DNA from: a virus
Lineage: Duplodnaviria > Caudoviricetes
Virus record (IMG/VR): IMGVR_UViG_3300011338_000290
Span: 1-53,037 of that record
Direction: 5' to 3' (one strand)
Length of the DNA: 53,037 bases
Shown here: one piece after another, positions 1 through 53,037 of the stretch
Position numbering within the stretch: the first letter of the stretch is position 1
Layout: each line of letters starts with the position of its first letter
The notes under the pieces: model-generated
Databases searched by the model: none
What the model was told of the DNA's origin: nothing
The model's input: only the letters and a program-made list of their open reading frames with translations
Program-made: the position numbers and the translations under genes

Positions 1-1
1 C

Positions 2-163
2 GAGCCTATTCCGTTTGCGGGCATAATAGCCATTGATGACCAAGAAGATTTAGAACAAATGTTACGACACCAGTTGCATATCGTTACTGAGCAATTAGCT
101 ACGGTACAAGCCGAGTGCCAACGACTACGAAATAAACTAAGAGAGGCGGGTATAAATGACTGA
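2..163 (+). CDS. Hypothetical protein, 5'-truncated by window edge
   Basis: Open frame EPIPFAG...LREAGIND* read manually; overlaps the next start by 8 nt. Confidence 0.6.
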   Translation, partial: EPIPFAGIIAIDDQEDLEQMLRHQLHIVTEQLATVQAECQRLRNKLREAGIND

Positions 164-365
164 AGAAGATAAAGGCATGCTACGTGATATATTTGCGGGC
201 TTGGCTATGAACGGATGGATTATTAACGGGGATTATTCTAAAGAAGAAATACCCCAAATGGCATATATCATGGCTGATGCCATGATGGAAACTAGAGATA
301 AAGGAGAAGAACTTGGAATTGCAGCAGTTAAACCTAGAAAGCGATATCTTAGAAAAGGTACTTGA
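156..365 (+). CDS. Conserved small phage protein
   Basis: LRDIFAGLAM...AYIMADAMM pattern common in phage hypotheticals; GAGG upstream. Confidence 0.7.
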   Translation: MTEEDKGMLRDIFAGLAMNGWIINGDYSKEEIPQMAYIMADAMMETRDKGEELGIAAVKPRKRYLRKGT

Positions 366-525
366 TCGTGGAAAGAAATATTGCTCGAGCTGTACTAGTT
401 ATAAGCCTGATATTGGTGGTCAAGTGCTTGTTGTTGGTAGTCGGCATAGACCAATTCGACGATGGAAGTGTGCTCACTGCCTAGCAAAGATTTCACAAGC
501 TAAATACTCATCAAAGAAAAAATAA
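313..525 (+). CDS. Small putative zinc-finger protein
   Basis: CSSC...CAHC pairs; TTG start preceded by AGGAG. Confidence 0.6.
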   Translation: MELQQLNLESDILEKVLDRGKKYCSSCTSYKPDIGGQVLVVGSRHRPIRRWKCAHCLAKISQAKYSSKKK

Positions 526-526
526 T

Positions 527-1198
527 ATGCCAGCATGGTCATACAGTAGTTTAAAAACATTTCAACAATGCCCGAAGAAGTATTACCATCTTAAGGTAGC
601 CAAGGATGTAAAGGATGATGGTAGTGAAGCTACTGTGTATGGCAAAGAGCTACATAAAGTTGCTGAGGACTACATCAAAGATGGCACACCCATCCCCCCA
701 CAGTTTGCGTTTATTCAAGATACAGTAGATGCGCTTAAGAGAATACCAGGTGAAAAGCATACTGAAATTGAACTAGGTGTATCTAATAAAGGTGGCAGAC
801 TTAATCCTTGTGGGTTCTACGATAAAGATGCGTGGTATCGGGGTATTGCTGACTTGCTGATTGTTAATGGCGACGAAGGCTACCTAGTGGATTACAAGAG
901 CAGTAAGAATGCAAAGTACGCTGACTTAAAACAGTTGGATTTACTAGCGGGTGCGGTATTTGCTCATTTCCCAGAACTTAAAACGCTTAAGTCTGCTTTG
1001 ATATTTGTAGTTAGTAATGAGTTTGTAAACAAAGAACACAGTTCAATGCACAAGATGGCTTACTTTGAGCATGTGCGATTTGATTTAGAACGGCTTGAAA
1101 CAGCCCTAAAAACGGGTGTATGGAACGCAGTAGCGGGTCCGTTGTGTGGGTGGTGTCCCGTCAAGACTTGTCATAATTATAGGGAGAGACGCAAATGA
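527..1198 (+). CDS. PD-(D/E)XK exonuclease, Cas4/RecB-like
   Basis: N-terminal SYSSL..FQQCP, GIADLL...VDYKS catalytic motifs, C-terminal CGWC..C (four-Cys Fe-S pattern). Confidence 0.85.
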   Translation: MPAWSYSSLKTFQQCPKKYYHLKVAKDVKDDGSEATVYGKELHKVAEDYIKDGTPIPPQFAFIQDTVDALKRIPGEKHTEIELGVSNKGGRLNPCGFYDKDAWYRGIADLLIVNGDEGYLVDYKSSKNAKYADLKQLDLLAGAVFAHFPELKTLKSALIFVVSNEFVNKEHSSMHKMAYFEHVRFDLERLETALKTGVWNAVAGPLCGWCPVKTCHNYRERRK

Positions 1199-1608
1199 GC
1201 TTCAGTAAAGGAGTTACAAAAGAAAAAGGAAAACAAACCCCAAAAGACGCTTGGGATTACATTAGGGGCGAACATGAAATATGCCATTGCTCTTACCCTA
1301 GTTGTCGTAATAGAAAAATAACTAGAGACCAAGATGCTGTGTCTTGGGACATAGTGCATATAGCAAAAGATCAATTTGAATTTAACTTATCCCCATTAGC
1401 AAAACTAGCAGTAGTTGCTAACCCAAAAATTACGGATAGGGGTGAAGAATGGGGAGATTATTTTGTTACTTTATCTATGCATGCGGAATGCGCTGCAGAA
1501 TGGGGTATGCACTTGATTAAAGACGCCCTTGAGAGCCATAATGTAGGGACTAAACTTCGTAAGGAAAAACCTCAAAATGCCATACGTGAACAAACCAAGA
1601 CCATATAA
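1195..1608 (+). CDS. Hypothetical protein, possibly metal-binding
   Basis: ATGA overlap with previous gene; CSYPSC and HAEC motifs. Confidence 0.6.
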   Translation: MSFSKGVTKEKGKQTPKDAWDYIRGEHEICHCSYPSCRNRKITRDQDAVSWDIVHIAKDQFEFNLSPLAKLAVVANPKITDRGEEWGDYFVTLSMHAECAAEWGMHLIKDALESHNVGTKLRKEKPQNAIREQTKTI

Positions 1609-1861
1609 AAAAGAATACGAACAGTATCAGGGTAAACCCGAACAAATAAAGAATAGGGCTAAACGTAACACAGCCCGTGCGGAGCTAATGAAAGAAGGAA
1701 AGGTACACAAGGGTGATGGAAAAGACGTCGATCATGCAAAACCTCTCAGCAAGGGGGGAACAAGTGCTAGGGGTAATCTCAAGGTTAAACCCGCTAGCAA
1801 GAACAGATCATTCAGTAGGAACTCAGACCACTCCGTCAAACGGAATGCAAGCAAGAAATAG
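1577..1861 (+). CDS. Small HNH-type endonuclease
   Basis: DVDHAKPLSKGG...GNL...N motif. Confidence 0.75.
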   Translation: MPYVNKPRPYKKEYEQYQGKPEQIKNRAKRNTARAELMKEGKVHKGDGKDVDHAKPLSKGGTSARGNLKVKPASKNRSFSRNSDHSVKRNASKK

Positions 1862-3239
1862 CATCCTAACGGATTACAACTGGCCTGGTAAACATAAGCC
1901 TTTTGCACACCAAAAGCAAACTTCTGAGTTCTTAACGCTTAACCGCAAGGCTTTCTGCTTTAACGAGCAGGGCACAGGTAAAACGGCTAGCGTAATATGG
2001 GCAGCTGACTACCTATTGAACCTAGGCGTTATCCGTCGTGTGCTTGTAATTTGCCCCTTATCTATTATGAGGTCGGCATGGCAACAGGACTTATTTAAGT
2101 TTGCGATTCACCGCACATGCGATATAGCCCATGGTAGCCCAGTACAACGCAAAAAAATACTTGCCAACAATGCTGAGTTTGTCATTATTAACTTTGATGG
2201 GGTAGACATCGTCAAAGAAGAAGTCCTAAAAGGTGGGTTTGACCTAATCGTAGTAGATGAGGCAAGTGCCTACAAAAATGCACAAACAACCCGTTGGAAG
2301 ACGCTCAGAGACATAGCCGCCCAAGTTAAGGGTATGTGGATGCTTACTGGTACTCCAGCAGCACAATCCCCCGTAGACGCATTTGGCCTCGCTAAGCTTA
2401 TTAATCCTAATAACACCCCTAAATTTTATGGTCAGTTCCGTGACCAAGTTATGTTCAAGGTAGGTACTTATCGTTGGATACCAAAACCCCAAGCCCAATC
2501 CGTTGTACATAAAGTGTTACAACCTGCTATTCGGTTTGAGAAAGATCAATGCCTAGACCTACCTGATGTAACTTTTGTAGAACGGGATGCCCCGCTTACC
2601 CCCCAGCAAATAAAGTATTACAAAATACTCAAACAACAAATGTTGATACATGCAGATGGAGAGCAAGTTACTTCAGTAAACGCAGCTACCAACATCAACA
2701 AGCTACTGCAGATCTCTGGCGGTGCGGTATATACCGATACTAAAGAAGTCATACAGTTTGACGTATCCAACCGCTTACGGGTTATTGAAGAGGTTATTAA
2801 CGAAGCTTCACATAAGGTCCTGGTGTTTGTTCCATTTACTCATACTATAGAACTACTAAGAACTTATTTAACCGCAGCTAATATTACTTGTGAAGTCATT
2901 AATGGGCAAGTGCCTGTAAATAAAAGGCACGACATAATCAAAGACTTCCAAGAGACCGATAACACTAGGGTCTTGATAATACAACCCCAAGCAGCATCTC
3001 ACGGGTTAACACTAACAGCTGCTAATGTAATCATTTGGTATGCTCCTGTGACTAGCGTGGAAACATACTTGCAAGCTAATGCACGTATTAACCGCCCGGG
3101 GCAGAAGAACCCCATGACCATTGTGCATATCAAAGGAAGTGAAGTAGAAGCAAAGCTATACAGAATGTTACAAAATAATATAGATAGCCACACAAAAATA
3201 ATTGACTTATATAGACAAGAAATTGAAGATATAGCTTGA
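1845..3239 (+). CDS. SNF2-family (SF2) helicase
   Basis: EQGTGKT Walker A, DEAS, LTGTP, HGLTLT, QANARINRPGQ; start moved from 1713 to ATG 1845 to avoid a long overlap with the HNH gene. Confidence 0.9.
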   Translation: MQARNSILTDYNWPGKHKPFAHQKQTSEFLTLNRKAFCFNEQGTGKTASVIWAADYLLNLGVIRRVLVICPLSIMRSAWQQDLFKFAIHRTCDIAHGSPVQRKKILANNAEFVIINFDGVDIVKEEVLKGGFDLIVVDEASAYKNAQTTRWKTLRDIAAQVKGMWMLTGTPAAQSPVDAFGLAKLINPNNTPKFYGQFRDQVMFKVGTYRWIPKPQAQSVVHKVLQPAIRFEKDQCLDLPDVTFVERDAPLTPQQIKYYKILKQQMLIHADGEQVTSVNAATNINKLLQISGGAVYTDTKEVIQFDVSNRLRVIEEVINEASHKVLVFVPFTHTIELLRTYLTAANITCEVINGQVPVNKRHDIIKDFQETDNTRVLIIQPQAASHGLTLTAANVIIWYAPVTSVETYLQANARINRPGQKNPMTIVHIKGSEVEAKLYRMLQNNIDSHTKIIDLYRQEIEDIA

Positions 3240-3263
3240 CATTGTCAAAGTCATTGGTATACT
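3236..3263 (+). promoter_or_regulatory. Sigma70-type promoter with palindrome over the -35
   Basis: TTGACA-16-TATACT with TGn extended -10; TTGACATTGTCAA palindrome at 3236-3248. Confidence 0.75.
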
Positions 3264-3291
3264 AGTGGTTCGTAGTTAGAAGGAGCTAAAA

Positions 3292-3699
3292 ATGAGTGAT
3301 GTAGAAGTTATAGCAACAGACAAGCTTGCCGAGATTTATATAAAGATTAGAGACAAGCGAGCTGAGCTAAAGGAGAAGTTCGAGCAACAAGATGAAGAGC
3401 TCAAGGCTCAACAAGACTTGCTTGCAGAAAAAATGCTTGACGTATGTCGTGATAACAATGCTGACAGCATCAAGACACCAGCAGGGACAATTATTCGTAA
3501 AGTGGATACACGGTACTGGACGACTGATTGGGATTCTATGTATCAGTTCATACAAGAACATGATGCCTACCCCCTGCTCGAGAAAAGATTGCATCAAACC
3601 AATCTTAAGCAGTTTCTCGAAGAGAATCCAAATCTGTTACCTGCTGGTTTACAAGCAGACAGTAAATACACCGTGGTCGTTAGAAGGAGCAAAGCATGA
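3292..3699 (+). CDS. Conserved phage replication-module protein (coiled-coil N-terminus)
   Basis: Strong RBS GAAGGAG; coiled coil followed by KTPAGT...DWDSMYQFI...LLEKR pattern. Confidence 0.7.
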   Translation: MSDVEVIATDKLAEIYIKIRDKRAELKEKFEQQDEELKAQQDLLAEKMLDVCRDNNADSIKTPAGTIIRKVDTRYWTTDWDSMYQFIQEHDAYPLLEKRLHQTNLKQFLEENPNLLPAGLQADSKYTVVVRRSKA

Positions 3700-4571
3700 G
3701 TAATATTTCTATTTTTCAGCAACAAAACTCAGTAGCAACTAATCGTGAGGTTAGTGAATTATCTAAAGCCCTAGCGGATAGTGGGGGCGGTACTAGTCGT
3801 CGTATCACCATGGCTAAGGGTGTATTTCGTAGGATCGTAAACGGCAAAGAAGCTGGTAAGGTTAAAGATGGTTTCCTAAATGTCATCATTATTAATGCAC
3901 TACCAAAAGTATCTCGTCAGTTCTACGCTACTGCGTTTGACCCTGATGCAGCCCCAACTCTACCTGACTGCTGGTCTAATTTAGGTGATGTACCTGATCC
4001 CAAAGCCGCTAACGCTCAGTCCACAAGTTGCGCTACCTGCCCACAAAACATTGATGGTTCTGGTACTAATGGCAAAGGTCGTGCATGCCGATTCAATCGT
4101 CGTATTGCCTTGTTGCTTGAAAACGATATGAGTGGTGACATCTACCAATTTAATATTCCTGCCAAGTCTTTATTTGGTAAGGGTGTTGGTAATACGCATC
4201 CGTTTGAGAGTTACACTAAGTTTTTGCCAGCCAATGGCGAGAGCATTGATCGCATCATTACTCAGATTAGCTTTGATGAGAATGAGACCGCTGATGTGCT
4301 GAAGTTTACCCCCGTGCGTCATTTGACCGACGAAGAGATTGATGTAGTCGAAGCAGCTCAAGCTACTCAAGAGTCCAAGCGGGTTATTCAGTTGACTGTA
4401 GCTCAGCAAGACGGTGTTGTTAAGTTGCCACCAGCAGCTAAAGCAGTTCCTGAAGCCGAGGCTGAAGTAGTTGAAGAGCCTGTTGTTAAACGAGCTAAGA
4501 AAGCTGAAGTGCCTCCCGCTGCACCTAAAGCAAAGTTAGCAGATGTCGTTAACGCTTGGTCGGATAACTAA
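3696..4571 (+). CDS. Putative ssDNA-binding/annealing protein with Cys cluster
   Basis: PDCWS..CATCPQN..GRACR motif, Ala/Pro/Lys-rich flexible tail, position in replication module. Confidence 0.55.
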   Translation: MSNISIFQQQNSVATNREVSELSKALADSGGGTSRRITMAKGVFRRIVNGKEAGKVKDGFLNVIIINALPKVSRQFYATAFDPDAAPTLPDCWSNLGDVPDPKAANAQSTSCATCPQNIDGSGTNGKGRACRFNRRIALLLENDMSGDIYQFNIPAKSLFGKGVGNTHPFESYTKFLPANGESIDRIITQISFDENETADVLKFTPVRHLTDEEIDVVEAAQATQESKRVIQLTVAQQDGVVKLPPAAKAVPEAEAEVVEEPVVKRAKKAEVPPAAPKAKLADVVNAWSDN

Positions 4572-4573
4572 TA

Positions 4574-4810
4574 ATGAGCTACGGCTATAGTGCTAAAACT
4601 ATAGAGCTTAACAAGAAAGCTGGTAATACTAGGCTTGGGGTTGCGCTGGGTAGAGCTGCAATAAAAAAGGGTGTATCGGTTGCTGATATAGCAGAGATGT
4701 TAAATGTTAGTCGGCAGACGGTATACAACTGGTTTATTGGGGCATACGATCCTAAGCCGGAGCTATCTAAAAGTATCACCAAGCTTATAGCTAATAGACT
4801 TAGTAAGTAA
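4574..4810 (+). CDS. Cro/CI-type helix-turn-helix DNA-binding protein
   Basis: SVADIAEMLNVSRQTVYNWFIG HTH. Confidence 0.85.
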   Translation: MSYGYSAKTIELNKKAGNTRLGVALGRAAIKKGVSVADIAEMLNVSRQTVYNWFIGAYDPKPELSKSITKLIANRLSK

Positions 4811-4832
4811 TAAAAAGCATCACCGGAAGGTG

Positions 4833-4857
4833 AGGGGGGATTAGTCCCCCCTTTTTT
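4833..4857 (+). terminator. Rho-independent terminator
   Basis: AGGGGGGA-TTAG-TCCCCCCT then T-tract. Confidence 0.75.
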
Positions 4858-4878
4858 CCCCCTAACAACGAGACGAGA

Positions 4879-7719
4879 ATGGCAAATATAGACCTACTAA
4901 ACAGAGTGCAAAGCCCCAATGGGTGGCTGACCGTGCTCGGCTTAAAAGGTAAATCTGCTATACAAGAGCTTGTTCAAACACGAGAAGAATTCGATAAGCA
5001 CGTAGAAGACTTTCTGTCTAAGGGCAGAGATGTTTATTTTGGTGTCGCTAAGTTTGAGACCGACTTAAACCGCAAGAAAGAGAATGTAAAAGACCTCAAA
5101 GCATTTTGGCTTGACTTGGATTGTGGTGAAGCAAAAGCAGAAGTAAATCCAAAAACAAACCGCCCCGATGGTTATATTGACCAAGTAGCAGGTCTTCAAG
5201 CTCTACAAGATTTCTGCAAATTAATCGGATTACCCAAGCCTTTACTTGTTAATTCAGGTAGGGGCATCCATGCGTACTGGCCTCTTACTAAACCTATTAC
5301 TCGGGAAGAATGGGAACCAGTTGCTAATCGTTTGAACGAACTATGCGTATTGCATAACCTTTATGTCGATGCAAGTGTATTTGAGATAGCCCGAGTGCTT
5401 AGAGTGCCCGGAACATTAAACTTTAAAGATAATCCACCTAAACCAGTAGAAGTAATTTCAGATGCACCCGATGTAGATTACGAGGCATTTAAGAACCTTT
5501 TGGGTGTTAAAGAAGCACCAAAGAAACCTACTGCACCCAAAGAGTTAAGTGAGTTACAAAAAGCCATGGCTGCTAATACCGTATCTCGGTTTAGCAAAAT
5601 TATGATTCGCAGTGCAAATGGCGAAGGGTGCGCACAATTACTGTATCAGTATCAAAATCAAGAGTCTGTATCCGAACCTATGTGGTTCAATGCGTTATCC
5701 ATTGCACACCGATGCGTGGACAGAGAGACTGCAATCCATAAGATTTCAGAGAATCACCCTGAATATTCACCCGAGAATACGGAGGAAAAAGCAAGCCATA
5801 CAGCGTTTGCTCAGCGTTGCAGTACGTTTGAGAAAAATAACCCAGGTGGTTGTGAAGGTTGCCAATGGAAGGGACGCATCGGTTCTCCTATTGCATTAGG
5901 CAGAGAAATAGTTAAAGCAGAAGATACAGAAGTCCACGACACACAAGAGATAGAAGATGCGGTTACATACAAAATACCTTCTTTCCCGTTCCCATACTTC
6001 CGTGGGAAGAACGGTGGCATCTACATCACTATTAAAGATGAAGAGGAATCAGAACCAATTTGTGTATACGAACACGATTTGTATGTTGTAAAGCGTATGC
6101 ACGATCCAGACCCTGCGGTTGGAGAACTTGTATTACTACGTTTGCATTTACCTAAAGACGGTGTGCGGGAGTTTACGATTCCGCTTTCTACCGTAGCAGT
6201 AAAAGAAAGATTACGTGAAGCGTTGTCAACAAAAGGCGTCGCTGGGATGCCAAAGCAGATGGATCAGTTGATGGCGTTTTTAATGTTATTTATTAAAGAG
6301 TTGCAATATAAAGGAAGGGCAGAATTAATGAGGACACAATTTGGCTGGGTGGATAAGAACAGCAAGTTTATTATTGGCGATAGAGAGATTAGCAAAGACG
6401 GCACATTCCACAGCCCACCTTCTGCAAACACAAGGCAGTTCACCGAAGTTATGCACCCCATGGGTACGCTAGAGAAATGGAAGGAAGTGTTTAATCTGTA
6501 TGGCGCCCCTGGATTAGAACCCCATGCGTTTGCTGCGCTTACTGCGTTTGGCGCGCCGCTTCTTAAGTTTACTGGTCATAGCGGAGCAATCATAAACCTG
6601 ATTCACAAAGAGTCAGGCACAGGTAAATCTACTGCTTTGTATATGTGTAATAGCGTGTACGGACACCCTGATAGGCTAGCTGGAATTTGGAAAGACACCC
6701 TAGCCGCCAAGATGTTGCATATAGGCATTATGAATAACCTGCCGTTTACGATTGATGAGATTACCAACATTAGCCCTGCCGAGTTTTCTACGCTGGCTTA
6801 TAGCATGTCACAAGGTCGTGGTGCTAATAGGTCTAGGTCAGATAAAAACGAGATGCGTATTAACAACACCACTTGGCAGACCATATCGTTGGCTAGTTCA
6901 AACGCTAGTTTCTACGAGAAGTTAGGGGTGCACAAGAACAGTCCGGATGGTGAGAGCATGCGCCTATTAGAGTATCAGATACATCCAAGCAATATTATCC
7001 CTGTACATGTGGCTAAGGAGATGTTCGACCACCAACTTAAAGAAAATTATGGGCATGCTGGGGACATCTATTGCAGTTACTTAGTTAATAACTTAGAAGA
7101 TACGGTCAGCAACTTGTTGGCTATCCAGCAGAAGATTGATAAAGAGATGCGCCTAACCAGCAAAGAGCGTTTTTGGTCTGCTGCTATTGCTTGTAATATT
7201 ACAGGCGGTTTGGTTGCCCGTATGCTTGGGTTGCATGACTACGATATGAAGGCTATTTATGCTTGGTCTATGCAGATGCTTTCCACAGTACGGCAAGACA
7301 TCGCACCTCCAGCTAATAACGCCGCAGCTATTATTGGTGACTACATTAACCGTAATATTCAAAATATGTTGGTTGTAAACAACGAAGTAGACAAGCGTAC
7401 TAATATGCACTCGGCACCCGTACAGGAGCCAAGAGGCGAGCTAAGGATACGCTACGAACCCGATACTAAGATGATGTACATCGTAGCCAAAGACTTTAAA
7501 AAGGATTGTGTGGAGTCACAAGCCCCATACAAAGAGACTCTTAACGAGCTAAAAGCTCGAGGTGTTTACACAAAAGCCGATACTAAGCAGATGTCCAAAG
7601 GCATGCGTGTTACATCTCCGGGGGTGCATGCATTGTTTTTTGACTGCTCTGTGCCTGATTTTATTGACATGGATGCGGTCGTAGCGCCGATTATCGAAAA
7701 TGTTAGTAGAGAAGATTAG
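4879..7719 (+). CDS. Primase-helicase (AEP/RepB-like primase fused to DUF927-type helicase)
   Basis: WLDLDC, SGRGIHAYW, RVLRVPGT primase motifs; Cys cluster; ESGTGKST Walker A and TIDE Walker B. Confidence 0.85.
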   Translation: MANIDLLNRVQSPNGWLTVLGLKGKSAIQELVQTREEFDKHVEDFLSKGRDVYFGVAKFETDLNRKKENVKDLKAFWLDLDCGEAKAEVNPKTNRPDGYIDQVAGLQALQDFCKLIGLPKPLLVNSGRGIHAYWPLTKPITREEWEPVANRLNELCVLHNLYVDASVFEIARVLRVPGTLNFKDNPPKPVEVISDAPDVDYEAFKNLLGVKEAPKKPTAPKELSELQKAMAANTVSRFSKIMIRSANGEGCAQLLYQYQNQESVSEPMWFNALSIAHRCVDRETAIHKISENHPEYSPENTEEKASHTAFAQRCSTFEKNNPGGCEGCQWKGRIGSPIALGREIVKAEDTEVHDTQEIEDAVTYKIPSFPFPYFRGKNGGIYITIKDEEESEPICVYEHDLYVVKRMHDPDPAVGELVLLRLHLPKDGVREFTIPLSTVAVKERLREALSTKGVAGMPKQMDQLMAFLMLFIKELQYKGRAELMRTQFGWVDKNSKFIIGDREISKDGTFHSPPSANTRQFTEVMHPMGTLEKWKEVFNLYGAPGLEPHAFAALTAFGAPLLKFTGHSGAIINLIHKESGTGKSTALYMCNSVYGHPDRLAGIWKDTLAAKMLHIGIMNNLPFTIDEITNISPAEFSTLAYSMSQGRGANRSRSDKNEMRINNTTWQTISLASSNASFYEKLGVHKNSPDGESMRLLEYQIHPSNIIPVHVAKEMFDHQLKENYGHAGDIYCSYLVNNLEDTVSNLLAIQQKIDKEMRLTSKERFWSAAIACNITGGLVARMLGLHDYDMKAIYAWSMQMLSTVRQDIAPPANNAAAIIGDYINRNIQNMLVVNNEVDKRTNMHSAPVQEPRGELRIRYEPDTKMMYIVAKDFKKDCVESQAPYKETLNELKARGVYTKADTKQMSKGMRVTSPGVHALFFDCSVPDFIDMDAVVAPIIENVSRED

Positions 7720-7894
7720 TTATAACGTCAACTGGAAAAACTTTAAGACAGGGTATTCAATCTTCATACCTTGCCTTGATCCTGACGTTGCTAAGAAAGA
7801 CATTCTGCGTGTTACAAAAAGACTGAAGATGGAAGTTTTGTTTAAAGTAGTAATAGAAGAAGGTGTAAAAGGTTTACGCATCTGGAGAATTTAA
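7700..7894 (+). CDS. Small conserved phage protein
   Basis: SIFIPCLD...GLRIWRI pattern; overlaps end of primase gene. Confidence 0.7.
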   Translation: MLVEKISYNVNWKNFKTGYSIFIPCLDPDVAKKDILRVTKRLKMEVLFKVVIEEGVKGLRIWRI

Positions 7895-7901
7895 CTATAC
7901 T
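7873..7901 (+). promoter_or_regulatory. Putative sigma70 promoter for a small RNA
   Basis: TTTACG-17-TATACT. Confidence 0.55.
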
Positions 7902-7905
7902 CGAG

Positions 7906-7985
7906 CACAGAACAGCTCGTCTGTTTCTCCTCGGAAGTTAGCTCCTTCCACACTCTTTGCCCCCGCCTCGTGCGGGGGTTTTTTA
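7906..7985 (+). ncRNA. Candidate three-hairpin small regulatory RNA
   Basis: Lies between the promoter and terminator; no ORF; hairpins with CTCGT and TTAGCTC loops; two CTCCT anti-SD tracts. Confidence 0.45.
7959..7985 (+). terminator. Rho-independent terminator at the convergence of replication and late operons
   Basis: CCCCCGC-CTCGT-GCGGGGG then T-tract. Confidence 0.85.
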
Positions 7986-10900
7986 TTTGTACTGCGGAGA
8001 ACGAGTGCCTTCTACTAATGGGTAGACAAATGGAGCTTCTTTATCTGAGACAGATAACCCTTGATATGCTTTGCCACGACGCTCAGCACGAGACTGCAAC
8101 GACTTACTAACTGTTTCACCATTAATGGCTAGCATTGCATTCTTAGTATTAAATTTATCTATTTCTTCTAATATCTTGTCAATCTTGTCGTCATCATCCT
8201 GACGCACTGCAATATCTAAACGATTTAATATATTTTGTTTTTCTCTGTTTATCTCTGTCACTATCTGTTTAGCCATAAAGTTAGCCTTTTGTACTTGCGC
8301 CACTTCGGTGCTTCCAAAGCCTAAAGTTTGTGCAAGCAGTTTGCCTGTTGTGTAGAACTCTGGGTTCATCAACTCATCACCTTTAGTAGTAGTTGCGCCT
8401 TCGCTCTTTAGCCTCATTGAGGTTAAACCACCTCTAAGCCACGCTGGAGAAAGTTTTTCAAAAGCCCTACTAACCTGCCCATTATTCCAATCGTCGTAAG
8501 CACCTGCAAAATTTGCACCCACGCTACCAATTGGACCAGTCCAACTAAACGCAAAGTTTATAAATGCTTGACGAGAAGTTTCTGCAGGAGCATCACTTCT
8601 AAACCACAACCCATCTAAAGAAGTAGAAGTACCTACGTTTAAATCGGTATAAGCAGATATTGGACCCATTTCAACACCACGAGATAACGTAGCAGCTTGC
8701 TCTTCAGTTAAGTTAAAGAAGTTAGCTAGACTGCTATCGGGACCAAAGTAGCTAGGAATAAACGAATTTCTAAACCATAAGTCTAAGCTGCGTTTACCAA
8801 GGGGATTACCTTCGTCGTCTTCGTCGTAGTCTTCGTCTTCTTCATCTCGAAGTAGTTCACGCATACCTTCTGCCATACCCATAATAAAGCTATATAAAGG
8901 GAAACCTGTAACACCAGCAAATAGACCAGTCATACCCAGTGTGCCAAAGAACTTAATAGCCGCTTCTTTCTTTTCTTCTTTATTCAATAATGGCAGCATG
9001 CCGTAGAAGTTACGTACTAAATACGATGTCATCTGTAGCGGGTAGGTCAAGAACTGGAATGCTAAGCGTCCAGCAGCACTCTTCATTGGGGGCGGTTTGT
9101 TGTATTGAGTGTAGTTAAATAAAGCATCGTAGGTTAGCTTTAGGGCTCTTTTAGTAGCTGCATCAAACGCAGCCTTGTCGTCCATACCCTTTTGCTTTGC
9201 GTCTGCGTAAGCTAGTTCAAAACTGGACATGAACATAATTTCACGAGAAATACGCTCAGCGTGGTGGAATGCGCCACCCATTAAATTAAATGTAAACCTA
9301 GTCCCTCTTTCTACTAAACCTTGATAACGAGTACTGGGGGCTGCAGCCATTGCCGTCATATCCCCTGCATAGGTAGACATAAATATATCTTTGTCATTGG
9401 CAAAGTTCCAAGCGTCTTTTAGTACTTTTCTGTACGCTAAATTTTTGTGTTCGTTTACGTACTTAGAGTCATTAATAGATGGCTGACCCCACGAAGTTAC
9501 TACGTTTCCGTTCTCGTCTTTTTTAGTTGTGCCAAATTTATTCCATAAAGCACCATACCTAGCAGCAGTTGCAGTAGCTTTGCCAATACCAAACTCAGCC
9601 CCAAGGGTAGGTAAGCCAACAATCGGTAGCTGGGTCATCTGTACTAATGCAGATTTAGGAGAAGTCAGAAGCCAATAGAACACAAACTTATTACCAATGG
9701 AAGCAACTTGATCCCAATCAAGCCCTTCTTCAGGCACTGTGGGAGTAATTTCATTAATAGCTCGGTTACTAACTTCTCTAATAATAGTAGCTAGCTTTAG
9801 CTTATCCGGATTTTGCTGTATCTCTGCATATGCAGCAGCTATGCCATTGCGAATCTTATCTGAGTACTTTAGTCGAGCTAGCTGATTAGCAGCGGTATGC
9901 TGGCTAACAATAAAGTTGCGGATTGCATCGGCACTAAAACCAGTCTTGCCTTGGCGGTGTACAAACTTACGACGGATGTCCTTATCTGGTAGAGTCATCA
10001 AGTACATTTGATAGATATTGTCTTTAACAGCATCAATATCCGACATCTTGTTTTTATCTAACATTGCAAAGATTTCTTTAAGCATATCGCTAGATTCAAT
10101 ATGTTTTTCTCTTAGTTTGCGAATGTCATTTCCAATATCTATGTCGCCATCGGCAATCATCTGGTCTTTAGTACGCTTGTCCCCAGCTTTATTAAGTTCA
10201 GCAACACGGGCTTCAATGGCGTTGTTACGAGCAACTTCCCCTTCAAACATATAGAACTCGCCACTCTTGCCCTTGCCTACGCTAAACCAGAAGTTACCAT
10301 AACGCATTAATGGGAAATAAACCTCAAGTTGTTTAGCTTCTTGGAAAGTTTTAGTAATAGCCGCAATTAATTTGCCTTTTGGAGTAGACGCATCGTTAAT
10401 ATCTCCAGGTACGTTAGAAGCCGCAATCTTTTCTTTTAGCAATTGCTCATGCGTGTCAAAGGTTTTTTTGTAGCTATCTTTAGCCATCTTATATATGGCA
10501 TGCCCTTCGCCTTTTCCAAATTTACCTAACTGCTCCCAACCACCCATGGTGTATTTCTCACCAGTAACAGGGTTGTTATAAGCGCCGCCTTCATACACTA
10601 ATTTAATTGCTGCAGTGCGCTCAGTTCTTTGTTTTTTAAGGTTAGGTAAAGTTTTAGGGTCCGTAGACGGATTAAGAATGTCATTTTCAATGCGCTGTAA
10701 CTTAGGATCATTCTTTATAGCGGTTGCCGCATCGGGGTGTTTAGTAGGGTCTACCTCTAACAAAGTAGATGCGTTAATTAAATCCGCAAGTATATTGCCG
10801 CCTTCTTCGTATTTTTCATTAAAGTTAATCCAAGCAGGAGTTTTTTCAGCAAGCTCACGGATCATTTGCACCCGCATGCCAGCCATGTCGTCTACAGCGT

Positions 10901-13900
10901 TGTTAATGACTTTTAGGTTATTAATTTTGTCCCCAGCTATGCGGGTAATGTCTTCTGTTGTAAAAGCTTTTAACGCAAGCTTTAATTTGGTAACACTTAT
11001 AGCACCATAAATAGCCTTCATCAAACGAATAGCATCGCTGGCATTTCTAACCTGCATTATTAACTCGCCAATTGAACCGTTTAATGTGGAGTTTCTATTA
11101 GATAATCGAATCTTTCTAAGCAAAGTTTCTACAAGTTTTAATTGCTTAGGTGGTTTAGGTGCTTTTGGCGGTGCAGGTTGTTTTGCTTTGGCTGCTACTG
11201 GTTCCCCAGGAACCGTTACTTCTGGCATTGGTGCAGCTAGCAGCTTATTTGTAACAATAATCAAATCTTGGAGAGCAGAAGTATGCTTCTCGTCCATACT
11301 AAACAACTGACGTATGCTTTGTACAAATTTATTAAATAGCCTATCAACAAAATTAGGCGGAGCACCTGCAAGTACACCTGGAGAAAGAAGTAAAAATTCT
11401 TGCATAGCAGGCAAAGACATGCCGTAAGCCACAAACTCTTTAACGTCAGTAAAAGCGTCATTAGGTATTTCTAGCATTTCTGGGGTGAGTAAACCTAAAT
11501 TGCCAGTCTCCAAAGCTTGAGCAAAGAGAGCATCATAGTTATCTTTTGCCCGTATCATCAAAGCCATAAGCTCTGCCACTGGACGCAAAGAATTAGGAAT
11601 AGGTTTCTTTGCTTCTCTTAATTCTAGATAGGCATTAATACGGGCAACGGTTGCAGCGTGTAAAGCTTCGTGTAACACAACAGTATTGTTAATACCGCCG
11701 CTACGCATTACATAAATAGTATTTCTGTCAGGTACATATAAACCTGCTGCTCCCATCATTTTGTCTCGTAGGAATGCAGTAGGCATATCGTCTGCACTAT
11801 CTACTACAACAAACTTAACTCCGTTAAGGAAAGGGAGTAACCGTCTAGCTAGTATTTTTTCAAAGGGGTTGCCGTTATTAGCAATCCAACTTACTGCGCT
11901 TCGTGCGTTATTGTATTTTTCAAAGACAGTGTTATCCTGCCCATTAGTAGATTCTGACATTTGGGCACGGCTAGGTGCGCCTATTCTTTGCTTAGCCTCG
12001 TATCTTAGTTTACCTAACTCACGTTCTTGCGGGTCAGCTTTCTCTAATGCTGCAGTTGCTCTAGTACCTGCGGTTTTTTTCTTTTGGTTGGGGTCAACGG
12101 ATAAACCATATGCAACCGATAGAGCATCTATGCGTTCTTGCCTTAAACCATACAAAATATCCTGAGCTTCTTTCTCACTGGCAGAGCGTTCAAGAATAGC
12201 GGCTTCGTCAACTGTTTGAGCTAAAGTTTTTTCGGCTTTAGCAATTGCATTGATAGCATCCCGTCCAGAAGCTATTTGCTGTTTTTTAGTCGCAGCGGCA
12301 GCGGCTATTTGTTCTGGAGTTTTTGCAGCGGCTGGTCTGCCACGAGGTTTGCCTGTTTTGACTGGTGGTGTTGTTACATCCTCGGTAGCTTCTGTATCAA
12401 CAGGGAGTTTGTCATATATTGTCTTAAACTTTTCACCTGTTAATTCCTCAAAACGTTTAGCTCTTCTTGGCTCACTTTCTCTTAAAAAAGCATCTAACTC
12501 AGCTCTAATTTTATCTACCTTTAATTTTGTTGGGCGATTAGGATAAGTGTCTTGTGACTTTCTTTCTGCTCTCTCAGCATCAGCTAGTCTTCGTTTTATC
12601 TTGTTAAGTGTTTGTAAATCTTCTTCCGCAGTAGGCTCTACAGAAGTAGTGGTAGGTGCACCCATACCAGCCGCAACTTGTTTTTGCCGTAAGCTTTCTG
12701 TAGCGGCAGCGGTTGCTTGCTCGTCGGTTAAGTTGTATTTAACTTTTAAGTCTGCAGCTAGTGTATTGAGTTCAGTTCCTTCTCCGCCTCCAACAGCAGT
12801 AGTAGTTGTGCCAGCTGCTGCCAGGTCTCCTCCGGTAGTGTCAATAGCTCCCGTGTCGGTTTCGCTTGGTTTGCCAGGCACAGAAACGCCTGGTTGATCT
12901 GCTCCACCGATAGTTGATTCAGTTCCATCTAATAGCCCTCCTTGCAAAATAGCATCGCCTGCAACGGCGTAGGCTTCTTGTTCAGTATATGGTTGATTTG
13001 TATCTGGATTAACTGAAGCCTTTAGCTTCTCAACAGTCTCATTAAACTGCTGACCTAAATTGTCTAAAGCACCAGGGGCATTAAGCTTATCAAGGATTTT
13101 CTTTTGATCTTCAACGGCTTTAGCTTCTGCTTCTCTTTTAGCAATTGTAGATGGCAAGCGCTCATAAGCCTCACGTCCACCAAATGCTGCTGTCTCTAAT
13201 AAACTAGTTGGACCTTCACCAACGGCTTCCATAAGGACTTGCCCAGGCTTTTTAATCTCTCCTTCGGTAGCAAGTTGAGCAGCTGCTTCACCACCAGCTC
13301 CGCTAATTACTTGTGCGGCGGGTTGGGCTACACCGATATTGACCGCTTCTTTTGCTACTTGGTTCTTTATTACTGTCTTAGGCACAAGCAATTTACCAGC
13401 TAATCCAGCAGCAGCCGTATCTACAGCGCCAATAATAGAAGCCCTTGTCATTGCATGCTCGTAAGCTTTAGCAAATAAAGTTGGATCATTTAACGCTTTA
13501 TTAACAGCGGCAGGGTCTTTTACATTTACCCCTTGCTCTTGGAAGTATTCTGTAATACCCGAAGATAACTCACTAGCAAAGCTAGTACTACCCATAGCCA
13601 TTGCACCAACTCTAGGATTACGGGTTACTGCGCCTAATACAAGTGCAGGTACTAGTTGTGGGACGCTCTCTAAGGACACGCTAGCCATGACACCCAAAGG
13701 ATCAACTTGGAACGCATCAAATGCTTGCCGTGCCGTCTTTACATCAGACAAAGCTTCTATCGTAGGTCTTTTTCTATATTGAGCAGCTTCAGCCTGGGTC
13801 TCCATTAGCTTTTGTTGAGATTGAGCTTGAGCGCCCTGTAACTCTTTAAGTCTAGCTTCTGCCGCTTCTGGTGTTAGTGGTCTGCCAAGAGGGTCTGTAG

Positions 13901-14330
13901 CCTTACCTTCTCGGATTAAATTGATTTCGTTTTGAATGTTGGCAACTTGAACACCAGGCAATATTCCTTTTGCAGCTGCATAGCCAGACTTTAACGGGTC
14001 AGTTATACGTTGTAAGAACGGTACTTCTCTTTCGTACTTTGCAGTCTCTTCTGCTAATTGTTTCTTTTGTTGCTCAGTTAACCCTGTGCTTGGTTGTACT
14101 GTAGGTTCAGCTTGGGTTGTTACTTCTTCTGGGCTAAGTATGGGTGCAGTTACAGAAGCAGGGGCGGCTTTAGGTTTATCTTTAGAAAGAAGATGAGTCA
14201 ATATCTCAGTATCAGGAACGCCTGCTTCCCTAGCCCCAGCTAAGTTGTACTTGTATTTTGAGGCAAGATAATTGTTAATCTCAGCATCGCTAAGACCCGC
14301 CTTTCTTGCGCCCTCAACATCATATGCCAT
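7983..14330 (-). CDS. Giant internal virion/DNA-ejection protein (polyvalent type) with zincin-like HExxH domain
   Basis: 2115 aa; last late gene; VVLHEALHAAT motif with downstream EFVAY; duplicated N-terminal Y.(V/L).GAR.AG..D.EI motif. Confidence 0.7.
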   Translation of the reverse strand: MAYDVEGARKAGLSDAEINNYLASKYKYNLAGAREAGVPDTEILTHLLSKDKPKAAPASVTAPILSPEEVTTQAEPTVQPSTGLTEQQKKQLAEETAKYEREVPFLQRITDPLKSGYAAAKGILPGVQVANIQNEINLIREGKATDPLGRPLTPEAAEARLKELQGAQAQSQQKLMETQAEAAQYRKRPTIEALSDVKTARQAFDAFQVDPLGVMASVSLESVPQLVPALVLGAVTRNPRVGAMAMGSTSFASELSSGITEYFQEQGVNVKDPAAVNKALNDPTLFAKAYEHAMTRASIIGAVDTAAAGLAGKLLVPKTVIKNQVAKEAVNIGVAQPAAQVISGAGGEAAAQLATEGEIKKPGQVLMEAVGEGPTSLLETAAFGGREAYERLPSTIAKREAEAKAVEDQKKILDKLNAPGALDNLGQQFNETVEKLKASVNPDTNQPYTEQEAYAVAGDAILQGGLLDGTESTIGGADQPGVSVPGKPSETDTGAIDTTGGDLAAAGTTTTAVGGGEGTELNTLAADLKVKYNLTDEQATAAATESLRQKQVAAGMGAPTTTSVEPTAEEDLQTLNKIKRRLADAERAERKSQDTYPNRPTKLKVDKIRAELDAFLRESEPRRAKRFEELTGEKFKTIYDKLPVDTEATEDVTTPPVKTGKPRGRPAAAKTPEQIAAAAATKKQQIASGRDAINAIAKAEKTLAQTVDEAAILERSASEKEAQDILYGLRQERIDALSVAYGLSVDPNQKKKTAGTRATAALEKADPQERELGKLRYEAKQRIGAPSRAQMSESTNGQDNTVFEKYNNARSAVSWIANNGNPFEKILARRLLPFLNGVKFVVVDSADDMPTAFLRDKMMGAAGLYVPDRNTIYVMRSGGINNTVVLHEALHAATVARINAYLELREAKKPIPNSLRPVAELMALMIRAKDNYDALFAQALETGNLGLLTPEMLEIPNDAFTDVKEFVAYGMSLPAMQEFLLLSPGVLAGAPPNFVDRLFNKFVQSIRQLFSMDEKHTSALQDLIIVTNKLLAAPMPEVTVPGEPVAAKAKQPAPPKAPKPPKQLKLVETLLRKIRLSNRNSTLNGSIGELIMQVRNASDAIRLMKAIYGAISVTKLKLALKAFTTEDITRIAGDKINNLKVINNAVDDMAGMRVQMIRELAEKTPAWINFNEKYEEGGNILADLINASTLLEVDPTKHPDAATAIKNDPKLQRIENDILNPSTDPKTLPNLKKQRTERTAAIKLVYEGGAYNNPVTGEKYTMGGWEQLGKFGKGEGHAIYKMAKDSYKKTFDTHEQLLKEKIAASNVPGDINDASTPKGKLIAAITKTFQEAKQLEVYFPLMRYGNFWFSVGKGKSGEFYMFEGEVARNNAIEARVAELNKAGDKRTKDQMIADGDIDIGNDIRKLREKHIESSDMLKEIFAMLDKNKMSDIDAVKDNIYQMYLMTLPDKDIRRKFVHRQGKTGFSADAIRNFIVSQHTAANQLARLKYSDKIRNGIAAAYAEIQQNPDKLKLATIIREVSNRAINEITPTVPEEGLDWDQVASIGNKFVFYWLLTSPKSALVQMTQLPIVGLPTLGAEFGIGKATATAARYGALWNKFGTTKKDENGNVVTSWGQPSINDSKYVNEHKNLAYRKVLKDAWNFANDKDIFMSTYAGDMTAMAAAPSTRYQGLVERGTRFTFNLMGGAFHHAERISREIMFMSSFELAYADAKQKGMDDKAAFDAATKRALKLTYDALFNYTQYNKPPPMKSAAGRLAFQFLTYPLQMTSYLVRNFYGMLPLLNKEEKKEAAIKFFGTLGMTGLFAGVTGFPLYSFIMGMAEGMRELLRDEEDEDYDEDDEGNPLGKRSLDLWFRNSFIPSYFGPDSSLANFFNLTEEQAATLSRGVEMGPISAYTDLNVGTSTSLDGLWFRSDAPAETSRQAFINFAFSWTGPIGSVGANFAGAYDDWNNGQVSRAFEKLSPAWLRGGLTSMRLKSEGATTTKGDELMNPEFYTTGKLLAQTLGFGSTEVAQVQKANFMAKQIVTEINREKQNILNRLDIAVRQDDDDKIDKILEEIDKFNTKNAMLAINGETVSKSLQSRAERRGKAYQGLSVSDKEAPFVYPLVEGTRSPQYK

Positions 14331-14332
14331 GA

Positions 14333-16681
14333 TTAACTTTTATCAAAGTCTGCTGCGCTTTTCTTAGTACCGCCTCCACTAGGTGCAGAAGCTGCTGGTG
14401 CTTGTTGCCCACCTTTCATTCGTTGCTCCTCTTTACGATACAACTCTTGTAAATAAGTATTTGCAGTATTAGTTTTATTCTTTTTATCTTCTTTTTGCAA
14501 TCTACGAAGTTCTTTATTCTCAGGCGAATTAAAGTTTTTAGACAAAGAGTTATCTACGTTATCACGAGCTTTGTCGTACAAATTAGTTCCTGCAACTTCA
14601 GCTTGTGTAGCAGCACGTTGAGCAGCGGCACCACGACTGCCTACAAGCCTATCCATTCCTTCATTTAATATAATGGCATCAGGTCTTTGATCTCCTGCAG
14701 CTCTTCTTGATGCTAAATAATTATTTGCATAAGCTATCAGTTCGCCAGGAGACTTCATACCAGCAACTTTTTCTCTGCTAAGGCGCTCTTCTGCCTTCTC
14801 AAACATTGCGTTACCACCAGTAATATCACCTATCTTCATTAGGCGCTCACCTTCAGCAACTTCAGCAAGACCCTTAGCAATATCACCACGACGACCTCTA
14901 AGTCCTTCTTGACGAGCTATCATTCCTGGCAATGTTCTTCTCCCTGCTCTAGCAGCCGCACTTCCTACTGGACCTGCTTCACCAGCTAACTCAAGACCAA
15001 ACTGTAGCAAATCATATCCTCTAGCCTGCTTCTCAGCATCTCCTAGGGCGGCTTGTTCTTTTGTATAGAACTCTCCTAATGCAGCTTTGGGTGCACCTAC
15101 ACCAGCGGCTTCACGTTGTTGCTTATAAAACTCAGCGTACTTTTTACGAGCATCAAGATCTTTTTGTAAACGGTTTGCCTCAGCTTCATCTAAGTCTACT
15201 TGGCTACCATCAGGGCCAGCAAAAGCCACGATACCGCCACTAGCGGCACTTAATGTATCCATTGCTCCAGCAGGGGCGGCGGGTAAACCAACTCGCTCCG
15301 TAACAGGGGTAGGTAGACCACGTTGATCTTGAGCTATGGACTGTTGGGCTTGTGCTTCAGCCTGCTCTCTAATCTTTTGCTCTTGTAGTATCTGTAGCGC
15401 CATGGCACGAATTTCTTCGCTAGGGCTAGTTTGCGCAACACGGCTTAACTCCTCAGCATCCATCATCATTAGTTTTTGACGGATACCACGTACTACTCCG
15501 CTATCTGGATTAGCCTGAACCATCCCTTTATTAGCGTAGCCTGCAACACCGCCAGAAGCTAAGCCTTTGATAGTTCCTCCCTCTGCAAACAAACCAGCTT
15601 GTCTTGCACCAGCTGCACCAGCTAAAAGACCAAGACCTTGATTAAGTCCAGAAGGTTGAGCTTGATATGTTTGCGTAGTAGTTGCTTGCATTGGTAAGCC
15701 ACGCAACATATTTGACATAAAGCCAAGCTGCATGAGTGGGTACTGCTGTTGTGTAGCGTAGTCTTGGATAGCTTGATTAATCTTGGCTTGCTCAAGGGCT
15801 TGTTGCTCTTTACCCATCTGGGACTGCATACCAATAATATCTCTTTGTGCACCCAACCGAGCACCGCCTAATTGTCCTAGCTGACTAGCCATTTGACCAA
15901 ACTGACCTAAGCCTTGAAGTCCAGCCTGTTGACCCTGTAAACCTAATTGAGCGCCAAACTGTTGTTGGCGTTGTGCATCTTCAAATGCTTTTTGTGACCC
16001 AGTAGCAGCAATACCTTGCAGTTGGCTACCTAGTGAACGTTCTGCCTCAGCTTCCATAATAGCTTGGCGACTACCACCAAACGCACCAGCACCAATAGCT
16101 TGTCTAGCCCGCATCGGGGCAGCCATTTGATAATCCCGTAACGCCTGTGACTTTTGATAGTCCACCACGTTTTGCATGTAAGGTGACATGTAACCTTGCA
16201 TAGCCCTTGGATCTTGAGCTTGTTGTGCAAATTGTTGCCCAGCACCAGCCATTTGTCCTGATAAACCTAAAGCCCCAAGACCTGCTAAGCCAGTCATTTG
16301 AGTAGCTTGACCGTATTCACCAGGAACTTGCAACTGCCCAGTAGCTTGTTGCGCTTGCTGTTGCATCGGGCTAAAGCCCGCAAAATAATTGTTTACGTCA
16401 GTGCTATATGGTTTGTACGGCCTAAAGCCAGTAATGTCATAACCACCCTCTGCAGTAGGAGTGCCTTCAAATAACTGTTTCTGGGTAGCCCCCAGCATTG
16501 TGGTTACATATGGCTTTGCGTACTCAGGGATATTAGTATTGTAAGTAGTTGATTGAGTTGGTTGGCTACCACCCCCACCGCCACCTCCGCCATAAATGCG
16601 TCCACCGCCAACTTTATTAACGGTAACGGAATCTCCTAGGGGCTCCCCTAGGGCATATAACTGACGGCGTGAATAATTCAT
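14333..16681 (-). CDS. Internal virion/DNA-ejection (pilot-like) protein
   Basis: Gln/Gly/Ala-rich, helical; poly-Gly after a ~30-aa leader; YMSPYMQNVV and AFGGSRQA blocks. Confidence 0.7.
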   Translation of the reverse strand: MNYSRRQLYALGEPLGDSVTVNKVGGGRIYGGGGGGGGSQPTQSTTYNTNIPEYAKPYVTTMLGATQKQLFEGTPTAEGGYDITGFRPYKPYSTDVNNYFAGFSPMQQQAQQATGQLQVPGEYGQATQMTGLAGLGALGLSGQMAGAGQQFAQQAQDPRAMQGYMSPYMQNVVDYQKSQALRDYQMAAPMRARQAIGAGAFGGSRQAIMEAEAERSLGSQLQGIAATGSQKAFEDAQRQQQFGAQLGLQGQQAGLQGLGQFGQMASQLGQLGGARLGAQRDIIGMQSQMGKEQQALEQAKINQAIQDYATQQQYPLMQLGFMSNMLRGLPMQATTTQTYQAQPSGLNQGLGLLAGAAGARQAGLFAEGGTIKGLASGGVAGYANKGMVQANPDSGVVRGIRQKLMMMDAEELSRVAQTSPSEEIRAMALQILQEQKIREQAEAQAQQSIAQDQRGLPTPVTERVGLPAAPAGAMDTLSAASGGIVAFAGPDGSQVDLDEAEANRLQKDLDARKKYAEFYKQQREAAGVGAPKAALGEFYTKEQAALGDAEKQARGYDLLQFGLELAGEAGPVGSAAARAGRRTLPGMIARQEGLRGRRGDIAKGLAEVAEGERLMKIGDITGGNAMFEKAEERLSREKVAGMKSPGELIAYANNYLASRRAAGDQRPDAIILNEGMDRLVGSRGAAAQRAATQAEVAGTNLYDKARDNVDNSLSKNFNSPENKELRRLQKEDKKNKTNTANTYLQELYRKEEQRMKGGQQAPAASAPSGGGTKKSAADFDKS

Positions 16682-16690
16682 AATTTTCCC

Positions 16691-17143
16691 TTACAACATC
16701 TTAGTAAATATTTTATCTGTATGTTTGTATCCTAAATACTCAAACAACTTAGAATTGTCTAAATGTACTTTAGTGTGCATTACAACCCTATTTACTCCAC
16801 GTTCTTTTAAAACTTGTTCAGCGTACTGAAACAACCTAATTCCTACTCGACCTTTTCTGTATTCTTTTTTAACAAAATACAAATCTTCAAAAGCCGTCAA
16901 ACAATCTTTGTAGTGCAAATGAGGCTGGATGTAAAAAATAATATATCCAATTAACTCACCATCTGCCCTACAAGTAATAGTCCTTAATAAACCTGCTTCA
17001 CCCATCTGCCTATAAGCATCATAGTTTGGATTGGCAGGGTAATCTTTTGTTACACATAACTCATCATAATGCTCAGGAAACAACTTTTCAAACTCTGGTA
17101 TAAAGTCAAGCCCGTTGACGTCTTCATATACAAGTGTTGTCAT
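16691..17143 (-). CDS. GNAT-family acetyltransferase
   Basis: FVKKEYRKGRVGIRL acetyl-CoA-binding motif A; LFEYLGY motif B. Confidence 0.85.
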   Translation of the reverse strand: MTTLVYEDVNGLDFIPEFEKLFPEHYDELCVTKDYPANPNYDAYRQMGEAGLLRTITCRADGELIGYIIFYIQPHLHYKDCLTAFEDLYFVKKEYRKGRVGIRLFQYAEQVLKERGVNRVVMHTKVHLDNSKLFEYLGYKHTDKIFTKML

Positions 17144-18906
17144 GCGGGCATATATCTAGCAGTTTTAACTGCAGGGGCTTGTTTCTTTTTACCAGTACGA
17201 GCTTTGCGAATCCTATCCATCATGCCGTATAACTTTTTAGCACCAGCATCCGTAGAGCCATTGCCTAAATGCGATACAACATCAGCCGGGACAACAAACT
17301 CTCCATCAGCCAACCGTGCTGGCTGTTTTCCAGCAATAGAAGCAGGGATAGAATCAGACATACCATCCCCAGGTCCTTTAAGCATTCTTCCACCATCGGA
17401 ATAACCTCCTAGGTTGTAACGCATAGTGCCACCAGCAGCAGCTTCGGTAGTATCTTGAGTAGCACCGCTTATATCTCCTAAACCCTTAATAGCAGTCTTA
17501 GGGAGGGCTATAGGCTTAATACCAGCACTTTTACCAGCTTTGCCTAAACGAATCATAGCGGCTTCTAAAGCCGATTTTCTGGCTGTGTCTACGTCAGTAT
17601 CTCTAAAAATACCTGTGCGTGGGATCCCAACGCTTTCTGGTAAATGCTCTATTCGTTCTTGCCCTTGTCTGTCTATATAGTCTTGTAACACATTAACTTG
17701 ACCTTTACTTCTATACCGGGCAATACCACCTTCAGCCATCAACATAGGGCTAGACCGCTCATAGGCTGGAACTTCGGATACCATCTCAGCACTTACTGGA
17801 CGCTGGGTTGGGGTAGCGTATTGGGTCTTATCAATCATGCCTTGGGGGTACAAACCACCTTGTGGGTTCATAGCCGTATTCATCATAGACATACGCTCTA
17901 CGGGGCCGCCACCACCTTGTAACTGCATAATACCGCCTTGGGCTGCATATTTAGCTTGATAATACGGATTAGGTCTTGGAGCCTCGTAGGCTTGGTAGTT
18001 AGGGCTCATACGGAAGCCTTTTAGATACCTATCGTATTCATCCTCAGTATAACCAGCAGGTGGTTTTTGATCTTCAATCATTGAAGGTAAGAATGCACTT
18101 CCTAATGTAAGAGCGTTGTCTTTAACAAACGAACCAGCAGCGCTTGGACTACTAAATACTTCTTTTATACCTCTGCTTACATTACCTGTTGTAGTAGCCC
18201 CCATAGCACCTTGAGCTCTACCAGCGGCACTAACGACATCTTGAGGGTTAACCCCAGGAGCATTTAAAGCACTTTGATATTGTTGTATAGCGCTTTCAGG
18301 TAAATTTTTAAGATTACCTAAAACATCCCTAGCTGACTGCATAGCAATAGATTGACTACTTGGTAGCCCACCTGCTGGCATATTAAAACCTGCGGTACCC
18401 ATTTCCCTAGCAAATTCGCTTGCGGGTATATTAGGATTAAGAGCTTGTAAATTAGCCGTTGCGCCTTCACCTAATCCTGATGTAATTGCTTGTTGTTGCA
18501 TTTCTTTAAACGCATTTAAAGAGGCGTCGCCCGCTTGAGTTGCTAAAGCTTCTCCACCTAAAGTTCCTAAACTACTAGTTAAACCAGCACCACCAAAAGC
18601 ACCTAAACCTGCCATGAGACCCTTGGTAATACTACCCGTAGCCAAACCATAGCCACCACCAACCAATAAAGCCGCCATAGGTGCACCTACGCCAGTAGCC
18701 GCAAGGGCTGCACCTGCTAATGTAGGAAGAAGCCTCTTTAAAAAACCTGCTTCTGCTAAACCTGTATTAGGGTTAATTGTTAGGGAACCACCGTGCGCCA
18801 AAGCTAAAGCCTGAAGACCTTTTATCTCACCCTTAGTCATATGGACTAATTCGGTGTCACCCCCACGACCATAGGAGGCTAAATGTTGGGCTGCTGCATG
18901 GCTCAT
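17140..18906 (-). CDS. Internal virion/ejection protein with hydrophobic Gly/Ala segment
   Basis: Start moved to MSHAAAQ (GAGG RBS); N-terminal GRGGDTELVH...TINPNTGL and C-terminal GPGDGMSDSIPA...DGEFVV blocks. Confidence 0.7.
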   Translation of the reverse strand: MSHAAAQHLASYGRGGDTELVHMTKGEIKGLQALALAHGGSLTINPNTGLAEAGFLKRLLPTLAGAALAATGVGAPMAALLVGGGYGLATGSITKGLMAGLGAFGGAGLTSSLGTLGGEALATQAGDASLNAFKEMQQQAITSGLGEGATANLQALNPNIPASEFAREMGTAGFNMPAGGLPSSQSIAMQSARDVLGNLKNLPESAIQQYQSALNAPGVNPQDVVSAAGRAQGAMGATTTGNVSRGIKEVFSSPSAAGSFVKDNALTLGSAFLPSMIEDQKPPAGYTEDEYDRYLKGFRMSPNYQAYEAPRPNPYYQAKYAAQGGIMQLQGGGGPVERMSMMNTAMNPQGGLYPQGMIDKTQYATPTQRPVSAEMVSEVPAYERSSPMLMAEGGIARYRSKGQVNVLQDYIDRQGQERIEHLPESVGIPRTGIFRDTDVDTARKSALEAAMIRLGKAGKSAGIKPIALPKTAIKGLGDISGATQDTTEAAAGGTMRYNLGGYSDGGRMLKGPGDGMSDSIPASIAGKQPARLADGEFVVPADVVSHLGNGSTDAGAKKLYGMMDRIRKARTGKKKQAPAVKTARYMPA

Positions 18907-18955
18907 ATGGGCCTCACGGGGTTGAATTGATTGAAGTTTATCATTGTTATGCTCT

Positions 18956-19600
18956 CTATGGAAGCCTAGATACAAAGGACATCGTAGCCACCACAGACTG
19001 CGTAGACGGCTTAGTTGGCGTGCCAGACGCAGCAAGATGTTGAATGGTTACATCTATTGTGGGTACAGACCAGTAAATCTCAACATAATCCCCCGCAGCC
19101 ATACTTAGAAAATAGTTCCATCCAACAATTTGATGTCCATCCGTCCCTGCGTGTCTATTTGGGATAGAAACAAAGCCTGTTGATCCTGGGATGTCTACCC
19201 CGTTTTGACGTAGCCAAATATAAACATCTTGGAAAGCAGTGTCTGTGTTTCGGAACTGTACGCTGAACTGTAGGTTGTATATACCTGCATTGGCTACCGT
19301 GATCTCAGACGAGTTAATTGACACATTATTGGCAAAATCCGTAGTGTTGAATGTCATTAAGGTGGCTGTGTTTGCCACAGCAGTCTGGTCTTGGTCGCTA
19401 GAAAACGCCCCATATGGAAAACTAAGCCCACTACCGCCTGTAACGTCTAGCAACGATGCAAGGCTATTATCAATCTGGTTAAAGTACAGACGCAGGGCGT
19501 TATTAAGCTGGTCAATGTATTGCTGACGATAGTCTACTGGGGCTACCAGTAGGTTAGGCGCTTTTGGCGGACGAAGCGGGGTGTCTCTATAAACCGTCAT
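18956..19600 (-). CDS. Tail-associated structural protein
   Basis: Follows nozzle gene; coiled N-terminus plus beta-rich (C1q-like) C-terminus with GIYNLQFSVQ. Confidence 0.6.
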   Translation of the reverse strand: MTVYRDTPLRPPKAPNLLVAPVDYRQQYIDQLNNALRLYFNQIDNSLASLLDVTGGSGLSFPYGAFSSDQDQTAVANTATLMTFNTTDFANNVSINSSEITVANAGIYNLQFSVQFRNTDTAFQDVYIWLRQNGVDIPGSTGFVSIPNRHAGTDGHQIVGWNYFLSMAAGDYVEIYWSVPTIDVTIQHLAASGTPTKPSTQSVVATMSFVSRLP

Positions 19601-21819
19601 CTGCGACCATCATTCCTAATATCAATACGTGGGCTACCTAATTGCCAAGCCACACCTAGGGTAGTGGACTCAATCCTAAAGCTCATCTGGCGAGCCCGTA
19701 TGCGGGTATAGACCTGACCATCAAACTCTTGCACGTCATAAGTACGTTGGTTTGTATAGTTCTGGGTACTGGCTACTTGTGGATTATCTGCAACACCATA
19801 AGGCGCACCAGAGTTCCTACGAGGACGCACCGTCATTGTTACGTGGGGTTGGTTTGCGTTAGAGCCGTTAAAGGTCAAGTCGGGTAGTATGCGCCAGACA
19901 AACCCAAAGTTATGCCCATCACCAATGTCAAAGTCAGAAGATTGAATGAAAGCATCAATCGCTACTGGGGTTAACCCTGATACGTCATCAACTGCGGCTT
20001 CGTGGTACAGGATGCGGTTATTAACGCCGTCGGCTGCCATTGGATATTGACGCAGACCAGAATCAAGCCAAGCGGTGCGGTTCATTGTGCCGTACGACCA
20101 TACCCGCTCAAGGTAGTTGTAAATGATGTAGCTATCTACTGTATTACTGTTTTCAGAGCAATAGAACCACCACACTTCGCTATACGCTTCGTTAGAACCA
20201 GCAAATACTTGAAAGGCTTGATCTTTGTTAATGTCGTCAAAAATAAACTGCCAGATAGCGCAGGGAAGGGTTTCAACACGACCAGAGTACATGAAGAACT
20301 TATCCGTACCCATCCAGTAGGTGATGTTGTTAATGGTTATTGCCGCATTAGGCGACATGATTGTGATGTTGTCCTGCAACAACTGGAAGCCCCAGATGTA
20401 GGGTGGTCCTAGGTACTGCATAGAGTAAATAGCCGCATCAGACCAAACCAAGATCTCATGACGGGTTGAGCGAGCCATAATAATGGTTGAGCCGATGTTT
20501 AAGCGGTAGTCACCTGACTGGTTGGTAGCGTCTGGCACCCACAGGAACGGGTTTTCTTGATCTGACCAGCGCACTAACAAGGGGTCAAATGTGCTAGTTG
20601 GGTTTGTTGGGTCGTATGGGTTTGAACCAAAGGCAAGCACAAAGCGTTGAATTGCCGAGCCAATAATTTGGTTGGTTTGATTTGGTACAAAGTCTTGATA
20701 GGTATAGGCAGTACCAGGAACCGTTGCACCTGAAGCTAAAGTACTTAACTCTACTGCCCGTGCGCTAACCCCAGTGCTTGCATCCCAGTAATAAATAGCA
20801 CCGCCCCGTGGGGCAATAATTAAGTCTTCACCAAAGTTATCGTTAGTCCAAAGGCGTAGCTGTTGTCCAATACCCACAGTAGCCGCAGTGCCCCAACCCC
20901 GTACAGGAGCTACAGGCGTAGATACCACAACGGTTCCACCAGAAGCCGCAGTTGATGTGGTTGTAGAAGCTGTTATGGAGCTAATATTAATGGTGTAGGA
21001 ATTGGCACCAGTTACTGTTACAGGGAAAGCTTTTTGAAGAATCAGTCGGTTTATACCGCATGGGTCAGATGCAATACTGACAAAATAGACGTAATCGCCT
21101 GTGGTTAAGCCATGCGCTGTTTGGGCAACTGTAAGGACTTGGATACCTGTAGACGTTGCTGTAAACGGATTAGTTAACGTAGTATTAATGTAGGAGGGCC
21201 AAGTACCAGCGCCCCAGCCAGTGCCAACCACAAACACATCTAAGCCAGTTTGAATTTGAAACGCCATGGTAATAGCCGTGCCACCACCGCCAGATACCGT
21301 AGAAGTTGCTGCTGTAGCTACAGTAAACGTAAAGGTATCAAGGTCTACGTAGGTAATCTGATGCTCGGCATTTAGCTCGGTTGCGGGTATTCCACCTACG
21401 GCAGTAGCGCCACTAATGGTCACAAAATCGTTACTTATACCACCATAGTTAGCATAATTCACCGTAACTACATTAGAGCCATTTGTGGTGTAGATAACAT
21501 TGTTGGTGCTTGGGCTTGAAGAAGTTGTAAACGTAGCACGGATGGGGGTGATGTCGTTATATGCACCGCCTTGCTCAATATAGTATTTAAGATTAGTACC
21601 GACCCCTAATAAGTTAGCGCCTGATAACGTAACCCAGTTCCACATTGCTCGGCAAACACCTTGAAAAATGCTATTAGATAAACGGATCCAGCCACCAATT
21701 TTCTCAGGAAAACCAGAGCGAAAGCGCACTTTGTCGCAAGCATACCAACCACCCTCATTGGAGTAATCAGTGCCTTCTCGATTTACGCCTGGTCTAAATT
21801 GAAGTTTTTGTAATGGCAT
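19597..21819 (-). CDS. Tail nozzle/DNA-stabilisation protein (P22 gp10-like)
   Basis: MPLQKLQFRPGVNRE start, VRWSDQE, YWMG, EVWWFY motifs; position upstream of ejection genes. Confidence 0.7.
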   Translation of the reverse strand: MPLQKLQFRPGVNREGTDYSNEGGWYACDKVRFRSGFPEKIGGWIRLSNSIFQGVCRAMWNWVTLSGANLLGVGTNLKYYIEQGGAYNDITPIRATFTTSSSPSTNNVIYTTNGSNVVTVNYANYGGISNDFVTISGATAVGGIPATELNAEHQITYVDLDTFTFTVATAATSTVSGGGGTAITMAFQIQTGLDVFVVGTGWGAGTWPSYINTTLTNPFTATSTGIQVLTVAQTAHGLTTGDYVYFVSIASDPCGINRLILQKAFPVTVTGANSYTINISSITASTTTSTAASGGTVVVSTPVAPVRGWGTAATVGIGQQLRLWTNDNFGEDLIIAPRGGAIYYWDASTGVSARAVELSTLASGATVPGTAYTYQDFVPNQTNQIIGSAIQRFVLAFGSNPYDPTNPTSTFDPLLVRWSDQENPFLWVPDATNQSGDYRLNIGSTIIMARSTRHEILVWSDAAIYSMQYLGPPYIWGFQLLQDNITIMSPNAAITINNITYWMGTDKFFMYSGRVETLPCAIWQFIFDDINKDQAFQVFAGSNEAYSEVWWFYCSENSNTVDSYIIYNYLERVWSYGTMNRTAWLDSGLRQYPMAADGVNNRILYHEAAVDDVSGLTPVAIDAFIQSSDFDIGDGHNFGFVWRILPDLTFNGSNANQPHVTMTVRPRRNSGAPYGVADNPQVASTQNYTNQRTYDVQEFDGQVYTRIRARQMSFRIESTTLGVAWQLGSPRIDIRNDGRR

Positions 21820-21827
21820 GGTTTACC

Positions 21828-22304
21828 CTAGGATAAAAATAAGGCACGTTCATCGTTTCTACGAATGACTAAGCCTTTTAGCACTTTACCGCCAGCGAGC
21901 GTATATTTCAAGAACTCTTCTGCCGCCCCTTCCATTTCACCCCGAATAACCTTTTGACGGAGGGTTGAGCGCTGTAGTGTTCCCAGACCAACATTAAAGC
22001 TAAAGCTAACAAGAGCATCGAACTGACCTTGAGTGAGCTTAACGGGACAGTAGCGCTCCACACCTCGTTCAAAGCGATTAAGATCGTCTCTAAGAATGTC
22101 ATCTACTTCCTCCATCGAAAAGGTACGGTCATCTTTATATTCAAGTGGGTAGGCATCCCGCTCTTCCATTTTTAACTGAGCCTGACGGGGATAAAGCACA
22201 TGACCAACGCCCACCGTATGCAACTTGGCGGGACAGCGATATGGACGCTGGCGGACACCCTCGTGGTGTTTAATCATTTTGATGGCTTTATCGCTTACTT
22301 TCAT
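21828..22304 (-). CDS. Endolysin, GH24 lysozyme
   Basis: HEG...YRCPA..TVGVGH, QFDALVSFSFNVG, GLVIRRNDE. Confidence 0.92.
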   Translation of the reverse strand: MKVSDKAIKMIKHHEGVRQRPYRCPAKLHTVGVGHVLYPRQAQLKMEERDAYPLEYKDDRTFSMEEVDDILRDDLNRFERGVERYCPVKLTQGQFDALVSFSFNVGLGTLQRSTLRQKVIRGEMEGAAEEFLKYTLAGGKVLKGLVIRRNDERALFLS

Positions 22305-22786
22305 TTCTTACTAAAGGCTTGAGTTCCAAACCAAAAAGAAACAATACTTGCCCAAATGATCTGGGTTTCGTTATCCCATAGGAGGTTAAGCGCTACGTCA
22401 AACGACACTTCCCGATGAAAGGCAAACCAGAACCCAAAGATCTCGACAAACATAAACATGATGAACATCCCATAGGTAATGGCGGGCCTAACCATCGCTC
22501 TAGAATTAACCACCCACTGGGACGCACCCTTGCCTATCTCGATGTCGTGCTGGTACAAAGACGCTCTTTCTTCGGCTTGGGTCTGCATAGCGACCTGCTC
22601 GGTTCTGATCTCTGCGACATGGGCTTGGGCTTGGAAGCCTTTCTCCATCATTTGGAGTTCCCGTTCGGTCTGCAAACGAGCCATTTCCATCTCATGCTTC
22701 TTGTCGGCTTTGTCTTGGAAAAACCCTAGTAAATTAGGCAGCCCGCCCGATAGGAACGATATAAGGGTAGTAAATAGGGTAATCAT
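22301..22786 (-). CDS. Putative holin (GTA-type 3TM family)
   Basis: VRPAITY followed by TM helices and FWFG end; adjacent to lysozyme. Confidence 0.7.
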   Translation of the reverse strand: MITLFTTLISFLSGGLPNLLGFFQDKADKKHEMEMARLQTERELQMMEKGFQAQAHVAEIRTEQVAMQTQAEERASLYQHDIEIGKGASQWVVNSRAMVRPAITYGMFIMFMFVEIFGFWFAFHREVSFDVALNLLWDNETQIIWASIVSFWFGTQAFSKK

Positions 22787-23043
22787 TTCTTTCCTCTTTC
22801 TTCAAGGAGCTTGACCCGCACGTGCAGATCATGGATTTCTTTGTATAACTCTTCCCGCTGTTTTGCTCTACGCTCGGCTGAAATGGGGCTGTCAGTCGGT
22901 ACGCCTTCAGAAGTAATTAGGGCTGGCATCTTGCCCTCAATTTGGGTAAGACGGGTTTGGAATGAGGACACTTGACCTAAAAGCCAAGCGATACAGGCTA
23001 CCAAAATAGGGATGATTGCCTTTAAAACATCTTGCATATTCAT
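22783..23043 (-). CDS. Small membrane-anchored coiled-coil protein (lysis cassette)
   Basis: N-terminal hydrophobic helix; ATGA overlaps on both sides. Confidence 0.6.
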   Translation of the reverse strand: MNMQDVLKAIIPILVACIAWLLGQVSSFQTRLTQIEGKMPALITSEGVPTDSPISAERRAKQREELYKEIHDLHVRVKLLEERGKK

Positions 23044-23492
23044 TTTTTAGACCCCCATACCATGTAATAAGCTATCCATGCAGCTACTAAAAAACACCAG
23101 AACTGCACCCATTTAACCTTTGACAACTCCGCATCAAAATACTTGCGGTCTTCCTTCTCTAGCTTCTCAATCTCCGTCTTGATGTCTATCAGCTTCTGCC
23201 ACTCTTTTGTGCCGTACTGCTTGATAAAGTCAATCCGTAACTTATACTCCTCGTCCGTAATCTTCTTACGGTGTTTATATTCTTCAAGGGCTTTAAATAT
23301 CGCCCGTTCTTTCCTTAACTCTGCTTCTCTGCGCTCACGAATCTTGGCATTTGCCCGATCCTTTGCTACATCTACTGCTTCCTTCTGAACATCCTCGATG
23401 TTCTTACCAATTTCCCGCCCAGCCTCACGCCCAGTCTTAAGCCCCTCGCTGATCCCCTTGGCACCAGCCGCTAACCCCAGTTCGTCTGCCAT
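23040..23492 (-). CDS. Hypothetical protein with C-terminal TM helix
   Basis: Charged helical body, WVQFWCFLVAAWIAYYMVW terminus. Confidence 0.65.
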   Translation of the reverse strand: MADELGLAAGAKGISEGLKTGREAGREIGKNIEDVQKEAVDVAKDRANAKIRERREAELRKERAIFKALEEYKHRKKITDEEYKLRIDFIKQYGTKEWQKLIDIKTEIEKLEKEDRKYFDAELSKVKWVQFWCFLVAAWIAYYMVWGSKK

Positions 23493-23510
23493 ATATCACT
23501 ATTTGCGCCT

Positions 23511-24602
23511 TTAGGTTTTGATGATGAAGTTAATACCAAGATACGGTGGCAGGTTGGCGTTGGTTGCGCTTGAACCTTCTGTGCTGTTTGTTCCTGATGG
23601 GGTTCCAGCAGAAGTTGAAGTTGTATCTAATGCTACAGAACCGTTAAGATTTTCACCAATAAATGGGTTTGACAACATATACGGCGTTGCGTTATTACTT
23701 TTACTTGTTTGGTTAAATGTTGTTGCGTGGTTATGGGTTCCAAGAGCATTACCTGTAAACGTATGGGTGTGGCTTACCAGCGTTGCATTTGCGCTACCGC
23801 CTGTGGCTCCAATGGTTGTTCCGTAAGGCATGCGGTTGGTATAGTTTGGCACGTTAAACGTTGTAGACCCGTCACCAGAACCAAAAGTTGTACTTACTAT
23901 TGCAAACAACGCAGCATAGGTTGAACGAGATACGGCAGAGCCATCACACAATAAAAACCCACTTGGCGCTGAGGCAGTAGACCACATAACCAAGCCACCA
24001 GTTGGCACCCCGTTAGCCAGCACAAAAGCCGTAGTCGCTATCTGGGTTGTATTAGTTCCAGCCGCAGCAGTCGGCGCTGTGGGAGTTCCTGTAAAAGCAG
24101 GTGAAACCGAGGATATAGCCCCTGAAAATACGCCCGTTGTGCCAGTCAAAGCGCCAGTAACGCCTAGAGTACCGTTAACCGTAAAGTTACCAACCGTGCC
24201 TGATAAAGCCGTGAAAAAATTAGTTCCGTCGCAGTAGACTGTGGTAGTGATGCCGTTTGGTATGACTACGCCTGTACCAGAAGCACCGATAATTTGCACC
24301 GCAAAGCCACCAGACGTGCTGTTTTTGATGGTATAAGTTTTTTCTACCAAGGGGGCGATTAGGTTGCGCTGGGCGGTGTTTGTGCCTGTTAGCACAATAA
24401 CTTGATTACGAGCCTCGTCTGACACCCCGTTAAAGTTAGTCATCGTGTAGTTAGCGTCAACCATGGTAATGGTCACAACGCCCGCAATGGCTTGTTCTAT
24501 AAGGGTTCCTAGGTTGGTGTTGGTCGTTTGACCCCAGATACCAGACTGGTCGCCGTCACCGATTAACTCGATGCGTAATGAAGGTGAAAAGGTAGATGCC
24601 AT
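23511..24602 (-). CDS. Tail fibre with tail-collar domain
   Basis: APSGFLLCDGSAVSRSTYAALF...GDGSTTFNVP collar; NLPPYLGINFIIKT end. Confidence 0.85.
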   Translation of the reverse strand: MASTFSPSLRIELIGDGDQSGIWGQTTNTNLGTLIEQAIAGVVTITMVDANYTMTNFNGVSDEARNQVIVLTGTNTAQRNLIAPLVEKTYTIKNSTSGGFAVQIIGASGTGVVIPNGITTTVYCDGTNFFTALSGTVGNFTVNGTLGVTGALTGTTGVFSGAISSVSPAFTGTPTAPTAAAGTNTTQIATTAFVLANGVPTGGLVMWSTASAPSGFLLCDGSAVSRSTYAALFAIVSTTFGSGDGSTTFNVPNYTNRMPYGTTIGATGGSANATLVSHTHTFTGNALGTHNHATTFNQTSKSNNATPYMLSNPFIGENLNGSVALDTTSTSAGTPSGTNSTEGSSATNANLPPYLGINFIIKT

Positions 24603-24618
24603 ATTAAGTCCTTACTCT

Positions 24619-25347
24619 TTATTCCTGCGTGTTATCAATTACCACCCAATTAGGATCTTGGCTATTTCCGATGTTCTGCCAAGTAACGCTTTGTGTATTA
24701 TTTATAGCTTGCCAAGTCACAGTCTGGTCATCATCAATTCTAAACCAACCACGGGCAATATGCGACTCCGTAATGGTCATTAACTCTTGTATTAACGGGG
24801 CAAAATCAACCTGACCCGCAAAAGTGTCGGACAGAGTAAACGCCTCATTATTGACTACAACAATATCAATTAAGCCCGTATAGGCATCGGTGTAGGTAAT
24901 CAGGTCTTCGACTGACGGGTTAAATGTTGCACTGCCACCATAAACATCGGTAAACGTAACGGTATCGGCATTATCTTGTGGGAAGTTACCTGTACCTGCG
25001 TATTCATCAGTTAGGGTTAGGGTTTCGGCATTAGTGCCAGCAAAGTCCACAGGTCCATCGTAAACGTCCGAGAAAGTAAAAGAGTCGTCTTGGGCAACTA
25101 GTAAATCAGCAACACCAGCAGATTGGTCGTCTAATGAGTAGTTCTCTGAATTGGTAACAAAGAAATCAAAGGTTGTAGCACCGCCGTCAGAATCGGCTAG
25201 GGCAAAAGACTCATCATACAAACCTTGGAAAGCTACTTGAGCTGCATAAACGTCAGACAGGGTAAAGCTCTCAGCTAAGTCAACCGGGAAGGCTGTACCC
25301 CCCAATGAAGCAAAGGGTGACTGGGCGAATGCTGAGATTCCGAACAT
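24619..25347 (-). CDS. Acidic repeat-containing tail-associated protein
   Basis: MFGISAFAQSPFA start; repeated (E/D)-(S/T)-x-T-(L/F)-(S/T)-D-x-Y units about every 24 aa. Confidence 0.65.
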   Translation of the reverse strand: MFGISAFAQSPFASLGGTAFPVDLAESFTLSDVYAAQVAFQGLYDESFALADSDGGATTFDFFVTNSENYSLDDQSAGVADLLVAQDDSFTFSDVYDGPVDFAGTNAETLTLTDEYAGTGNFPQDNADTVTFTDVYGGSATFNPSVEDLITYTDAYTGLIDIVVVNNEAFTLSDTFAGQVDFAPLIQELMTITESHIARGWFRIDDDQTVTWQAINNTQSVTWQNIGNSQDPNWVVIDNTQE

Positions 25348-25811
25348 TACTGTTTTATCTCAAGGAGGGTTATGGTTGAAACGGCACTACCTAATTGCAC
25401 ATATGCCGCAGAACCGCCTGATGGTGTTCTAAATTGTGTTTTATAAGTTGTTGATGATGTAGTGGCTGGTGAATCTAAATAAGCAGTGGAAACACTACCA
25501 AAATAATTGGCTGTTCCTTCTCCCGTATTTCCGTCATCTTCTCCCATTTGCGCAATATTGGTTGCGCCTCTAAACAACCTTATAGATACTTGCTGATTGC
25601 CTGCTTTTCCAACACCGTTTTGACTTACAATAACTAATATTTTGCTAGTTGCGCTAGTTGGAGTAATAGAAGCTGTTAGCCCAGTATCTGCATAAGTACT
25701 TGATGTGTTTGTTGTAAAAGTTGAGTAGGTCGCATTTACCGTCTGAATCACAGACCCCGTAGGCATGCCACTAGCTGGAACCCCAGTATCGCCACTTAGA
25801 ATTAAAGGCAT
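25347..25811 (-). CDS. Tail-fibre-associated protein
   Basis: GSVIQTV...ITPTSATSKILV...DSPATTSSTTYK...ITLLEI pattern. Confidence 0.7.
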   Translation of the reverse strand: MPLILSGDTGVPASGMPTGSVIQTVNATYSTFTTNTSSTYADTGLTASITPTSATSKILVIVSQNGVGKAGNQQVSIRLFRGATNIAQMGEDDGNTGEGTANYFGSVSTAYLDSPATTSSTTYKTQFRTPSGGSAAYVQLGSAVSTITLLEIKQ

Positions 25812-25814
25812 AAT

Positions 25815-26351
25815 TTACCCCACCAAGAAGCCACAGAAGTAGCCTGAGTTATCAATGATTACATTACCAGCAGGGCAATCCGTTTTAAATTGAACTGCAT
25901 CGTTTACATTTAAGTAATATTGGAGAGAAATAATATAGGTAAGGTTTCCAGAGCTTACCCCAGAAGCGTCTGTATATGCACCTGCTCCTGAAAGAATAGA
26001 CCCATTAATAAACATGTTCATAGCAAAATATGCAAGGCCATTTCTACTAACCCATATTTTTGCAGTCAGACTATAAAATCCAGCAACTGGGGCTGTAAAT
26101 GTATTTGTACTTGTGCTGTATGCAGAACCAATATTAGTAATGGCTGTATCAAAAGTAATTACAGTGCCACTAGGAACAGTCTGTACTCCAGTCTTTTTAG
26201 CGTAAAAAGCAGTGCGTAGTGGAGTAAGTGGCCTGCCAGAAGCGTCTAAAGTAAGCGAAGTCACCCCAGCATTTTGAAGCGCTATTGCGCCTGAGTTGTC
26301 AGGTGTAGTAATCAGACCAGACGAGGTTGAGGCGTTGATTGTTGTTGTCAT
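25815..26351 (-). CDS. C1q-like domain tail protein
   Basis: ITFD..TNIGSAY...FTAPVAGFY, terminal FCGFLVG. Confidence 0.75.
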   Translation of the reverse strand: MTTTINASTSSGLITTPDNSGAIALQNAGVTSLTLDASGRPLTPLRTAFYAKKTGVQTVPSGTVITFDTAITNIGSAYSTSTNTFTAPVAGFYSLTAKIWVSRNGLAYFAMNMFINGSILSGAGAYTDASGVSSGNLTYIISLQYYLNVNDAVQFKTDCPAGNVIIDNSGYFCGFLVG

Positions 26352-26872
26352 TATGCAGCCCTCAAAAGACAGCCGTTAAAGTAAGTGAAAGCTATACCTG
26401 CATCTAATGCTTGCCCACCACGTATAAACCCATAGGCTTCAATGTAATCAGTAGAGCCATTGCAATACACAAGAGTATTTGCGGTAAATAAACCAGAAGT
26501 ACCGTCAACGTTTCCAGTTGAAAACCCTTGCTTGTAACGGCTACCGTTTTTATAGATTGCCAAATTACCCGTAGTAAAAAATGCTCCTACTTGAAATGCC
26601 GCATTTATTTGGTAATAGCCAGCAACGGTAGGGGTAAATGTAGAGTTTGCAAAGTTATTGTTTGTGTCAAATTCTTCTGTTTCAAATAACAGTTTTGTAT
26701 ATGTTGAAGAACCAAGCGTTTGACTGCCAGTTTTATAAGCACTAAACGCAGGGCCAGCTACGTTCAACGTACCAGACTGCGGAGCCAAAGTAATAGTAGT
26801 AGACCCCGAAACCGCTGGAGCTTGCAGAACCACAGAGCCCGATGTATCGCCAAGGATAGTCAAATTACTCAT
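26351..26872 (-). CDS. C1q-like domain tail protein
   Basis: GPAFSAY, EEFDTNNNF..FTPTVAGYY, FNGCLL; start set at the ATGA overlap (MSNLTIL). Confidence 0.75.
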   Translation of the reverse strand: MSNLTILGDTSGSVVLQAPAVSGSTTITLAPQSGTLNVAGPAFSAYKTGSQTLGSSTYTKLLFETEEFDTNNNFANSTFTPTVAGYYQINAAFQVGAFFTTGNLAIYKNGSRYKQGFSTGNVDGTSGLFTANTLVYCNGSTDYIEAYGFIRGGQALDAGIAFTYFNGCLLRAA

Positions 26873-27081
26873 AAAATTACCCACCTAGAACCTGAAGGAA
26901 TTGTTACGCTGACGCCACTTGCGATTGTGATTGGTCCTGTAGACATAGCGCTTGAGCCAGCCGTAATTGTGTAGTTAGTGCTAATCGTTTGGGTGTTCTC
27001 GTATACAGGCACGGATGGAGCAAACGCAACAGTACCCGACCCACCACCAATCATCGCACTTTGGACTTTAGTTAATGGCAT
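26869..27081 (-). CDS. Small tail-fibre-associated protein
   Basis: ENTQTISTNYTI...GPITI..GVSVTIPSGSRW pattern. Confidence 0.7.
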   Translation of the reverse strand: MPLTKVQSAMIGGGSGTVAFAPSVPVYENTQTISTNYTITAGSSAMSTGPITIASGVSVTIPSGSRWVIL

Positions 27082-27284
27082 TAGGGTAGCTCCTTCACAT
27101 AGTCTTTAGCATCAGTCATCACATTCCCATCCGCATCAAGAAGTTGGGCTTCGTCAGCAAGGATTTCTTTCTTGAAGTTTGCGTAGTCGGTGTTGGCTTG
27201 GTCGAATGGGATGAAAGCGTTGTCGGATAAACGCTCTACGCAATTAACTTGTTTTGTGTCTGGTTGTATGCAAAGTTTATACAT
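27081..27284 (-). CDS. Putative tail-fibre assembly chaperone
   Basis: AFIPFDQANTDY motif, directly after a fibre gene. Confidence 0.6.
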   Translation of the reverse strand: MYKLCIQPDTKQVNCVERLSDNAFIPFDQANTDYANFKKEILADEAQLLDADGNVMTDAKDYVKELP

Positions 27285-27292
27285 GATATTCC

Positions 27293-28345
27293 TTATAGTT
27301 CAATCGCAGCAGTATATGTAAAATAATAAGCTGTGCCTGCGGTTGCCGATGTGGAATAACCAACAAACCCGTCTGTATTTGGACCAAGATAATATCCACC
27401 TAAACCACCAGCAGCTCCTGTTGCTACATAAGTTACTGTTGGGTTTGCTCGTTTAGTTACTTTGAACACACCAGAATAAACACCATAGTTATCTGAACTT
27501 CTTGAACCAGCACCAGTAATGCCAGTTTCATAATACCTCTGACACAAAGCCAATTCAGTTCCATAAGGTCTGTAATCAAAGCTAGTAGCTGTAGAGCCTA
27601 CTTCGAGTTGAACTCCTGTGATGTAGAATGTTGCTCCGTTTGTTCCGACTACGGATGTTGCTCCTGTGGCTGATAAAACATTAATTGATTGCCAAGAGCC
27701 AGCAGTCCCACTTAAAGAAGAACCAACACCCATACCAAACCATAGATAAGCACCAGCACCATTTGTTGTGTAATAAGTTCCGCTAGTATCGCCAACTATA
27801 GTTATTGATTTTTGTTCCCAAGTGTTTGCAGAAGAAATTGTGTATGTAAATGGGTATGAACGACCCACATCGCTAGATTCAATAGAGCCGCCAAAAGTCC
27901 CAGTTAAACTAGATTGAACCCAAAAAGATAAAGTAACTGTTTTAGCATTTGCAGTTCCCCAATTAAGGTCTGCCATGTTATAGCCTTCAATTGGCTGACC
28001 AATTGCATAGTAATCACTTGAACCTAATGAAGTTGTGGCTAATGAAGTAACTTTCAATGAATTAACAAATCCTGCTGGAGCAGTAGAACTTTGTTGCAAT
28101 GAATATTTAGAAGCAGTTGAAGTTTGATAATTCCACCTATCTAATACATAAGTTCTAGCGGCAGTTGTTGTTGCAGTAACACTAGCACCAGCATTACGCT
28201 GGTCAATCACCATCGCACCATTGATGATTCTGTTCTTGAACCCAGTCACGCCCGCAGTAGTACCTGTACCCCCACCAGTAGAGGCAAGAATACCAGTCGT
28301 ACCTGCGTTAGTACCGAGAGCGCCTAAGTTAGCTGCTTGTGTCAT
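27293..28345 (-). CDS. Tail fibre/receptor-binding protein
   Basis: KNRIINGAMVIDQR...ITGVQLEVGSTATSF...ELALCQRYY carbohydrate-binding-type module. Confidence 0.8.
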   Translation of the reverse strand: MTQAANLGALGTNAGTTGILASTGGGTGTTAGVTGFKNRIINGAMVIDQRNAGASVTATTTAARTYVLDRWNYQTSTASKYSLQQSSTAPAGFVNSLKVTSLATTSLGSSDYYAIGQPIEGYNMADLNWGTANAKTVTLSFWVQSSLTGTFGGSIESSDVGRSYPFTYTISSANTWEQKSITIVGDTSGTYYTTNGAGAYLWFGMGVGSSLSGTAGSWQSINVLSATGATSVVGTNGATFYITGVQLEVGSTATSFDYRPYGTELALCQRYYETGITGAGSRSSDNYGVYSGVFKVTKRANPTVTYVATGAAGGLGGYYLGPNTDGFVGYSTSATAGTAYYFTYTAAIEL

Positions 28346-28569
28346 GCTGTTACTCCTAACGCTTTTAACTCGTCAAGTGTGGTTGCTTGGTCAGCTAGTT
28401 GGGTAATATCTCTAAGTCTTTGCTTTTTAGCTACGATTGCAGTTGTGTCTGCACCAGACTCTAATGCTCGTTGAAACGCAACATCTTGGGCTTCTAGCAA
28501 AGGTTTACGCTCTGCTCTTAGACGGTCTTTAGTAATTGCTTTGGCTTTGTTTAGATTAATCGTAATCAT
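28342..28569 (-). CDS. Putative tail-fibre assembly chaperone
   Basis: RAERKPLL...KQRLRDIT pattern. Confidence 0.65.
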   Translation of the reverse strand: MITINLNKAKAITKDRLRAERKPLLEAQDVAFQRALESGADTTAIVAKKQRLRDITQLADQATTLDELKALGVTA

Positions 28570-28823
28570 GCTTGCTCCTTAACAGCTTGCTCTGCAAACC
28601 ATGCGTCTGCTCCGATACCAACACCATCTGGGTTGCTAAAGTCAGCTTCCCAAGCATTAAAGAATTCGTTGTATTGCTCAGGTAAGTCTGCGGAATCAAC
28701 AACTTTATAAGGCACACCCGCTGGAACATCTTTGCGGCATACCTCTTCGATTGCTAGTTCGCCAGTTGGGTAAACCACGGCTACAGAACCGTTTTCTTGT
28801 GGGTAAATAATTACTTGTGCCAT
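28566..28823 (-). CDS. Putative tail-fibre assembly chaperone
   Basis: KDVPAGVPYKVVD...LP...FFNAW pattern. Confidence 0.6.
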   Translation of the reverse strand: MAQVIIYPQENGSVAVVYPTGELAIEEVCRKDVPAGVPYKVVDSADLPEQYNEFFNAWEADFSNPDGVGIGADAWFAEQAVKEQA

Positions 28824-28832
28824 GTTTATTCC

Positions 28833-30086
28833 TTATCTGACCGCCATGAACCAAAACTGAACAGGGTCTTCAATAGTTGCTGAATCGTTAAGCATCGTAT
28901 AAAAACGAGCAGAAGTCGTAAATTGATTATATGTGCCTGAATTGTTTAAACACATCAATACAGGTCGTTGTGTTGCACTATTTCTGCGACCCATTCCTAA
29001 CATAGTGTAATTTGCATCAGGGAATGTAAACGAATAATTGACTGTGTAATCACCAGTTCCGTTTCTAGTTACAGAAGAAACCCCACCTGAAGCATTAATA
29101 GTTCCACTAGCACCAGCAAAATTTACCCATGCACGACATCCGTATGCAGTAGCTACTGAGCCGTAACCTGAGTTGAATTGAAGAAGTCCAGCAGAGGTAA
29201 TACGAGCTTGCTCTGTGTTATTTGTTCCAAACACTAAGCCATTGTTATCTCGGTTATACATATAAGCAAGACCATCAGTAGCTTGAGCAAAATCAACACC
29301 AGTTGAAGAACCACTGCTTACACGAACACTTGTAAATCCAGCATTTTTTACTTGCAGTCCACCACCAGCCGCAAATGTAGGACTACTAGTACCAATACCT
29401 ACATTACCACTAGAGTCGATACGCATTGCCTCTGCACCGCCCTCAGAGAACGCTATTGTGTCCGCAGCGGGGAAAAAGATACCTGTGTTGGTATCGCCGT
29501 TGTTTGTAATTGAGGGGGTAGATGCAGAACCGTCGGCGAAGTTAATCGTTACGTCATTAGCGATGTTTGCGCTTGAGACTGCGCCTGCTGTGTTTGGTAT
29601 GGCATTTAATACGCTGGACACCAAGAAAGACTCAACCGTTAATAAGTTACCCGCAGATGCGCCTGTGGCTAGGACTACTGTAGTGCCGTTTGTTGCTGTG
29701 TAGTCGGCTGAACCCAGCAGTACGCCATTGAGATAGACGTTAATAAATCCTACGGTGTAGCTTGGCGGTGTAAATGTAGTCTGGCTAGCAGTTGCTGTGA
29801 ACTCGGTAACGGTTCTGTATGCTGTGGTTGTTACGCCTGTTACTGGGATACCAAGATAACGGCATGAGATGTTACCTGTACCGCTCGGAGGCGCAGCTGA
29901 GAATGTAATCGTGTTACCAACAACACCATATGTGCTTGGGTCTTGAAGAACGCCAGATACCGCTACAAGAACGTTAGTAACCCCAGCAGGAGCCACCGAC
30001 ATTGTAAATGCCGTAGTAGAGCCGTTACCAGAAAATTGGTCGGTAACAAAAGCCGATTGGTATATGGGGTTTCCTATAATTGCCAA
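28833..30086 (-). CDS. Tail fibre protein
   Basis: TTG start with GGAG RBS; GNGSTTAFT, MRIDSSGNVGIGT, CRAWVNF...RNGTGDYTV modules. Confidence 0.8.
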   Translation of the reverse strand: MAIIGNPIYQSAFVTDQFSGNGSTTAFTMSVAPAGVTNVLVAVSGVLQDPSTYGVVGNTITFSAAPPSGTGNISCRYLGIPVTGVTTTAYRTVTEFTATASQTTFTPPSYTVGFINVYLNGVLLGSADYTATNGTTVVLATGASAGNLLTVESFLVSSVLNAIPNTAGAVSSANIANDVTINFADGSASTPSITNNGDTNTGIFFPAADTIAFSEGGAEAMRIDSSGNVGIGTSSPTFAAGGGLQVKNAGFTSVRVSSGSSTGVDFAQATDGLAYMYNRDNNGLVFGTNNTEQARITSAGLLQFNSGYGSVATAYGCRAWVNFAGASGTINASGGVSSVTRNGTGDYTVNYSFTFPDANYTMLGMGRRNSATQRPVLMCLNNSGTYNQFTTSARFYTMLNDSATIEDPVQFWFMAVR

Positions 30087-30523
30087 AATAAACTCCGATA
30101 CGCTTTAGTTTTGCGGAAGTTTTTGCAAGTTATGCACATACGAGTCTTTCTATCCGTATTAGGGTTGAGCTTCCAATAAGTATTCTTTTCAGTAAACTCA
30201 TGCCCGTGTTTACAATACGTAACCAGTCGTTGTGGGTTCAATACCCCCCGCAATCCACGCTGAACATTTATCTTATGCGTAACTGCTTCTAAATGCTCTG
30301 GGTTAACGCATGCTGGGTTTCTACATAAATGGTCTAAGTGCATATTATCTGGTATTTGACCCTTAAATGCCACATATGCTAGGCGATGCGCATACATAGA
30401 TTTGCCTTGATATGGTGTTCTACCATAGCCAGCCGTAGTTAGCTTGCGATTCCATACCCAGCAACCATTATCTGCTGGTGTAGAGCAAGACTTTATGCGG
30501 TCAGGTAAAGATGCGTATGGCAT
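30074..30523 (-). CDS. Free-standing HNH homing endonuclease
   Basis: GCWVW, YAHRLAY, LDHLCRNPACVNPEHLE, CKHGHEF; inserted among tail genes. Confidence 0.9.
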   Translation of the reverse strand: MPYASLPDRIKSCSTPADNGCWVWNRKLTTAGYGRTPYQGKSMYAHRLAYVAFKGQIPDNMHLDHLCRNPACVNPEHLEAVTHKINVQRGLRGVLNPQRLVTYCKHGHEFTEKNTYWKLNPNTDRKTRMCITCKNFRKTKAYRSLFWQL

Positions 30524-30526
30524 TAT

Positions 30527-31294
30527 TCAAAAGAAAGCTGTCACAATAATTACACCGGAACCGCCGTTTCCACCAGTTAACCCACCAAAAGATCCACCAG
30601 CGCCACCAGCACCTACAGCATAAGAGTATGTAGCGGCTGGAGACGTTATATAAAACTCACAGTAGCCGCCAGCACCACCACCGCCAGCACCATAAGGTTG
30701 TCCTGAGTTTGATCCGCCGCCAGCACCGCCACCACCGCCCGTATTAGGTTTACCCGACTGTCCACTAACATTGTTTGAACCACCTTGCCCACGGCCCTCG
30801 CCACCAAAAGCAGACGCACCACCATTTCCACCCCAAGCCCCTGTGTTGGGAACTGCGTTAGGGCCCCCATCGCCGCCTTGTAAGGCTAAACCTACAGCCC
30901 CCGAAGGGAGAGCAGCAGTTCCACCCTTACCACCATTATCATTTACTATTCCACCACCACCACCACCAGCAAGACCGCCAGAGCCAAATGTAGTGTTCCC
31001 GCCGCCAGCACCATTACCTGCGGAAGAGTTAGCGGCGGTTCCACCGCCACCGCCACCACCAACCATTTTTACATATAAATAACGGCAGTTACTAGGTGTT
31101 GTATACGTCCCAGAGCCAGATGTATAAATAGTTATTTGAGGCGCACTTCCAGTAATTATTGGAGATGTAATAGTAGGCGAAGTAATAGTAGGTGAAGTAA
31201 TAGTAGGTGAAGACTGTGTGCCACCATTAATTACTGGGCTAGTCAGCGTAAGCGGAGCGTCTAAACCTTTTTGATTTACTGTGGAGATGGGCAT
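30527..31294 (-). CDS. Glycine-rich tail/adhesin protein
   Basis: Multiple poly-Gly tracts, GGSGVIIV end. Confidence 0.75.
   Translation of the reverse strand: MPISTVNQKGLDAPLTLTSPVINGGTQSSPTITSPTITSPTITSPIITGSAPQITIYTSGSGTYTTPSNCRYLYVKMVGGGGGGGTAANSSAGNGAGGGNTTFGSGGLAGGGGGGIVNDNGGKGGTAALPSGAVGLALQGGDGGPNAVPNTGAWGGNGGASAFGGEGRGQGGSNNVSGQSGKPNTGGGGGAGGGSNSGQPYGAGGGGAGGYCEFYITSPAATYSYAVGAGGAGGSFGGLTGGNGGSGVIIVTAFF
31167..31211. repeat. 15-bp tandem repeat x3 encoding SPTIT
   Basis: GTAATAGTAGGYGAA x3. Confidence 0.9.
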
Positions 31295-32622
31295 TATGCG
31301 ACTCCTTTTAATGCTTGAACTTCTGCTTTAGTTGCGTCTAGTTCTGCTTTAAGTTCTTGGATTGCAGCGGTTAGTGTAGCCACAAGGAAAGAGGTGTCAA
31401 TGCCTTGATATTTAGGTCTTGTTTGCTCGTTGCCTTCTTCGTCAATATATGTTTCAACAGCATCCTTTTCACCAGTTACGCAATCAGGCACTACTGCTTG
31501 TAGTTCGTGAGCAATAAAGCCTTGACCATTAGAGCCATCTACTTTCCATGTATAAGTTACAGGTTTAAGTTGTGCGACTTTAGCCAAAGCACCTGTCATT
31601 GGTGCAATGTTTTCTTTAAGTCGATAGTCGGATGAAGTAACATAAGCAGTAGCACTAAGTGTATTTGTAATGCTACCTACTTGACTGCCGTTTCTATAAA
31701 ACAGAACATAATTTTCTGTTGCGGAAGTTGAACGCAATTCATTAAAAAGCATTGGTTCAATACCAGCACTACCATTGGCAGTTAAAACAAGTCTTTGTGT
31801 ACCACTAGGGCTTGAAGTTCCACCGATAAAAAGAGTGCCAGCAGAGTTAATACGCATACGCTCTGTAGCAAGGGTAGAAAAACCAAGCATATCGTTATTA
31901 GGTCTAAATAAGCCAGTACCATATGCAGTTGTATCGCCTGTAATAGCTATTGCTTGGTTTGTTCCGCTACCATTTACTCTTCCTCTAACAATTAAATAGC
32001 TATTGTCGCCACCTGTAGAGCTTTGCCTACCGACATACACAGTTTTATTTGCAGTATCTACAACTAAATCACCAGCAGTAACTCCAGCAGAGCTTGAAGA
32101 AACATCTAGCTTTCCAGTAGGACTAGCCGTACCAATCCCAACATTACCACTAGAGTCAATACGCATACGCTCTGTTCTAGAAGCAGTGCCACCGTTATAT
32201 AGTGCTATTCCTTCTGCAGTGCCTACAGTGACCCGACCTAAACCTGTAACGTAGTCAACAATTACCCCATCAACAAATGAGTTACCAAAGTCACCTTCGG
32301 CTAAGTAACCACCAGTAGCCCTGATGTCACCAATAACGGTTGGGTCTTGGGAGATGGCTTGGTAAGTTGTAATCAGACTTGTGTACTCAACCCAGATGTT
32401 GTTTGTGCCAGATAGCGGAGCGCTAGAGAATGTAATTGCATTACCAGCTACAGTAAAAGACGAGCTAGGGTTTTGGATGACGTTATCTATTGCAACAATC
32501 ACCTGCGCTACAGAAGCAATAGGGCGAGATAAAGTAAACGTTACAGTAACGCCATCACCATTGAAGTAATCAATAGCTGGAGTAAAGCCTTGGTTCTCTA
32601 CTGTATTACCGATGTATGCCAT
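31294..32622 (-). CDS. Tail fibre/spike with C-terminal intramolecular chaperone (peptidase S74)
   Basis: TSSDYRLKENI, GFIAHELQ, coiled-coil end. Confidence 0.88.
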   Translation of the reverse strand: MAYIGNTVENQGFTPAIDYFNGDGVTVTFTLSRPIASVAQVIVAIDNVIQNPSSSFTVAGNAITFSSAPLSGTNNIWVEYTSLITTYQAISQDPTVIGDIRATGGYLAEGDFGNSFVDGVIVDYVTGLGRVTVGTAEGIALYNGGTASRTERMRIDSSGNVGIGTASPTGKLDVSSSSAGVTAGDLVVDTANKTVYVGRQSSTGGDNSYLIVRGRVNGSGTNQAIAITGDTTAYGTGLFRPNNDMLGFSTLATERMRINSAGTLFIGGTSSPSGTQRLVLTANGSAGIEPMLFNELRSTSATENYVLFYRNGSQVGSITNTLSATAYVTSSDYRLKENIAPMTGALAKVAQLKPVTYTWKVDGSNGQGFIAHELQAVVPDCVTGEKDAVETYIDEEGNEQTRPKYQGIDTSFLVATLTAAIQELKAELDATKAEVQALKGVA

Positions 32623-32623
32623 A

Positions 32624-32950
32624 TTAGGTCGCAGTCAAAGCAGAAACAAACGCATCACAAGAAGTCGCTGTACCAGCAACAACAGTCAACGAATCACTAG
32701 TCTTCATAACCACACGGTTGCCTTGGATCACCTCAAGCGAACCACCAACAGGCACAGTAGCTTGATAGACGAGGTAGTAGTTCACTGAACTACGAGTAAT
32801 GTAGGCACTAACTGTAATTGGGCTTGCCCCTGTATTTGCTAGGATAAGGCTTGATACCGCAACAGTGCCCGAAGCAATTGATGAGATAGCAGTTGAGCCA
32901 GACGTACTAACGTTCTTTACCGCATAGGAATTGTTTGAATAAGTTGGCAT
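32624..32950 (-). CDS. Virion structural protein
   Basis: Beta-rich, Ser/Thr-rich, within tail block. Confidence 0.6.
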   Translation of the reverse strand: MPTYSNNSYAVKNVSTSGSTAISSIASGTVAVSSLILANTGASPITVSAYITRSSVNYYLVYQATVPVGGSLEVIQGNRVVMKTSDSLTVVAGTATSCDAFVSALTAT

Positions 32951-32951
32951 A

Positions 32952-33533
32952 TTAACCCATCATAAAAGATAAAAAGTACGCATCGTCAGGAGTGGCGGCT
33001 GTGTTGGCTGCCCATGTTGGGGCTGTGCCATTTGAAGTAAGGATATAACCGTTAGCACCAAGCGTTAATTTGTCCAAAGAAGTTGTGGTGTTTGCAAAGA
33101 GCATATCGCCCACTGCATAACTAGAAATACCAGTACCGCCGTAAACCGCACCAATCGTAGTGGCGTTCCAAGTTCCTGAACTAATTGTGCCCAGTGCAGA
33201 TACATTATTAGACGCATCAAGGTTTACAGACTGCTCAGACGGATAGGTAACAAAGACTGTCTGGACACCAGTAGAAAAGTTAATTAGCGCAGTAGTGCCT
33301 AGGCTATTGGATAAAACAGTAGTACGAGCAAGAGTCGGTCCAGTAGTTGAGTACGTACCAATTCCGACTTCCCAGTTGTTACCGCCTTGGTCAGCAATCG
33401 TGTAGAACGTAGTATTCCCGTTGCCAATAACGGCAAACGATTGGAAACCTAGAGCCGCCCCTAGTAAGGTAACAGCACCAGTACCTGGAGCAGCGGCTGT
33501 TTCTTGGACACGATCTGCTAAAACCAGAGCCAT
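32952..33533 (-). CDS. Tail structural protein
   Basis: MALVLADRVQET...WEVGIGTY...VFVTYP pattern. Confidence 0.65.
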   Translation of the reverse strand: MALVLADRVQETAAAPGTGAVTLLGAALGFQSFAVIGNGNTTFYTIADQGGNNWEVGIGTYSTTGPTLARTTVLSNSLGTTALINFSTGVQTVFVTYPSEQSVNLDASNNVSALGTISSGTWNATTIGAVYGGTGISSYAVGDMLFANTTTSLDKLTLGANGYILTSNGTAPTWAANTAATPDDAYFLSFMMG

Positions 33534-33543
33534 TTATAGCTCC

Positions 33544-34137
33544 TTAGCCAGCGGCAGATAGGGTGTACGTAACGTTGATGGTATCGCCAGAAGTAACTGT
33601 TTTAGAACCAGCCGTAAACGCACCGATACTAAATAGTGTGCCTGTGGTGTTATCAATCGCTGTAGATCCACCCACGTTAATGAACGCACCGTAAACAGTA
33701 CCCGAACTAGTCATGCTAAACACGACAGCGGCACTTGTTGCCAAAACGGAAGGGTTTGCGGTTGTAGCTGCTGAAAAACTTGGGGTCTTGCGTGTACCAG
33801 AGTACGTAGGGGCATTTGCACCGCCAACTTCAAACCAACCAGCATGGCTAGCTTGAGTATCTGCATAAGCAGGAGTAAACGTAGCTGAACCATTAGCGCC
33901 TCCTAAGCCCATAACAATAGCGCCACCGCCTGTATTGCCAAAGTAAGAGTCCATTAAGTTCTTACGACCTACGTTGGTGGTAAGGTTTTCAATAGTGTCA
34001 GACCACTTTTCAACGCCGTTAGCGTCATAGCATGTAGCTACATATACGCCTTCTAAGCCTACAGTCTCAACAGCCCCACCACCAAAACAAGCGGTTGCCG
34101 CAGTAATGTCGCCAAATTTTGTTATTTCGGAACTCAT
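33544..34137 (-). CDS. Virion structural protein
   Basis: ENLTTNVG...SGDTINVTY pattern. Confidence 0.6.
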   Translation of the reverse strand: MSSEITKFGDITAATACFGGGAVETVGLEGVYVATCYDANGVEKWSDTIENLTTNVGRKNLMDSYFGNTGGGAIVMGLGGANGSATFTPAYADTQASHAGWFEVGGANAPTYSGTRKTPSFSAATTANPSVLATSAAVVFSMTSSGTVYGAFINVGGSTAIDNTTGTLFSIGAFTAGSKTVTSGDTINVTYTLSAAG

Positions 34138-34146
34138 AAATACTCC

Positions 34147-34569
34147 TTATGTAAATCTAATAATGGCGTTTGTTGCGTCCGCCGTTGGGAAAGTTACAGT
34201 AAACGTATTAGTAGCTGTTTTATCTGAACCAAAATCTAACACCGCAACTGCCGCATTTGTAGTGCTATTGTAGATCAAGGCACCTCTAGCAGTAAAGCTA
34301 GCGGGGTTCCAAGTAGTGTTCTGAAACGATATATACGCTACCTGATCTGTAGTCGCAGGAACAATAGGAGTTAGGGTATTACCCCCAGCCGTATAGCCTG
34401 TACCCGTTATTTCATTGGTTGTTGTGTAAATTAGGGTTTCGTAGGATAAATTAGCAAGTGCCGTATACAGGGCTATCTTATATACGTACGAAGTGCCAGC
34501 AGCAAAGTTCTCCAACCCGCTTAAGCAGTTCTTTTTAAATACCGTACATTGACCTTGTTGAATAGGCAT
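34147..34569 (-). CDS. Virion structural protein
   Basis: KIALYT...GYTAGG...TARGALIYN...VLDFGSDKT pattern. Confidence 0.65.
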   Translation of the reverse strand: MPIQQGQCTVFKKNCLSGLENFAAGTSYVYKIALYTALANLSYETLIYTTTNEITGTGYTAGGNTLTPIVPATTDQVAYISFQNTTWNPASFTARGALIYNSTTNAAVAVLDFGSDKTATNTFTVTFPTADATNAIIRFT

Positions 34570-35483
34570 TATGGGTTAACCTTAATCTTTGCTTGCCCAT
34601 CCCTGTAGGCATCACCACGCTCAAGACCTGTACCAAGACGGTTGAGCTGCGACATGGCATCTTGAAATTGCTTTTCGTAATAAGCGACCATATCCTGCTC
34701 ACCTTTTTGGAACAGAATAGCTTCACGTAATGAGCCATATAGCAAGCAGGGGTCGTAGTTATCGCCAAGCCAGCTTGTACCAAGGGTGTTATCAACCGCC
34801 GTAACAGTAAAAGCAAAGCCAGAGCCAGTACCCCCAAGGTTCGTTGTAGAGGCTGAAACAACGTCACCAACCACATAAAAGTTACCAAGATTGTTAAAGC
34901 GGACGTTCGTAACTACGTTGCCAGATACCGTAATATTAGCCGTTGCGCCCGCTCCAGAACCGCCTGTAATAGGCACGTTACTGTACAAGTTGTTGATATA
35001 GCCAGATCCTGCCGTGATAGTTCCCGCAGAAATAGCCCCCTGCACAATTGATGTAGGGTAGTAATAGTAGTGAAGCTCAACGTTATAACTAGAGTCTGGG
35101 GTAGGTCCTAGAATAAAAGACAGTTCGTTAGTGTTCGTGTACTGAGACCCAAACAAAGCATAGTACTTAGGCAACCCTGTATCTGTAGGCTGTGGGTACG
35201 ATTCACGAATAAAGTTAACATCTTTGTTAAGCAAATAGTCATAGCTTCCGTCGGCTTTAATCACTGCCATTGAAAAACTAGACAGGTAGTCATTTGGGCA
35301 ACTTAAGTACTTATTACTAGCCGTAAGCGTACCTGTCACGTTTTTACGTAACGACGGTATTTGAACTGTGTTGTATATCCGCTCTTCTGCTTGACGGACA
35401 AAAGTAGATATATTCTCTACGAACAGTTGTTCGCTAGACTCCGCATAGTCCTGAACGGCTTGATATAGCTGAACGTAATTCAC
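34569..35483 (-). CDS. Head-tail adaptor with inserted Gly/Thr-rich domain
   Basis: FVRQAEERIY, PKYYA, LGPTPD, LLYGSL.EA core. Confidence 0.65.
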   Translation of the reverse strand: MNYVQLYQAVQDYAESSEQLFVENISTFVRQAEERIYNTVQIPSLRKNVTGTLTASNKYLSCPNDYLSSFSMAVIKADGSYDYLLNKDVNFIRESYPQPTDTGLPKYYALFGSQYTNTNELSFILGPTPDSSYNVELHYYYYPTSIVQGAISAGTITAGSGYINNLYSNVPITGGSGAGATANITVSGNVVTNVRFNNLGNFYVVGDVVSASTTNLGGTGSGFAFTVTAVDNTLGTSWLGDNYDPCLLYGSLREAILFQKGEQDMVAYYEKQFQDAMSQLNRLGTGLERGDAYRDGQAKIKVNP

Positions 35484-35752
35484 TAGCCCATCTTCCCACT
35501 AGACATTCTGCCTTTAGTTGCAGCACCAGCACCACGCATCTCAATCTTGCCGTACTGATCTACAGGCTTGCCATTACCTTTACTAATCCCGTCAACTGAG
35601 ATATTCATAGTCGCCATTTCTTGTGCGCCAGTCATACCTTTAGAAGTTAACCCCTTAGCAGAGATTGTTTTGCCCTTCATGGTATGGGGAGGAGCATAGA
35701 CTTTAGCCTCTCCAACTTCTTTACCCATTACTTTTTTAGAATAATTAGCCAT
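35483..35752 (-). CDS. Small basic protein
   Basis: Lys/Gly/Met-rich; RGAGAATKG motif. Confidence 0.65.
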   Translation of the reverse strand: MANYSKKVMGKEVGEAKVYAPPHTMKGKTISAKGLTSKGMTGAQEMATMNISVDGISKGNGKPVDQYGKIEMRGAGAATKGRMSSGKMG

Positions 35753-35955
35753 TATCGACCTCTTCCAGCGGTTTTCCGCATACCTTGATTAGCAACACGG
35801 GCTAAGTTACGGCCCATTTTTTTCATAGCCATAGAGCTAACGCCATGTTTAGCGGTTTTAGCCTTCATACCTAGAACTTTAGGACCATCATTACCTAGAT
35901 TTGTACCTTCGGTCTTGCCTTTTTTAGCAATCCCATCTGCGTCTTTCTTAAACAT
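35752..35955 (-). CDS. Small basic protein
   Basis: ADGIAKKGKT and MGRNLARVANQ motifs. Confidence 0.65.
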   Translation of the reverse strand: MFKKDADGIAKKGKTEGTNLGNDGPKVLGMKAKTAKHGVSSMAMKKMGRNLARVANQGMRKTAGRGR

Positions 35956-35965
35956 TTTTAACTCC

Positions 35966-36394
35966 TTAAGTTGTCGTTACCGTTACATTACCTACTTGCC
36001 CTTGTGAAATCAAGTAATTTGGTGTTAAACCATCATCATCTGCTCTTGACCCCCCAACAGGGTTCCAACTCCACTGAAATACTCTACTACCGCCTTCTGG
36101 ATACCCAACACCCTGTAAGGTGGGAGCATTTGTTTCATTAATCTGTAAACCGCTATTGCCAGACTGCAAATAACTAACATCAGGTCTTGGCTCTCGTACC
36201 GCTTGTGGATCATTTACTGGATACAAACCTAACGACAACTGAGGCTGATCTGGATCCCAACAGCTAGGGCAAACCTTAATGTTCTTTATTTGTTGTTTAA
36301 TAACTAGCTTTCTAAGCTCCTTTAACTTGTACCGCTGACCGCATCGGTCGCATTCGGCAATTGCAAATTTGCCACTACTAAATTTATTAGGCAT
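35966..36394 (-). CDS. Conserved late protein with CxxC pairs
   Basis: ECDRCG...VCPSCWD..QPQL...PRPD. Confidence 0.7.
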   Translation of the reverse strand: MPNKFSSGKFAIAECDRCGQRYKLKELRKLVIKQQIKNIKVCPSCWDPDQPQLSLGLYPVNDPQAVREPRPDVSYLQSGNSGLQINETNAPTLQGVGYPEGGSRVFQWSWNPVGGSRADDDGLTPNYLISQGQVGNVTVTTT

Positions 36395-37323
36395 TATGAA
36401 TAGAACGTATTACGAGGAACAAAACGAATAGCGGCCTTCTCCCTATCTTCGTCCGCAGCCAATTGAAACTGTTGTTCGTACTCTGTTTTAAGCATAGGGA
36501 TCCGTCCAGGATCAACGCCAGGCAGCTTACTGCTTAAGTAATATGCCAATCCAGCCACCATACAAGGGATAAAACGGAACGGAATATCCTGTGTGCGCAC
36601 ACCCGTACCGCCGTCTTGAATACGACGCATACGGTAATAAACTAAAGTAAATTGGTTGCCTGGTGGGTTAGGGGTAGGCCAAACATTAATAGAAGGAAGT
36701 TGATTGTTAAACACACTTGCCGCTGTTGAATGAGACGCAGCTGTGGTGCCGTTCTGACCACGCCAAGCGTTAAGTATTTGATTTCCAACAATATTTTGAT
36801 AACCAATGGTCTCGTTGTCAATATTGATAAAACCTTGAGTTGGAAGATTAGCAGCATTCGCTAGGGTAATTGTGGTGTCAGAAGCGTTAATCCCACCGTT
36901 TAAAGTTGTTTGGGCAACGGAAGAACTACCCCCACTCTGGCGATTAACCCACATCTGAATAGGACGTCCGTTGGTATTCTTATTTGGGATCGTAATATAA
37001 GTAGACTCACTAATACGGCTTAAATTGATGTCAATTTGATTAGACTGGCTACCGTTATTTGTACGAGTTACAGCATCTAAAATATCAATTGTATCCACAG
37101 GCAAGGCATAAATAGCCTGATTTGTGTTCATAACAATTTGGCCCTGCTCAACCGTCCACAAGTTAATGCCACGGTTTGCCCACTCAATAGTAAGCAAGTT
37201 CAAAGACCGTCGTGCAGTCCTAAAGTCATAGCCAGATCGAACTTCTAAACCACAACGCTCAAACGCCTCCTCAATGAGGTCGTTCATGTCTAGATTAAAA
37301 GCTGTGGTACCTGTAGTAGTCAT
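36394..37323 (-). CDS. Head-tail connector/adaptor with inserted domain
   Basis: IEEAFERCG, ARRSLNLL..EWANRG, VWPTP, PFRFIPCMVAGLAYY. Confidence 0.7.
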   Translation of the reverse strand: MTTTGTTAFNLDMNDLIEEAFERCGLEVRSGYDFRTARRSLNLLTIEWANRGINLWTVEQGQIVMNTNQAIYALPVDTIDILDAVTRTNNGSQSNQIDINLSRISESTYITIPNKNTNGRPIQMWVNRQSGGSSSVAQTTLNGGINASDTTITLANAANLPTQGFINIDNETIGYQNIVGNQILNAWRGQNGTTAASHSTAASVFNNQLPSINVWPTPNPPGNQFTLVYYRMRRIQDGGTGVRTQDIPFRFIPCMVAGLAYYLSSKLPGVDPGRIPMLKTEYEQQFQLAADEDREKAAIRFVPRNTFYS

Positions 37324-37667
37324 ATCTTCCTATACGGTTTTACTTTTGCTTTTACTGTTTTTGGCTGGGGCACGAACTGTTTTCCCTGTGCTTTTCCTTG
37401 CCGTTTTGCCCGTGTTGTTGCTGCGTACTCTTGTGGGCTTAACGCTTGTATTGCTCTTTTTGGCAGGTATCGCTCCCCCGTCTCGGACGACTTCTTCCCT
37501 GACTTGGTTGTCCACTCTTGGTCGCCCCAAGCTTTTAAAGAACGTTGCGATGCGGCTAAACCACCCCCCGCCATCTTCTTCTTTTTGCTGGCGCAATGGG
37601 CTTTCTCCGAGAACCCCTTTGGACTCTCGCAGTTGATCGACTTTTTGCGCTTGTCTGACCATTTCAC
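37320..37667 (-). CDS. Small basic protein (C-half of a DUF5872-like module)
   Basis: SLKAWGDQEWTTKSG...ERYLPK...QFVPQP; family name from recall. Confidence 0.6.
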   Translation of the reverse strand: MKWSDKRKKSINCESPKGFSEKAHCASKKKKMAGGGLAASQRSLKAWGDQEWTTKSGKKSSETGERYLPKRAIQALSPQEYAATTRAKRQGKAQGKQFVPQPKTVKAKVKPYRKI

Positions 37668-37936
37668 TTGTAGCCCCCGCCTTTTTCTTTATAGCGTTTA
37701 GCTAAAAGTTGAGCTTTCCGAGCAGACCATTGACCCGCTGCTGTACCATGCGTAGCCGATGCTTTAATACGATTAAATAAAGCCTTACGCATACCAGGTT
37801 TCGTATAGTTACCAGCTTTGTTAACCGTACCGCCCTCTTTATATTGTGTAAAGTCCGTATCATCTCTGCGAGCTTTTTTCTTACCACCAGGTATTTTAGA
37901 AGGATTAATGGCACCCATGCCACGACTTGGTCTCAT
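37664..37936 (-). CDS. Small basic protein (N-half of a DUF5872-like module)
   Basis: NYTKPGMR...GQWSARKAQLLAKRYKEKGGGY; family name from recall. Confidence 0.6.
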   Translation of the reverse strand: MRPSRGMGAINPSKIPGGKKKARRDDTDFTQYKEGGTVNKAGNYTKPGMRKALFNRIKASATHGTAAGQWSARKAQLLAKRYKEKGGGYK

Positions 37937-38298
37937 GCTCTAGTCCTTCCTCTAATTGCAATACCATCAGCCCGTTTAGAAGCACTAACTTTACCGCCAG
38001 CTTTAAACGGCTTGTCTAAACCCTTCATACCACTAAAATCTCCACCGCCAGGACTGCCAGTAGGCTTAGATAGTCTGCCCATATCTTGCAGTCTTTCAGC
38101 ATAGGTGCGTGGGCTTTCAGCTTTAACTTTTGCCTTGTGCTCTTCTGCCATTTTACTTGCTTCAGCCTTAGCCCGATTCGATTTAGCTTTTTCTAAATCT
38201 GCGTCAAACTGACCAGGACCATGCTTTGGCTTGGCTGGATACTTCTCCTGCCCATCACCGCTAGTCTTTTTAGAAGGATCTACAGGCTCAATTGGCAT
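37933..38298 (-). CDS. Small basic protein
   Basis: Ends FKAGGKVSASKRADGIAIRGRTRA. Confidence 0.65.
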   Translation of the reverse strand: MPIEPVDPSKKTSGDGQEKYPAKPKHGPGQFDADLEKAKSNRAKAEASKMAEEHKAKVKAESPRTYAERLQDMGRLSKPTGSPGGGDFSGMKGLDKPFKAGGKVSASKRADGIAIRGRTRA

Positions 38299-38724
38299 TT
38301 AGCAAGCCTTGCCGCCTGATTTCATCTTAATCATTGTGCCTTTGGTTTTACCTTTAACTTCAATACCGCCACCTTTTGCCATATTGTGCATACGCTTCTC
38401 ATGGCCTTTGACAGCCTTGGCAGCTACCGTTTTCATCATTGGCTTATCTTTGGCAATGTCTGAATGCGCCATACCGCCGTGTTTCATGCCTTTTTTGGCA
38501 GGAATAACTCCTTTAGCCATAAGAACGTCAGCTTTAGTTACTTTGCCGTCTTTGTTTTTATCTGGAAATTTTTTCATGGTACCGCCTTCCTTAAAAGTTT
38601 TGCCTTTATCGGCTTTGTTAAACTCCCGCCCCACGGACTGTGGGATCCCAACCTTCTTGGCAAACGCAGGATTATTTGCGACTGCCGCCATCAAATTGTG
38701 TTGCTTCTTGCTAGTACTAGGCAT
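38299..38724 (-). CDS. Small basic protein with repeated xKxGG motifs
   Basis: SKKQHNLMAAVA..PAFAKKVGI; EF-hand-like DKNKDGKVTKAD; four GG motifs. Confidence 0.65.
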   Translation of the reverse strand: MPSTSKKQHNLMAAVANNPAFAKKVGIPQSVGREFNKADKGKTFKEGGTMKKFPDKNKDGKVTKADVLMAKGVIPAKKGMKHGGMAHSDIAKDKPMMKTVAAKAVKGHEKRMHNMAKGGGIEVKGKTKGTMIKMKSGGKAC

Positions 38725-38959
38725 TTATTTTGCCTTGAATAAGTTGGTCAATTTTGCTTTCAAGCTTGTTAAAGCGCTGGTCAATGTGCTGCATAATGCG
38801 ATCAACTTCTGCTTGAGTAACGTTATCACGAGCTACCTCCTCACGAGTTTTATTTAATAGGATGTTAAGACGCTGTATTTCCGAAGCCTTATCATGCCCA
38901 ATATAGGCAAGAACACCAAGTAAAGCGGTTAGCACTATATTCCACAGCATCATTTCCAT
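38717..38959 (-). CDS. Small membrane-anchored coiled-coil protein
   Basis: Hydrophobic N-terminus; LLNKTREEVAR...RFNKLESKID. Confidence 0.7.
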   Translation of the reverse strand: MEMMLWNIVLTALLGVLAYIGHDKASEIQRLNILLNKTREEVARDNVTQAEVDRIMQHIDQRFNKLESKIDQLIQGKINA

Positions 38960-39183
38960 TACACTATCCGCCCTTTAGTCTTGCCTTTAATAGCACAACC
39001 ATCGGCACGTTTAGAAGCTGAACCGACCATACCGCCTTTGGCTTTTTTAACAGGTTCAGGTTTTGGTTCTTTCTTTTTCTCAGGTCCAAAAATTTTGTCC
39101 CGTAGCTTAACCATGGGGTTAGCTTCGTTTTCTTCCCGCTCAAGGCGATCTACCATTTCTTGTGGCAACTCATCTTTTTTCAT
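38959..39183 (-). CDS. Small basic protein
   Basis: Ends AKGGMVGSASKRADGCAIKGKTKGRIV. Confidence 0.65.
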   Translation of the reverse strand: MKKDELPQEMVDRLEREENEANPMVKLRDKIFGPEKKKEPKPEPVKKAKGGMVGSASKRADGCAIKGKTKGRIV

Positions 39184-39500
39184 ACCATCTTCCCTTTAGT
39201 TTTGCCACGTACTTCACAGCCACCACCACGCACGGCTCCGCCTTCTTTGCAGTTCCAAGCCCGTAGGGACTTGTTGATGCGGCTATCTGGATCGTTAGCA
39301 GTTTTAGCTGAAGTTAATTTACGCTTCATACCCTTCATGCGGGCGCAGAACGAATCCCGTCTTGAACCACCCTCTGGCTGTGGACGCTTAAGTCCAGGCT
39401 TGCCAGGATTGGCTGCATTGTAGGAAGCCCTGCCCTTGGCGTTTAAACCACCAGCAGGGTTCTTACCTTCTTTGCGAGTCCAAGCAGGAGTCTTAGCCAT
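39180..39500 (-). CDS. Small basic conserved phage protein
   Basis: GGLNAKGRASY...RRDSFCARM...SRINKSLRAWNC; start set at MAKTPAW. Confidence 0.7.
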   Translation of the reverse strand: MAKTPAWTRKEGKNPAGGLNAKGRASYNAANPGKPGLKRPQPEGGSRRDSFCARMKGMKRKLTSAKTANDPDSRINKSLRAWNCKEGGAVRGGGCEVRGKTKGKMV

Positions 39501-39807
39501 AAAATACAACAACCGATGAAGTGGTTGTTACAGTTCCATGCAAATCGGTCTCAACTAAAATACCTTCGCCTGGAATAATGACGCTATATGCGCCAGCATT
39601 TGCCACGGCTGGTGTATTTAAAGTTAAAAGGATTGGTCCACCGCTACCACCGTCTCTAAATACGACAGAACCCGCAGTAGCCCCTGGTATTACATAGAGG
39701 CTTTTTATACGGATACGTCCTAAATTTTGAGGGCTTCCAGCATTATTGGTAACTTGTCCAGTCGCAGTTAGCGGTGCTGACGCTTGTACATCTGATTGCA
39801 TACCCAT
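39493..39807 (-). CDS. Virion structural protein
   Basis: RIKSLY...IPGEGIL pattern; follows capsid block. Confidence 0.65.
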   Translation of the reverse strand: MGMQSDVQASAPLTATGQVTNNAGSPQNLGRIRIKSLYVIPGATAGSVVFRDGGSGGPILLTLNTPAVANAGAYSVIIPGEGILVETDLHGTVTTTSSVVVFYG

Positions 39808-39839
39808 AATTAATCTCCTATATTAGGGTTAACCCTTAA

Positions 39840-40379
39840 TTAAGAAGTAGCAAATGGTGTTGCAACAGTGCCTGAACCTAGTACTGTACCTGTAACCATG
39901 TACTTGTTTGCAGCAATCGCAACAATTTTTACACAAGTACCAGCGACTCCGCCAGTGGTTGTCCCGTTTAAGTTAATAAAGTCGTCACTTGCGCCAGCTA
40001 CAAAACCTACGGCTGCACCAGAAGTGTCGGTGTCAATGGACAATACAGAGCCTACATACTTGTCTGTGCCGTCAGTGCCGATCTTTAGTGATGAAGTAGC
40101 GATTGTGGTTGGAACCCAGATGGTATATACAACACCTTGATTATTGGCGGTGCTTGGATCTTGACCAGGACCAGAAGTGGTTGGGTTTGTAGATACGTTA
40201 ATAGCAGGTAGGGTTAGGGTTAAAGTAGCCGCTAAAGTACCACCTACAGAAATAATACGTCCACCGTGAGCCTCTGGGCTTAGGGTAGTGTCAGCTGTAA
40301 TTGCAACAACAGATGCTGGACCTAGTTGATAAATGCCGCCCAATGAACGAATTGGACCTTGGAATGTGGATCGTGCCAT
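39840..40379 (-). CDS. Putative head decoration/structural protein
   Basis: MARSTFQGPIRS start, HGGRII, LNGTTTGG, TPFA end. Confidence 0.65.
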   Translation of the reverse strand: MARSTFQGPIRSLGGIYQLGPASVVAITADTTLSPEAHGGRIISVGGTLAATLTLTLPAINVSTNPTTSGPGQDPSTANNQGVVYTIWVPTTIATSSLKIGTDGTDKYVGSVLSIDTDTSGAAVGFVAGASDDFINLNGTTTGGVAGTCVKIVAIAANKYMVTGTVLGSGTVATPFATS

Positions 40380-40387
40380 GATAATTC

Positions 40388-40458
40388 TCCATACAAAGTT
40401 AGCTTATTAATCGTGTATGCGTCTGCTGGGGCAGTTTAATAAGCGTGTTTCCCAGTTT
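40388..40458 (-). ncRNA. Structured RNA downstream of capsid gene (candidate Mu-gpT-DE motif)
   Basis: Three interleaved complementary pairs CTGGG/CCCAG, GCTTATTAA/TTAATAAGC, CATACA/TGTATG; location matches the described motif. Confidence 0.55.
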
Positions 40459-40482
40459 CAATAATCTTACTACAAACAAATT

Positions 40483-40508
40483 AAAAAAGGGGAGTTTTTG
40501 GCTCCCCT
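40483..40508 (-). terminator. Rho-independent terminator after major capsid gene
   Basis: AGGGGAG-CCAAAAA-CTCCCCT then T-tract on minus strand. Confidence 0.85.
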
Positions 40509-40513
40509 CTTCT

Positions 40514-41425
40514 TTATGCGCCTTGCGAACCCCACATTCCTAGTGGATCCGAGAATCCGAAGGAATAACGCTCACGAGACTTGTAACGGACGTTACCAGT
40601 ATCAAAGTCACCGTCCATGCTGTTGCTCAAAGGAGTACGAATAAAGTGCTTCATACCATTTGGAACATCAGTACAGATAAAGTAAGCATTTGGATCGGTC
40701 AGGTAGTTATTAACTGTATAACCTTCTGGGATCGAACCATTGTTTACGATGGCGTTGATGTCGTTGTCAGTTGTACCAACACGCAATTGAGTTTCGAGCA
40801 AACGAGTTGCAACGAACTGTAGTGCAGGTGGAACAATTAACTTACGTGGTTTAGCAGCGATTAACAAGCCACGCTCGTCTGTCCAAGCAGCGATCTGAAT
40901 AACTGCGGCTTCCAAAGAAGTCTCATTCAAATCAGCCATTGTGGACTGAGTATTGCTGTTAGTGCCACCAGAAACCAATGGATGTGCGGTGCTAAATAAA
41001 GCCACACCGTCACCACCAGCATATACGCCAGCAGAGAAACCGTTGTTTAGAACGGAAGCTGCCTTAGTTTGCTTGGTGTATGCCATAGCACGAGCCAAAG
41101 CCTTGGTATAACGAGCGGATAAGCTGTCATACAAGTTGTCCTCGATTGCCTCTTCCGTTAGGGAGAAGCCAAGGGCGATGGTCTCATGGTTATAGCGAGC
41201 TGTGAAAGCCTCTTGTGCATTGTCATAAGCGATGGCAGAACCTTCGTTTTTGACTGGTGCAGCGGAGAAGCCAGACAGTTTTGTTTCTTCTTCGAACGAA
41301 CGCTCAGAGGTCTCAGTTTCATAGATCTCTTTATGTTGTTCACCATACGTTGCGTACTCTAAGCCAAACAAAGCGTTTAAGCCTGGAAGCAACTCTTTCA
41401 GTAGTTGTGCACGTGAAATAGCCAT
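40514..41425 (-). CDS. Major capsid protein (HK97 fold, Mu gpT-like family)
   Basis: MAISRAQLLKELLPGLNALFG, KLIVPPAL, DFDTGNVRYKSRERYSFG; followed by terminator. Confidence 0.9.
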   Translation of the reverse strand: MAISRAQLLKELLPGLNALFGLEYATYGEQHKEIYETETSERSFEEETKLSGFSAAPVKNEGSAIAYDNAQEAFTARYNHETIALGFSLTEEAIEDNLYDSLSARYTKALARAMAYTKQTKAASVLNNGFSAGVYAGGDGVALFSTAHPLVSGGTNSNTQSTMADLNETSLEAAVIQIAAWTDERGLLIAAKPRKLIVPPALQFVATRLLETQLRVGTTDNDINAIVNNGSIPEGYTVNNYLTDPNAYFICTDVPNGMKHFIRTPLSNSMDGDFDTGNVRYKSRERYSFGFSDPLGMWGSQGA

Positions 41426-41437
41426 TTTCTAAGCTCC

Positions 41438-42046
41438 TTATACGCCAGTTGAGTTGTTGTACTGGTGCATAGTCGCATTTATCTTAACGATAAACTCAAC
41501 GAATGTATCAGTGCCAGTTGCAGTCTCTCTAACCACATCAATAATACGAATAGGTAGAGTATTAGTAGTAGCTTGTGTTCCTTCATCAATCGCAACTTTG
41601 GAGTTACCAGTAGTGGTAGAACCAGCGTTTTGAATTAGAGCAATGTTGTTACCGATGGCAGAAATGCCCATGCCAGCAACAGTTGTTCCTGAAGAACAAG
41701 AAACTACTTGGAACAGCGTATCAGGATCGTCTGCAACCACGGCAAAAATCTTGGTTCCAGATTTGATTGACTGACTTGCTGGGTAAAACTGCTGTTGTTG
41801 TACTTGACCAGTAGAACTATTGGTGAAACTAACACCTAAAAACACACCGCAAGGCGTGGCAGTAGTTGTGCCAGTGTCTTTCTCAATTGTTCCATCGGAA
41901 ATACGTTTTACTAAATCACCATAAAAAATGTTTGTAGCATAGCCACTTGCAATTTCCATTTGACGAGTTGCTCCCGCAAAGACTTGTCCGCCAATTAAAT
42001 TAACGGGTCTTAGTCCATACGGTGCGTCTACGGTTGGATAAGCCAT
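41438..42046 (-). CDS. Capsid decoration/cement protein (putative)
   Basis: APYGLRPV, IFYGDLV, DDPDTLF; immediately upstream of capsid gene. Confidence 0.65.
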   Translation of the reverse strand: MAYPTVDAPYGLRPVNLIGGQVFAGATRQMEIASGYATNIFYGDLVKRISDGTIEKDTGTTTATPCGVFLGVSFTNSSTGQVQQQQFYPASQSIKSGTKIFAVVADDPDTLFQVVSCSSGTTVAGMGISAIGNNIALIQNAGSTTTGNSKVAIDEGTQATTNTLPIRIIDVVRETATGTDTFVEFIVKINATMHQYNNSTGV

Positions 42047-42065
42047 ATTAAGCTCCTAAATAAAA

Positions 42066-42512
42066 TTAACCTTTACCAAAAGTTGTCGTGGACTTGCTCT
42101 CTTTAAAGAGCGGCATCCTTGGGTCACTTTGGCGCATAAGGCTACTGTCTACAGCTTCCATCTGATTTTCTGTTTGCTTTTGGTAATGTGCATTACGTTG
42201 AGCAACAAACTCTTCTGGAGTCTTGCAAAGCAATAACCCGCCAATCTCAATATTGTCCTTAAAGCGACTATTGGGATCAACTAGCAGTTGAAACTTGGGT
42301 TGTTCTTCTAACGCTACAGGCTCCCAACCTTCTCTTAGTTTCCCAGAGAGATTGCGAGGGTCCGCCTGATTCAACGTTGAAGTACGAATCCATCTATACG
42401 CATACCCAGCCTGTTTGTCAGGCTCAGGGAGCAATTCTGCTGGCGCCCACTGCTTTGGACGTTCGCTTGTTGCACGGGTATCTAGTTCGCGAGCAAGTTT
42501 ATTTGTAGTCAT
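42066..42512 (-). CDS. Conserved head-module protein
   Basis: YRWIR, REGWEPV, IGGLLLCK; start set at MTTNKL with GGAGG RBS. Confidence 0.7.
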   Translation of the reverse strand: MTTNKLARELDTRATSERPKQWAPAELLPEPDKQAGYAYRWIRTSTLNQADPRNLSGKLREGWEPVALEEQPKFQLLVDPNSRFKDNIEIGGLLLCKTPEEFVAQRNAHYQKQTENQMEAVDSSLMRQSDPRMPLFKESKSTTTFGKG

Positions 42513-42513
42513 G

Positions 42514-43509
42514 TTAAGCCTCCAGTTTTTGCATTTCACGAGCATATTGCTCAGGGGTCAAACCAAGTTTTTTGGCAATAGCCACTTGACTTGCTTTTAG
42601 CACAATTCTTTTTGACGCCGTGCTACGCGTTGCTGGTGCAACTACTGGTGCTGATCTACTTTCATTGCGCTGACTGGGCTTGTCGCCCCCAACCTGCGTT
42701 TCTACTTCTAATTCGTCCGAAAAATTTTCGGGAAATCGTTTGCGCATAGTGCTATCTATACGTTTGAAATACTCTTCGGTACCAATATAACCTTTACCAA
42801 ATTCTTTTTCAAGCTTTGCATGCGTACCCAAAGCCAAGGCAGTCATCTCTTCATCAGGCCCATACCAAGAGTTTTTATCAAGCCACTTAGCAGTTAACGG
42901 GTCGATCTTCGGACTTTCTTGAGTCTGAGTCGTTTGTTGTGCTATTTGTACATCATCTTCTTGAATTTGTAAAGAAGGTTTAAAGTTTTTAGCTCTGTCT
43001 TGTTTTAAGCTAGCTTCTGTTAATTTTTGCTGAGCTTCAACAATTCGATCTGTATCTCCCGAGTCATATGCGTCACGATAGACTCGTTTTGCCATTTCTA
43101 ACTCTGTGTCAGCAGCATTTTGTACAGTTTCAATATAAGTTTTTTCGCCATCACTATATTGTTTCTTAAGTCTTTGATTTTCTTGAGAAATTTGTTGTGC
43201 AAATCGAATTGCCTCTTCTTTTTCTCTTTCTGCTGCCTCTTTAACACGACGCTCATCATGCCAAGCTTTTTTCATTTGCTCAAGACGCATTTTTACCTTA
43301 TTGGAATACTCCATAAGGTTGTCATCATCAAGTTCTTTTTTTATTTCGTCAGGCAACGGTTTAGCTTGCCTATCTTCTACTGGAGTATCGTCCTCAATTT
43401 CTACAGCAAATTCTTCAGTTTCTGCTGTTTTTGCTTCTGTATCTAAGGGTTTACCCTTATCTTCTGCTTCGTGAGGAAATTTAAAGTCATCTTTTTGAAT
43501 TTCAGCCAT
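42514..43509 (-). CDS. Capsid scaffolding protein
   Basis: Acidic coiled coil, WLDKNSWYG, C-terminal IAKKLGLTPEQYA. Confidence 0.75.
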   Translation of the reverse strand: MAEIQKDDFKFPHEAEDKGKPLDTEAKTAETEEFAVEIEDDTPVEDRQAKPLPDEIKKELDDDNLMEYSNKVKMRLEQMKKAWHDERRVKEAAEREKEEAIRFAQQISQENQRLKKQYSDGEKTYIETVQNAADTELEMAKRVYRDAYDSGDTDRIVEAQQKLTEASLKQDRAKNFKPSLQIQEDDVQIAQQTTQTQESPKIDPLTAKWLDKNSWYGPDEEMTALALGTHAKLEKEFGKGYIGTEEYFKRIDSTMRKRFPENFSDELEVETQVGGDKPSQRNESRSAPVVAPATRSTASKRIVLKASQVAIAKKLGLTPEQYAREMQKLEA

Positions 43510-43519
43510 GTTTTATCTC

Positions 43520-43930
43520 CTAAACAAATTTACGTTTAATACCACGAGGATCTTGGACTACAGCCTCAACAGAGTCATCATTAATAATACGAAACTCACG
43601 GTCATGGATAACTAATCTTGTACCAGCATTAGGACGCACCAAAATAAAATCGCCTTTTTTGCACCAAGGCCCATTAGGAAACCTTGTTTTATCTTGATAA
43701 CAATCTGGACCCATATCAACTACAAATAAAACCGTAGTTAATAATTCGTCATGTCGACGGGTTTCATCAGCTTTAATAAGACCGCTGTCAAAAGCTTCTT
43801 CAGCCTCTGGAATTGCGCAAAGTATCCTATACCCTTGAGGTATAGGGAGTTGTTTGGCTTTTTCTTCTGCTTCTTTATGCAAAACTGTACTTAAATCTAC
43901 TGCTTTTTCCAAATCAATGACGTTAGTCAT
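43520..43930 (-). CDS. groES: Phage-encoded GroES/Cpn10-like co-chaperonin
   Basis: PQGYRIL, SGLI, MGPDCY, KKGDFIL, AGTRL, RIINDDSVEAVV. Confidence 0.8.
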   Translation of the reverse strand: MTNVIDLEKAVDLSTVLHKEAEEKAKQLPIPQGYRILCAIPEAEEAFDSGLIKADETRRHDELLTTVLFVVDMGPDCYQDKTRFPNGPWCKKGDFILVRPNAGTRLVIHDREFRIINDDSVEAVVQDPRGIKRKFV

Positions 43931-44117
43931 CAGCGTTCTCCAGATTTTTTGCGAGGTCTAGTAAATATGACTCAGCAGTAAGAAGGCCTCGTATCTCACC
44001 ACAAAGTGCGCGATATTCTGCGTAATCCTTAGCTGCGCCACTGGAAACGGCTTCAGCTATTTGGTTGCGCTTATCTCTGTACTGTTTAAGCAGTACCTCA
44101 AGCGTTTTGTCCATCAA
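43923..44117 (-). CDS. Small conserved head-module protein
   Basis: DYAEYRALCGEIRGL pattern; follows portal. Confidence 0.7.
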   Translation of the reverse strand: MMDKTLEVLLKQYRDKRNQIAEAVSSGAAKDYAEYRALCGEIRGLLTAESYLLDLAKNLENADD

Positions 44118-46567
44118 TCACCTTTCTTTTGCGCCTTTTTATAGGCGATGTCTGCACCAATCTTCAAACCTTCCAACTCCATCTTAGCTTCTAGGTCGGC
44201 TTTATCTTTGGCTACTTTAGCTCCAACTTGCATACCAGCAATTTCTTTTTGTGCTTCTATACGATCACGTTCAATTTGAAGTTGATCTTCTTTAGCTGCT
44301 GCATCAACTTGAAGTTTTTGTTGCTTAAGTTGCAGGTCTGCTTGCTTCAGTTGTAATTCCATCTGTTGCATTTGGACCAGTGGGTCTTGCGCCGCTTGGG
44401 CGTTTTGTTGCGCTTGCGCTTCTTGCTGATTCTGTTGCAAGAGCTGTTGTGTTGCTTGAGCAGCGAGTTGCGAGATTCTGACTTCCAAATGCTCTGGAAT
44501 GCCTTCCTCTTCGTATTGTTCGTTATCAGGTGGAAGCTCCATGCCCATACGCATTTCCATCTGCTTACGATATTCATAGCCAATGTGTTCATTAACATGA
44601 GCCATCATAGCGGCCTGTATCTGTTGTGCCATTGGGTTCATACCAACCAATTGTTGAATCTTAGGATCTTGCATTGCACCCATATGCACCGCAATATGAG
44701 CTTGATGGTCCTGATAAAGGAAAGCCTTGACAGGCTTCATCATTAGAACGTTTTGATTCTCAGTAACAGGATCCATTGGTTTTCTGTCGTCTTGAGACGG
44801 CACAAGCTTTGAATAATTTTTGATACCCAACACGTCTAACATCTGACGATGTAAGAGTGGAAGATCATAGAGCTGTGGTGCAGTTTGAGCGAGTTGTAGA
44901 GCTGCTTGATATTGCACTACTTTTTGCGACATAGTAGCCGCGTTGGGGTCTGATACAGGTATGACGTTTACTTGGTCATAGTCTGATTTCTTAGCTCTAC
45001 GACTGCCTTCAATTGGCTCATAGGCATATTCATCAGGGGTATAGTCTGCAATAATTTTCTTTAAGAGCCGGAACTCCTGCTTCATTGCATAGTGAATACG
45101 AGCCTGTACTGCACTCATTACTTTTAATGTTCTTTCTAATATCGCAAGCGTGGTTCCCACTGGCGAATTAGCAGACATGTCGCTAACTTTCATATCTGCT
45201 GCTGCAGCAAAACGTCTTCCTTCGTCAATGATTTGATTCATCAACTGATACAAAGTCTGACTTGGTTCCTTATATGGAAGAGGCAAGATGTTATCCCGCA
45301 TAGTCCCACTAGGTACATCAACGTCTCTGAACTCTCCAGGAGCTATCGGCGTGTCGTCGCCTTTAACCCGTAAGCCCCTCGTTTTGAACCCCCCTGGAAG
45401 ATTAGAAAGAGTACCAGCATCAACAAGCTGACGAAGAATGCTAGTACCAGACTTAGCAAAAGCCCCAATGAGGTGAATAAGACCAAAACAATAAAAACCA
45501 AAACCTGGAATATAACCGTAATGAACGAAGTGGTTACGTTTCGCATGCGTATCATCATCTGGCTCCCAGTTACGTCGAATTGCAAGAATATTACTTGTTC
45601 CTTTTTCAATAGTAACTACATAAGGAAGAGCAATACCTGTTAGTTTGCCTTTGTCATCTTTATGCTCGTGACCAGGAAGATCTAAACTAACATGCATCTC
45701 AAGAAGTTTAAAGCGATCATCCGATGTAGCTCTAAAGCCCATCTTCTCAGCAATTTTCTTCTCTACTTCGTCTAACGCATTAACGGGATCACCCAAGTCA
45801 ACTTCACGATAGAAACCTGCGACTTGCAACTTAATTAACTCATTCTTGGTCTTGCGCATCACGTGCGTGACCCGCTCAGAAGTTTCAATATTACTAGAGC
45901 CGTAAGGAACAACGATGTCTTCTGCAGGTACAAATATAGATGCTTGACGCTCTAGATTTGGATCGTAATAAACTTTCTTAAACGCATTACCCGATAGACC
46001 TAAGCCCCATAACATGCGCTCATGTTCAGGTCTGTATTCCTTCATTACATCTGTTAGCTGGTAGTTCATGTCTTCTTTGACACGTTCTGCCGCATCTTTT
46101 TTCTCTGGCGTCTCACGACCAATGATTTCAATCTTTACAGGACCTGCTGCTGGAAAAGTCTCCATCATGGTTTCTGATTGGAACTTCACCAGTGCTTCAG
46201 AGAGGAGGGGGTGATATACACCACAGGCGCCTTCCCATGGTTCTGTGCGTTCTTCAATCTTCATACCGAGTAGCTCTAAGCCATCGACATAAGTCTGCAT
46301 CCAGTCTTTACGAGAAGAGACGTCATCATCAAAATCACTAATTAAATCATTAGCTAAAGATTGAAGGTCTTGCTCGCTCATGTCCTCTGCAAGATTTGCA
46401 CCAAAGTCTTCTTCGTCTTCGCCTTTTTCTATTCTTAGAATAGGCATTCCATCAATACCAATTTCAATGGACTCTGGATCTTCAATAGCAATTTCAATAG
46501 GCATTTCTTCCATGGCTAATTGATCCATGCCTAACGGTGCTTGATATAAACCTTTTTCTATTGCCAT
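44114..46567 (-). CDS. Portal protein (P22-like, long C-terminal helical barrel)
   Basis: Follows TerL; EPWEGACGVYHP, GNAFKKVYYD, LVDAGTLSNLPGG; Gln-rich tail. Confidence 0.88.
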   Translation of the reverse strand: MAIEKGLYQAPLGMDQLAMEEMPIEIAIEDPESIEIGIDGMPILRIEKGEDEEDFGANLAEDMSEQDLQSLANDLISDFDDDVSSRKDWMQTYVDGLELLGMKIEERTEPWEGACGVYHPLLSEALVKFQSETMMETFPAAGPVKIEIIGRETPEKKDAAERVKEDMNYQLTDVMKEYRPEHERMLWGLGLSGNAFKKVYYDPNLERQASIFVPAEDIVVPYGSSNIETSERVTHVMRKTKNELIKLQVAGFYREVDLGDPVNALDEVEKKIAEKMGFRATSDDRFKLLEMHVSLDLPGHEHKDDKGKLTGIALPYVVTIEKGTSNILAIRRNWEPDDDTHAKRNHFVHYGYIPGFGFYCFGLIHLIGAFAKSGTSILRQLVDAGTLSNLPGGFKTRGLRVKGDDTPIAPGEFRDVDVPSGTMRDNILPLPYKEPSQTLYQLMNQIIDEGRRFAAAADMKVSDMSANSPVGTTLAILERTLKVMSAVQARIHYAMKQEFRLLKKIIADYTPDEYAYEPIEGSRRAKKSDYDQVNVIPVSDPNAATMSQKVVQYQAALQLAQTAPQLYDLPLLHRQMLDVLGIKNYSKLVPSQDDRKPMDPVTENQNVLMMKPVKAFLYQDHQAHIAVHMGAMQDPKIQQLVGMNPMAQQIQAAMMAHVNEHIGYEYRKQMEMRMGMELPPDNEQYEEEGIPEHLEVRISQLAAQATQQLLQQNQQEAQAQQNAQAAQDPLVQMQQMELQLKQADLQLKQQKLQVDAAAKEDQLQIERDRIEAQKEIAGMQVGAKVAKDKADLEAKMELEGLKIGADIAYKKAQKKGD

Positions 46568-46576
46568 AGTTGTGCC

Positions 46577-48112
46577 TTATACGTTGTAGTACCCTTTGTG
46601 CTTACGTGATCTAAACGCCATTGGCTCGTCTTCATAATCAGATTCCAATGATACAAAGCCACCACGCCTGAATCTTAACAGGGCTTGTGACATGCTGTCT
46701 ACTAAGTCATCATGCTCTCCACTAGGAAAAGATGCAACTTCTTCTATAAGTTCTTCCGCCCAGTGTGTTTGAGGAACCCAGACTTTTCCAGAAGCAAATA
46801 TGTCTGCTACCGCATTTAGACGAGCAATCTTGTCATTGCCCTTGCTGGGGGTGAACTCTTGGACAGGAATACCCATTGCCCTAAGCTCAAATATTAAGGG
46901 AGACCCTGCCGCCTTGGCTTCGACAATCATAGCGTCTGGTTCCCACTCTTTATATTCTTCATAAGCCTTTTGTTTTAATTCTGGAAACTCCATACGGCGT
47001 TTAAATGCATTTAATAGGATGATATTAGCGCCAGGAACCCCTACCGCATTGTCCCGATAGAACACACCCCACGTTGTACAGGCTGAATAGTCTGCCCTTT
47101 CTGACTTTAAGAACGCCGTATCCCACGACTGGATGACAAATTCACAGCTAGGAGGGCTATCTTGGTCCCAAATCTGCCACCATTCCCGTTTGACGATTGC
47201 CGAGACGTCAGAAGTAGGTGCTTGCATGTACTGAGCCTGCCATTTACCCGCTGGAAGCTCATTTTTGAGGGCTAAAAGCTCTGTTTGGCTCCAAAATTCA
47301 GGCCAAAGTGGCTGTCCATCGTCAAAAATAGCTGGAAACTCAATAAGTTTCCATCCCTCGCCCTCTCTTTGAGCATCTGCTTTGATAACTTGACCCGTTA
47401 AGTCCTTCTTAGACCACCGGGTCATCACAATAATGATCGCCCCACCCGGTTGCAGACGCTGTCTTGGACCCGATGTGTACCATTCGTAGGTCTTATCGTA
47501 GATTTCTGGGTTAGTTTCGGCTATTGTGGCTTCTTGTTCTGAATGCGGGTCGTCAATAATGAGTATATCTGCGCCCTTACCAGTGACCGCTCCACCAACA
47601 CCGATTGCAAAGTAATCTCCACCCTTATTAGTTGCCCAACGGCCTGCGGCTTTGCTATCTGCTTGGAGCCCAACTCCCGGAAATATTGACTTGTATATGT
47701 CTGAGTCGACCAAATTACGGACTTTGCGTCCGAAGCCCACAGCAAGCTCAGCGGTATGGGAGGTTTGAATAACTTTCTTCTGAGGAAATTTGCCCAGAAA
47801 CCAAGCAGGAAGGAGGTAACTAGCAAATTCAGATTTTGTATGCCTAGGGGGCATATTGATAATAAGTCTCTTACACGTTCCATTTGCTACCTCCTCAAAT
47901 GCGGCTGCCATATCCTTGTGGTGGCGACCTTCTATGAACACAGGCCAGACCTTCTTTACAAACGACATGAAGCGAATCTGCGCCAACTCTTTGTTTTGAA
48001 GCTTTTCTAATAACTCTAAGTCCTCTGCGAGCTTTAGCTGCTCCGCTTCAGACAACATAGGAAGAATCTTGGGTATATCTTTAAGGGATATGGTATCGAG
48101 GAGGCTACTCAT
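46577..48112 (-). CDS. terL: Terminase large subunit
   Basis: NMPPRHTKS Walker A, IIDDP Walker B, SWDTA and HDDLVDS nuclease motifs. Confidence 0.95.
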   Translation of the reverse strand: MSSLLDTISLKDIPKILPMLSEAEQLKLAEDLELLEKLQNKELAQIRFMSFVKKVWPVFIEGRHHKDMAAAFEEVANGTCKRLIINMPPRHTKSEFASYLLPAWFLGKFPQKKVIQTSHTAELAVGFGRKVRNLVDSDIYKSIFPGVGLQADSKAAGRWATNKGGDYFAIGVGGAVTGKGADILIIDDPHSEQEATIAETNPEIYDKTYEWYTSGPRQRLQPGGAIIIVMTRWSKKDLTGQVIKADAQREGEGWKLIEFPAIFDDGQPLWPEFWSQTELLALKNELPAGKWQAQYMQAPTSDVSAIVKREWWQIWDQDSPPSCEFVIQSWDTAFLKSERADYSACTTWGVFYRDNAVGVPGANIILLNAFKRRMEFPELKQKAYEEYKEWEPDAMIVEAKAAGSPLIFELRAMGIPVQEFTPSKGNDKIARLNAVADIFASGKVWVPQTHWAEELIEEVASFPSGEHDDLVDSMSQALLRFRRGGFVSLESDYEDEPMAFRSRKHKGYYNV

Positions 48113-48131
48113 ATTTATTTTTAATTAGCCC

Positions 48132-48755
48132 TCACTTTTTGCCTTCAGGCTCGTCTACCGTCGCTTCTGCGTTTACCTCTACTGGAGTACCCATATCTAC
48201 CACACCCAGGACGTCGTCTAAGGTATCTGCGCTCATAGTGTTCTCTGGGGTTATATCTCTAGCATTCAGTAGGCGCTTGACCCGCTCCTTAATAGCGTCT
48301 TCTAGATCGGATGAGTTTTTGTAGGTCACGGTCACTTCGGAACGCTCTGTAAATAAGGCTATATCGGAGTGCTTACCTAGGAGCTCTAATGCTTTGAGTT
48401 CAAACCGGGGGTCCCCACAGTTCGCTAGCTCTAGTAGCTTATTGGTAAGCGCCGCACGAACGTCGCTCATCTCGGCGGCTATACGCCCGCTATATACACG
48501 CAAAAATTCTCGTGCAGCAAATGCAACGGGTGGGGACGCTAGAGCGCCTTTGTTCTGAGTCTTTACGGCTTTATCTAAAAGACCTGCCGTTTTTACTGCG
48601 TCTTCTTGGGTGATCTCAGGTGGCGGACCTAGCTGGTCTAGGAGATCTTGGGTGTTAGCAACGACTGCGAGTTCTTCCGCAAAAGACGACGTCTCTACAT
48701 CCGCCGTGTCGTACGGAGGAGGAATGTCCTTGGTAGGCTCAATATTAATTGTCAT
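48132..48755 (-). CDS. terS: Terminase small subunit (putative)
   Basis: Directly upstream of terL; LKALELLGK motif; start set at MTINIEP. Confidence 0.7.
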   Translation of the reverse strand: MTINIEPTKDIPPPYDTADVETSSFAEELAVVANTQDLLDQLGPPPEITQEDAVKTAGLLDKAVKTQNKGALASPPVAFAAREFLRVYSGRIAAEMSDVRAALTNKLLELANCGDPRFELKALELLGKHSDIALFTERSEVTVTYKNSSDLEDAIKERVKRLLNARDITPENTMSADTLDDVLGVVDMGTPVEVNAEATVDEPEGKK

Positions 48756-48795
48756 TGCAGGGCGTAATACAAATAAATGCGCTCCAGTTTCCCGC

Positions 48796-48825
48796 AATAT
48801 AACACAACAAAAATAAAAGGAGCAA
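48796..48825 (-). promoter_or_regulatory. Putative late-operon promoter
   Basis: TTGCTC-18-TATATT with TGTGT before the -10, as in the early promoters. Confidence 0.5.
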
Positions 48826-48916
48826 TAGGTGGGGTACTTGCGGGCCTAGATATGTGAAGCCAAATCCGCTTTCCCCCGTGCTCACGTGAAGAGCAAGAAA
48901 ATTATATTTGAAAAAT

Positions 48917-48934
48917 ATACCCCCCGGGGGGTAT
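48917..48934. repeat. Perfect 18-bp palindrome
   Basis: ATACCCCCCGGGGGGTAT. Confidence 0.9.
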
Positions 48935-48965
48935 TGAAATAAAAAAGGTAAGGGGGGTGTTTCTG

Positions 48966-48981
48966 TGTTCCACGTGGAACA
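48966..48981. promoter_or_regulatory. parS: Chromosomal-type parS site
   Basis: TGTTCCACGTGGAACA, perfect 16-bp palindrome matching the bacterial ParB-binding consensus. Confidence 0.8.
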
Positions 48982-49202
48982 AAACTTGTGGATATTTAAG
49001 TAGGGGGAGGGGGGTTAAGCTACGGTAGACGTATGAGAACGGGGAAAGTGAGGGTGAAATTTTAAAGTTGTGTATCTCTTGTGCAAATTAGTGAGTATAG
49101 GTGGACTAACAATCCTTTTTTTAATTTTGGGGTGGTGGGGTCGCATGGCTCGCCACGTCCTAACATTGTTAGGGGTAGGGGGTATTTATAGTTTCCATAG
49201 AG

Positions 49203-49232
49203 TTGAAAATGTAACACAAAATGCTGTATAAT
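49203..49232 (+). promoter_or_regulatory. Early sigma70 promoter
   Basis: TTGAAA-18-TATAAT. Confidence 0.7.
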
Positions 49233-49240
49233 AAACTCAA

Positions 49241-49360
49241 GCAAGCGAAATCTTGCGAGGGCTTCAAGGGTTGAACTAGGTGGGGATCGAATCCCACGTG
49301 ACTTGCGAAGTGACCGCTTTGACCTAGGGGGTGACAGCCCTAGCGAGTGCGAAGTCAGCC
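49241..49360 (+). ncRNA. Candidate structured leader/small RNA
   Basis: Five consecutive short hairpins between the promoter and the first early ORF. Confidence 0.45.
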
Positions 49361-49397
49361 AGTAGTTTTCTTTTAACTTTCTTTCTAAGGAATAATC

Positions 49398-49925
49398 ATG
49401 GATCAAGTATTTGATGTTGCTGATTTAATTACTGCTATCGAGCAAGCCCGTGTTAATGTTGCTGAGGGTTTGCGTGGCGCTTATGGCGCTAAGGTTGCAT
49501 ATGCTGGTTTGCTCAATCAAAAATGGGCAAGTTTTGACTGGTTTGAACTTAATCACAATGATTCAAGTGATGAGGGCAAAGCAGTAAGGAAAGAGAAAGA
49601 GGCTTTTTACGAAGTCTTAAAGGGTGAGCAACACTCAAACCCCCACAAGATTTGGGGTGACATTCGTAAATACGCTAAGACCGATCGCTATGGCAAGCCA
49701 GTAGTTGATGGCGAGCAAGGCGAGGGTGGCGAGGGTGGCGAGCAAGGCAGTGACAACGCCAAGCATAATCGTTCACCCCAGTTGCGTAACCTTGAGGAAC
49801 TTACCGCATTATTCAAGTTCAATCGTCGCCAAGATTCATTGAGTGACGAACTCAAGCAATGCCAAGCATATATCGCCAAGGCATTGGAATCGTTAGGTGT
49901 CAATGTAACAATGATTGGCGACTAA
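49398..49925 (+). CDS. Early protein of unknown function, paralog A
   Basis: AAGGA RBS; clear paralog of 51243-51758. Confidence 0.85.
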   Translation: MDQVFDVADLITAIEQARVNVAEGLRGAYGAKVAYAGLLNQKWASFDWFELNHNDSSDEGKAVRKEKEAFYEVLKGEQHSNPHKIWGDIRKYAKTDRYGKPVVDGEQGEGGEGGEQGSDNAKHNRSPQLRNLEELTALFKFNRRQDSLSDELKQCQAYIAKALESLGVNVTMIGD

Positions 49926-49986
49926 CATTGTTAGGGGGGTGCAGTTTGCCCCCCTCTTTCTTTCTCTTACTTTAATAGGTGCAATT

Positions 49987-50199
49987 ATGATTAAGCCAAT
50001 ATTTACCCATGACTGTGATACCTGTAAATTTTTAGGTCATGTTTTAACAGTAAATGGTAATGCTGATGTTTACTACTCATGTGACTCAAGAGAAAATTAT
50101 CGTAACCTGATTTTTAGGTATAGCGATGAACCCGCAGATTACAGTCATGTCGGAACTGAACGAACTAAGTATTTATTTGATTTTGAATTTTGTTTATAA
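49987..50199 (+). CDS. Small early protein
   Basis: AGGT RBS; HDCDTCKFLG and RYSDEPADY motifs. Confidence 0.7.
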   Translation: MIKPIFTHDCDTCKFLGHVLTVNGNADVYYSCDSRENYRNLIFRYSDEPADYSHVGTERTKYLFDFEFCL

Positions 50200-50224
50200 G
50201 CCACCCATGCGGTGGCTTTTTTTT
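50198..50224 (+). terminator. Rho-independent terminator
   Basis: AAGCCACC-CATGC-GGTGGCTT then T-tract. Confidence 0.88.
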
Positions 50225-50404
50225 GCCCTTGCCCTAACAATGTTAGGGCTTTTTTGTTTCCATCATTTTCCAAAAATGATAGTTCTTAGAAGGGTGGTAG
50301 TCCTAACCCGATTTTTTCCAAGTTTTACCTCGTTGGAAATGATAGTTCTTAGAAGAGTGGTAGCCCATAAGGCAGTCCTAACAATGTTAGGCTTCTTGCA
50401 AAAC

Positions 50405-50780
50405 TTTTCTTATAATAGAAGCCTTTGAAATCAAGGACTTGCGTGTATTATAAGAAAACCAAAAACAAAATCTTACAATATAAAAGTCTTTGTAATCAAG
50501 GACTTGCAGGGGTTTTTGGGGGTATTATAAGAAAACTGAGAAAATTGAGTGAGCAGGGTCTCGAACGAGGTCTTCACGCAGTGCATTTCTTACATTAGCA
50601 AAGGCAAATCCTCTGGGGGTATATAATTTTTTTTATTTTCTTATTTTCTTATATTATCTATTTTTCTCCTCTCCAAGCCTTATACCTATTCACTTTTATA
50701 TTATAAGAAATATCGTAAGAAAAACCTCCACTTTTCTTATATTACCCCCATTTTTCTTATTTTGATTTCTTATATTAAGT
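50405..50780. other. AT-rich block with IHF-consensus sites and TTTCTTAT repeats (origin- or packaging-like)
   Basis: AATCAAGGACTTG at 50429-50441 and 50494-50506; about ten TTTCTTA(T)/(A)TAAGAAA copies in both orientations. Confidence 0.55.
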
Positions 50781-50791
50781 TTCCACGCACC

Positions 50792-50820
50792 TTGAATATT
50801 CTCTTATTTTGTGTTATAAT
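50792..50820 (+). promoter_or_regulatory. Early sigma70 promoter
   Basis: TTGAAT-17-TATAAT with extended -10 TG. Confidence 0.85.
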
Positions 50821-50850
50821 GTAATCTCAATACAACGAAAGGAATATAAA

Positions 50851-51048
50851 ATGCAAATGACAGACAAAATAAAAAAAGTAATCGAGTGGGGTTTTCAGTA
50901 TGACTCTGAGAAAAATGTGTTCTTCCGTTTTGCACCTGAAAATTATGTCGAAGTGTGGAGGGACGATATTTCTTCTGATTGGATTGTGTTTTATTTAGAT
51001 GGACAACCAACGCATGATTACTTCATCAAATGGGAGTTGTTTGCCTAA
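50851..51048 (+). CDS. Small early protein
   Basis: AAAGGA RBS; start set at MQMTDK, downstream of the promoter. Confidence 0.7.
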   Translation: MQMTDKIKKVIEWGFQYDSEKNVFFRFAPENYVEVWRDDISSDWIVFYLDGQPTHDYFIKWELFA

Positions 51049-51109
51049 ATGGGGAGAGCCTAACAATGTTAGGTTCATTCCTAGAAATTAAAAAATCTAG
51101 ACAGAATAC

Positions 51110-51138
51110 TTGATTTATCCCTTATTTTGTGTTATACT
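51110..51138 (+). promoter_or_regulatory. Early sigma70 promoter
   Basis: TTGATT-17-TATACT with extended -10 TG; shares CTTATTTTGTGTTATA with the 50792 promoter. Confidence 0.85.
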
Positions 51139-51242
51139 ATACTCATAGTAAAAAATAAGAAATGCAGTTGCAGTAGGAGTCAGTTAGGTTCTCCAACCAA
51201 CCTAACAATGTTAGGCAGTATCCAAAACAAGGAGTATTAAAC

Positions 51243-51758
51243 ATGGAATTTATCGCTAATCAAGATGTAGAAGTAATCGTATCCCAAAAGCGTCAAGGTG
51301 CAATTGACGCACAGGCTAGCACTTATGGTGCTAATGTGGAATACGCAGGGGCATTGAACTTGAAGTTCGAGTTCGATTGGTTCGAGTTGCAACACAACGA
51401 CAGTTCGGACGAAGGCAAGGCAGTCCGCAAAGAAAAGACCTTGTTCTTTGAAGGCTTGAAAGAAATCGGGCATTCCAACCCGTCCAAAGTTTGGAAAGAT
51501 GTGCGAGATTACGGCAGAGAAAACCGCTACGGCAAACCCGTTGTGCCTACCGCAGAAGGTGCAGATGGTGAGTCCGAGTCCGAAGGGGACGCAAAGCATA
51601 ATCGTTCCCCTGAGTTGCGGAACATGGAGGAGTTGCTAGCCCTCTATAAGTTCAACCGCAGACAGGAGTCCCTCTCCCCCAAGATCACCAAGGTGCAACA
51701 AAAGATTGGTGAAGCCTTGCAAGAGATGGGAGTTGATCTCCATATGATCGCAGACTAA
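51243..51758 (+). CDS. Early protein of unknown function, paralog B
   Basis: AAGGAG RBS; clear paralog of 49398-49925. Confidence 0.85.
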   Translation: MEFIANQDVEVIVSQKRQGAIDAQASTYGANVEYAGALNLKFEFDWFELQHNDSSDEGKAVRKEKTLFFEGLKEIGHSNPSKVWKDVRDYGRENRYGKPVVPTAEGADGESESEGDAKHNRSPELRNMEELLALYKFNRRQESLSPKITKVQQKIGEALQEMGVDLHMIAD

Positions 51759-51776
51759 TTCTGCCCAACCCCAACC

Positions 51777-51800
51777 AACCCTGCTACGGCAGGGTTTTTT
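51777..51800 (+). terminator. Rho-independent terminator
   Basis: AACCCTGC-TACG-GCAGGGTT then T-tract. Confidence 0.9.
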
Positions 51801-51941
51801 ATTTGCCCACGACCTAACAATGTTAGGTCAGACTTTTTGTCATTCGGCTCTCGCCGAAATGACAGTTCCGAGAAGGGTGGTAGCCCATGGGGAATTCCCT
51901 AAAAGTGCGTGGGAACGAGGGTTCAATTCTAGCCAAAAAAC

Positions 51942-51970
51942 TTGATCTGGTCAGTAATTTGTGTTATAAT
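51942..51970 (+). promoter_or_regulatory. Early sigma70 promoter
   Basis: TTGATC-17-TATAAT with extended -10 TG. Confidence 0.85.
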
Positions 51971-52055
51971 ATAAGATATATATGAGAATAAAGATTCGCC
52001 CTCATTTTATTTTTTGCAACCCCCTAACAATGTTAGGTCTAACAAGGAGAAGTGT

Positions 52056-52151
52056 ATGAAGTTTATGGATAGCGACATCTTTGCAGTTGCTTTAATTGTG
52101 TTCACAGTTTTGTTTGTGTTGGTTCATGTCATTTTGTATATAACTAAATAG
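52056..52151 (+). CDS. 31-aa single-pass membrane peptide (absent from ORF track)
   Basis: AAGGAG RBS; MKFMDSDIFAVALIVFTVLFVLVHVILYITK. Confidence 0.65.
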   Translation: MKFMDSDIFAVALIVFTVLFVLVHVILYITK

Positions 52152-52160
52152 GAGGTAGTC

Positions 52161-52313
52161 ATGCGTGTAATCGTTATTTTTGAATATAAGGGTATCCCTG
52201 CTGATGGTGAGCAGGCAGATCAAATTGTTGAGGTTGTCGGCAAGGCTTGCGAATCCATGGGTAATGAAGTGGGTGCAGGTGCTTGTTTTGTTGAAGATGT
52301 TGAGTGGGACTAA
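52161..52313 (+). CDS. 50-aa acidic early protein (absent from ORF track)
   Basis: GGAGGT RBS; MRVIVIFEYKG...VEDVEWD. Confidence 0.7.
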   Translation: MRVIVIFEYKGIPADGEQADQIVEVVGKACESMGNEVGAGACFVEDVEWD

Positions 52314-52328
52314 ACAGGAGACCTAACA

Positions 52329-52532
52329 ATGTTATATGGCTTTGATTGTGAATGTGGCTTGGAGATACCGATTGGCAGACTTGACCTAGGGTATACGACA
52401 TGCCTAAAGTGTGGCGACATTGAGGCAAAGCGTGTAAAGCATATTGTGCAAATCCCATATTCCAAGGGTGCGTATCAATATATCCACAACCCACAAGACT
52501 TATGTTTTACCAACCCAAAGAGGACAACATGA
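52329..52532 (+). CDS. Small zinc-finger early protein
   Basis: CECG...CLKCG; AGGAG RBS. Confidence 0.75.
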   Translation: MLYGFDCECGLEIPIGRLDLGYTTCLKCGDIEAKRVKHIVQIPYSKGAYQYIHNPQDLCFTNPKRTT

Positions 52533-52738
52533 CCGAAGAAGAGATTGCGTTGATACGAGGTATCGAGCAGGTAGATGTAAGCCTTACCGATATTGCGATA
52601 ACCAAAGGGCATGCCTATGCACAGGGATACAACACTTACATAGGGAAAATTGAAGATCGAGAAGGCTATATGTATCTTAAGCAAGGCTACACAGACGGCT
52701 TTCTTGCAGGGTTCGCACACAGAATGGGGGGTGGATAA
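52529..52738 (+). CDS. Small early protein
   Basis: GAGGA RBS, ATGA overlap; YxQGY repeated twice. Confidence 0.65.
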   Translation: MTEEEIALIRGIEQVDVSLTDIAITKGHAYAQGYNTYIGKIEDREGYMYLKQGYTDGFLAGFAHRMGGG

Positions 52739-52921
52739 ATGGCGACGCATTACAAGGGACATAGGATTGCTGAGTTGTTGGAGGATATTGATAGGCTCAG
52801 TAAGGAGTTGGAAGAGAACCGAGATTCTCTTGAAAACGAGGTGCAAGCGATTAGGGCTATTGAAGCAGAAACATTGCTCGCTATCGCCAAGGCTAAATTA
52901 ACCGCATTACAAGGAGAGTGA
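52739..52921 (+). CDS. Small coiled-coil early protein
   Basis: Abuts previous stop codon; heptad pattern. Confidence 0.65.
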   Translation: MATHYKGHRIAELLEDIDRLSKELEENRDSLENEVQAIRAIEAETLLAIAKAKLTALQGE

Positions 52922-52922
52922 T

Positions 52923-53037
52923 ATGACTAGATGGCATGGAGTGCCCGAAGGGGTGAAGTGGGAAAAAGGCAGTTCGATTGAGGATATTACGCTAGACGCA
53001 CAAGACGAGTTTTATGTGTTCGACGAAGAGAATGGCA
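52923..53037 (+). CDS. Early protein, 3'-truncated by window edge
   Basis: AGGAG RBS; open frame MTRWHGVPEG... to the window end. Confidence 0.6.
   Translation, partial: MTRWHGVPEGVKWEKGSSIEDITLDAQDEFYVFDEENG

What the first reader, a model, noticed from the sequence alone, without database searches (positions are those of the whole stretch)
7873..7985. Unannotated small RNA complementary to the phage's own translation starts
Seen: promoter TTTACG-17-TATACT, then about 80 nt with no ORF that folds into three hairpins (ACAG-CTCGT-CTGT; GGAAG-TTAGCTC-CTTCC; a terminator whose loop is again CTCGT). TTAGCTCCTTC (7938-7948) is the exact reverse complement of the RBS GAAGGAGCTAA (3279-3289) and matches 8 nt of the 3696 gene's RBS. 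CTCGTCT (7916-7922) is complementary to AGACGAG (4871-4877), 1 nt before the primase ATG. Established: P1 C4 and P4 CI are phage antisense RNAs. Inference: a trans-acting RNA that shuts down replication genes. Caveat: anti-SD matches are partly generic and also fit several late RBSs.
Basis: partly seen in the sequence, partly recalled or inferred. Interest (0 to 1): 0.72.

Follow-up and report, generated by a model that had tools for sequence, protein, structure and literature searches.

The report
Phage small RNA pairing own RBS
A short non-coding RNA gene at the end of a phage's replication genes carries a sequence that matches, and has co-evolved with, the ribosome-binding site of the phage's own early operon, so it most likely turns that operon's translation down.

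Summary
All quoted motifs sit at the stated coordinates, in an 88-nt gap between convergent genes. Within the window alone the evidence is weak. The promoter match is 9 of 12, no better than shuffles. An 11-nt match to some start site is reached by 8 of 300 shuffled RNAs.

Relatives decide it. In IMG/VR phages, 95 of 100 distinct contexts keep a TAnnnT box just after the small-ORF stop plus a terminator. The box and hairpin 2 are more conserved than second codon positions. The CU-rich seed tracks the ribosome-binding site of the gene-3292 homologue. Over 143 distinct pairs, the summed cognate match is 1159 against 942.8 ± 15.8 when permuted (0 of 5000), with 24 distinct matched segments of 10-15 nt. 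A control start site shows no excess.

Best reading: a roughly 79-nt base-pairing RNA that blocks translation of the early operon headed by 3292. The links to 3696 and primase are weak. Expression, the transcript's 5' end and the direction of regulation are untested. No Rfam family reaches threshold. I class it as a new family of a known kind.

The parts
7873..7878 (+). -35-like hexamer TTTACG, inside the last codons of the 64-aa ORF
   Evidence: Its conservation cannot be separated from the conserved Gly-Leu-Arg codons. The best -35 match is 4 of 6 in only 46 of 95 distinct contexts.
7896..7901 (+). -10 box TATACT, 1 nt after the stop codon in the window
   Evidence: T, A, A and T are invariant across 43 sequences. 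Mean majority fraction is 0.98, against 0.65 at third codon positions. A TAnnnT box plus terminator is present in 95 of 100 distinct contexts, and 69 of these have the same offset.
7907..7985 (+). Predicted small RNA of about 79 nt. The 5' end is inferred from the -10 box. The 3' end is in the U-run.
   Evidence: Inference. Covariance model R1 scores 101.2 bits here, and the next hit in the window scores 16.5 bits.
7910..7926 (+). Hairpin 1 (GAACAG / CUGUUU, loop CUCGU). The stem sequence varies among relatives.
   Evidence: Different stems occupy the same place in relatives, such as AACAAC/GUUGUU, AGCAGA/UCUGCU, AUGCAG/CUGCAU and GUAGGUC/GACCUAC. The hairpin is absent in L046 and L048.
7927..7932 (+). 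CU-rich single-stranded linker CUCCUC, a second anti-SD-like motif
   Evidence: Majority fraction 0.88.
7933..7949 (+). Hairpin 2: GGAAG-UUAGCUC-CUUCC
   Evidence: One pair changes G-C to U-A in 3 sequences. Majority fraction 0.96.
7938..7948 (+). Seed UUAGCUCCUUC, spanning the loop and 3' arm of hairpin 2
   Evidence: It co-varies with the target RBS.
7959..7985 (+). Intrinsic terminator: 8-bp GC stem, loop CUCGU and a U-run
   Evidence: The closing pair appears as CG, AU, UA and GC in relatives.
3279..3289 (+). Main predicted target: the SD region GAAGGAGCUAA of gene 3292
   Evidence: It is the longest match (11 nt) among 74 start regions and ranks second by duplex energy at -23.7 kcal/mol. 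Co-variation is shown.
3236..3263 (+). Promoter of the target operon: TTGACA-16-TATACT with a TG motif, and the palindrome TTGACA-T-TGTCAA over the -35
   Evidence: 11 of 12, the best in 1-8100. It is conserved in relatives.
3683..3690 (+). Weak candidate target: GAAGGAGC in the RBS of gene 3696
   Evidence: The cognate excess is small, 6.25 against 5.89. In L062 and L064 the RBS at this position carries the 10-nt match.
4871..4877 (+). Weak candidate target: AGACGAG before the primase ATG, complementary to the hairpin-1 loop
   Evidence: Cognate sum is 159 against 140.8 ± 4.9. L027 has 10 nt and L063 has 8 nt, but L011, L014, L018 and L057 have only 4-5 nt.

Best explanation
Window 7907-7985 (+) encodes a small base-pairing regulatory RNA of about 79 nt. 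It lies at the 3' end of the primase/small-ORF transcription unit. It most likely has its own sigma-70-type promoter, whose -10 box TATACT sits 1 nt after the small-ORF stop, and it ends at an intrinsic terminator. Its CU-rich seed UUAGCUCCUUC is displayed in the loop and 3' arm of a weak hairpin. The seed pairs with the Shine-Dalgarno region of gene 3292 (GAAGGAGCUAA). Gene 3292 is the first gene behind the strong promoter at 3236-3263. Pairing would occlude the ribosome-binding site and lower translation of that early operon, which contains a Gam/Gp157-like gene, gene 3696 and an HTH gene. Weaker contacts with the 3696 RBS and the primase start region are possible. Shown: the anatomy, the conservation and the seed-target co-variation. 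Inferred: transcription from the box, repression as the outcome, and a role as a feedback or timing device.
For: Anatomy is shown. The noncoding parts are conserved above coding constraint: the -10 box scores 0.98 and hairpin 2 scores 0.96, against 0.92 and 0.65 for codon positions 2 and 3. 95 of 100 distinct contexts in relatives have the box plus a terminator, and 84 of those carry CTCC between them. Model R1 finds the element at the same place and on the same strand in 38 of 63 further sources, and finds no second strong copy in the window.

For seed versus the RBS of the 3292 homologue, I examined 143 distinct pairs. The longest Watson-Crick match averages 8.10 for cognate pairs and 6.58 for non-cognate pairs. 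The cognate sum is 1159 against 942.8 ± 15.8 permuted, and 0 of 5000 permutations reach it. 57 of 143 pairs have 10 nt or more, in 24 different matched segments, including one where the SD core itself changes (GGAA with UUCC). With seed and SD anchored independently of each other, 253 of 360 flank cells pair, against 243.9 ± 3.4 (20 of 5000 shuffles reach this). There are 2-3 Watson-Crick pair types at five positions.

The best complementary hit anywhere in a locus of about 10 kb, on either strand, falls on that start region in 43 of 143 pairs. The negative-control start region (gene 4574) shows no excess, 5.01 against 5.20. Where another gene heads the operon (L085-L087), the match moves to that gene's RBS. 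In two relatives' records, the only other copy of the clade-specific 10-mer is the RBS of a homologous DUF3310 gene on the early strand.
Against: There is no expression data. No run on record as RNA holds the region, and the runs I laid are probably DNA contigs. The in-window promoter match is ordinary, and the -35 lies in coding sequence. 70 of 143 distinct pairs have 7 nt or less, mostly a large clade whose RNA has only a generic CUCUCCUU motif. L046 and L048 have a seed change without the matching RBS change. Five distinct contexts lack the box-plus-terminator pattern, among them L073 and L080 with no element at all. A test for G·U tolerance, which would prove RNA-level pairing, was inconclusive: the mean gain is 0.43 with G·U and 0.85 with A·C. 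Start codons of the homologues were called by a heuristic. The sequences are phylogenetically related, so permutation counts are not probabilities.
Confidence: 0.72

Rival explanations
1. There is no separate RNA. The element acts only as the 3' untranslated end of the long primase operon mRNA. It pairs in cis or in trans with the 5' leader of the early operon, a long-range 5'-3' interaction like the one I recall for icaR mRNA of Staphylococcus aureus. Alternatively it is released by processing rather than made from its own promoter.
For: The terminator at 7959-7985 is the only one after primase, so any transcript through primase carries the seed. The in-window promoter score is ordinary. The co-variation supports pairing whichever transcript carries the seed.
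Against: The TAnnnT box is nearly invariant in noncoding DNA at a fixed offset from the stop codon. It uses the same hexamer variants as the clear promoter of gene 3292. A terminator at 4834-4850 separates the 3292 operon from primase, so the leader and the 3' end are often not on one molecule.
Confidence: 0.13
2. The element is an ordinary 3' end and terminator. The complementarity is the generic fit of any CU-rich stretch to SD sequences.
For: 12 of 74 start regions carry AAGGAG. 8 of 300 shuffled RNAs reach 11 nt. A large clade shows only 4-7 nt at this RBS.
Against: The matched bases extend beyond the SD and change together in 24 distinct versions. 0 of 5000 permutations reach the observed sum, and the control start region shows no excess. 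Hairpin 2 is more conserved than coding positions.
Confidence: 0.04
3. The two sites are a DNA-level inverted repeat that bounds the 4.6-kb module 3279-7948. They are read by a protein, such as a recombinase or a regulator, rather than by RNA pairing.
For: An inverted repeat would co-vary in the same way. Homology between relatives often stops right after the terminator, suggesting a module boundary. The G·U test did not favour RNA.
Against: One copy always covers an SD at the right distance from a start codon. The other always lies between a -10 box and a terminator, on the strand that makes it antisense. The match moves with the first RBS of the operon, and a third copy lies at another RBS. 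No recombinase was seen among the genes scanned.
Confidence: 0.05
4. The RNA acts mainly on host messages or on the ribosome, as a general SD sponge or 16S 3'-end mimic. The phage RBS match is secondary.
For: The seed contains CUCCUU, as the 16S 3' end does (my recall). Clades with only a generic CU motif still keep the RNA.
Against: The clade-specific extensions match phage RBSs. The host is unknown, so no host target could be tested.
Confidence: 0.04

Closest known systems
c4 antisense RNA of phages P1 and P7
   Same: It is a phage-encoded small RNA that binds complementary regions around the ribosome-binding site of the phage's own mRNA and blocks translation. The complementary bases are thought to lie in loops, and specificity differences underlie P1/P7 heteroimmunity (passages of the review PMC12197685 read).
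   Different: There is no sequence or structure match: no Rfam family reaches threshold in the window. Here the RNA gene lies 4.6 kb downstream of its target, at the 3' end of another transcription unit, with a putative promoter of its own. The target is a Gam-like early operon, not an antirepressor. An immunity role is not shown.
MmgR / SuhB (Rfam RF00519, the alpha-r8 family of alpha-proteobacteria)
   Same: It has about the same size (77 nt), an anti-SD motif and a terminal Rho-independent terminator. MmgR is described as an Hfq-dependent trans-sRNA with three stem-loops and an anti-SD motif (passage of PMC7143759 read). It is the best Rfam hit here, covering the full model length 1-77.
   Different: The score of 35.2 bits is below the gathering score of 41. 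None of 15 relatives reaches the gathering score. Of 8 diverse relatives, only L137 shows the family at E ≤ 1, at 29 bits. The element is phage-borne, and the host is unknown.
3'UTR-derived sRNAs with an internal promoter (DapZ and MicL type; from my recall, not from a call)
   Same: The RNA shares the terminator of the upstream mRNA, the promoter overlaps the end of the upstream coding sequence, and a seed targets an RBS in trans.
   Different: Those are bacterial and Hfq-dependent and have host regulons. Here the element is in a phage and the co-varying target is the phage's own operon.
icaR 3'UTR-5'UTR pairing in Staphylococcus aureus (from my recall)
   Same: An anti-SD motif in a 3' end pairs with the SD of a leader.
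   Different: That interaction is within one monocistronic mRNA. Here the leader and the 3' end are separated by 4.6 kb and an internal terminator.

Membership tests
Rfam RF00519 (suhB/MmgR) | Covariance-model score at or above the curated gathering score (41 bits) | tested here: not met
   35.2 bits in the window. 0 of 15 relatives reach gathering. 1 of 8 relatives shows the family at E ≤ 1, at 29 bits.
Rfam RF00519 (suhB/MmgR) | Chromosomal gene of alpha-proteobacteria | tested here: not met
   The window is a virus record. The only cellular-genome relative is one 8-kb contig of a MAG labelled Actinomycetota.
Any curated Rfam family, including phage antisense RNAs | Match at the gathering score anywhere in the window | tested here: not met
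   0 matches in 53,037 bases.
Phage antisense RNA acting on the phage's own RBS (c4-like, by mechanism) | Complementarity to the RBS of a phage gene, maintained in evolution | tested here: met
   11 nt in the window. The cognate excess is reached by 0 of 5000 permutations, with 24 matched versions. Compensatory pair types are shown.
Phage antisense RNA acting on the phage's own RBS (c4-like, by mechanism) | Translation of the target is repressed by the RNA | not testable with these tools
   This needs a reporter or infection experiment.
Trans-encoded base-pairing sRNA | Own promoter | tested here: inconclusive
   The -10 box is conserved in 95 of 100 distinct contexts at a fixed offset, with majority fraction 0.98. 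However, the match is only 9 of 12, the -35 is confounded with coding sequence, and no 5' end is mapped.
Trans-encoded base-pairing sRNA | Rho-independent terminator at the 3' end | tested here: met
   Compensatory changes in the stem are shown.
Trans-encoded base-pairing sRNA | A discrete stable transcript | not testable with these tools
   No holder on record as RNA. The laid runs are probably DNA contigs.
Trans-encoded base-pairing sRNA | Chaperone (Hfq or ProQ) dependence | not testable with these tools
   The host is unknown.

The most novel reading that the evidence does not exclude
The seed and the operon-leader RBS form a diversifying RNA specificity code. The at least 24 matched versions would be heteroimmunity types. 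A resident or co-infecting phage would use its RNA to silence the early operon of an incoming relative that carries the same type. Competition between relatives would drive seed and RBS to change together, as proposed for P1/P7 c4, but here across a large family of uncultured phages.
Probability: 0.15. Interest if true: 0.8.

Novelty: new member of a known kind. Interest (0 to 1): 0.6.

Why it matters
Few phage small RNAs are known to regulate phage genes in trans, and most of those come from a handful of model coliphages. Here, sequence comparison alone gives an RNA gene, its likely target and a natural series of compensatory seed/RBS variants. These come from well over a hundred uncultured phage contigs. 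That makes the pairing directly testable with reporter fusions. It also offers ready-made orthogonal RNA/RBS pairs and shows how to annotate such genes in viral metagenomes. If the variants prove to be specificity types, the family would be a new example of RNA-based immunity or competition between related phages.

Tried and rejected
Nucleotide searches of the phage collection found nothing, in near and distant modes. The closest cultured relative by primase protein is Pseudomonas phage Rollin at 30.7% identity. It has no intergenic gap at the corresponding place and gave no R1 hit, so it is no model for this RNA.

Rfam gave no family at gathering score. The sub-threshold RF00519 hit was followed up and rejected as membership.

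On expression, no RNA holder was listed. The four runs laid are labelled 'probably DNA'. They are contigs of relatives at 85-95% likeness that cover the whole stretch. This says nothing about expression.

On the host, one scan of cellular genomes gave a single 8-kb contig from a MAG labelled Actinomycetota. That is too weak to name a host. No integrase or repressor was recognised among the genes scanned, so lifestyle is open.

The G·U versus A·C tolerance test, meant to prove RNA-level pairing, was inconclusive.

Hairpin 1 could not be given a formal covariation count, because MAFFT does not align its 5' arm in register. I report only that different stems occupy the same place. I did not use the count of structure pairs for the intermolecular pairs, because that would have needed joined sequences. 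I counted the pairs in scripts instead.

My first automated cognate test had wrongly picked start codons and truncated RNAs. It is superseded. The 'reduced set' figure was selected on cognate match and is therefore biased. I rely on the full set of 143.

The second R1 hit in the window (51718-51803, 16.5 bits) is just another terminator after an ORF. No homologue of the DUF3310 gene of relatives was found in the window. Pfam and PDB sequence searches did not identify gene 3696. No structure prediction or complex prediction was run.

Two literature searches (listings and abstract starts only) showed no description of this family.

Full report
Where it lies. The window is a 53,037-nt virus record with estimated completeness 84. 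Genes run on the + strand to 7894, on the - strand from 7983 to 49406, and on the + strand again after that. The finding fills the 88-nt gap between two convergent stops. One belongs to a 64-aa ORF (7700-7894) that overlaps the end of a 946-aa DUF927 primase/helicase (4879-7719). The other belongs to a 2115-aa DarB-like ORF on the other strand (7983-14330).

Check of the observation. All quoted strings are at the stated places, and the 11-mer pair 3279-3289 / 7938-7948 is unique in the window. The simple scan reports TTTACG-17-TATACT at 7873-7901, and a terminator with 8 pairs (7 G-C) followed by a T-run at 7959-7979. RNA 7908-7985 folds into three hairpins at -25.4 kcal/mol, z = -2.63. Seen alone, this is not beyond chance. 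There are 15 promoter-like sites in 1-8100 against 16.5 expected. 8 of 300 shuffled RNAs reach an 11-nt match with one of 74 start regions. Three of those 74 regions carry GGAGCTA: 3292, 27081 and 33533.

Relatives. Nucleotide searches of cultured phages gave nothing. The primase protein, however, recovered hundreds of IMG/VR contigs, with 326, 260, 425 and 311 confirmed stretches in four scans and the best 80 of each kept. Nucleotide homology to 7700-8100 runs through the terminator and often stops there.

In the alignment of 45 distinct sequences, the noncoding parts are the most conserved. The -10 box scores 0.98, hairpin 2 scores 0.96 and the U-run scores 0.94. Codon positions 1, 2 and 3 of the small ORF score 0.81, 0.92 and 0.65, and the sequence after the terminator scores 0.52.

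Over all loci with enough sequence, 95 of 100 distinct contexts have a TAnnnT box within a few bases of the stop plus a downstream terminator. The hexamers are TATACT in 51, TAAACT in 19 and TAGACT in 7, and 69 share one offset. 84 of the 95 have CTCC in between. The same hexamer variants serve as the -10 of the unmistakable promoter in front of gene 3292.

RNAalifold keeps hairpin 2 and the terminator, with compensatory changes in 5 of 12 pairs. Hairpin 1 differs in sequence between clades but is present in most. A covariance model built from 35 sequences scores 101.2 bits in the window. It finds the element at the homologous place on the + strand in 38 of 63 further sources.

The target. Gene 3292 is the first gene behind TTGACA-16-TATACT, an 11-of-12 match with TG, at 3236-3263. 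Its SD region is the 11-nt partner of the seed. In relatives, seed and RBS change together. Examples:
- UUUGCUCCUUC with GAAGGAGCAAA (L065)
- AGUUUGCUCCUU with AAGGAGCAAACU (L081)
- GCUAGCUCCUUA with UAAGGAGCUAGC (L045, L070)
- CUAUCUCCUUG with CAAGGAGAUAG (L096)
- GUUAGCUCCUUCGU with ACGAAGGAGCUAAC (L092)
- UUUCUCCUUGGUUG with CAACCAAGGAGAAA (L163)
- a 15-nt pair in L218
- UUUUUCCUUG with CAAGGAAAAA in L176, where the SD core itself changed

I examined 143 distinct pairs of RNA body and start region. The cognate longest match averages 8.10 nt against 6.58 for non-cognate pairs. The sum is 1159 against 942.8 ± 15.8 after permutation, and none of 5000 permutations reaches it. 57 pairs have 10 nt or more, in 24 different matched segments. 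16 have 8-9 nt and 70 have 7 nt or less.

When seed and SD are anchored independently of each other in the window's wider clade (36 distinct states), 253 of 360 flanking cells pair, against 243.9 ± 3.4 (20 of 5000 shuffles reach this). Two or three Watson-Crick pair types occur at five positions.

The best complementary hit in the whole locus, on either strand, lies on this start region in 43 of 143 pairs. The start region of gene 4574, used as a control, shows no excess: 5.01 against 5.20.

In L085-L087 a lipoprotein-like gene has been inserted at the head of the operon, and it is that gene's RBS which carries the 12-13-nt match. In L062 and L064 the match sits on the second cistron's RBS. 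I searched three relatives' records for the clade-specific 10-mer. Each showed the RNA gene and the 3292-homologue RBS. Two showed one further copy, at the RBS of a homologous DUF3310 gene on the early strand. None showed a late-strand copy.

Weaker claims. The 3696 RBS gives 8 nt in the window and only a small cognate excess, 6.25 against 5.89. The hairpin-1 loop and the primase start region give 7 nt in the window, 10 nt in L027 and 8 nt in L063. The cognate sum is 159 against 140.8 ± 4.9. However, the pairing drops to 4-5 nt in near relatives L011, L014, L018 and L057. I treat both as possible secondary contacts.

Exceptions. A large clade keeps the box, a hairpin, a CUCUCCUU-type motif and the terminator but has only 4-7 nt at this RBS. 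L055 and L056 have a C-rich RNA without CUCC. L049, L073, L078 and L080 lack the element. L046 and L048 changed the seed without the matching change in this RBS.

Mechanism. The seed sits in the loop and 3' arm of a 5-bp hairpin, or in larger loops in other clades. That placement suits loop-initiated pairing. Pairing covers the SD 2 nt from the start codon, so the expected outcome is exclusion of the ribosome and lower translation of the operon. This follows from established knowledge of RBS-occluding sRNAs and is not shown here.

Any transcript through primase ends at the same terminator. The seed would therefore also be present on the long mRNA, so a purely 3'-UTR-borne or processed form cannot be excluded. 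The terminator at 4834-4850 makes a single-molecule 5'-3' contact less likely. A G·U tolerance test did not discriminate RNA-level from DNA-level complementarity. The strand assignment rests on the orientation of the box, the U-run and the target.

Comparison with known systems. By mechanism the closest is the c4 RNA of P1 and P7. By architecture the closest is MmgR/SuhB, the best but sub-threshold Rfam hit. By gene position it resembles 3'UTR-derived sRNAs with internal promoters (my recall). It is not a member of any curated Rfam family, and two literature searches showed no description of it.

Verdict. This is a real, conserved, previously undescribed family of phage small RNAs of a known mechanistic kind. 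It has unusually clear comparative evidence for its target and no experimental evidence yet.

Noticed in passing
window 3236-3248: The -35 of the gene-3292 promoter lies in a perfect palindrome TTGACA-T-TGTCAA, kept as TTGAC-N3-GTCAA in many relatives. It looks like an operator. The small HTH protein of the same operon (4574-4810) is a candidate binder.
   Followed up: partly
window 4834-4860: An intrinsic terminator (GGGGGG-ATTAG-CCCCCC plus a T-run) sits between the HTH gene and primase. Primase expression therefore needs read-through or another promoter. The primase start has only a weak purine-rich SD.
   Followed up: no
window 7986-7990 and relatives: Nucleotide homology between many relatives ends within a few bases after the RNA's terminator. 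Downstream, the C-terminal part of the large - strand gene differs, which suggests a mosaic (recombination) junction.
   Followed up: no
L275:90-656 (-) and L276:55-611 (-): In two relatives' records, the only other copy of the clade-specific seed complement is the RBS of a homologous gene of about 180 aa with an HTH-like N-terminus and a DUF3310 domain. The two proteins share 35% identity (E = 2e-26). No homologue was found in the window.
   Followed up: partly
L085:2354, L086:2218, L087:1282: A lipoprotein-like 84-aa gene with a signal peptide and lipobox is inserted at the head of the early operon. It carries the 12-13-nt match to the RNA seed in place of the 3292 homologue.
   Followed up: partly
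window 7983-14330 (-): The 2115-aa protein has a C-terminal 770 residues that match DarB-like antirestriction families (phrog_10089, E = 8e-70). Its transcript, if not terminated, would run antisense through the RNA gene.
   Followed up: no
window 51718-51803 (+): There is a weak hit of the covariance model (16.5 bits). It is another intrinsic terminator (CCCUGC-UACG-GCAGGG plus a U-run) right after ORF 51243-51758, not a second copy of the RNA.
   Followed up: yes
window 48798-49397: A stretch of about 600 nt without a convincing gene lies between the divergent late and early modules. It has G/C runs and palindromes, for example CCCCCCGGGGGG near 48915. It could be a control or origin region.
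   Followed up: no
L055, L056 (after the small ORF): These relatives keep the TATACT box and the terminator, but the RNA between them is C-rich (GCCCCUUGCCCCCC) and lacks CUCC. It may be a different seed type.
   Followed up: no
L155: The only relative in cellular genomes is an 8.3-kb contig binned into a MAG labelled Actinomycetota. It also carries the RNA, with a 10-nt match to its 3292-homologue RBS. This is a weak clue to the host.
   Followed up: no

Follow-up and report, generated by a model that had tools for sequence, protein, structure and literature searches.

A host-type parS palindrome as one of several alternative cassettes in the control region of an aquatic phage

What would a phage without partition genes do with a perfect copy of the centromere site of bacterial chromosomes? 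The question is raised by an IMG/VR virus record of 53,037 bp (linear, estimated to be 84% complete), which was analysed over its entire length and is called the window below. A preliminary description had pointed out a perfect chromosomal-type parS site, TGTTCCACGTGGAACA (48966-48981), followed 5 bp later by a DnaA-box-like 9-mer, TGTGGATAT (48987-48995, plus strand), in a divergent late/early control region, and had proposed that the phage thereby mimics the origin region of its host. Both motifs and their spacing were confirmed in the sequence at these coordinates, with the 16-mer matching the consensus palindrome tGTTNCACGTGNAACa at 16/16 positions, and the divergent setting is borne out by the leftward late block and the rightward early promoter that flank the site. 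The main interest of the locus lies in the exchangeable cassette slot that holds this parS and in the broad enrichment of orphan parS sites in viral contigs.

The parS site and its genomic setting

The window belongs to an aquatic phage of roughly 60 kb with a GC content of 44%. According to ORF and profile annotation, its genome is organised in two arms, namely a leftward late block, which runs from an ORF in the small-terminase position (48132-48797, minus strand) through the large terminase (46577-48112), portal and capsid genes to a 2115-aa DarB-like protein, and a rightward arm of early and replication genes. The parS site is located between the small-terminase-position ORF and the early promoter, in a divergent region of 600 bp. 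As this first gene of the late block is unannotated, with no Pfam or PHROG family match and viral hypothetical clusters only in the Atlas, the label terS given to it in the preliminary description is a positional one. The 2115-aa protein (7983-14330) matches a DarB-like antirestriction PHROG and, weakly and below the cut-off, the LPD39 polyvalent-protein domain, and is probably an injected anti-defence protein. An acetyltransferase gene at 16691-17143 has no homologue in 7 relatives, and a tRNA search of the window found none.

Several other elements were recognised in the control region. The strong early sigma70-type promoter, TTGAAA-18-TATAAT (49203-49232, plus strand), matches the consensus at 11/12 positions, and its -10 element is invariant in the alignment of control regions. 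The first early ORF (49398-49925, plus strand) has a paralogue 1.8 kb downstream (51243-51758; 54% identity, E = 1e-63), no family match being found for either. A 7-1-7 palindrome, CCTAACATTGTTAGG (49159-49173), is conserved about 30 bp upstream of the early -35, with a core, TAACAATGTTAG, invariant in 8/8 aligned sequences; a small HTH protein (4574-4810), whose recognition helix is identical across four cassette types of the slot described below, may speculatively be considered as its partner. On the minus strand, a promoter-like site, TTTGCA-17-TAAAAT (49059-49087), was identified as a consensus match within a block conserved in alignment A1. Further towards the late genes, an 18-bp perfect palindrome with a T run, ATACCCCCCGGGGGGTAT (48917-48934, minus strand), is conserved in most relatives and adjoins a TATAAT at 48902-48907; it might act as a terminator on the minus strand ahead of the late genes, or else be bound by a protein. 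The late genes may need antitermination or an activator. A second palindrome with a CACGTG core, TCACGTGA (48882-48889), is conserved across cassette types. The hexamer CACGTG itself occurs 6 times in the window, 3 of these inside the 600-bp control region (48883, 48971 and 49295), compared with expectations of about 9.7 genome-wide and about 0.1 for the control region.

The parS site is present in single copy, as no other stretch of the window matches the 16-mer pattern with 3 mismatches or fewer, and by calculation 53 kb would contain the exact 16-mer about 1e-5 times by chance. The window has no more than two perfect 16-bp palindromes, both in the intergenic part of the control region, the other one being located inside ATACCCCCCGGGGGGTAT, 48 bp off. 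The site carries the C5/G12 variant of parS. PMC4368675 (Table 1) lists the same 16-mer as parS2/parS3 of P. aeruginosa and, according to PMC5450999, the C5/G12 form is the chromosomal parS of all Pseudomonas species, with TGTTTCACGTGAAACA canonical elsewhere.

The 16-mer was also found to be conserved in a subset of relatives. Perfect sites of the parS family are located 190-330 bp upstream of the small-terminase-position gene in 9 of 68 related viral loci, and parS occupies the same spot in 10/36 distinct related scaffold sequences, distributed in at least 3 clades of the neighbouring gene's tree. Among these 10 sequences, one of the 16 columns inside the site is variable, compared with 88/176 in the flanks (one-sided Fisher p = 4.5e-4, a generous value since the flanks include poorly aligned stretches). 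The sole variant, TGTTCCACGTGAAACA (G12 to A), is carried by L005, L028 and L029; it affects a degenerate position of the consensus and was also encountered among the chromosomal sites of a MAG, 1 kb away from a canonical parS. A diverged strain of the phage, from a run of another study, appears to keep the 16-mer, as 0 of the 40 differences listed fall inside it, with 14 more unlisted. The recurrence at the same spot in 10/36 relatives, together with a sole change that falls on a degenerate consensus position, indicates that the parS in the window is not a chance occurrence. More distantly, 5/5 isolated relatives have no perfect parS.

An exchangeable slot in a conserved scaffold

Using the 48132-48797 ORF as query, 68 related viral loci were recovered. 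Pattern scans of viral and metagenome collections gave 34 distinct scaffold sequences, to which L002 and L316 were added for a total of 36, with the reservation that some short fragments among them may share a population. In alignments with homologous flanks on both sides, wholesale replacement is confined to 22 nt (48965-48986), which here hold parS and 6 flanking bases, and the boundaries of this slot are sharp. Around it, the conserved scaffold (48917-49014) comprises the C6G6 palindrome, a T/A run, a G-tract, the slot, the 9-mer and a G5AG6 block or, in late-gene orientation, the CCCCCCTCCCCCTACT block, TAAATATCCACA, the slot, AGAAACACCCCCC, a T run, the C6G6 palindrome and a T run. The scaffold is better conserved than the neighbouring gene in the distant relative L028 (0.84 vs 0.66 nucleotide identity). 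If the leftward promoter-like site is real, the slot is part of a leader that precedes the late genes and is rich in C (49 C vs 16 G over 134 nt).

At least six unrelated cassette types replace parS in relatives, making it one of at least seven types. The commonest alternative, CCCACAAT(C/T)TCCCACA, referred to here as the CCCACA cassette, is found in 11 distinct sequences of the 36 and parS in 10, followed by ..ACGTACCTTA (5 sequences and 1 in inverted orientation), CCCAGTTTCCCAGTT (4), ..AAGGACCTTAA (2), GATGCTCAAGGCGCTC (2) and GCCGCATAATCACCGC (1). The position of parS near the small-terminase-position gene is conserved in a subset of relatives only, the site being in the same slot in 10/36 sequences and replaced by other cassettes in 26/36; parS is not a fixed feature of the family. 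The inverted case is that of L115, in which the ..CAAGACGTACCT.. cassette is reversed within the same scaffold, as would fit an orientation-independent DNA site or an inversion event. The CCCACA cassette, which resembles a 10-bp-period direct-repeat regulator site, was also seen in contigs of unrelated phages, where it either immediately precedes TTGACA..TATAAT promoters or lies within them (L288, L291, L294, L305, L307, L308, L310, L314, L315 and L317), the total of 40 stretches being within the chance range. No viral contig matched the exact 30-mer spanning parS and the 9-mer, because relatives differ in the 5-bp spacer.

The 9-mer itself is part of the scaffold, being exact in 26/34 distinct scaffold sequences whichever cassette is present. 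It is a genuine 8/9 match to the DnaA box TGTGGATAA, as had been noted before, but the window contains about as many such matches as shuffled sequences do (14 seen vs 13.4 expected), and none of 9/9 exists there. At the slot, the window holds one such 9-mer, and an A/T run adjoins the slot. In relatives with the CCCACA cassette, the latter contributes two TGTGGGAGA repeats in phase with TGTGGATAT, with three TGTGG repeats phased at 10-11 bp, a suggestive hint at a possible array. The idea that parS and the DnaA box together mimic a host origin region is not supported, the 9-mer being statistically unremarkable and present in the scaffold with or without parS.

In order to count cassette exchanges, the tree of the neighbouring small-terminase-position protein (29 rows) was compared with shuffled labels. 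The cassette type changes at least 12 times on this tree, against a shuffled mean of 16.5, and parS/non-parS changes at least 7 times, against a mean of 9.0, with 9% of shuffles doing as well. The window (parS) and L111 (CCCACA) form a sister pair, L005 (parS) is grouped with L004 and L113 (CCCACA), L028 and L029 (parS) are sister to L094 (CCCACA), and different cassettes are found upstream of near-identical small-terminase-position proteins. Given these frequent switches, the slot is exchanged almost independently of the gene beside it, presumably by recombination in the conserved flanks. It was also observed that 30/68 related contigs end within 500 bp upstream of the small-terminase-position gene and that a 38.9-kb contig (L077) ends at the scaffold from the opposite side; such an assembly-break hotspot could reflect cassette polymorphism among strains or a physical end of the genome.

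The probable reader of the site and the occurrence of parS in other phages

If the parS is read by a ParB, is this protein encoded by the phage or by its host? Profile searches of the window, which bear out the earlier remark that no parAB is in view, found no ParB_N, HTH_ParB, ParA-type AAA_31 or Phage_integrase (tyrosine integrase) domain, even at E <= 1. As to a parB beyond the window, which had been left open in the preliminary description, ParB_N is absent from ten related records, namely 5/5 contigs of parS-bearing relatives and 5/5 larger relatives (three of them at least 95% complete), the latter carrying other cassettes or no scaffold. One of the parS-bearing relatives, L070, extends 8 kb past the right end of the window and has no ParB by Pfam or PHROGs; its extension encodes only ORFans, an AAA ATPase, a DUF2201/VWA protein, a DUF3310 protein and a VRR-NUC nuclease. 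Together, the window and its parS-bearing relatives covered all but about 4 kb of the early region of this strain. Since ParB_N is missing from the window and the ten related records, and HTH_ParB from the window, the only plausible ParB is that of the host. A ParB_N match on another contig of MAG bin G014 (C300, L142) was set aside as belonging to an unrelated phage with no similarity to the window's family; that low-GC contig encodes a 199-aa ParB_N-like protein beside a large terminase.

A phage gene that tracks the cassette was likewise searched for, and none was found among the ORF clusters of the early region (1-5 kb, 25 loci) or in a gene-by-gene whole-genome comparison with seven relatives, replication module included. 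The small-terminase-position protein does not track cassette type on its tree. With no tracking phage gene found and the parS identity being exact, a host protein is suggested as reader of the parS allele.

Clues to the host itself are diffuse. The runs containing the window sequence are riverine and freshwater metagenomes, with no RNA data set among the 20 listed, and the nearest isolates (33-45% portal identity) infect Pelagibacter, Roseobacter, cyanobacteria and Caulobacter. Relatives of the large terminase were found on 8 small MAG contigs labelled as eight different taxa, the closest of them, whose large terminase is 94% identical, belonging to a MAG titled Terrimicrobiaceae. This MAG has a ParB gene and two adjacent chromosomal C5/G12 sites next to leuS; in its family, 26/41 genomes have a perfect parS, with 33/33 sites of the C5/G12 form, and a second MAG among 102 contains a related contig. 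The cassettes CCCACAATYTCCCACA and CCCAGTTTCCCAGTTA, looked for as host sites, were found in 0/41 genomes of that family. Terrimicrobiaceae is a weak host lead, undermined by the GC of the MAG's chromosomal contigs (58-60% vs 44% for the phage, a gap of 14-16 points) and by the related contigs in MAGs of seven other taxa. A 31-nt match in G113 was rejected as a host link, as it lies outside any repeat array and is at chance level.

The perfect 16-mer was then looked for across viral contigs in general, where it occurs in at least 120 (L143-L261 among the matches listed), with 90 different flank contexts among the 119 loci listed. Two control palindromes of the same composition, the 16-mer read backwards and a version keeping the CACGTG core with positions 4/5 swapped, gave 3 and 14 viral stretches respectively, an enrichment of the 16-mer of at least 8-fold. 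When 50 longer records picked from the first 80 of these matches were examined, 48 lacked ParB_N and 2 had it, one of them belonging to the 15 records with a completeness of at least 90%; the HTH_ParB cut-off was passed by 0/50. Tyrosine integrase was found in 0/15 near-complete records, a figure for which there is no baseline. No frame of at least 100 aa covers 34% of 122 parS sites, vs 13% of 595 random positions, and 11/119 listed loci have a second parS-like site. Several of these viral sites directly follow a terminator-like hairpin or have a second parS variant as their neighbour. On these sequence counts, an orphan host-type parS looks like a recurrent feature of ParB-less phages. We propose tentatively, and with somewhat less than even confidence, that it is a strategy widely used by non-integrating phages without ParB and not described so far, and that the slot is a family-wide plug-in for host DNA-binding proteins, with recombining alleles of which parS is one. 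In the parts of the literature that were accessible, no publication was found that describes orphan parS sites of host type as a trait of phages in general, or an exchangeable parS cassette.

Proposed role of the site and relation to known systems

How might a phage benefit from such a site? After injection, host ParB-CTP would recognise the 16-mer and close as a clamp, which would slide onto the flanking early and late control DNA; the centromere-like complex formed in this way on the unintegrated phage genome would be acted on by host ParA, and possibly by SMC. By analogy with phi29, the likeliest benefit would be the positioning or partition of phage DNA in slow-growing or non-productively infected cells, that is, in a carrier state. 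The parS would in that case be one allele of a 22-nt plug-in slot, swapped with other binding-site-like cassettes by recombination in the flanks. We consider it an evenly balanced proposition, and the likeliest of the explanations weighed here, that host ParB loads at parS into a centromere-like complex on the unintegrated genome, from which the phage would probably benefit by being partitioned or positioned in a carrier state. Against a role of host ParB, parS is dispensable in the family, another cassette being present in 26/36 scaffold sequences and a perfect site in none of the 5 isolated distant relatives, and there is one site only, compared with five in phi29 and with the usual clusters on chromosomes.

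Host ParB could also bind for a purpose other than partition, either regulatory, with clamps between the early and late promoters damping or timing transcription, or in host takeover, with hundreds of replicated phage copies soaking up ParB and disturbing host segregation and SMC loading. We regard such a purpose as rather unlikely, and the present analyses do not separate it from partition. Regulation would be in keeping with the position of the slot, which has the leftward promoter-like site on one side, the late genes on the other and the early -35 at a distance of 222 bp, and the occurrence of the commonest alternative cassette, CCCACAATCTCCCACA, directly upstream of TTGACA..TATAAT promoters in unrelated phages suggests a regulatory input, but chromosomal ParB has mild effects only on transcription. 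In phi29, moreover, the host-factor sites at early and late promoters are regulatory (PMC2731898). As for titration, a single site would titrate little before the genome has been replicated. It is improbable, on the other hand, that the slot is a cassette-specific operator for a DNA-binding protein other than ParB, of phage or host, with the parS identity arising by convergence on a CACGTG-core palindrome. The alternative cassettes do look like protein sites (direct repeats with an 8-10 bp period, an AAGGnCCTT-like palindrome), the inversion in L115 agrees with an operator, and the 3 of the window's 6 CACGTG hexamers in the control region leave room for another CACGTG-reading factor. However, a 16/16 match to parS together with a second natural parS variant is very unlikely to arise by convergence, neither 1-5 kb of the early region nor the replication module, the HTH protein or the small-terminase-position protein showed any co-variation with the cassette, and the 16-mer is enriched in about 90 unrelated viral contexts among the matches listed.

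It is also conceivable that the parS has no function and has spread as a passenger of recombination, being a small fragment of host DNA or a palindrome that arose by chance; the dispensable and often replaced cassette might suggest this, and it is allowed by the roughly 3-14 viral matches that the control palindromes imply by chance. This seems quite improbable to us, given that half of the flanking columns vary among 10 distinct sequences in all of which the site is kept intact, and that parS recurs in distant backgrounds and exceeds the controls by at least 8-fold across viral contigs. Alternatively, the slot could be the variable segment in a short RNA transcribed leftwards, or in a leader of the late operon, that ends at the C6G6 hairpin, with the 16-mer as an RNA hairpin. 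The scaffold is indeed bracketed by the promoter-like site (49087-49059) and by the terminator-like hairpin with its T run (48934-48917), and the leader would be C-rich and G-poor. Nevertheless, no Rfam match was obtained in 48500-49700, the fold is no better than that of shuffled sequences (z = -1.76), such a hairpin could not be formed by the other cassettes (G is missing altogether from the commonest alternative) and one cassette is found in either orientation, all of which makes an RNA element highly improbable.

If host ParB does load at the site, the phage would obtain cheap positioning and inheritance in non-productive infection without lysogeny or partition genes, which would be relevant to a long-standing problem, the maintenance of carrier states and pseudolysogeny in aquatic bacteria that grow slowly. 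The enrichment of parS in ParB-less viral contigs suggests that the trick of phi29 may be general and would supply a sequence marker for it; many phages would then ride the host ParABS/SMC machinery far beyond the spore case. The slot provides natural allele pairs, parS and other cassettes in near-identical backgrounds, and the parS variant of a phage might help to predict its hosts.

Among known systems, the parABS modules of P1, N15 and mycobacteriophages consist of their own ParA and ParB with a parS of their own specificity. The present site shares with them a centromere-like element on a mobile genome and differs in that no self-encoded module accompanies it, neither ParA nor ParB being found in the window. 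KorB-OB of plasmid RK2 exemplifies a ParB-family clamp acting as a transcriptional repressor, with a plasmid-encoded KorB and a site different from parS; the likeness lies in a ParB-type loading site in a promoter region, and the difference in that no KorB-like protein was found for the window phage. With the chromosomal parS of Pseudomonas and others (PMC4368675 and PMC5450999), the 16-mer is identical, and one site can suffice for segregation, as the title of the former states. Chromosomal sites are typically clustered, origin-proximal copies beside parAB, whereas the window has a single, unclustered site, on a virus, next to neither oriC nor parAB.

The closest precedent is phi29, for which the use of host ParB by way of parS sites on the phage genome is established. 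PMC2731898 describes this lytic Bacillus phage without ParB as having five parS sites for host Spo0J (ParB), which help to trap its genome in the spore, and host Spo0A boxes at its early and late promoters. It has five sites and a spore-forming host, whereas the window phage has one site in an optional 22-nt cassette and no spore route is expected. Both are ParB-less phages with host-type parS and have host-factor sites in a divergent early/late control region, and for both the proposed use is the passive carriage of an unintegrated genome.

Follow-up and report, generated by a model that had tools for sequence, protein, structure and literature searches.

Palindrome copies in the early region

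The window analyzed here, meaning the whole stretch of 53,037 bp, is a viral record from a lineage of uncultured freshwater phages. In its early region, promoter-like sites of the sigma-70 type, terminator-like hairpins, and the genes of two paralogous early proteins are interspersed with copies of the palindrome CCTAACAWTGTTAGG, in the following order (palindromes are given without strand).

49159..49173, no strand: palindrome copy 1, exact, centre T; divergent gap between terS and the early genes
49203..49232, + strand: sigma-70-type promoter-like site, TTGAAA-18-TATAAT, 11/12; precedes the p175 gene
49398..49925, + strand: p175, early protein of the p171 family, paralogue 1
49921..49935, no strand: palindrome copy 2, one mismatch at position 1; recurrent homology breakpoint
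50198..50218, + strand: intrinsic-terminator-like hairpin, then a T run; precedes the copy at 50233
50233..50247, no strand: palindrome copy 3, exact, with GC flanks and a T run
50377..50391, no strand: palindrome copy 4, exact; begins a repeat-rich non-coding stretch
50792..50820, + strand: promoter-like site P1, TTGAAT-17-TATAAT with TG; serves the variable p65 cassette
51059..51073, no strand: palindrome copy 5, exact; after the p65 stop and upstream of P2
51110..51138, + strand: promoter-like site P2, TTGATT-17-TATACT with TG; precedes the copy at 51201
51201..51215, no strand: palindrome copy 6, exact; leader downstream of P2, with the p171 ATG (51243) following after 28 nt
51243..51758, + strand: p171, early protein, paralogue 2
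51777..51796, + strand: intrinsic-terminator-like hairpin, 3' of p171; precedes the copy at 51813
51813..51827, no strand: palindrome copy 7, exact; just past the terminator and terminator-like with its flanks
51942..51970, + strand: promoter-like site P3, TTGATC-17-TATAAT with TG; precedes the copy at 52023
52023..52037, no strand: palindrome copy 8, exact; 19 nt before the ATG at 52056
52322..52336, no strand: palindrome copy 9, mismatches at positions 14 and 15; most recurrent homology breakpoint

A scan of the entire window allowing up to two mismatches recovered nine copies, seven of them exact (49159, 50233, 50377, 51059, 51201, 51813, and 52023), one with a single mismatch (49921), and one with two (52322), and none outside 49159-52336. 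Shuffled sequences gave a mean of 0.11 copies, and nine were reached in 0 of 100 shuffles. This window-wide scan confirmed the first-pass annotation, which had described a nine-copy palindrome restricted to the early region, with seven exact and two near-exact copies and no full copy noticed elsewhere; the contexts it had assigned (terminators, promoter-to-ribosome-binding-site gaps, a stop codon, and a start codon) all hold. The motif is a perfect 7-1-7 palindrome whose invariant part is the 11-bp core TAACAWTGTTA (TAACA-W-TGTTA), mostly flanked by CC/GG.

The copies occupy diverse positions relative to genes and signals. Relative to the estimated starts, copy 1 is centred at approximately -73 of the first rightward promoter and copy 8 at about +53 of P3. 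Copy 1 lies upstream of this first promoter and outside the rightward transcript, and its position is conserved in the complete relative G001. The TAA at positions 3-5 of copy 2 is the stop codon of p175 (ORF 49398-49925), and copy 9 contains the ATG at 52329 that starts the ORF 52329-52532. Together with its flanks and T run, copy 3 is also scored as a further terminator in tandem with the first (-12.3 kcal/mol), and copy 5 is the exact right edge of the p65 cassette indel.

Distribution across related viruses and placement around promoters

An exact-match scan of viral contigs returned CCTAACAWTGTTAGG in at least 195 stretches, with about 117 contigs among the matches listed, and in the related contigs among these matches the clusters always fell within the block running from terS to the replication genes. 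The motif was present in 28/28 loci encoding a p171 relative (31 to 97% identity). The complete relative G001 has 22 copies within about 12 of its 65 kb, and three other complete relatives have 12 (G005), 7 (G004), and 9 (G163); every copy in these four genomes is inside the terS-to-replication block. In the window and the related contigs, the 251 exact copies carry 251 different flanks.

Promoter statistics were based on sigma-70-type consensus matches in related loci, so that the counts are not independent: the 14 related sequences compared contain 31 strong promoter-like sites, of which 24 have a copy centred at +38 to +69, and nine copy-promoter distances for the same sites were -64 to -87. 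Other copies follow terminators or lie at gene junctions, and many are within 0 to 30 nt of a ribosome-binding site. The spacings of promoter-bracketing copy pairs (112 to 292 bp) showed no helical phasing; thus, DNA looping is not supported. No PF00589 tyrosine integrase was found in 5/5 complete relatives. In our best explanation, to which we give about an even chance, the sites mark the early/middle block, transcribed by host RNA polymerase, of a virulent podophage lineage.

Sister phages with other palindromes

Sister phages keep this layout with other palindromes, namely GTTACATTGTAAC (G162), GTGACWWGTCAC (G158), and TAACA-NN-TGTTA. The motif counts in G158, G162, and G161 were nine for GTGAC-WW-GTCAC, eight for GTTACA-T-TGTAAC, and 13 for TAACA-NN-TGTTA, and every copy fell inside the equivalent block. 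In G158, one promoter has palindromes at -62 and +41 and a second promoter has one at +58; in G161, the positions relative to promoters are +49, +50, -79, and -85. The exact invariance of CCTAACAWTGTTAGG among relatives with protein identity as low as 31%, together with the orderly swap to other perfect palindromes, points to sequence-specific selection. The half-site spacer of G161 is mostly 2 nt and is 1 nt in two copies, a variability that a rigid dimer would tolerate poorly and a hairpin loop easily, and that counts against the operator reading; most G161 copies are TAA-CAA-ATG-TTA stop/start junctions. A normal loop is impossible in the core of G158, which has 5 bp and a 2-nt spacer.

DNA duplex, RNA hairpin, or recombination junction

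The extended stems of some copies (GC..GC, GA..TC, and GAG..TTC) had been taken in the first-pass annotation as a hint of hairpin formation. The extensions are present in the window but are not general: among the 251 unique exact copies, flank pairs at ±1 exceeded expectation (96 versus 74 ± 6.7), with no excess pairing at ±2 to ±8. The hint fails on this test and on the mismatch spectrum, since in 202 oriented copies mismatches fell almost only at positions 1, 2, 14, and 15, with neither a wobble bias nor compensatory changes. The centre base, read relative to the direction of transcription, was A in 125 cases, T in 101, and G in 2, that is, without strand polarity. Judged from these patterns, the palindrome looks like a site of dyad-symmetric duplex recognition. 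The main alternative at the RNA level, a short hairpin that would act as a terminator or its backup, in processing or stability, or as the target of a translational repressor near the ribosome-binding site, seems unlikely, although several observations fit it. Copies 50233 and 51813 fold with their flanks at -12.3 and -10.5 kcal/mol, respectively, and are followed by T runs; they do look like genuine terminators, which counts against the operator reading. In addition, 4/9 window copies lie 0 to 52 nt ahead of a start codon, the proximity of many copies to ribosome-binding sites also suits an RNA-level role, and so do the stop/start-junction copies of G161 with their spacers of 1 or 2 nt. However, a G+C-rich stem with a T run occurs solely at those two positions, and the remaining 7/9 window copies are missing a T run or a stable stem. 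The bare exact 15-mer folds at just -5.4 to -5.5 kcal/mol, copies with degenerate ends would retain only an A/U-rich stem of 4 to 5 bp, and the G158 core lacks a normal loop. The stem shows no covariation, being invariant with an outer pair that degenerates without wobble bias, and it is not extended across the 251 copies. Moreover, the centre base is unpolarized, some copies lie upstream of promoters, including the first one, and there was no relevant Rfam match.

The palindromes also mark places where related genomes diverge. In comparisons with 12 relatives, 13 of 51 homology breakpoint clusters were within 20 nt of a copy (12% expected; p = 0.006), and copies were found at 4/5 of the most recurrent clusters; the most recurrent breakpoints were 52319, 50216, 49926, and 52040. 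Variants in one DNA run skip from 50763 to 51059 and from 52150 to 52315, cassettes that are present in some variants and absent from others end at 51059 and 52315-52323, and promoter modules recur as families D5 and D9. Runs labelled as RNA consisted of contigs, in which no transcript ends were seen. This breakpoint pattern, observed directly here, underlies the view that the palindrome sites may double as preferred junctions at which small early genes are gained, lost, or swapped, because identical short sequences stand at the cassette borders. In a stronger version, the palindrome would be nothing more than a junction repeat that forms the conserved border of mobile PeSL-like promoter/terminator cassettes, kept by recombination and without a dedicated binder. 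This version would draw on the same breakpoint enrichment, cassette ends, and repeated modules, but we consider it improbable. Fifteen base pairs are very short for homologous recombination, 38/51 clusters lie away from copies, and in the intergenic subset the enrichment is modest (13/32 clusters versus 24% expected). Exact invariance despite 31% protein identity and the orderly replacement of the palindrome in sister clades also speak against this version. In its favor, PeSLs are described as promoter and stem-loop cassettes that mediate such indels (PMC2839356, PMC4122927).

Candidate binders and the first-entry reading

Two binders had been proposed in the first-pass annotation, the Cro-like helix-turn-helix (HTH) protein (4574-4810) and the paralogous early proteins. 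The Cro-like HTH is the only clear HTH protein found (HTH_23 and HTH_3 above Pfam cut-offs); it is basic (net charge of +8) and present in 5/5 motif-bearing relatives tested, with a conserved recognition helix. An operator model with this protein as the binder is nonetheless very unlikely, and the proposal is probably incorrect: the window, G162 (GTTACATTGTAAC), and G158 (GTGACWWGTCAC) share the identical helix VSRQTVYNWF despite their different palindromes, and the family, found in at least 572 viral stretches, is far wider than the motif. When 16 HTH-bearing records from 80 loci were searched, 8 had no motif at one mismatch or fewer, including the complete genomes G158 and G162, and the complete genome G161 had one copy with one mismatch. 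This absence of co-variation with the motif argues against the Cro-like HTH as the binder. Furthermore, a different perfect palindrome, TTGACATTGTCAA, overlaps the -35 element of the protein's own operon promoter and recurs near its gene in many relatives, suggesting that TTGACATTGTCAA is its site.

The paralogous early proteins co-occur with the motif in all 28 loci, but they are acidic and all-helical; p171-family proteins had no match to a known fold and no resemblance to known DNA binders. Scans of ORFs from the window (84% complete) and of 10 early ORFs of G001 gave no match to the RHH, AbrB/MazE, or ParB families. No protein family was specific to motif-bearing genomes except one small basic late ORF (4/5). 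The binder could be a different protein of the phage or a factor of the host, at roughly even odds. By analogy, the TAACA-W-TGTTA core can be read by a protein, as MtvA, a MazE-like antitoxin, is described as binding TAACATTGTTA in gel-shift assays (PMC11826091).

The other role suggested at first, as signals for protection or stepwise entry on the DNA that enters first, found little support and is extremely unlikely. The array does adjoin terS and span the earliest genes. However, it is mid-record in four relatives labelled with direct terminal repeats (G005, 28.1-40.7 kb of 62 kb; G163, 22.3-31.3 kb; G158, 26.0-34.9 kb; G162, 44.9-54.8 kb), labels that may merely reflect circular assembly; in addition, arrays are 9 to 12 kb long, and copy positions follow promoters and gene junctions.

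A putative operator array for early transcription

Taken from the sequence patterns, there is about as much reason to accept as to doubt that the palindromes form a double-stranded DNA operator array for a putative dimeric regulator of early transcription. One dimeric, sequence-specific protein would read the palindromes as duplex operators through the invariant core. Most strong early promoters have such a site downstream in their leader, at about +40 to +60; some sites precede a promoter by about 60 to 90 bp, and others follow terminators or fall at gene junctions. Occupancy would then stop or reduce initiation and elongation throughout the block, leading to early shut-off or tuning. A stoperator-like array that shuts off early genes had been suggested in the first-pass annotation. 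A protein-read array is indeed the best-supported reading because the sites are dyad-symmetric, sharply delimited, recurrent in position at promoters and junctions, and limited to the early/middle block; they are not stoperators in the strict sense, since they are symmetric, lack orientation, and are confined to one block.

A further possibility, doubtful at present, is that TAACA-W-TGTTA, GTTACA-T-TGTAAC, and GTGAC-WW-GTCAC form a clade-specific "address code" around every early promoter and junction, read by a putative small dimeric protein whose specificity would have switched between subclades. If true, phages that never lysogenize would have immunity-like specificity groups, governing early shut-off, interference between co-infecting relatives, and the exchange partners of early cassettes.

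Almost nothing is known about the timing of gene expression in abundant uncultured freshwater phages. The site of 11 to 15 bp is a sharply defined and experimentally tractable control element, invariant in more than 100 contigs, which sister clades swapped for other palindromes while keeping the placement around promoters. The palindrome could serve directly as bait for isolating the regulator, and with it the early regions of metagenomic phage contigs can be delimited using nothing but their sequence. The array also makes it possible to ask whether regulatory repeats are at the same time seams for the exchange of early "ORFan" genes.

Comparison with known systems

Repeated palindromic operators have known binders in the phiC31 c repressor, KorB (ParB-type, at the RK2 OB sites), and GalR (gal OE/OI). 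Like the phiC31 repeats, the RK2 OB sites, and gal OE/OI, the array would consist of one palindromic operator repeated between the genes of a mobile genome, or of a pair bracketing a promoter; unlike in those systems, no homologue was recognized, and the spacings lack looping-type helical phasing. ParB/KorB-type centromere or operator arrays have a ParB-family protein encoded on the same element. A nut/boxB-type antitermination hairpin is a strand-specific RNA read via its loop, in few copies downstream of early promoters; this class was rejected for the array, which has no polarity, 9 to 22 copies, and some copies upstream of promoters. Bacterial REP/BIME-type repeats are dispersed in the intergenic DNA of a cellular genome, in any gene orientation. 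The alphaproteobacterial metagenome-assembled genome G006 has 46 motif copies, dispersed in intergenic DNA irrespective of gene orientation; it shares nothing with the phage besides the motif, which occurs in 0/150 genomes of its family.

The MtvA operator TAACATTGTTA of the Pseudomonas plasmid pPAD8 has an identical 11-bp core and is bound by a small dimeric protein, but it is described as one isolated site for the autoregulation of a toxin-antitoxin promoter, unlike the array (PMC11826091). The identity of the cores may be a coincidence.

The stoperators of cluster A mycobacteriophages are similar in that many copies of a short site lie at promoters and in short intergenic gaps, and for both arrays an arrest of initiation and elongation has been proposed (PMC9283540). 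L5-type stoperators are described as asymmetric 13-mers, bound by a monomer, oriented along transcription, and spread genome-wide in temperate phages (PMC9283540), whereas the present sites are dyad-symmetric, without polarity, and in one block. Stoperator phages are temperate and their sites are bound by an immunity repressor, while the relatives studied here lack a PF00589 integrase (5/5) and no repressor was recognized.

The PeSL cassettes of T4-type phages likewise place repeated regulatory modules between small variable early genes, with repeats that bound indels or replacements; they are composites of a strong sigma-70-type promoter and a stem-loop terminator (PMC2839356, PMC4122927). 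Promoter-like and terminator-like sites flank the copies here, and indels or replacements between close relatives are bounded by copies. In contrast to PeSLs, the conserved unit is a separate 15-bp palindrome, a third element that is not a promoter and is terminator-like in 2/9 copies and not a terminator in 7/9; it is invariant across the clade and replaced by other palindromes in sister clades, and it belongs to a podovirus-type phage rather than a T4-type myovirus. Overall, we class the array with the known phage operator or PeSL-type arrays, as a variant of them.

Distribution of the palindrome

The palindrome CCTAACAWTGTTAGG matched nine times at ≤2 mismatches in a search of the 53037-bp window, always within 49159-52336. 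Seven copies are exact, one (49921) carries one mismatch and one (52322) carries two; shuffled versions of the window gave a mean of 0.11 matches, and 0 of 100 shuffles reached nine. These values confirmed the nine-copy array that the first-pass annotation had placed in the early region, and the positions it had described for individual copies also held:

50198-50218 and 51777-51796: terminator-like hairpins upstream of copies 50233 and 51813
51110-51138 (P2) and 51942-51970 (P3): promoter-like sites ahead of copies 51201 and 52023
49398-49925, rightward: ORF of the early protein p175, closed by a TAA within copy 49921
52329-52532, rightward: ORF of a 67-aa protein, opened by an ATG within copy 52322

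The exact 15-mer was found in at least 195 stretches of viral contigs (about 117 contigs among the matches listed), many of them clustered, although lone matches may be due to chance, as a 15-mer is expected occasionally in a collection so large. A profile search with p171 (51243-51758), the paralog of p175, recovered 28 loci whose proteins are 31-97% identical to the p171 of the window. All 28 carry the motif, with one palindrome at or just past the gene end and usually another upstream. In the complete relatives, every copy is confined to one block. The palindrome is a real, widespread and sharply delimited element, and neither its 13-mer nor its 15-mer was found in the published literature searched.

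Palindrome copies (≤1 mismatch) in related viral records
G001, 65 kb: 22 copies, at 57.4-65.2 kb and 0.8-4.1 kb
G005, 62 kb: 12 copies, at 28.1-40.7 kb
G004, 63.6 kb: 7 copies, at 20.6-29.6 kb
G163, 63 kb: 9 copies, at 22.3-31.3 kb

Synteny between G001 and the window extends across the entire non-coding architecture; the iteron-like repeat differs (TATTATTAGAAAA in G001 versus TATTATAAGAAAA in the window), and the palindrome is unchanged between both. A conserved AAA-type ATPase gene (8491-9558 of L200, the G001 locus), with counterparts in G002, G004 and G005, is not among the genes of the incomplete window. It contains a 1-mismatch palindrome, TCTAACATTGTTAGG, about 680 nt into the gene, at the same place in 4/4 relatives.

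Genome setting

The window is an entire, linear IMG/VR viral record with an estimated completeness of 84% and a G+C content of 43.9%. Genes are rightward from about 49.2 kb onward to the record end and again at 1-7.7 kb, opposite a leftward structural block:

1-7.7 kb, rightward: PD-(D/E)XK exonuclease, SNF2 helicase, small HTH protein and DUF927 primase-helicase
7983-48797, leftward: structural block with large terminase, portal, SU10-type adaptors and a 2115-aa LPD39/DarB-like protein

An HNH_3 homing-type endonuclease gene (30074-30523) lies inside the tail/structural block, and a tRNA search of the window found none. Since no RNA polymerase family was matched in the window, its sigma-70-type promoters, three of which share TTGTGTTATAAT/TATACT and an extended -10, are presumably read by the host polymerase. 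Judged by large terminase, Phage DSL-LC04, HTVC023P-type pelagiphages and Planktothrix/Synechococcus phages are the closest cultured phages (49-57% identity), and neither the early region nor p171 was found in any cultured phage. Among public runs, the region occurs in riverine and freshwater metagenomes as well as in runs labelled with a coded organism. A search for tyrosine integrase was negative for 5/5 complete relatives and positive for 14/14 control genomes, which makes it unlikely that the array serves lysogenic immunity.

Promoters and cassette borders

A scan with a simple consensus across 14 related sequences yielded 31 strong promoter-like sites, and 24 of them have a palindrome downstream, centered between +38 and +69 relative to the estimated start. 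Nine promoter-to-palindrome distances in these sequences fall at -64 to -87, and all such counts come from loci homologous to one another and hence are not independent. In the window, copy 52023 is centered at about +53 of P3 and copy 51201 at about +63 of P2; copy 49159, at about -73 of the first rightward promoter, is thus outside any rightward transcript. Palindrome pairs that bracket promoters are spaced 112-292 bp apart without helical phase, and DNA looping between them is accordingly not claimed. We also rejected a reading as activator sites because no -10 element stands at a fixed spacing 3' of the copies.

The palindrome sites are also seams of early-gene exchange. When the window was compared with 12 relatives by blastn, 13 of 51 homology-breakpoint clusters fell within 20 nt of a palindrome (12% expected; p = 0.006), and within intergenic DNA alone the figure was 13 of 32 (24% expected). 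Copies coincide with four of the five breakpoints that recur most often (52319, 50216, 49926 and 52040), the small cassette genes for p70, p65 and p50 are present or absent with palindrome borders, and variants in a DNA run skip from 50763 to 51059 and from 52150 to 52315. This border pattern agrees with the description of the PeSL cassettes of T4-type phages in the available text of two reports (PMC2839356, PMC4122927); here, however, the element in common is a separate short palindrome. A pure junction repeat would suit these breakpoints; we regard a role limited to junctions as rather unlikely.

Sister phages with other palindromes

The HTH family of the Cro-like protein (4574-4810) extends well beyond the motif and occurs in at least 572 viral stretches. 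Among the HTH-bearing records searched (16 of 80 loci kept), 8 of 16 lack the palindrome at ≤1 mismatch, including the complete phages G158 and G162, and in the complete phage G161 one copy with 1 mismatch was the only match. All three are genuine relatives of the window phage (large terminase 67-74% and primase 51-55% identical), and each has a palindrome of its own, clustered in the same terS-to-replication block and found nowhere else.

Palindromes of the three sister phages
G158: (TTA)GTGAC-WW-GTCAC(TAA), 9 copies
G162: GTTACA-T-TGTAAC, 8 copies
G161: TAACA-NN-TGTTA, 13 copies, of which many are TAA-CAA-ATG-TTA stop/start junctions, and two further copies with a 1-nt spacer

Relative to promoters, the palindromes of G158 lie at -62 and +41 around a first promoter and at +58 of a second, and those of G161 at +49, +50, -79 and -85; the promoter scan predicted two promoters in G162, neither with a palindrome close by. 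Thus, the sister clades have kept the layout and changed the palindrome word. The G+C content is 40-47% for genomes with the motif of the window and 49.5, 51 and 54% for the others.

Duplex site, hairpin or host repeat

The first-pass annotation had taken the extended stems of some copies as a hint of hairpin formation. Across 251 unique exact copies, flank pairing exceeds expectation only at ±1 (96 versus 74 ± 6.7), with no excess at ±2 to ±8, so the stem extensions in the window are local and the hint did not survive. The center base, oriented relative to transcription, is A in 125 cases, T in 101 and G in 2, which leaves the palindrome without polarity. Among 202 unique oriented copies at ≤2 mismatches (111 exact, 54 with one mismatch and 37 with two), changes occur almost only at positions 1, 2, 14 and 15, leaving the 11-bp TAACAWTGTTA invariant; they include all substitution types without wobble preference, and double changes are not compensatory. 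The bare hairpin folds at -5.4 to -5.5 kcal/mol and reaches -10 to -12 only with fortuitous flanks. These results on center base, mismatches, flanks and folding point to a sequence read in the duplex, not in a folded strand. It is plausible from their flanks and T runs that copies 50233 and 51813 act as backup terminators, and an Rfam search gave no relevant match. RNA hairpin roles for the palindrome as such seem rather unlikely to us. Entry or protection signals on the first-injected DNA, which had also been proposed, we consider extremely unlikely.

A motif scan, suggested earlier as a check for phage and host, bore out the clustering in viral relatives; among the bacterial and archaeal matches read, it returned scattered singles plus one exception. 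At least 120 stretches of these genomes contain the 15-mer, and the 80 read (9 loci opened) are scattered across phyla, several being ordinary terminator loops. The exception is the alphaproteobacterial MAG G006, with 46 copies at ≤1 mismatch, most of them paired at distances of 80-113 bp and flanked by TTAAC-rich sequence (TTAAC-N6-TTAAC) (e.g., L325-L339 and L490-L497). At the 8 loci examined, the pairs are intergenic whether the neighboring genes are convergent, divergent or tandem, which gives them a REP-type look, and the motif occurs in 0 of 150 other genomes of the same family. Neither a p171 relative nor a DNA match to the window was found in G006, its HTH matches are weak, and its flanks have 55-60% G+C. 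The element looks like a lineage-specific REP/MITE-like repeat, and we read the shared 15-mer as coincidence. Some host may nevertheless carry such a repeat.

Candidate binding proteins

The Cro-like HTH protein had been put forward as a possible binder. The window, G162 and G158 each use a different palindrome, yet the recognition helix of this protein, VSRQTVYNWF, does not differ among them, so we rejected it as the determinant of specificity and consider it a very unlikely binder. Its own site is likely, judging from sequence, the perfect palindrome TTGACATTGTCAA (3236-3248), which would be autoregulatory: it covers the -35 of a promoter-like site before the p135-p291-HTH-primase operon and is found again close to the HTH gene of many relatives, though not in G158, G161 or G162.

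The paralogous early proteins, the other earlier suggestion, fared differently: they always accompany the motif, but they are acidic (pI 5.1-5.8) and all-helical, without a fold or family match. p175 and p171 are 53% identical and belong to a family with 268 metagenomic relatives, whose gene is the predicted first-expressed gene of the whole clade. They matched nothing in Pfam, PHROG, NCBIfam or PDB sequences, and all their Atlas scores were below 0.9. An AlphaFold model of the p171 family (pLDDT 79) is all-helical with a disordered acidic linker and had no Foldseek match at E ≤ 0.001. Distant relatives also occur in G162, which uses another palindrome.

A conserved 64-aa protein (7700-7894) was discarded, as it does not covary with motif class. 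In a phyletic search of 8 genomes, the sole family specific to the five motif-bearing genomes was a small basic late ORF (37664-37936), present in 4/5 genomes with the motif of the window. RHH, AbrB/MazE and ParB models matched none of the small ORFs scanned. The 67-aa protein at 52329-52532 has a CxC...CxxC pattern, relatives in 27 motif loci and no Pfam match; we liken it to the TraR/DksA-type zinc fingers, a group that binds RNA polymerase.

The binder could be a shared phage family with specificity residues hidden from view or, equally, a host factor, which would fit the differing G+C of the motif classes. According to the available text of PMC11826091, a small MazE-like dimer binds exactly TAACATTGTTA; by analogy, this would offer proof of principle only.

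Other elements of the region

A motif of about 43 nt (AATGAYAGTTCYNAGAAGRGTGGTAGYCC...) occurs three times in the window (50273-50315, 50336-50378 and 51856-51898), each copy with its own small hairpin upstream and a palindrome just before, and also in G001 (L200 about 3350-3450 and 4690-4720). It has no Rfam match and looks like a small structured RNA or protein site. A non-coding stretch of about 400 bp (50415-50790) holds two copies of TTTGWAATCAAGGACTTGC and many iteron-like words (TATTATAAGAAAA / TTCTTATATTA), and its G001 counterpart has the same layout with TATTATTAGAAAA. The stretch may serve as an origin or contain sites of a phage-specific factor. Three RNA-labelled runs were compared with the window as contigs only, two of them probably DNA; contigs of one such run are deepest at bins 50504-50787, a depth that is no proof on its own.

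The gap that separates terS from the early region holds ATACCCCCCGGGGGGTAT with an A/T run behind it (48917-48934), which is conserved in G001 and scores as a minus-strand terminator. The same gap contains a perfect 16-bp palindrome, TGTTCCACGTGGAACA (48966-48981), which presumably resembles the bacterial parS consensus and is not conserved in G001.

Comparison with known systems

The likeliest reading, to which we give roughly even chances, is that the palindromes form an operator array on duplex DNA for a putative dimeric regulator of early transcription. Although the array departs from the defining features of stoperator/operator arrays and probably from those of PeSL cassettes, these come closest to it in working; it may also resemble phiC31 repeats, KorB sites, gal operators, nut sites, matS and parS.

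Follow-up and report, generated by a model that had tools for sequence, protein, structure and literature searches.

What is a degenerate sequence of 30 nucleotides, present three times on one strand, doing in the early region of a phage? The source is an uncultured freshwater phage, and its record is about 84% complete. The window is the whole stretch of DNA analysed here, 53,037 nucleotides long. An initial annotation had described a three-copy element with a constant part and a variable hairpin, and offered two kinds of explanation: a decoy or guide-like RNA, or a priming or nicking signal.

The copies, called boxes below, are real and widely conserved. Pattern matching over the window places them as follows:

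50274..50303, + strand: box 1, AAATGATAGTTCTTAGAAGGGTGGTAGTCC, covariance-model match at 50256-50311 with 79.6 bits
50337..50366, + strand: box 2, 63 nt after box 1, repeat family D6, covariance model 42 bits
51857..51886, + strand: box 3, 3' of the A2 paralogue and its terminator, covariance model 52.3 bits

Shuffling the sequence 100 times gives zero matches, in line with a chance expectation of 0, and with 3 mismatches allowed the full record holds 3 forward and 0 reverse matches. This bears out the repeat as first described. The element also appears to be undescribed, as had been proposed: Rfam 15 has 0 matches in the whole window at gathering thresholds, and the box sequence strings are absent from the searchable literature. 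A scan of the window for tRNA and tmRNA found none. At E <= 10 over 50150-52100, the sole Rfam match touching a box is CRISPR-DR46, with 20.9 bits against a gathering threshold of 50 (E = 3.9).

Neither the 4-kb region nor the 57-nt copy 3 unit has a blastn match in 50,697 isolate phage records, and the isolate whose terminase is closest, DSL-LC04, differs in the arrangement of the genes near it. IMG/VR has at least 597 terL-related stretches, and the 80 best of them supply the relatives used here. The layout is the same in every sufficiently long one. The complete relative G001 has exactly 3 copies, 3 forward and 0 reverse (the next nhmmer match has E = 0.088), and the complete but more distant G005 and G006 have 2 copies each, both on one strand.

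Regular spacing raises the thought of a CRISPR-like mini-array, consisting of repeat, spacer and repeat plus a solitary repeat, or of a type III antitoxin (ToxI) decoy. In the window's clade the boxes are a constant 62-65 nt apart, what lies between them is different in the window, in L022 and in L023, and there is the weak CRISPR-DR46 match. This reading is nevertheless very improbable. The two tandem boxes are not identical to each other, the sequence between them diverges in close relatives by point mutation and not by replacement, and in the wider family the spacing is not conserved (11, 49, 73, 74, 82, 135 and 168 nt). The stems described below differ among copies, unlike repeats read by one Cas6-type enzyme. 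A collection of 185,579 representative prokaryote genomes (596 Gb), from which the true host may be missing, contains neither an array nor a single copy of the box. Searching prokaryote genomes for the tandem pattern gave 17 matches, all of them unrelated repeats (best nhmmer E = 0.044).

The box opens with ATG, and in the window, L022 and L023 the frame runs on without a stop from box 1 to box 2. It could be the 5' end of a short gene whose product begins M(I/T)V(L/P)RR(V/G)VA..., with a start codon masked by the hairpin. That idea is close to refuted. There is no upstream Shine-Dalgarno sequence, whereas real genes here carry AAGGAG at normal spacing. A box spacing of 62 or 65 nt breaks the frame in L056, L057, L059 and L044, and ATG is replaced by GTG, CTG or ATA in L148, L106, L124, L105 and L048. 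Substitutions show no third-position bias, and the peptide is not conserved past 10 residues.

The 5' end of each box can pair with an arm just upstream, and this arm has a different sequence in each copy:

50262-50269, loop 50270-50272, 50273-50280, + strand: copy 1 stem-loop, ATCATTTT / CCA / AAAATGAT, its 3' arm opening box 1
50315-50321 and 50333-50339, + strand: copy 2 weak stem-loop, TTTCCAA / 11 nt / TTGGAAA
51837-51848, loop TCTC 51849-51852, 51853-51865, + strand: copy 3 stem-loop, 12 pairs and one bulged A

Copy 2 has a smaller alternative stem, TCGTT-GGA-AATGA. Only the copy 3 hairpin is clearly more stable than shuffled sequence (z -3.28 as RNA, -4.42 as DNA). For hairpins 1 and 2 the RNA fold is unexceptional (z +0.24 and -0.25) and the DNA fold marginal (z -2.0 and -1.8).

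Changes in one arm are matched in the other. Within this one genome, copy 1 has ATCAT/ATGAT where copy 3 has GTCAT/ATGAC. Across relatives, 56 copies (51 distinct rows) aligned with a covariance model, a procedure fitted to the structure and so favouring pairing, have G-C 24 times, A-U 17 times, G-U twice and other combinations 5 times at the same Y position. The loop-closing pair is U-A in 13 cases, C-G in 7, U-G in 6 and something else in 3. In this structure-fitted alignment 88.6% of cells are paired, versus 28.6-69.0% if the partner column is slid. Single relatives show the same thing: in copy 1, the closing T-A pair becomes C-G in L007 and L049, and an A-T pair becomes G-C in L044 and G.T in L058. 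In copy 2 of L004, L041 and L045, TTCCCA...TGGGAA replaces the window's stem. The constant part with a variable, compensating stem, including the T-to-C change matched in the 5' arm, is therefore upheld by the covariance model that had been suggested as a check: homologues were found, and their stems co-vary.

The geometry is loose. Across relatives the stems are 5-12 bp long, with mostly AT-rich loops of 2-26 nt, and the position of the loop relative to the box varies between copies.

The surroundings of the boxes are organised as follows:

49398..49925, + strand: gene A1, 175 aa, first of the early genes; paralogous to A2, which lies ahead of box 3
50198..50226, + strand: intrinsic terminator, before the copy 1/2 module
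50233..50247: 7-1-7 palindrome CCTAACA-A-TGTTAGG, before box 1
50377..50391: palindrome, separating box 2 from the iteron array
50392..50800: AT-rich non-coding region, putative replication origin, with TTCTTAYAWT-type repeats in both orientations and two 28-nt direct repeats
51243..51758, + strand: gene A2, 171 aa, A1 paralogue, repeat family D7
51777..51804, + strand: intrinsic terminator, between gene A2 and the copy 3 module
51813..51827: palindrome ahead of box 3, resembling a terminator when its flanks are included (51811-51829)

The palindrome CCTAACAATGTTAGG precedes copy 1 by 26 nt and copy 3 by 29 nt, and follows copy 2 at a distance of 10 nt. It had been reported as sitting beside all copies, and this adjacency holds at all three, but it is not exclusive, given that six further palindrome sites have no box. 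With its flanks and a T run, the first palindrome (50231-50249) is itself terminator-like, and the terminator scan of the window finds two consecutive terminator-like hairpins with T runs directly upstream of the boxes. One or two intrinsic terminators precede the boxes in the window and in all relatives inspected. The box hairpins are not terminators themselves: they are followed by AGTTCYNAG and not by a T run, and the scan does not call them. The terminators that it does call are upstream, with 50198-50218 and 51777-51796 as their hairpins.

Boxes 1 and 2 abut the iteron array (repeat families D4, D10, D11, D15 and D17; I7-I9 and I17-I19), and box 3 lies 1.1 kb beyond it, equally well conserved. 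By eye, tandem boxes also abut the array in every relative inspected: L022, L023, L056-L059, L110, L125, L148, L101, L106, L097, L105, L145 and L111. For L124 the comparison covers the sequence context. In distant relatives the repeats in the iteron region are half-palindromes of the AATGTTAGA type. GC skew turns near 48-50 kb, but this adds nothing on the origin because it coincides with the switch in gene direction. Two contigs, L046 and L098, end at a box. A genome end or pac site might give this, but so may repeats, which can break assemblies; in G005, which is complete with terminal repeats, the boxes are 7.6 kb from the contig end.

The A genes belong to the same module. The linkage was counted at 30 loci anchored on terL, each including 3 kb or more of the early side. 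An A-like gene was detected at 12 of them, and 11 of these 12 carry, on the early strand, a box close to a palindrome. Of the other 18, where no such gene was detected, 2 carry one. For the opposite strand the figures are 1 of 12 and 0 of 18. Protein A has 268 relatives, none of them named, and no Pfam or PHROG match; tblastn against the 50,697 isolate phage records gave no match either. Its AlphaFold model (pLDDT 78.5) is all-helical and has no Foldseek match at E <= 0.001. Fold comparison reached at best a VIA Z of 5.8, to helical proteins, which is no clear match, and an Atlas search returned solely 'hypothetical' clusters.

Could the element be an RNA? It would then be a + strand transcript with a stem-loop and a purine-rich tail, acting in RNA processing or stability, as a decoy for a protein or as a regulator. 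The orientation is shared with all early genes, the co-varying stem passes through G-U intermediates (16 G-U or U-G cells on the + strand in the covariance-model alignment), copy 3 folds well as RNA, and the box centre resembles a Shine-Dalgarno sequence (AGAAGGGTGG, AGGAGGGTGG). On balance this is unlikely. The boxes always lie 3' of one or two intrinsic terminators, which would shield them from transcription. There is also no conserved -35/-10 geometry upstream, since loop lengths vary from 3 to 26 nt. Hairpins 1 and 2 do not exceed shuffles in stability as RNA, and no Rfam family matches. Wobble pairs do not pick a folding strand: in 60 copies, G.T is allowed 20 times and A.C 28 times. A k-mer complement search for targets within the phage found chance-level 9-11-mers alone. 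The source of such a transcript would be read-through of the terminators or an unrecognised promoter.

A long-range RNA structure was considered and dropped. RNAalifold, run on 18 copy-1/2 units and 9/14 distinct copy-3 units, yields local hairpins and a GUGG-loop-CCAU mini-stem, and for copy 3 also a GUUCY/RGAAC pairing with little co-variation. The partner motif of that pairing, GGAACGAGGG, is more likely a duplex site than an RNA partner, because it is inverted in L023.

Direct transcript data say little. Assembled contigs of metatranscriptome run X20 have a cover of 0 at 50295-50439 and about 1 at 51745-51889, which is not evidence of absence. Three RNA-labelled runs contain 5-8% of the sampled words, and two of these runs are probably DNA. 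The decoy or guide RNA of the initial annotation is not supported, given the upstream terminators, the lack of conserved promoter geometry, a phage target search at chance level and no counterpart in the 596 Gb of prokaryote genomes.

A box just after terminators and aimed at downstream genes is in a promoter-like location. The boxes may then be start sites for non-standard transcription, either N4-type hairpin promoters for an injected polymerase or sites for a host polymerase redirected by the phage. Within its first 3 kb the early region has three boxes in the same orientation, as N4 has three early promoters (PMC4496689). Factors directed at polymerase are also encoded: an alpha-CTD-like protein in a relative, and a weak DksA/TraR-type zinc-finger match, below cut-off, in a relative's counterpart of 52329-52532 (assigned by nucleotide match).

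Several results make a promoter improbable, however. The same genes are already served by strong sigma-70-type promoters: the scan finds three of the TTGAnn-17-TATAAT/TATACT kind, none at the boxes. Read by hand as sigma-70 promoters, the boxes match 7-8 of 12 positions at best, and their spacers are inconsistent, changing with loop length. Loop size and position vary (2-26 nt), against the fixed geometry of N4. A T7-like polymerase (PF00940) is absent from three relatives, one of them complete, which is weak evidence as control genomes also gave no match. No virion RNA polymerase is recognisable, though a very divergent one may be present. The largest virion protein, of 2115 aa, carries a HEALH motif but no polymerase motifs, and has no PDB sequence match at E <= 1. 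Its C-terminal 840 aa have PLxRFG/DarB-like matches in 33 phage records, and none of the 30 rows listed for these carries an RNA polymerase annotation.

The primary origin of T7 is activated by tandem promoters, and the tandem pair of boxes, if it were a promoter pair, would activate the origin in a similar way.

The distant lineages bring in another candidate. They keep the order of A-like gene, terminator, box or boxes, palindrome and iterons, but of the box they keep the core (A/G)TGAYAGTTC alone: the ATG and the box spacing are gone, and often the overlapping hairpin is lost or moved too (it is absent in L126 copy 2, L097 copy 1 and L124). This means that the fold is not essential to the function of the box in the family as a whole. 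The box could accordingly be an ordinary duplex-DNA site bound by a regulator or initiator of the phage, perhaps protein A or a palindrome binder, with the upstream arm an accessory or a leftover of this clade. Boxes about six helical turns apart in the window's clade would suit such a site, as would the presence of a box after each A paralogue. Tandem winged-helix sites have a repeat distance of 11 nt, which is the distance between the two TGATAGT repeats of L101. On the other side, the stem co-varies both between copies in the same genome and across relatives. The arms are 3-26 nt apart, which suits base pairing rather than a dimer, and a dimeric duplex-binding protein is disfavoured because it would not tolerate such variable spacing. 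Box-to-box spacing in the wider family, from 11 to 168 nt, is not conserved either. A plain duplex site is a possible reading, if somewhat doubtful.

Overall, the boxes resemble recognition signals of an origin more than they do a novel RNA class. Tentatively, and with considerable room for error, they may be a recognition signal of the origin module that acts at the DNA level, with a folded strand in this clade, comparable to the ssi sites of plasmid RSF1010. The module starts with an A-like early gene and continues with terminator(s), a palindrome, one or two boxes, a second palindrome and the iteron or AT-rich array, which in the window is the putative origin at 50392-50800. The signal itself would work as DNA. 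Its position beside the array, the small and fixed copy number, the linkage to A-like genes, the terminators upstream, the co-varying stem and the presence of a primase-like enzyme speak for this reading; the weak hairpins 1 and 2, the distant boxes that have no overlapping hairpin, the single strand shared by all boxes and the location of box 3 away from the array speak against it.

Under this origin-signal reading, the AT-rich iteron region would open and allow the + strand to fold. The stem-loop would then present the invariant tail (A/G)TGAYAGTTC, plus some 15-20 lineage-specific bases, to a phage replication protein that may prime or load the replisome at the box. The obvious candidates for this reader are protein A, whose gene lies just upstream, and the primase-helicase at 4879-7719. 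The primase-helicase (946 aa) matches PHROG families for DNA primase, DNA polymerase/primase and DNA primase/helicase, as well as Pfam DUF927, and its N-terminal part resembles the 'DNA polymerase/primase' families. A relative encodes a family A DNA polymerase. Box 3 could stem from a duplication that copied the A gene along with the terminator, palindrome and box downstream of it, and would have been retained as a secondary site.

A priming signal, which the initial annotation had listed as its alternative, is the candidate that best fits the constant position beside the iteron array. The specific claim that a protein reads the folded strand, be it as plasmid-style ssi sites for the phage's own primase-helicase or as N4-like extruded hairpin promoters, is rather unlikely when taken by itself. 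In the N4-like form, the reader would be an unrecognised polymerase or a remodelled host polymerase.

The module of A-like gene, terminator(s), box(es), palindrome and iterons is common to an abundant family of uncultured freshwater phages. If the boxes are start signals on a folded strand, they would offer a concrete handle on how replication starts in podovirus-like phages of about 60 kb, and a second case of long structured priming sites, outside the IncQ plasmids. In either the priming or the promoter form, this would be a structure-specific start signal not previously described for this phage family. If they are plain binding sites, this is ordinary origin annotation. With either reading, (A/G)TGAYAGTTC beside CTAACA-N-TGTTAG palindromes is a practical marker of the early or origin region in metagenomic phage contigs.

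Known systems resemble parts of this arrangement. In the nut sites of lambda (boxA plus a boxB hairpin) and in the ops element that RfaH recognises, the signal comes after a promoter and ahead of the terminators that it helps to overcome. Like these, the phage boxes combine a linear conserved motif with a hairpin on the sense strand of early operons, and the phage GGTGGTAGC resembles the ops core GGCGGTAGC. The phage boxes, however, are 3' of terminators and have no promoter, and among the ORFs scanned there is no NusG-like or N-like gene.

Iteron-type origins of plasmids and phages can have accessory boxes, such as the DnaA boxes beside P1 oriR and boxes A/B of SPP1 oriL/oriR. The likeness is in the placement: one to three conserved non-iteron boxes at the edge of an iteron or AT-rich array, adjoining a gene that belongs to the module. 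The phage box differs in being 25-30 nt long with a co-varying stem, and it is unlike a DnaA box (4-6 of 9 positions by eye).

The early promoters of N4 are hairpins that mix conserved stem bases with freely variable ones that need only to pair, and have a 5-7 bp stem, a 3-nt loop and a GC-rich heptamer centred at -11 (PMC4496689). The phage boxes, too, have three copies in one orientation where the early region begins, and a small hairpin with both conserved and variable stem bases. Against this fixed geometry, the phage has stems of 5-12 bp and AT-rich loops of 2-26 nt, and no virion or other phage RNA polymerase was found here.

In RSF1010, ssiA and ssiB are 40-nt sites with a hairpin at nt 7-27, where the primase RepB' binds six bases 5' of the hairpin and the primer starts at T32, 3' of it (PMC8567376). 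The sites lie inside the origin, beside iterons and an AT-rich stretch, and the element encodes its own primase of the archaeo-eukaryotic type (PMC8567376). There is no sequence similarity to the phage boxes. ssiA and ssiB are inverted on opposite strands and occur once each, whereas the phage has two to three copies on one strand (3/0 in the window, 3/0 in G001, one strand in G005 and G006). The phage conserves the 3' arm and a 3' tail, unlike the six 5' bases bound by RepB'. As to a hairpin with single-stranded bases in an origin, the phage has the co-varying hairpin and the tail, beside an array that is a putative origin, and the hairpin is missing in some distant lineages. Both are long (about 40 nt), sequence-specific sites with a hairpin and flanking bases, single-stranded in the ssi sites and putatively so in the phage, and like the ssi sites the phage boxes lie beside an iteron or AT-rich array, the putative origin, in a genome that encodes a primase-like protein.

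The three-copy element is confirmed, and it extends to a large phage family. The box, a conserved 30-mer, occurs three times in the window, all on the + strand, where zero copies are expected by chance; a record-wide search at up to 3 mismatches gave no fourth. The initial annotation described each copy as starting inside a hairpin, and this is what is found: the box contributes its first 3-9 bases as one arm (3') of a stem whose 5' arm and loop vary from copy to copy. Only the copy 3 stem is clearly stabler than shuffled sequence (z -3.3 as RNA, -4.4 as DNA). Those of copies 1 and 2 are weak, with z of +0.24 and -0.25 as RNA and -2.0 and -1.8 as DNA.

Features around the boxes, in window coordinates
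46577-48112, - strand: large terminase; the structural genes on this strand also include portal, head protein, tail fibres and a 2115-aa internal protein
From ~49.2 kb, + strand: early genes, running on across the missing part to exonuclease, helicase and primase-helicase (527-7719)
49398-49925: A1, first early gene, ahead of the box 1/2 group; paralogue of A2
50198-50218: intrinsic terminator ahead of boxes 1 and 2
50274-50303, + strand: box 1
50337-50366, + strand: box 2
50392-50800, both orientations: iteron array, AT-rich and non-coding, TTCTTAYAWT-type repeats
50415-50442 and 50480-50507: two 28-nt direct repeats within the array
50792-50820, 51110-51138 and 51942-51970: three strong sigma-70-type promoters downstream, extended -10 TGTGTTATAAT/TGTGTTATACT
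51243-51758: A2, ahead of box 3
51777-51796: intrinsic terminator ahead of box 3
51857-51886, + strand: box 3
49159, 49921, 50233, 50377, 51059, 51201, 51813, 52023 and 52322: perfect 7-1-7 palindrome CCTAACA-A/T-TGTTAGG

Close relatives carry the same arrangement. Scanning for the box pattern gave 12 stretches on 7 contigs in IMG/VR and 26 stretches on 21 metagenome contigs, and no match in representative prokaryote genomes (596 Gb). A profile search gave 118 matches, reducing to 60 distinct flanked copies. Wherever enough of a relative's DNA is present, it shows a tandem pair at 62, 63 or 65 nt and a single copy after A2; in L023/L060, a lineage whose A gene is single, the tandem pair is all there is. 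G001, a complete relative of 65,223 bp, carries three copies and no more, on one strand.

A covariance model of the 9-bp stem plus box recovered 56 full copies from 30 sources. On its alignment 88.6% of cells pair; sliding the partner column lowers this to 28.6-69.0%. These figures, like the pair counts that follow, overstate independence, since the alignment was made to fit the structure and its sequences are relatives of one another. The variable last base of ATGAY had been said to be matched in the 5' arm, and across relatives it is: G-C 24, A-U 17, G-U 2, other 5. The loop-closing pair (U-A 13, C-G 7, U-G 6, other 3) and a third pair (A-U 38, G-U 6, other 2) were counted on the same alignment. 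Double changes also occur within one paralogous position, as well as between copies of a single genome. Most relatives have A-T at the variable pair of copy 1, but L044 has G-C there and L058 has G.T; at the closing pair of this copy some have T-A, and L007 and L049 have C-G.

The boxes might instead be plain duplex-DNA binding sites, a reading that is possible but doubtful. The arms lie 3-26 nt apart, which base pairing within a single strand explains better than symmetric protein contacts. Distant lineages, on the other hand, do not all keep the fold: an overlapping hairpin is kept in L110 and in copy 2 of L125, displaced just upstream in copy 1 of L125 and copy 2 of L097, and absent in L124 and in copy 2 of L126. 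What these lineages keep is only (A/G)TGAYAGTTC (or ...GTGAC), with a lineage-specific 3' half, and at spacings of 11, 49, 73, 74, 82, 135 or 168 nt.

A mini-ORF is hardly credible. The box does contain an ATG, but this becomes GTG or CTG in distant lineages, several lineages have lost the start codon, the frame is broken at the 62/65-nt spacings, and a ribosome-binding site is lacking. CRISPR-like or ToxI-like decoys are very improbable: no host counterpart to such an array exists in the prokaryote genomes searched. The box has no antisense partner in the phage beyond chance-level matches. Neither Rfam families nor tRNAs match it.

A promoter and terminator scan classed the boxes as neither sigma-70 promoters nor intrinsic terminators. 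An unconventional promoter, quite improbable here, would have a precedent in N4, which has three hairpin promoters with stem bases part conserved and part free (PMC4496689). Such a reading of the boxes is attractive, but it fails because no polymerase for it was found. The 2115-aa virion protein was rejected as an N4-type polymerase, having a zincin-like HEALH motif (near residue 886), no polymerase motifs and no PDB sequence match, and no RNA polymerase was found in the complete relative. That protein (7983-14330, - strand) shares its C-terminal 840 aa with the PLxRFG/'DarB-like' giants of ~60-kb podoviruses, among them Erwinia PEp14, Klebsiella SopranoGao and Pseudomonas Skulduggery.

The remaining rival is a + strand RNA element made by read-through, which is unlikely. 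The co-varying stem would suit it, but each box group is preceded by a terminator and, after that, by a palindrome that resembles a terminator too once its flanks and T run are counted. A palindrome adjoins every box, as first noted, but not boxes exclusively: over its span of 49159-52336 it also lies between early promoters and ribosome-binding sites. Its halves fit the integron attC core pattern RYYYAAC / GTTRRRY, which we take to be probably a coincidence.

After boxes 1 and 2 come another palindrome and then the 400-bp AT-rich non-coding stretch (50392-50800), a putative replication origin. For the metatranscriptome run X20, contig depths add up to 160.8 in bin 50585-50729, compared with 0-36 in other bins; the excess may come from an abundant RNA or from AT-rich contigs that are unrelated. 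The promoter-like family here is TTGAnn-17-TATAAT/TATACT with an unusual conserved extended -10 context, TTTTGTGTTATAAT, and a further member lies at 48795-48812 on the - strand, ahead of the leftward structural operon. The motif GGAACGAGGG (51925-51941), which precedes the -35 of the 51942 promoter by ~20-30 nt, is kept in relatives, and L023 has it in inverted form (CTCGTTC) at the corresponding position (2706-2716); a regulator probably binds it as duplex DNA. Before copy 3, short tandem repeats precede or replace the palindrome in some relatives: ACACCTAAC seven times in L022 (3069-3123), and CATTTGCC(C)-type T-tracts in L002, L034, L057 and L059, whose ~8-11 bp phasing suggests bent DNA. 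A GC palindrome, ATACCCCCCGGGGGGTAT, at 48917-48934 between the small-terminase side and A1, kept in L022 and L023, might terminate transcription from both sides or have a part in packaging.

The products of A1 and A2 belong to a family with at least 268 environmental members, none of which has a name. Their modelled structure is entirely helical, in two domains that an acidic Gly/Glu linker connects. AKHNRSPELRN and KFNRRQ are invariant motifs, and searches found neither a recognisable family nor a fold match. Protein A is the natural candidate partner of the boxes.

The two travel together in the wider family, examined as the best 80 of at least 597 terminase-anchored IMG/VR stretches. In 30 of these the early side spans 3 kb or more, and an A-like gene is detectable in 12. 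Of those 12, 11 have an early-strand box close to a palindrome, versus 2 of the 18 others (opposite strand: 1 and 0). In both exceptions, L111 and L145, the ORF before the box has an end like that of protein A, as does one in L098, outside the 30 loci. Across distant lineages the order is constant: A-like gene, terminator(s), box(es), palindrome, iterons. Their iterons are visible half-palindromes (AATGTTAGA), so palindromes and iterons are probably read by the same protein. In each of the complete relatives G005 and G006 there are two boxes.

The window itself is an entire IMG/VR virus record, linear, 53,037 bp and 84% complete by CheckV estimate. DNA containing its sequence came from freshwater and riverine metagenomes, and the terminase-closest isolates (49-57% aa identity) are DSL-LC04, Pelagibacter HTVC027P and HTVC023P, and Synechococcus/Planktothrix phages. 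One phage protein matches the PHROG 'DNA polymerase/primase' and primase/helicase families; the complete relative also encodes a family A DNA polymerase, an alpha-CTD-like protein and an AAA/VWA pair. Small early proteins that are candidates for acting on host RNA polymerase lie at 52329-52532 and, in G001, at L062:6401-6895 and L065:4527-4724. A 164-aa one matches the RNA polymerase alpha C-terminal domain (E = 9e-10), a 66-aa one has a sub-threshold sigma-70 region 4-like helix-turn-helix, and a DksA/TraR-type zinc-finger match is weak, below cut-off.

Insulation from upstream transcription, an invariant place by the iterons, travel with the A gene, and copies that are few and strand-specific together point to a DNA-level signal of an origin module. 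The co-varying stem suggests that, at least in the window's clade, this signal would be used as a folded single strand. We hold this reading, of ssi-like sites, tentatively. Box 3, which it explains only loosely, would be a co-duplicated secondary site. The constant handle and variable stem of the initial annotation are real in the window's clade, and its interpretation is partly supported. The evidence favours an origin-associated DNA signal over a new RNA class.

The closest mechanistic precedent is the ssiA/ssiB pair of RSF1010: 40-nt hairpin-containing sites in an iteron origin, read by a primase of archaeo-eukaryotic type (PMC8567376). The phage boxes differ from these in strand arrangement and in copy number.
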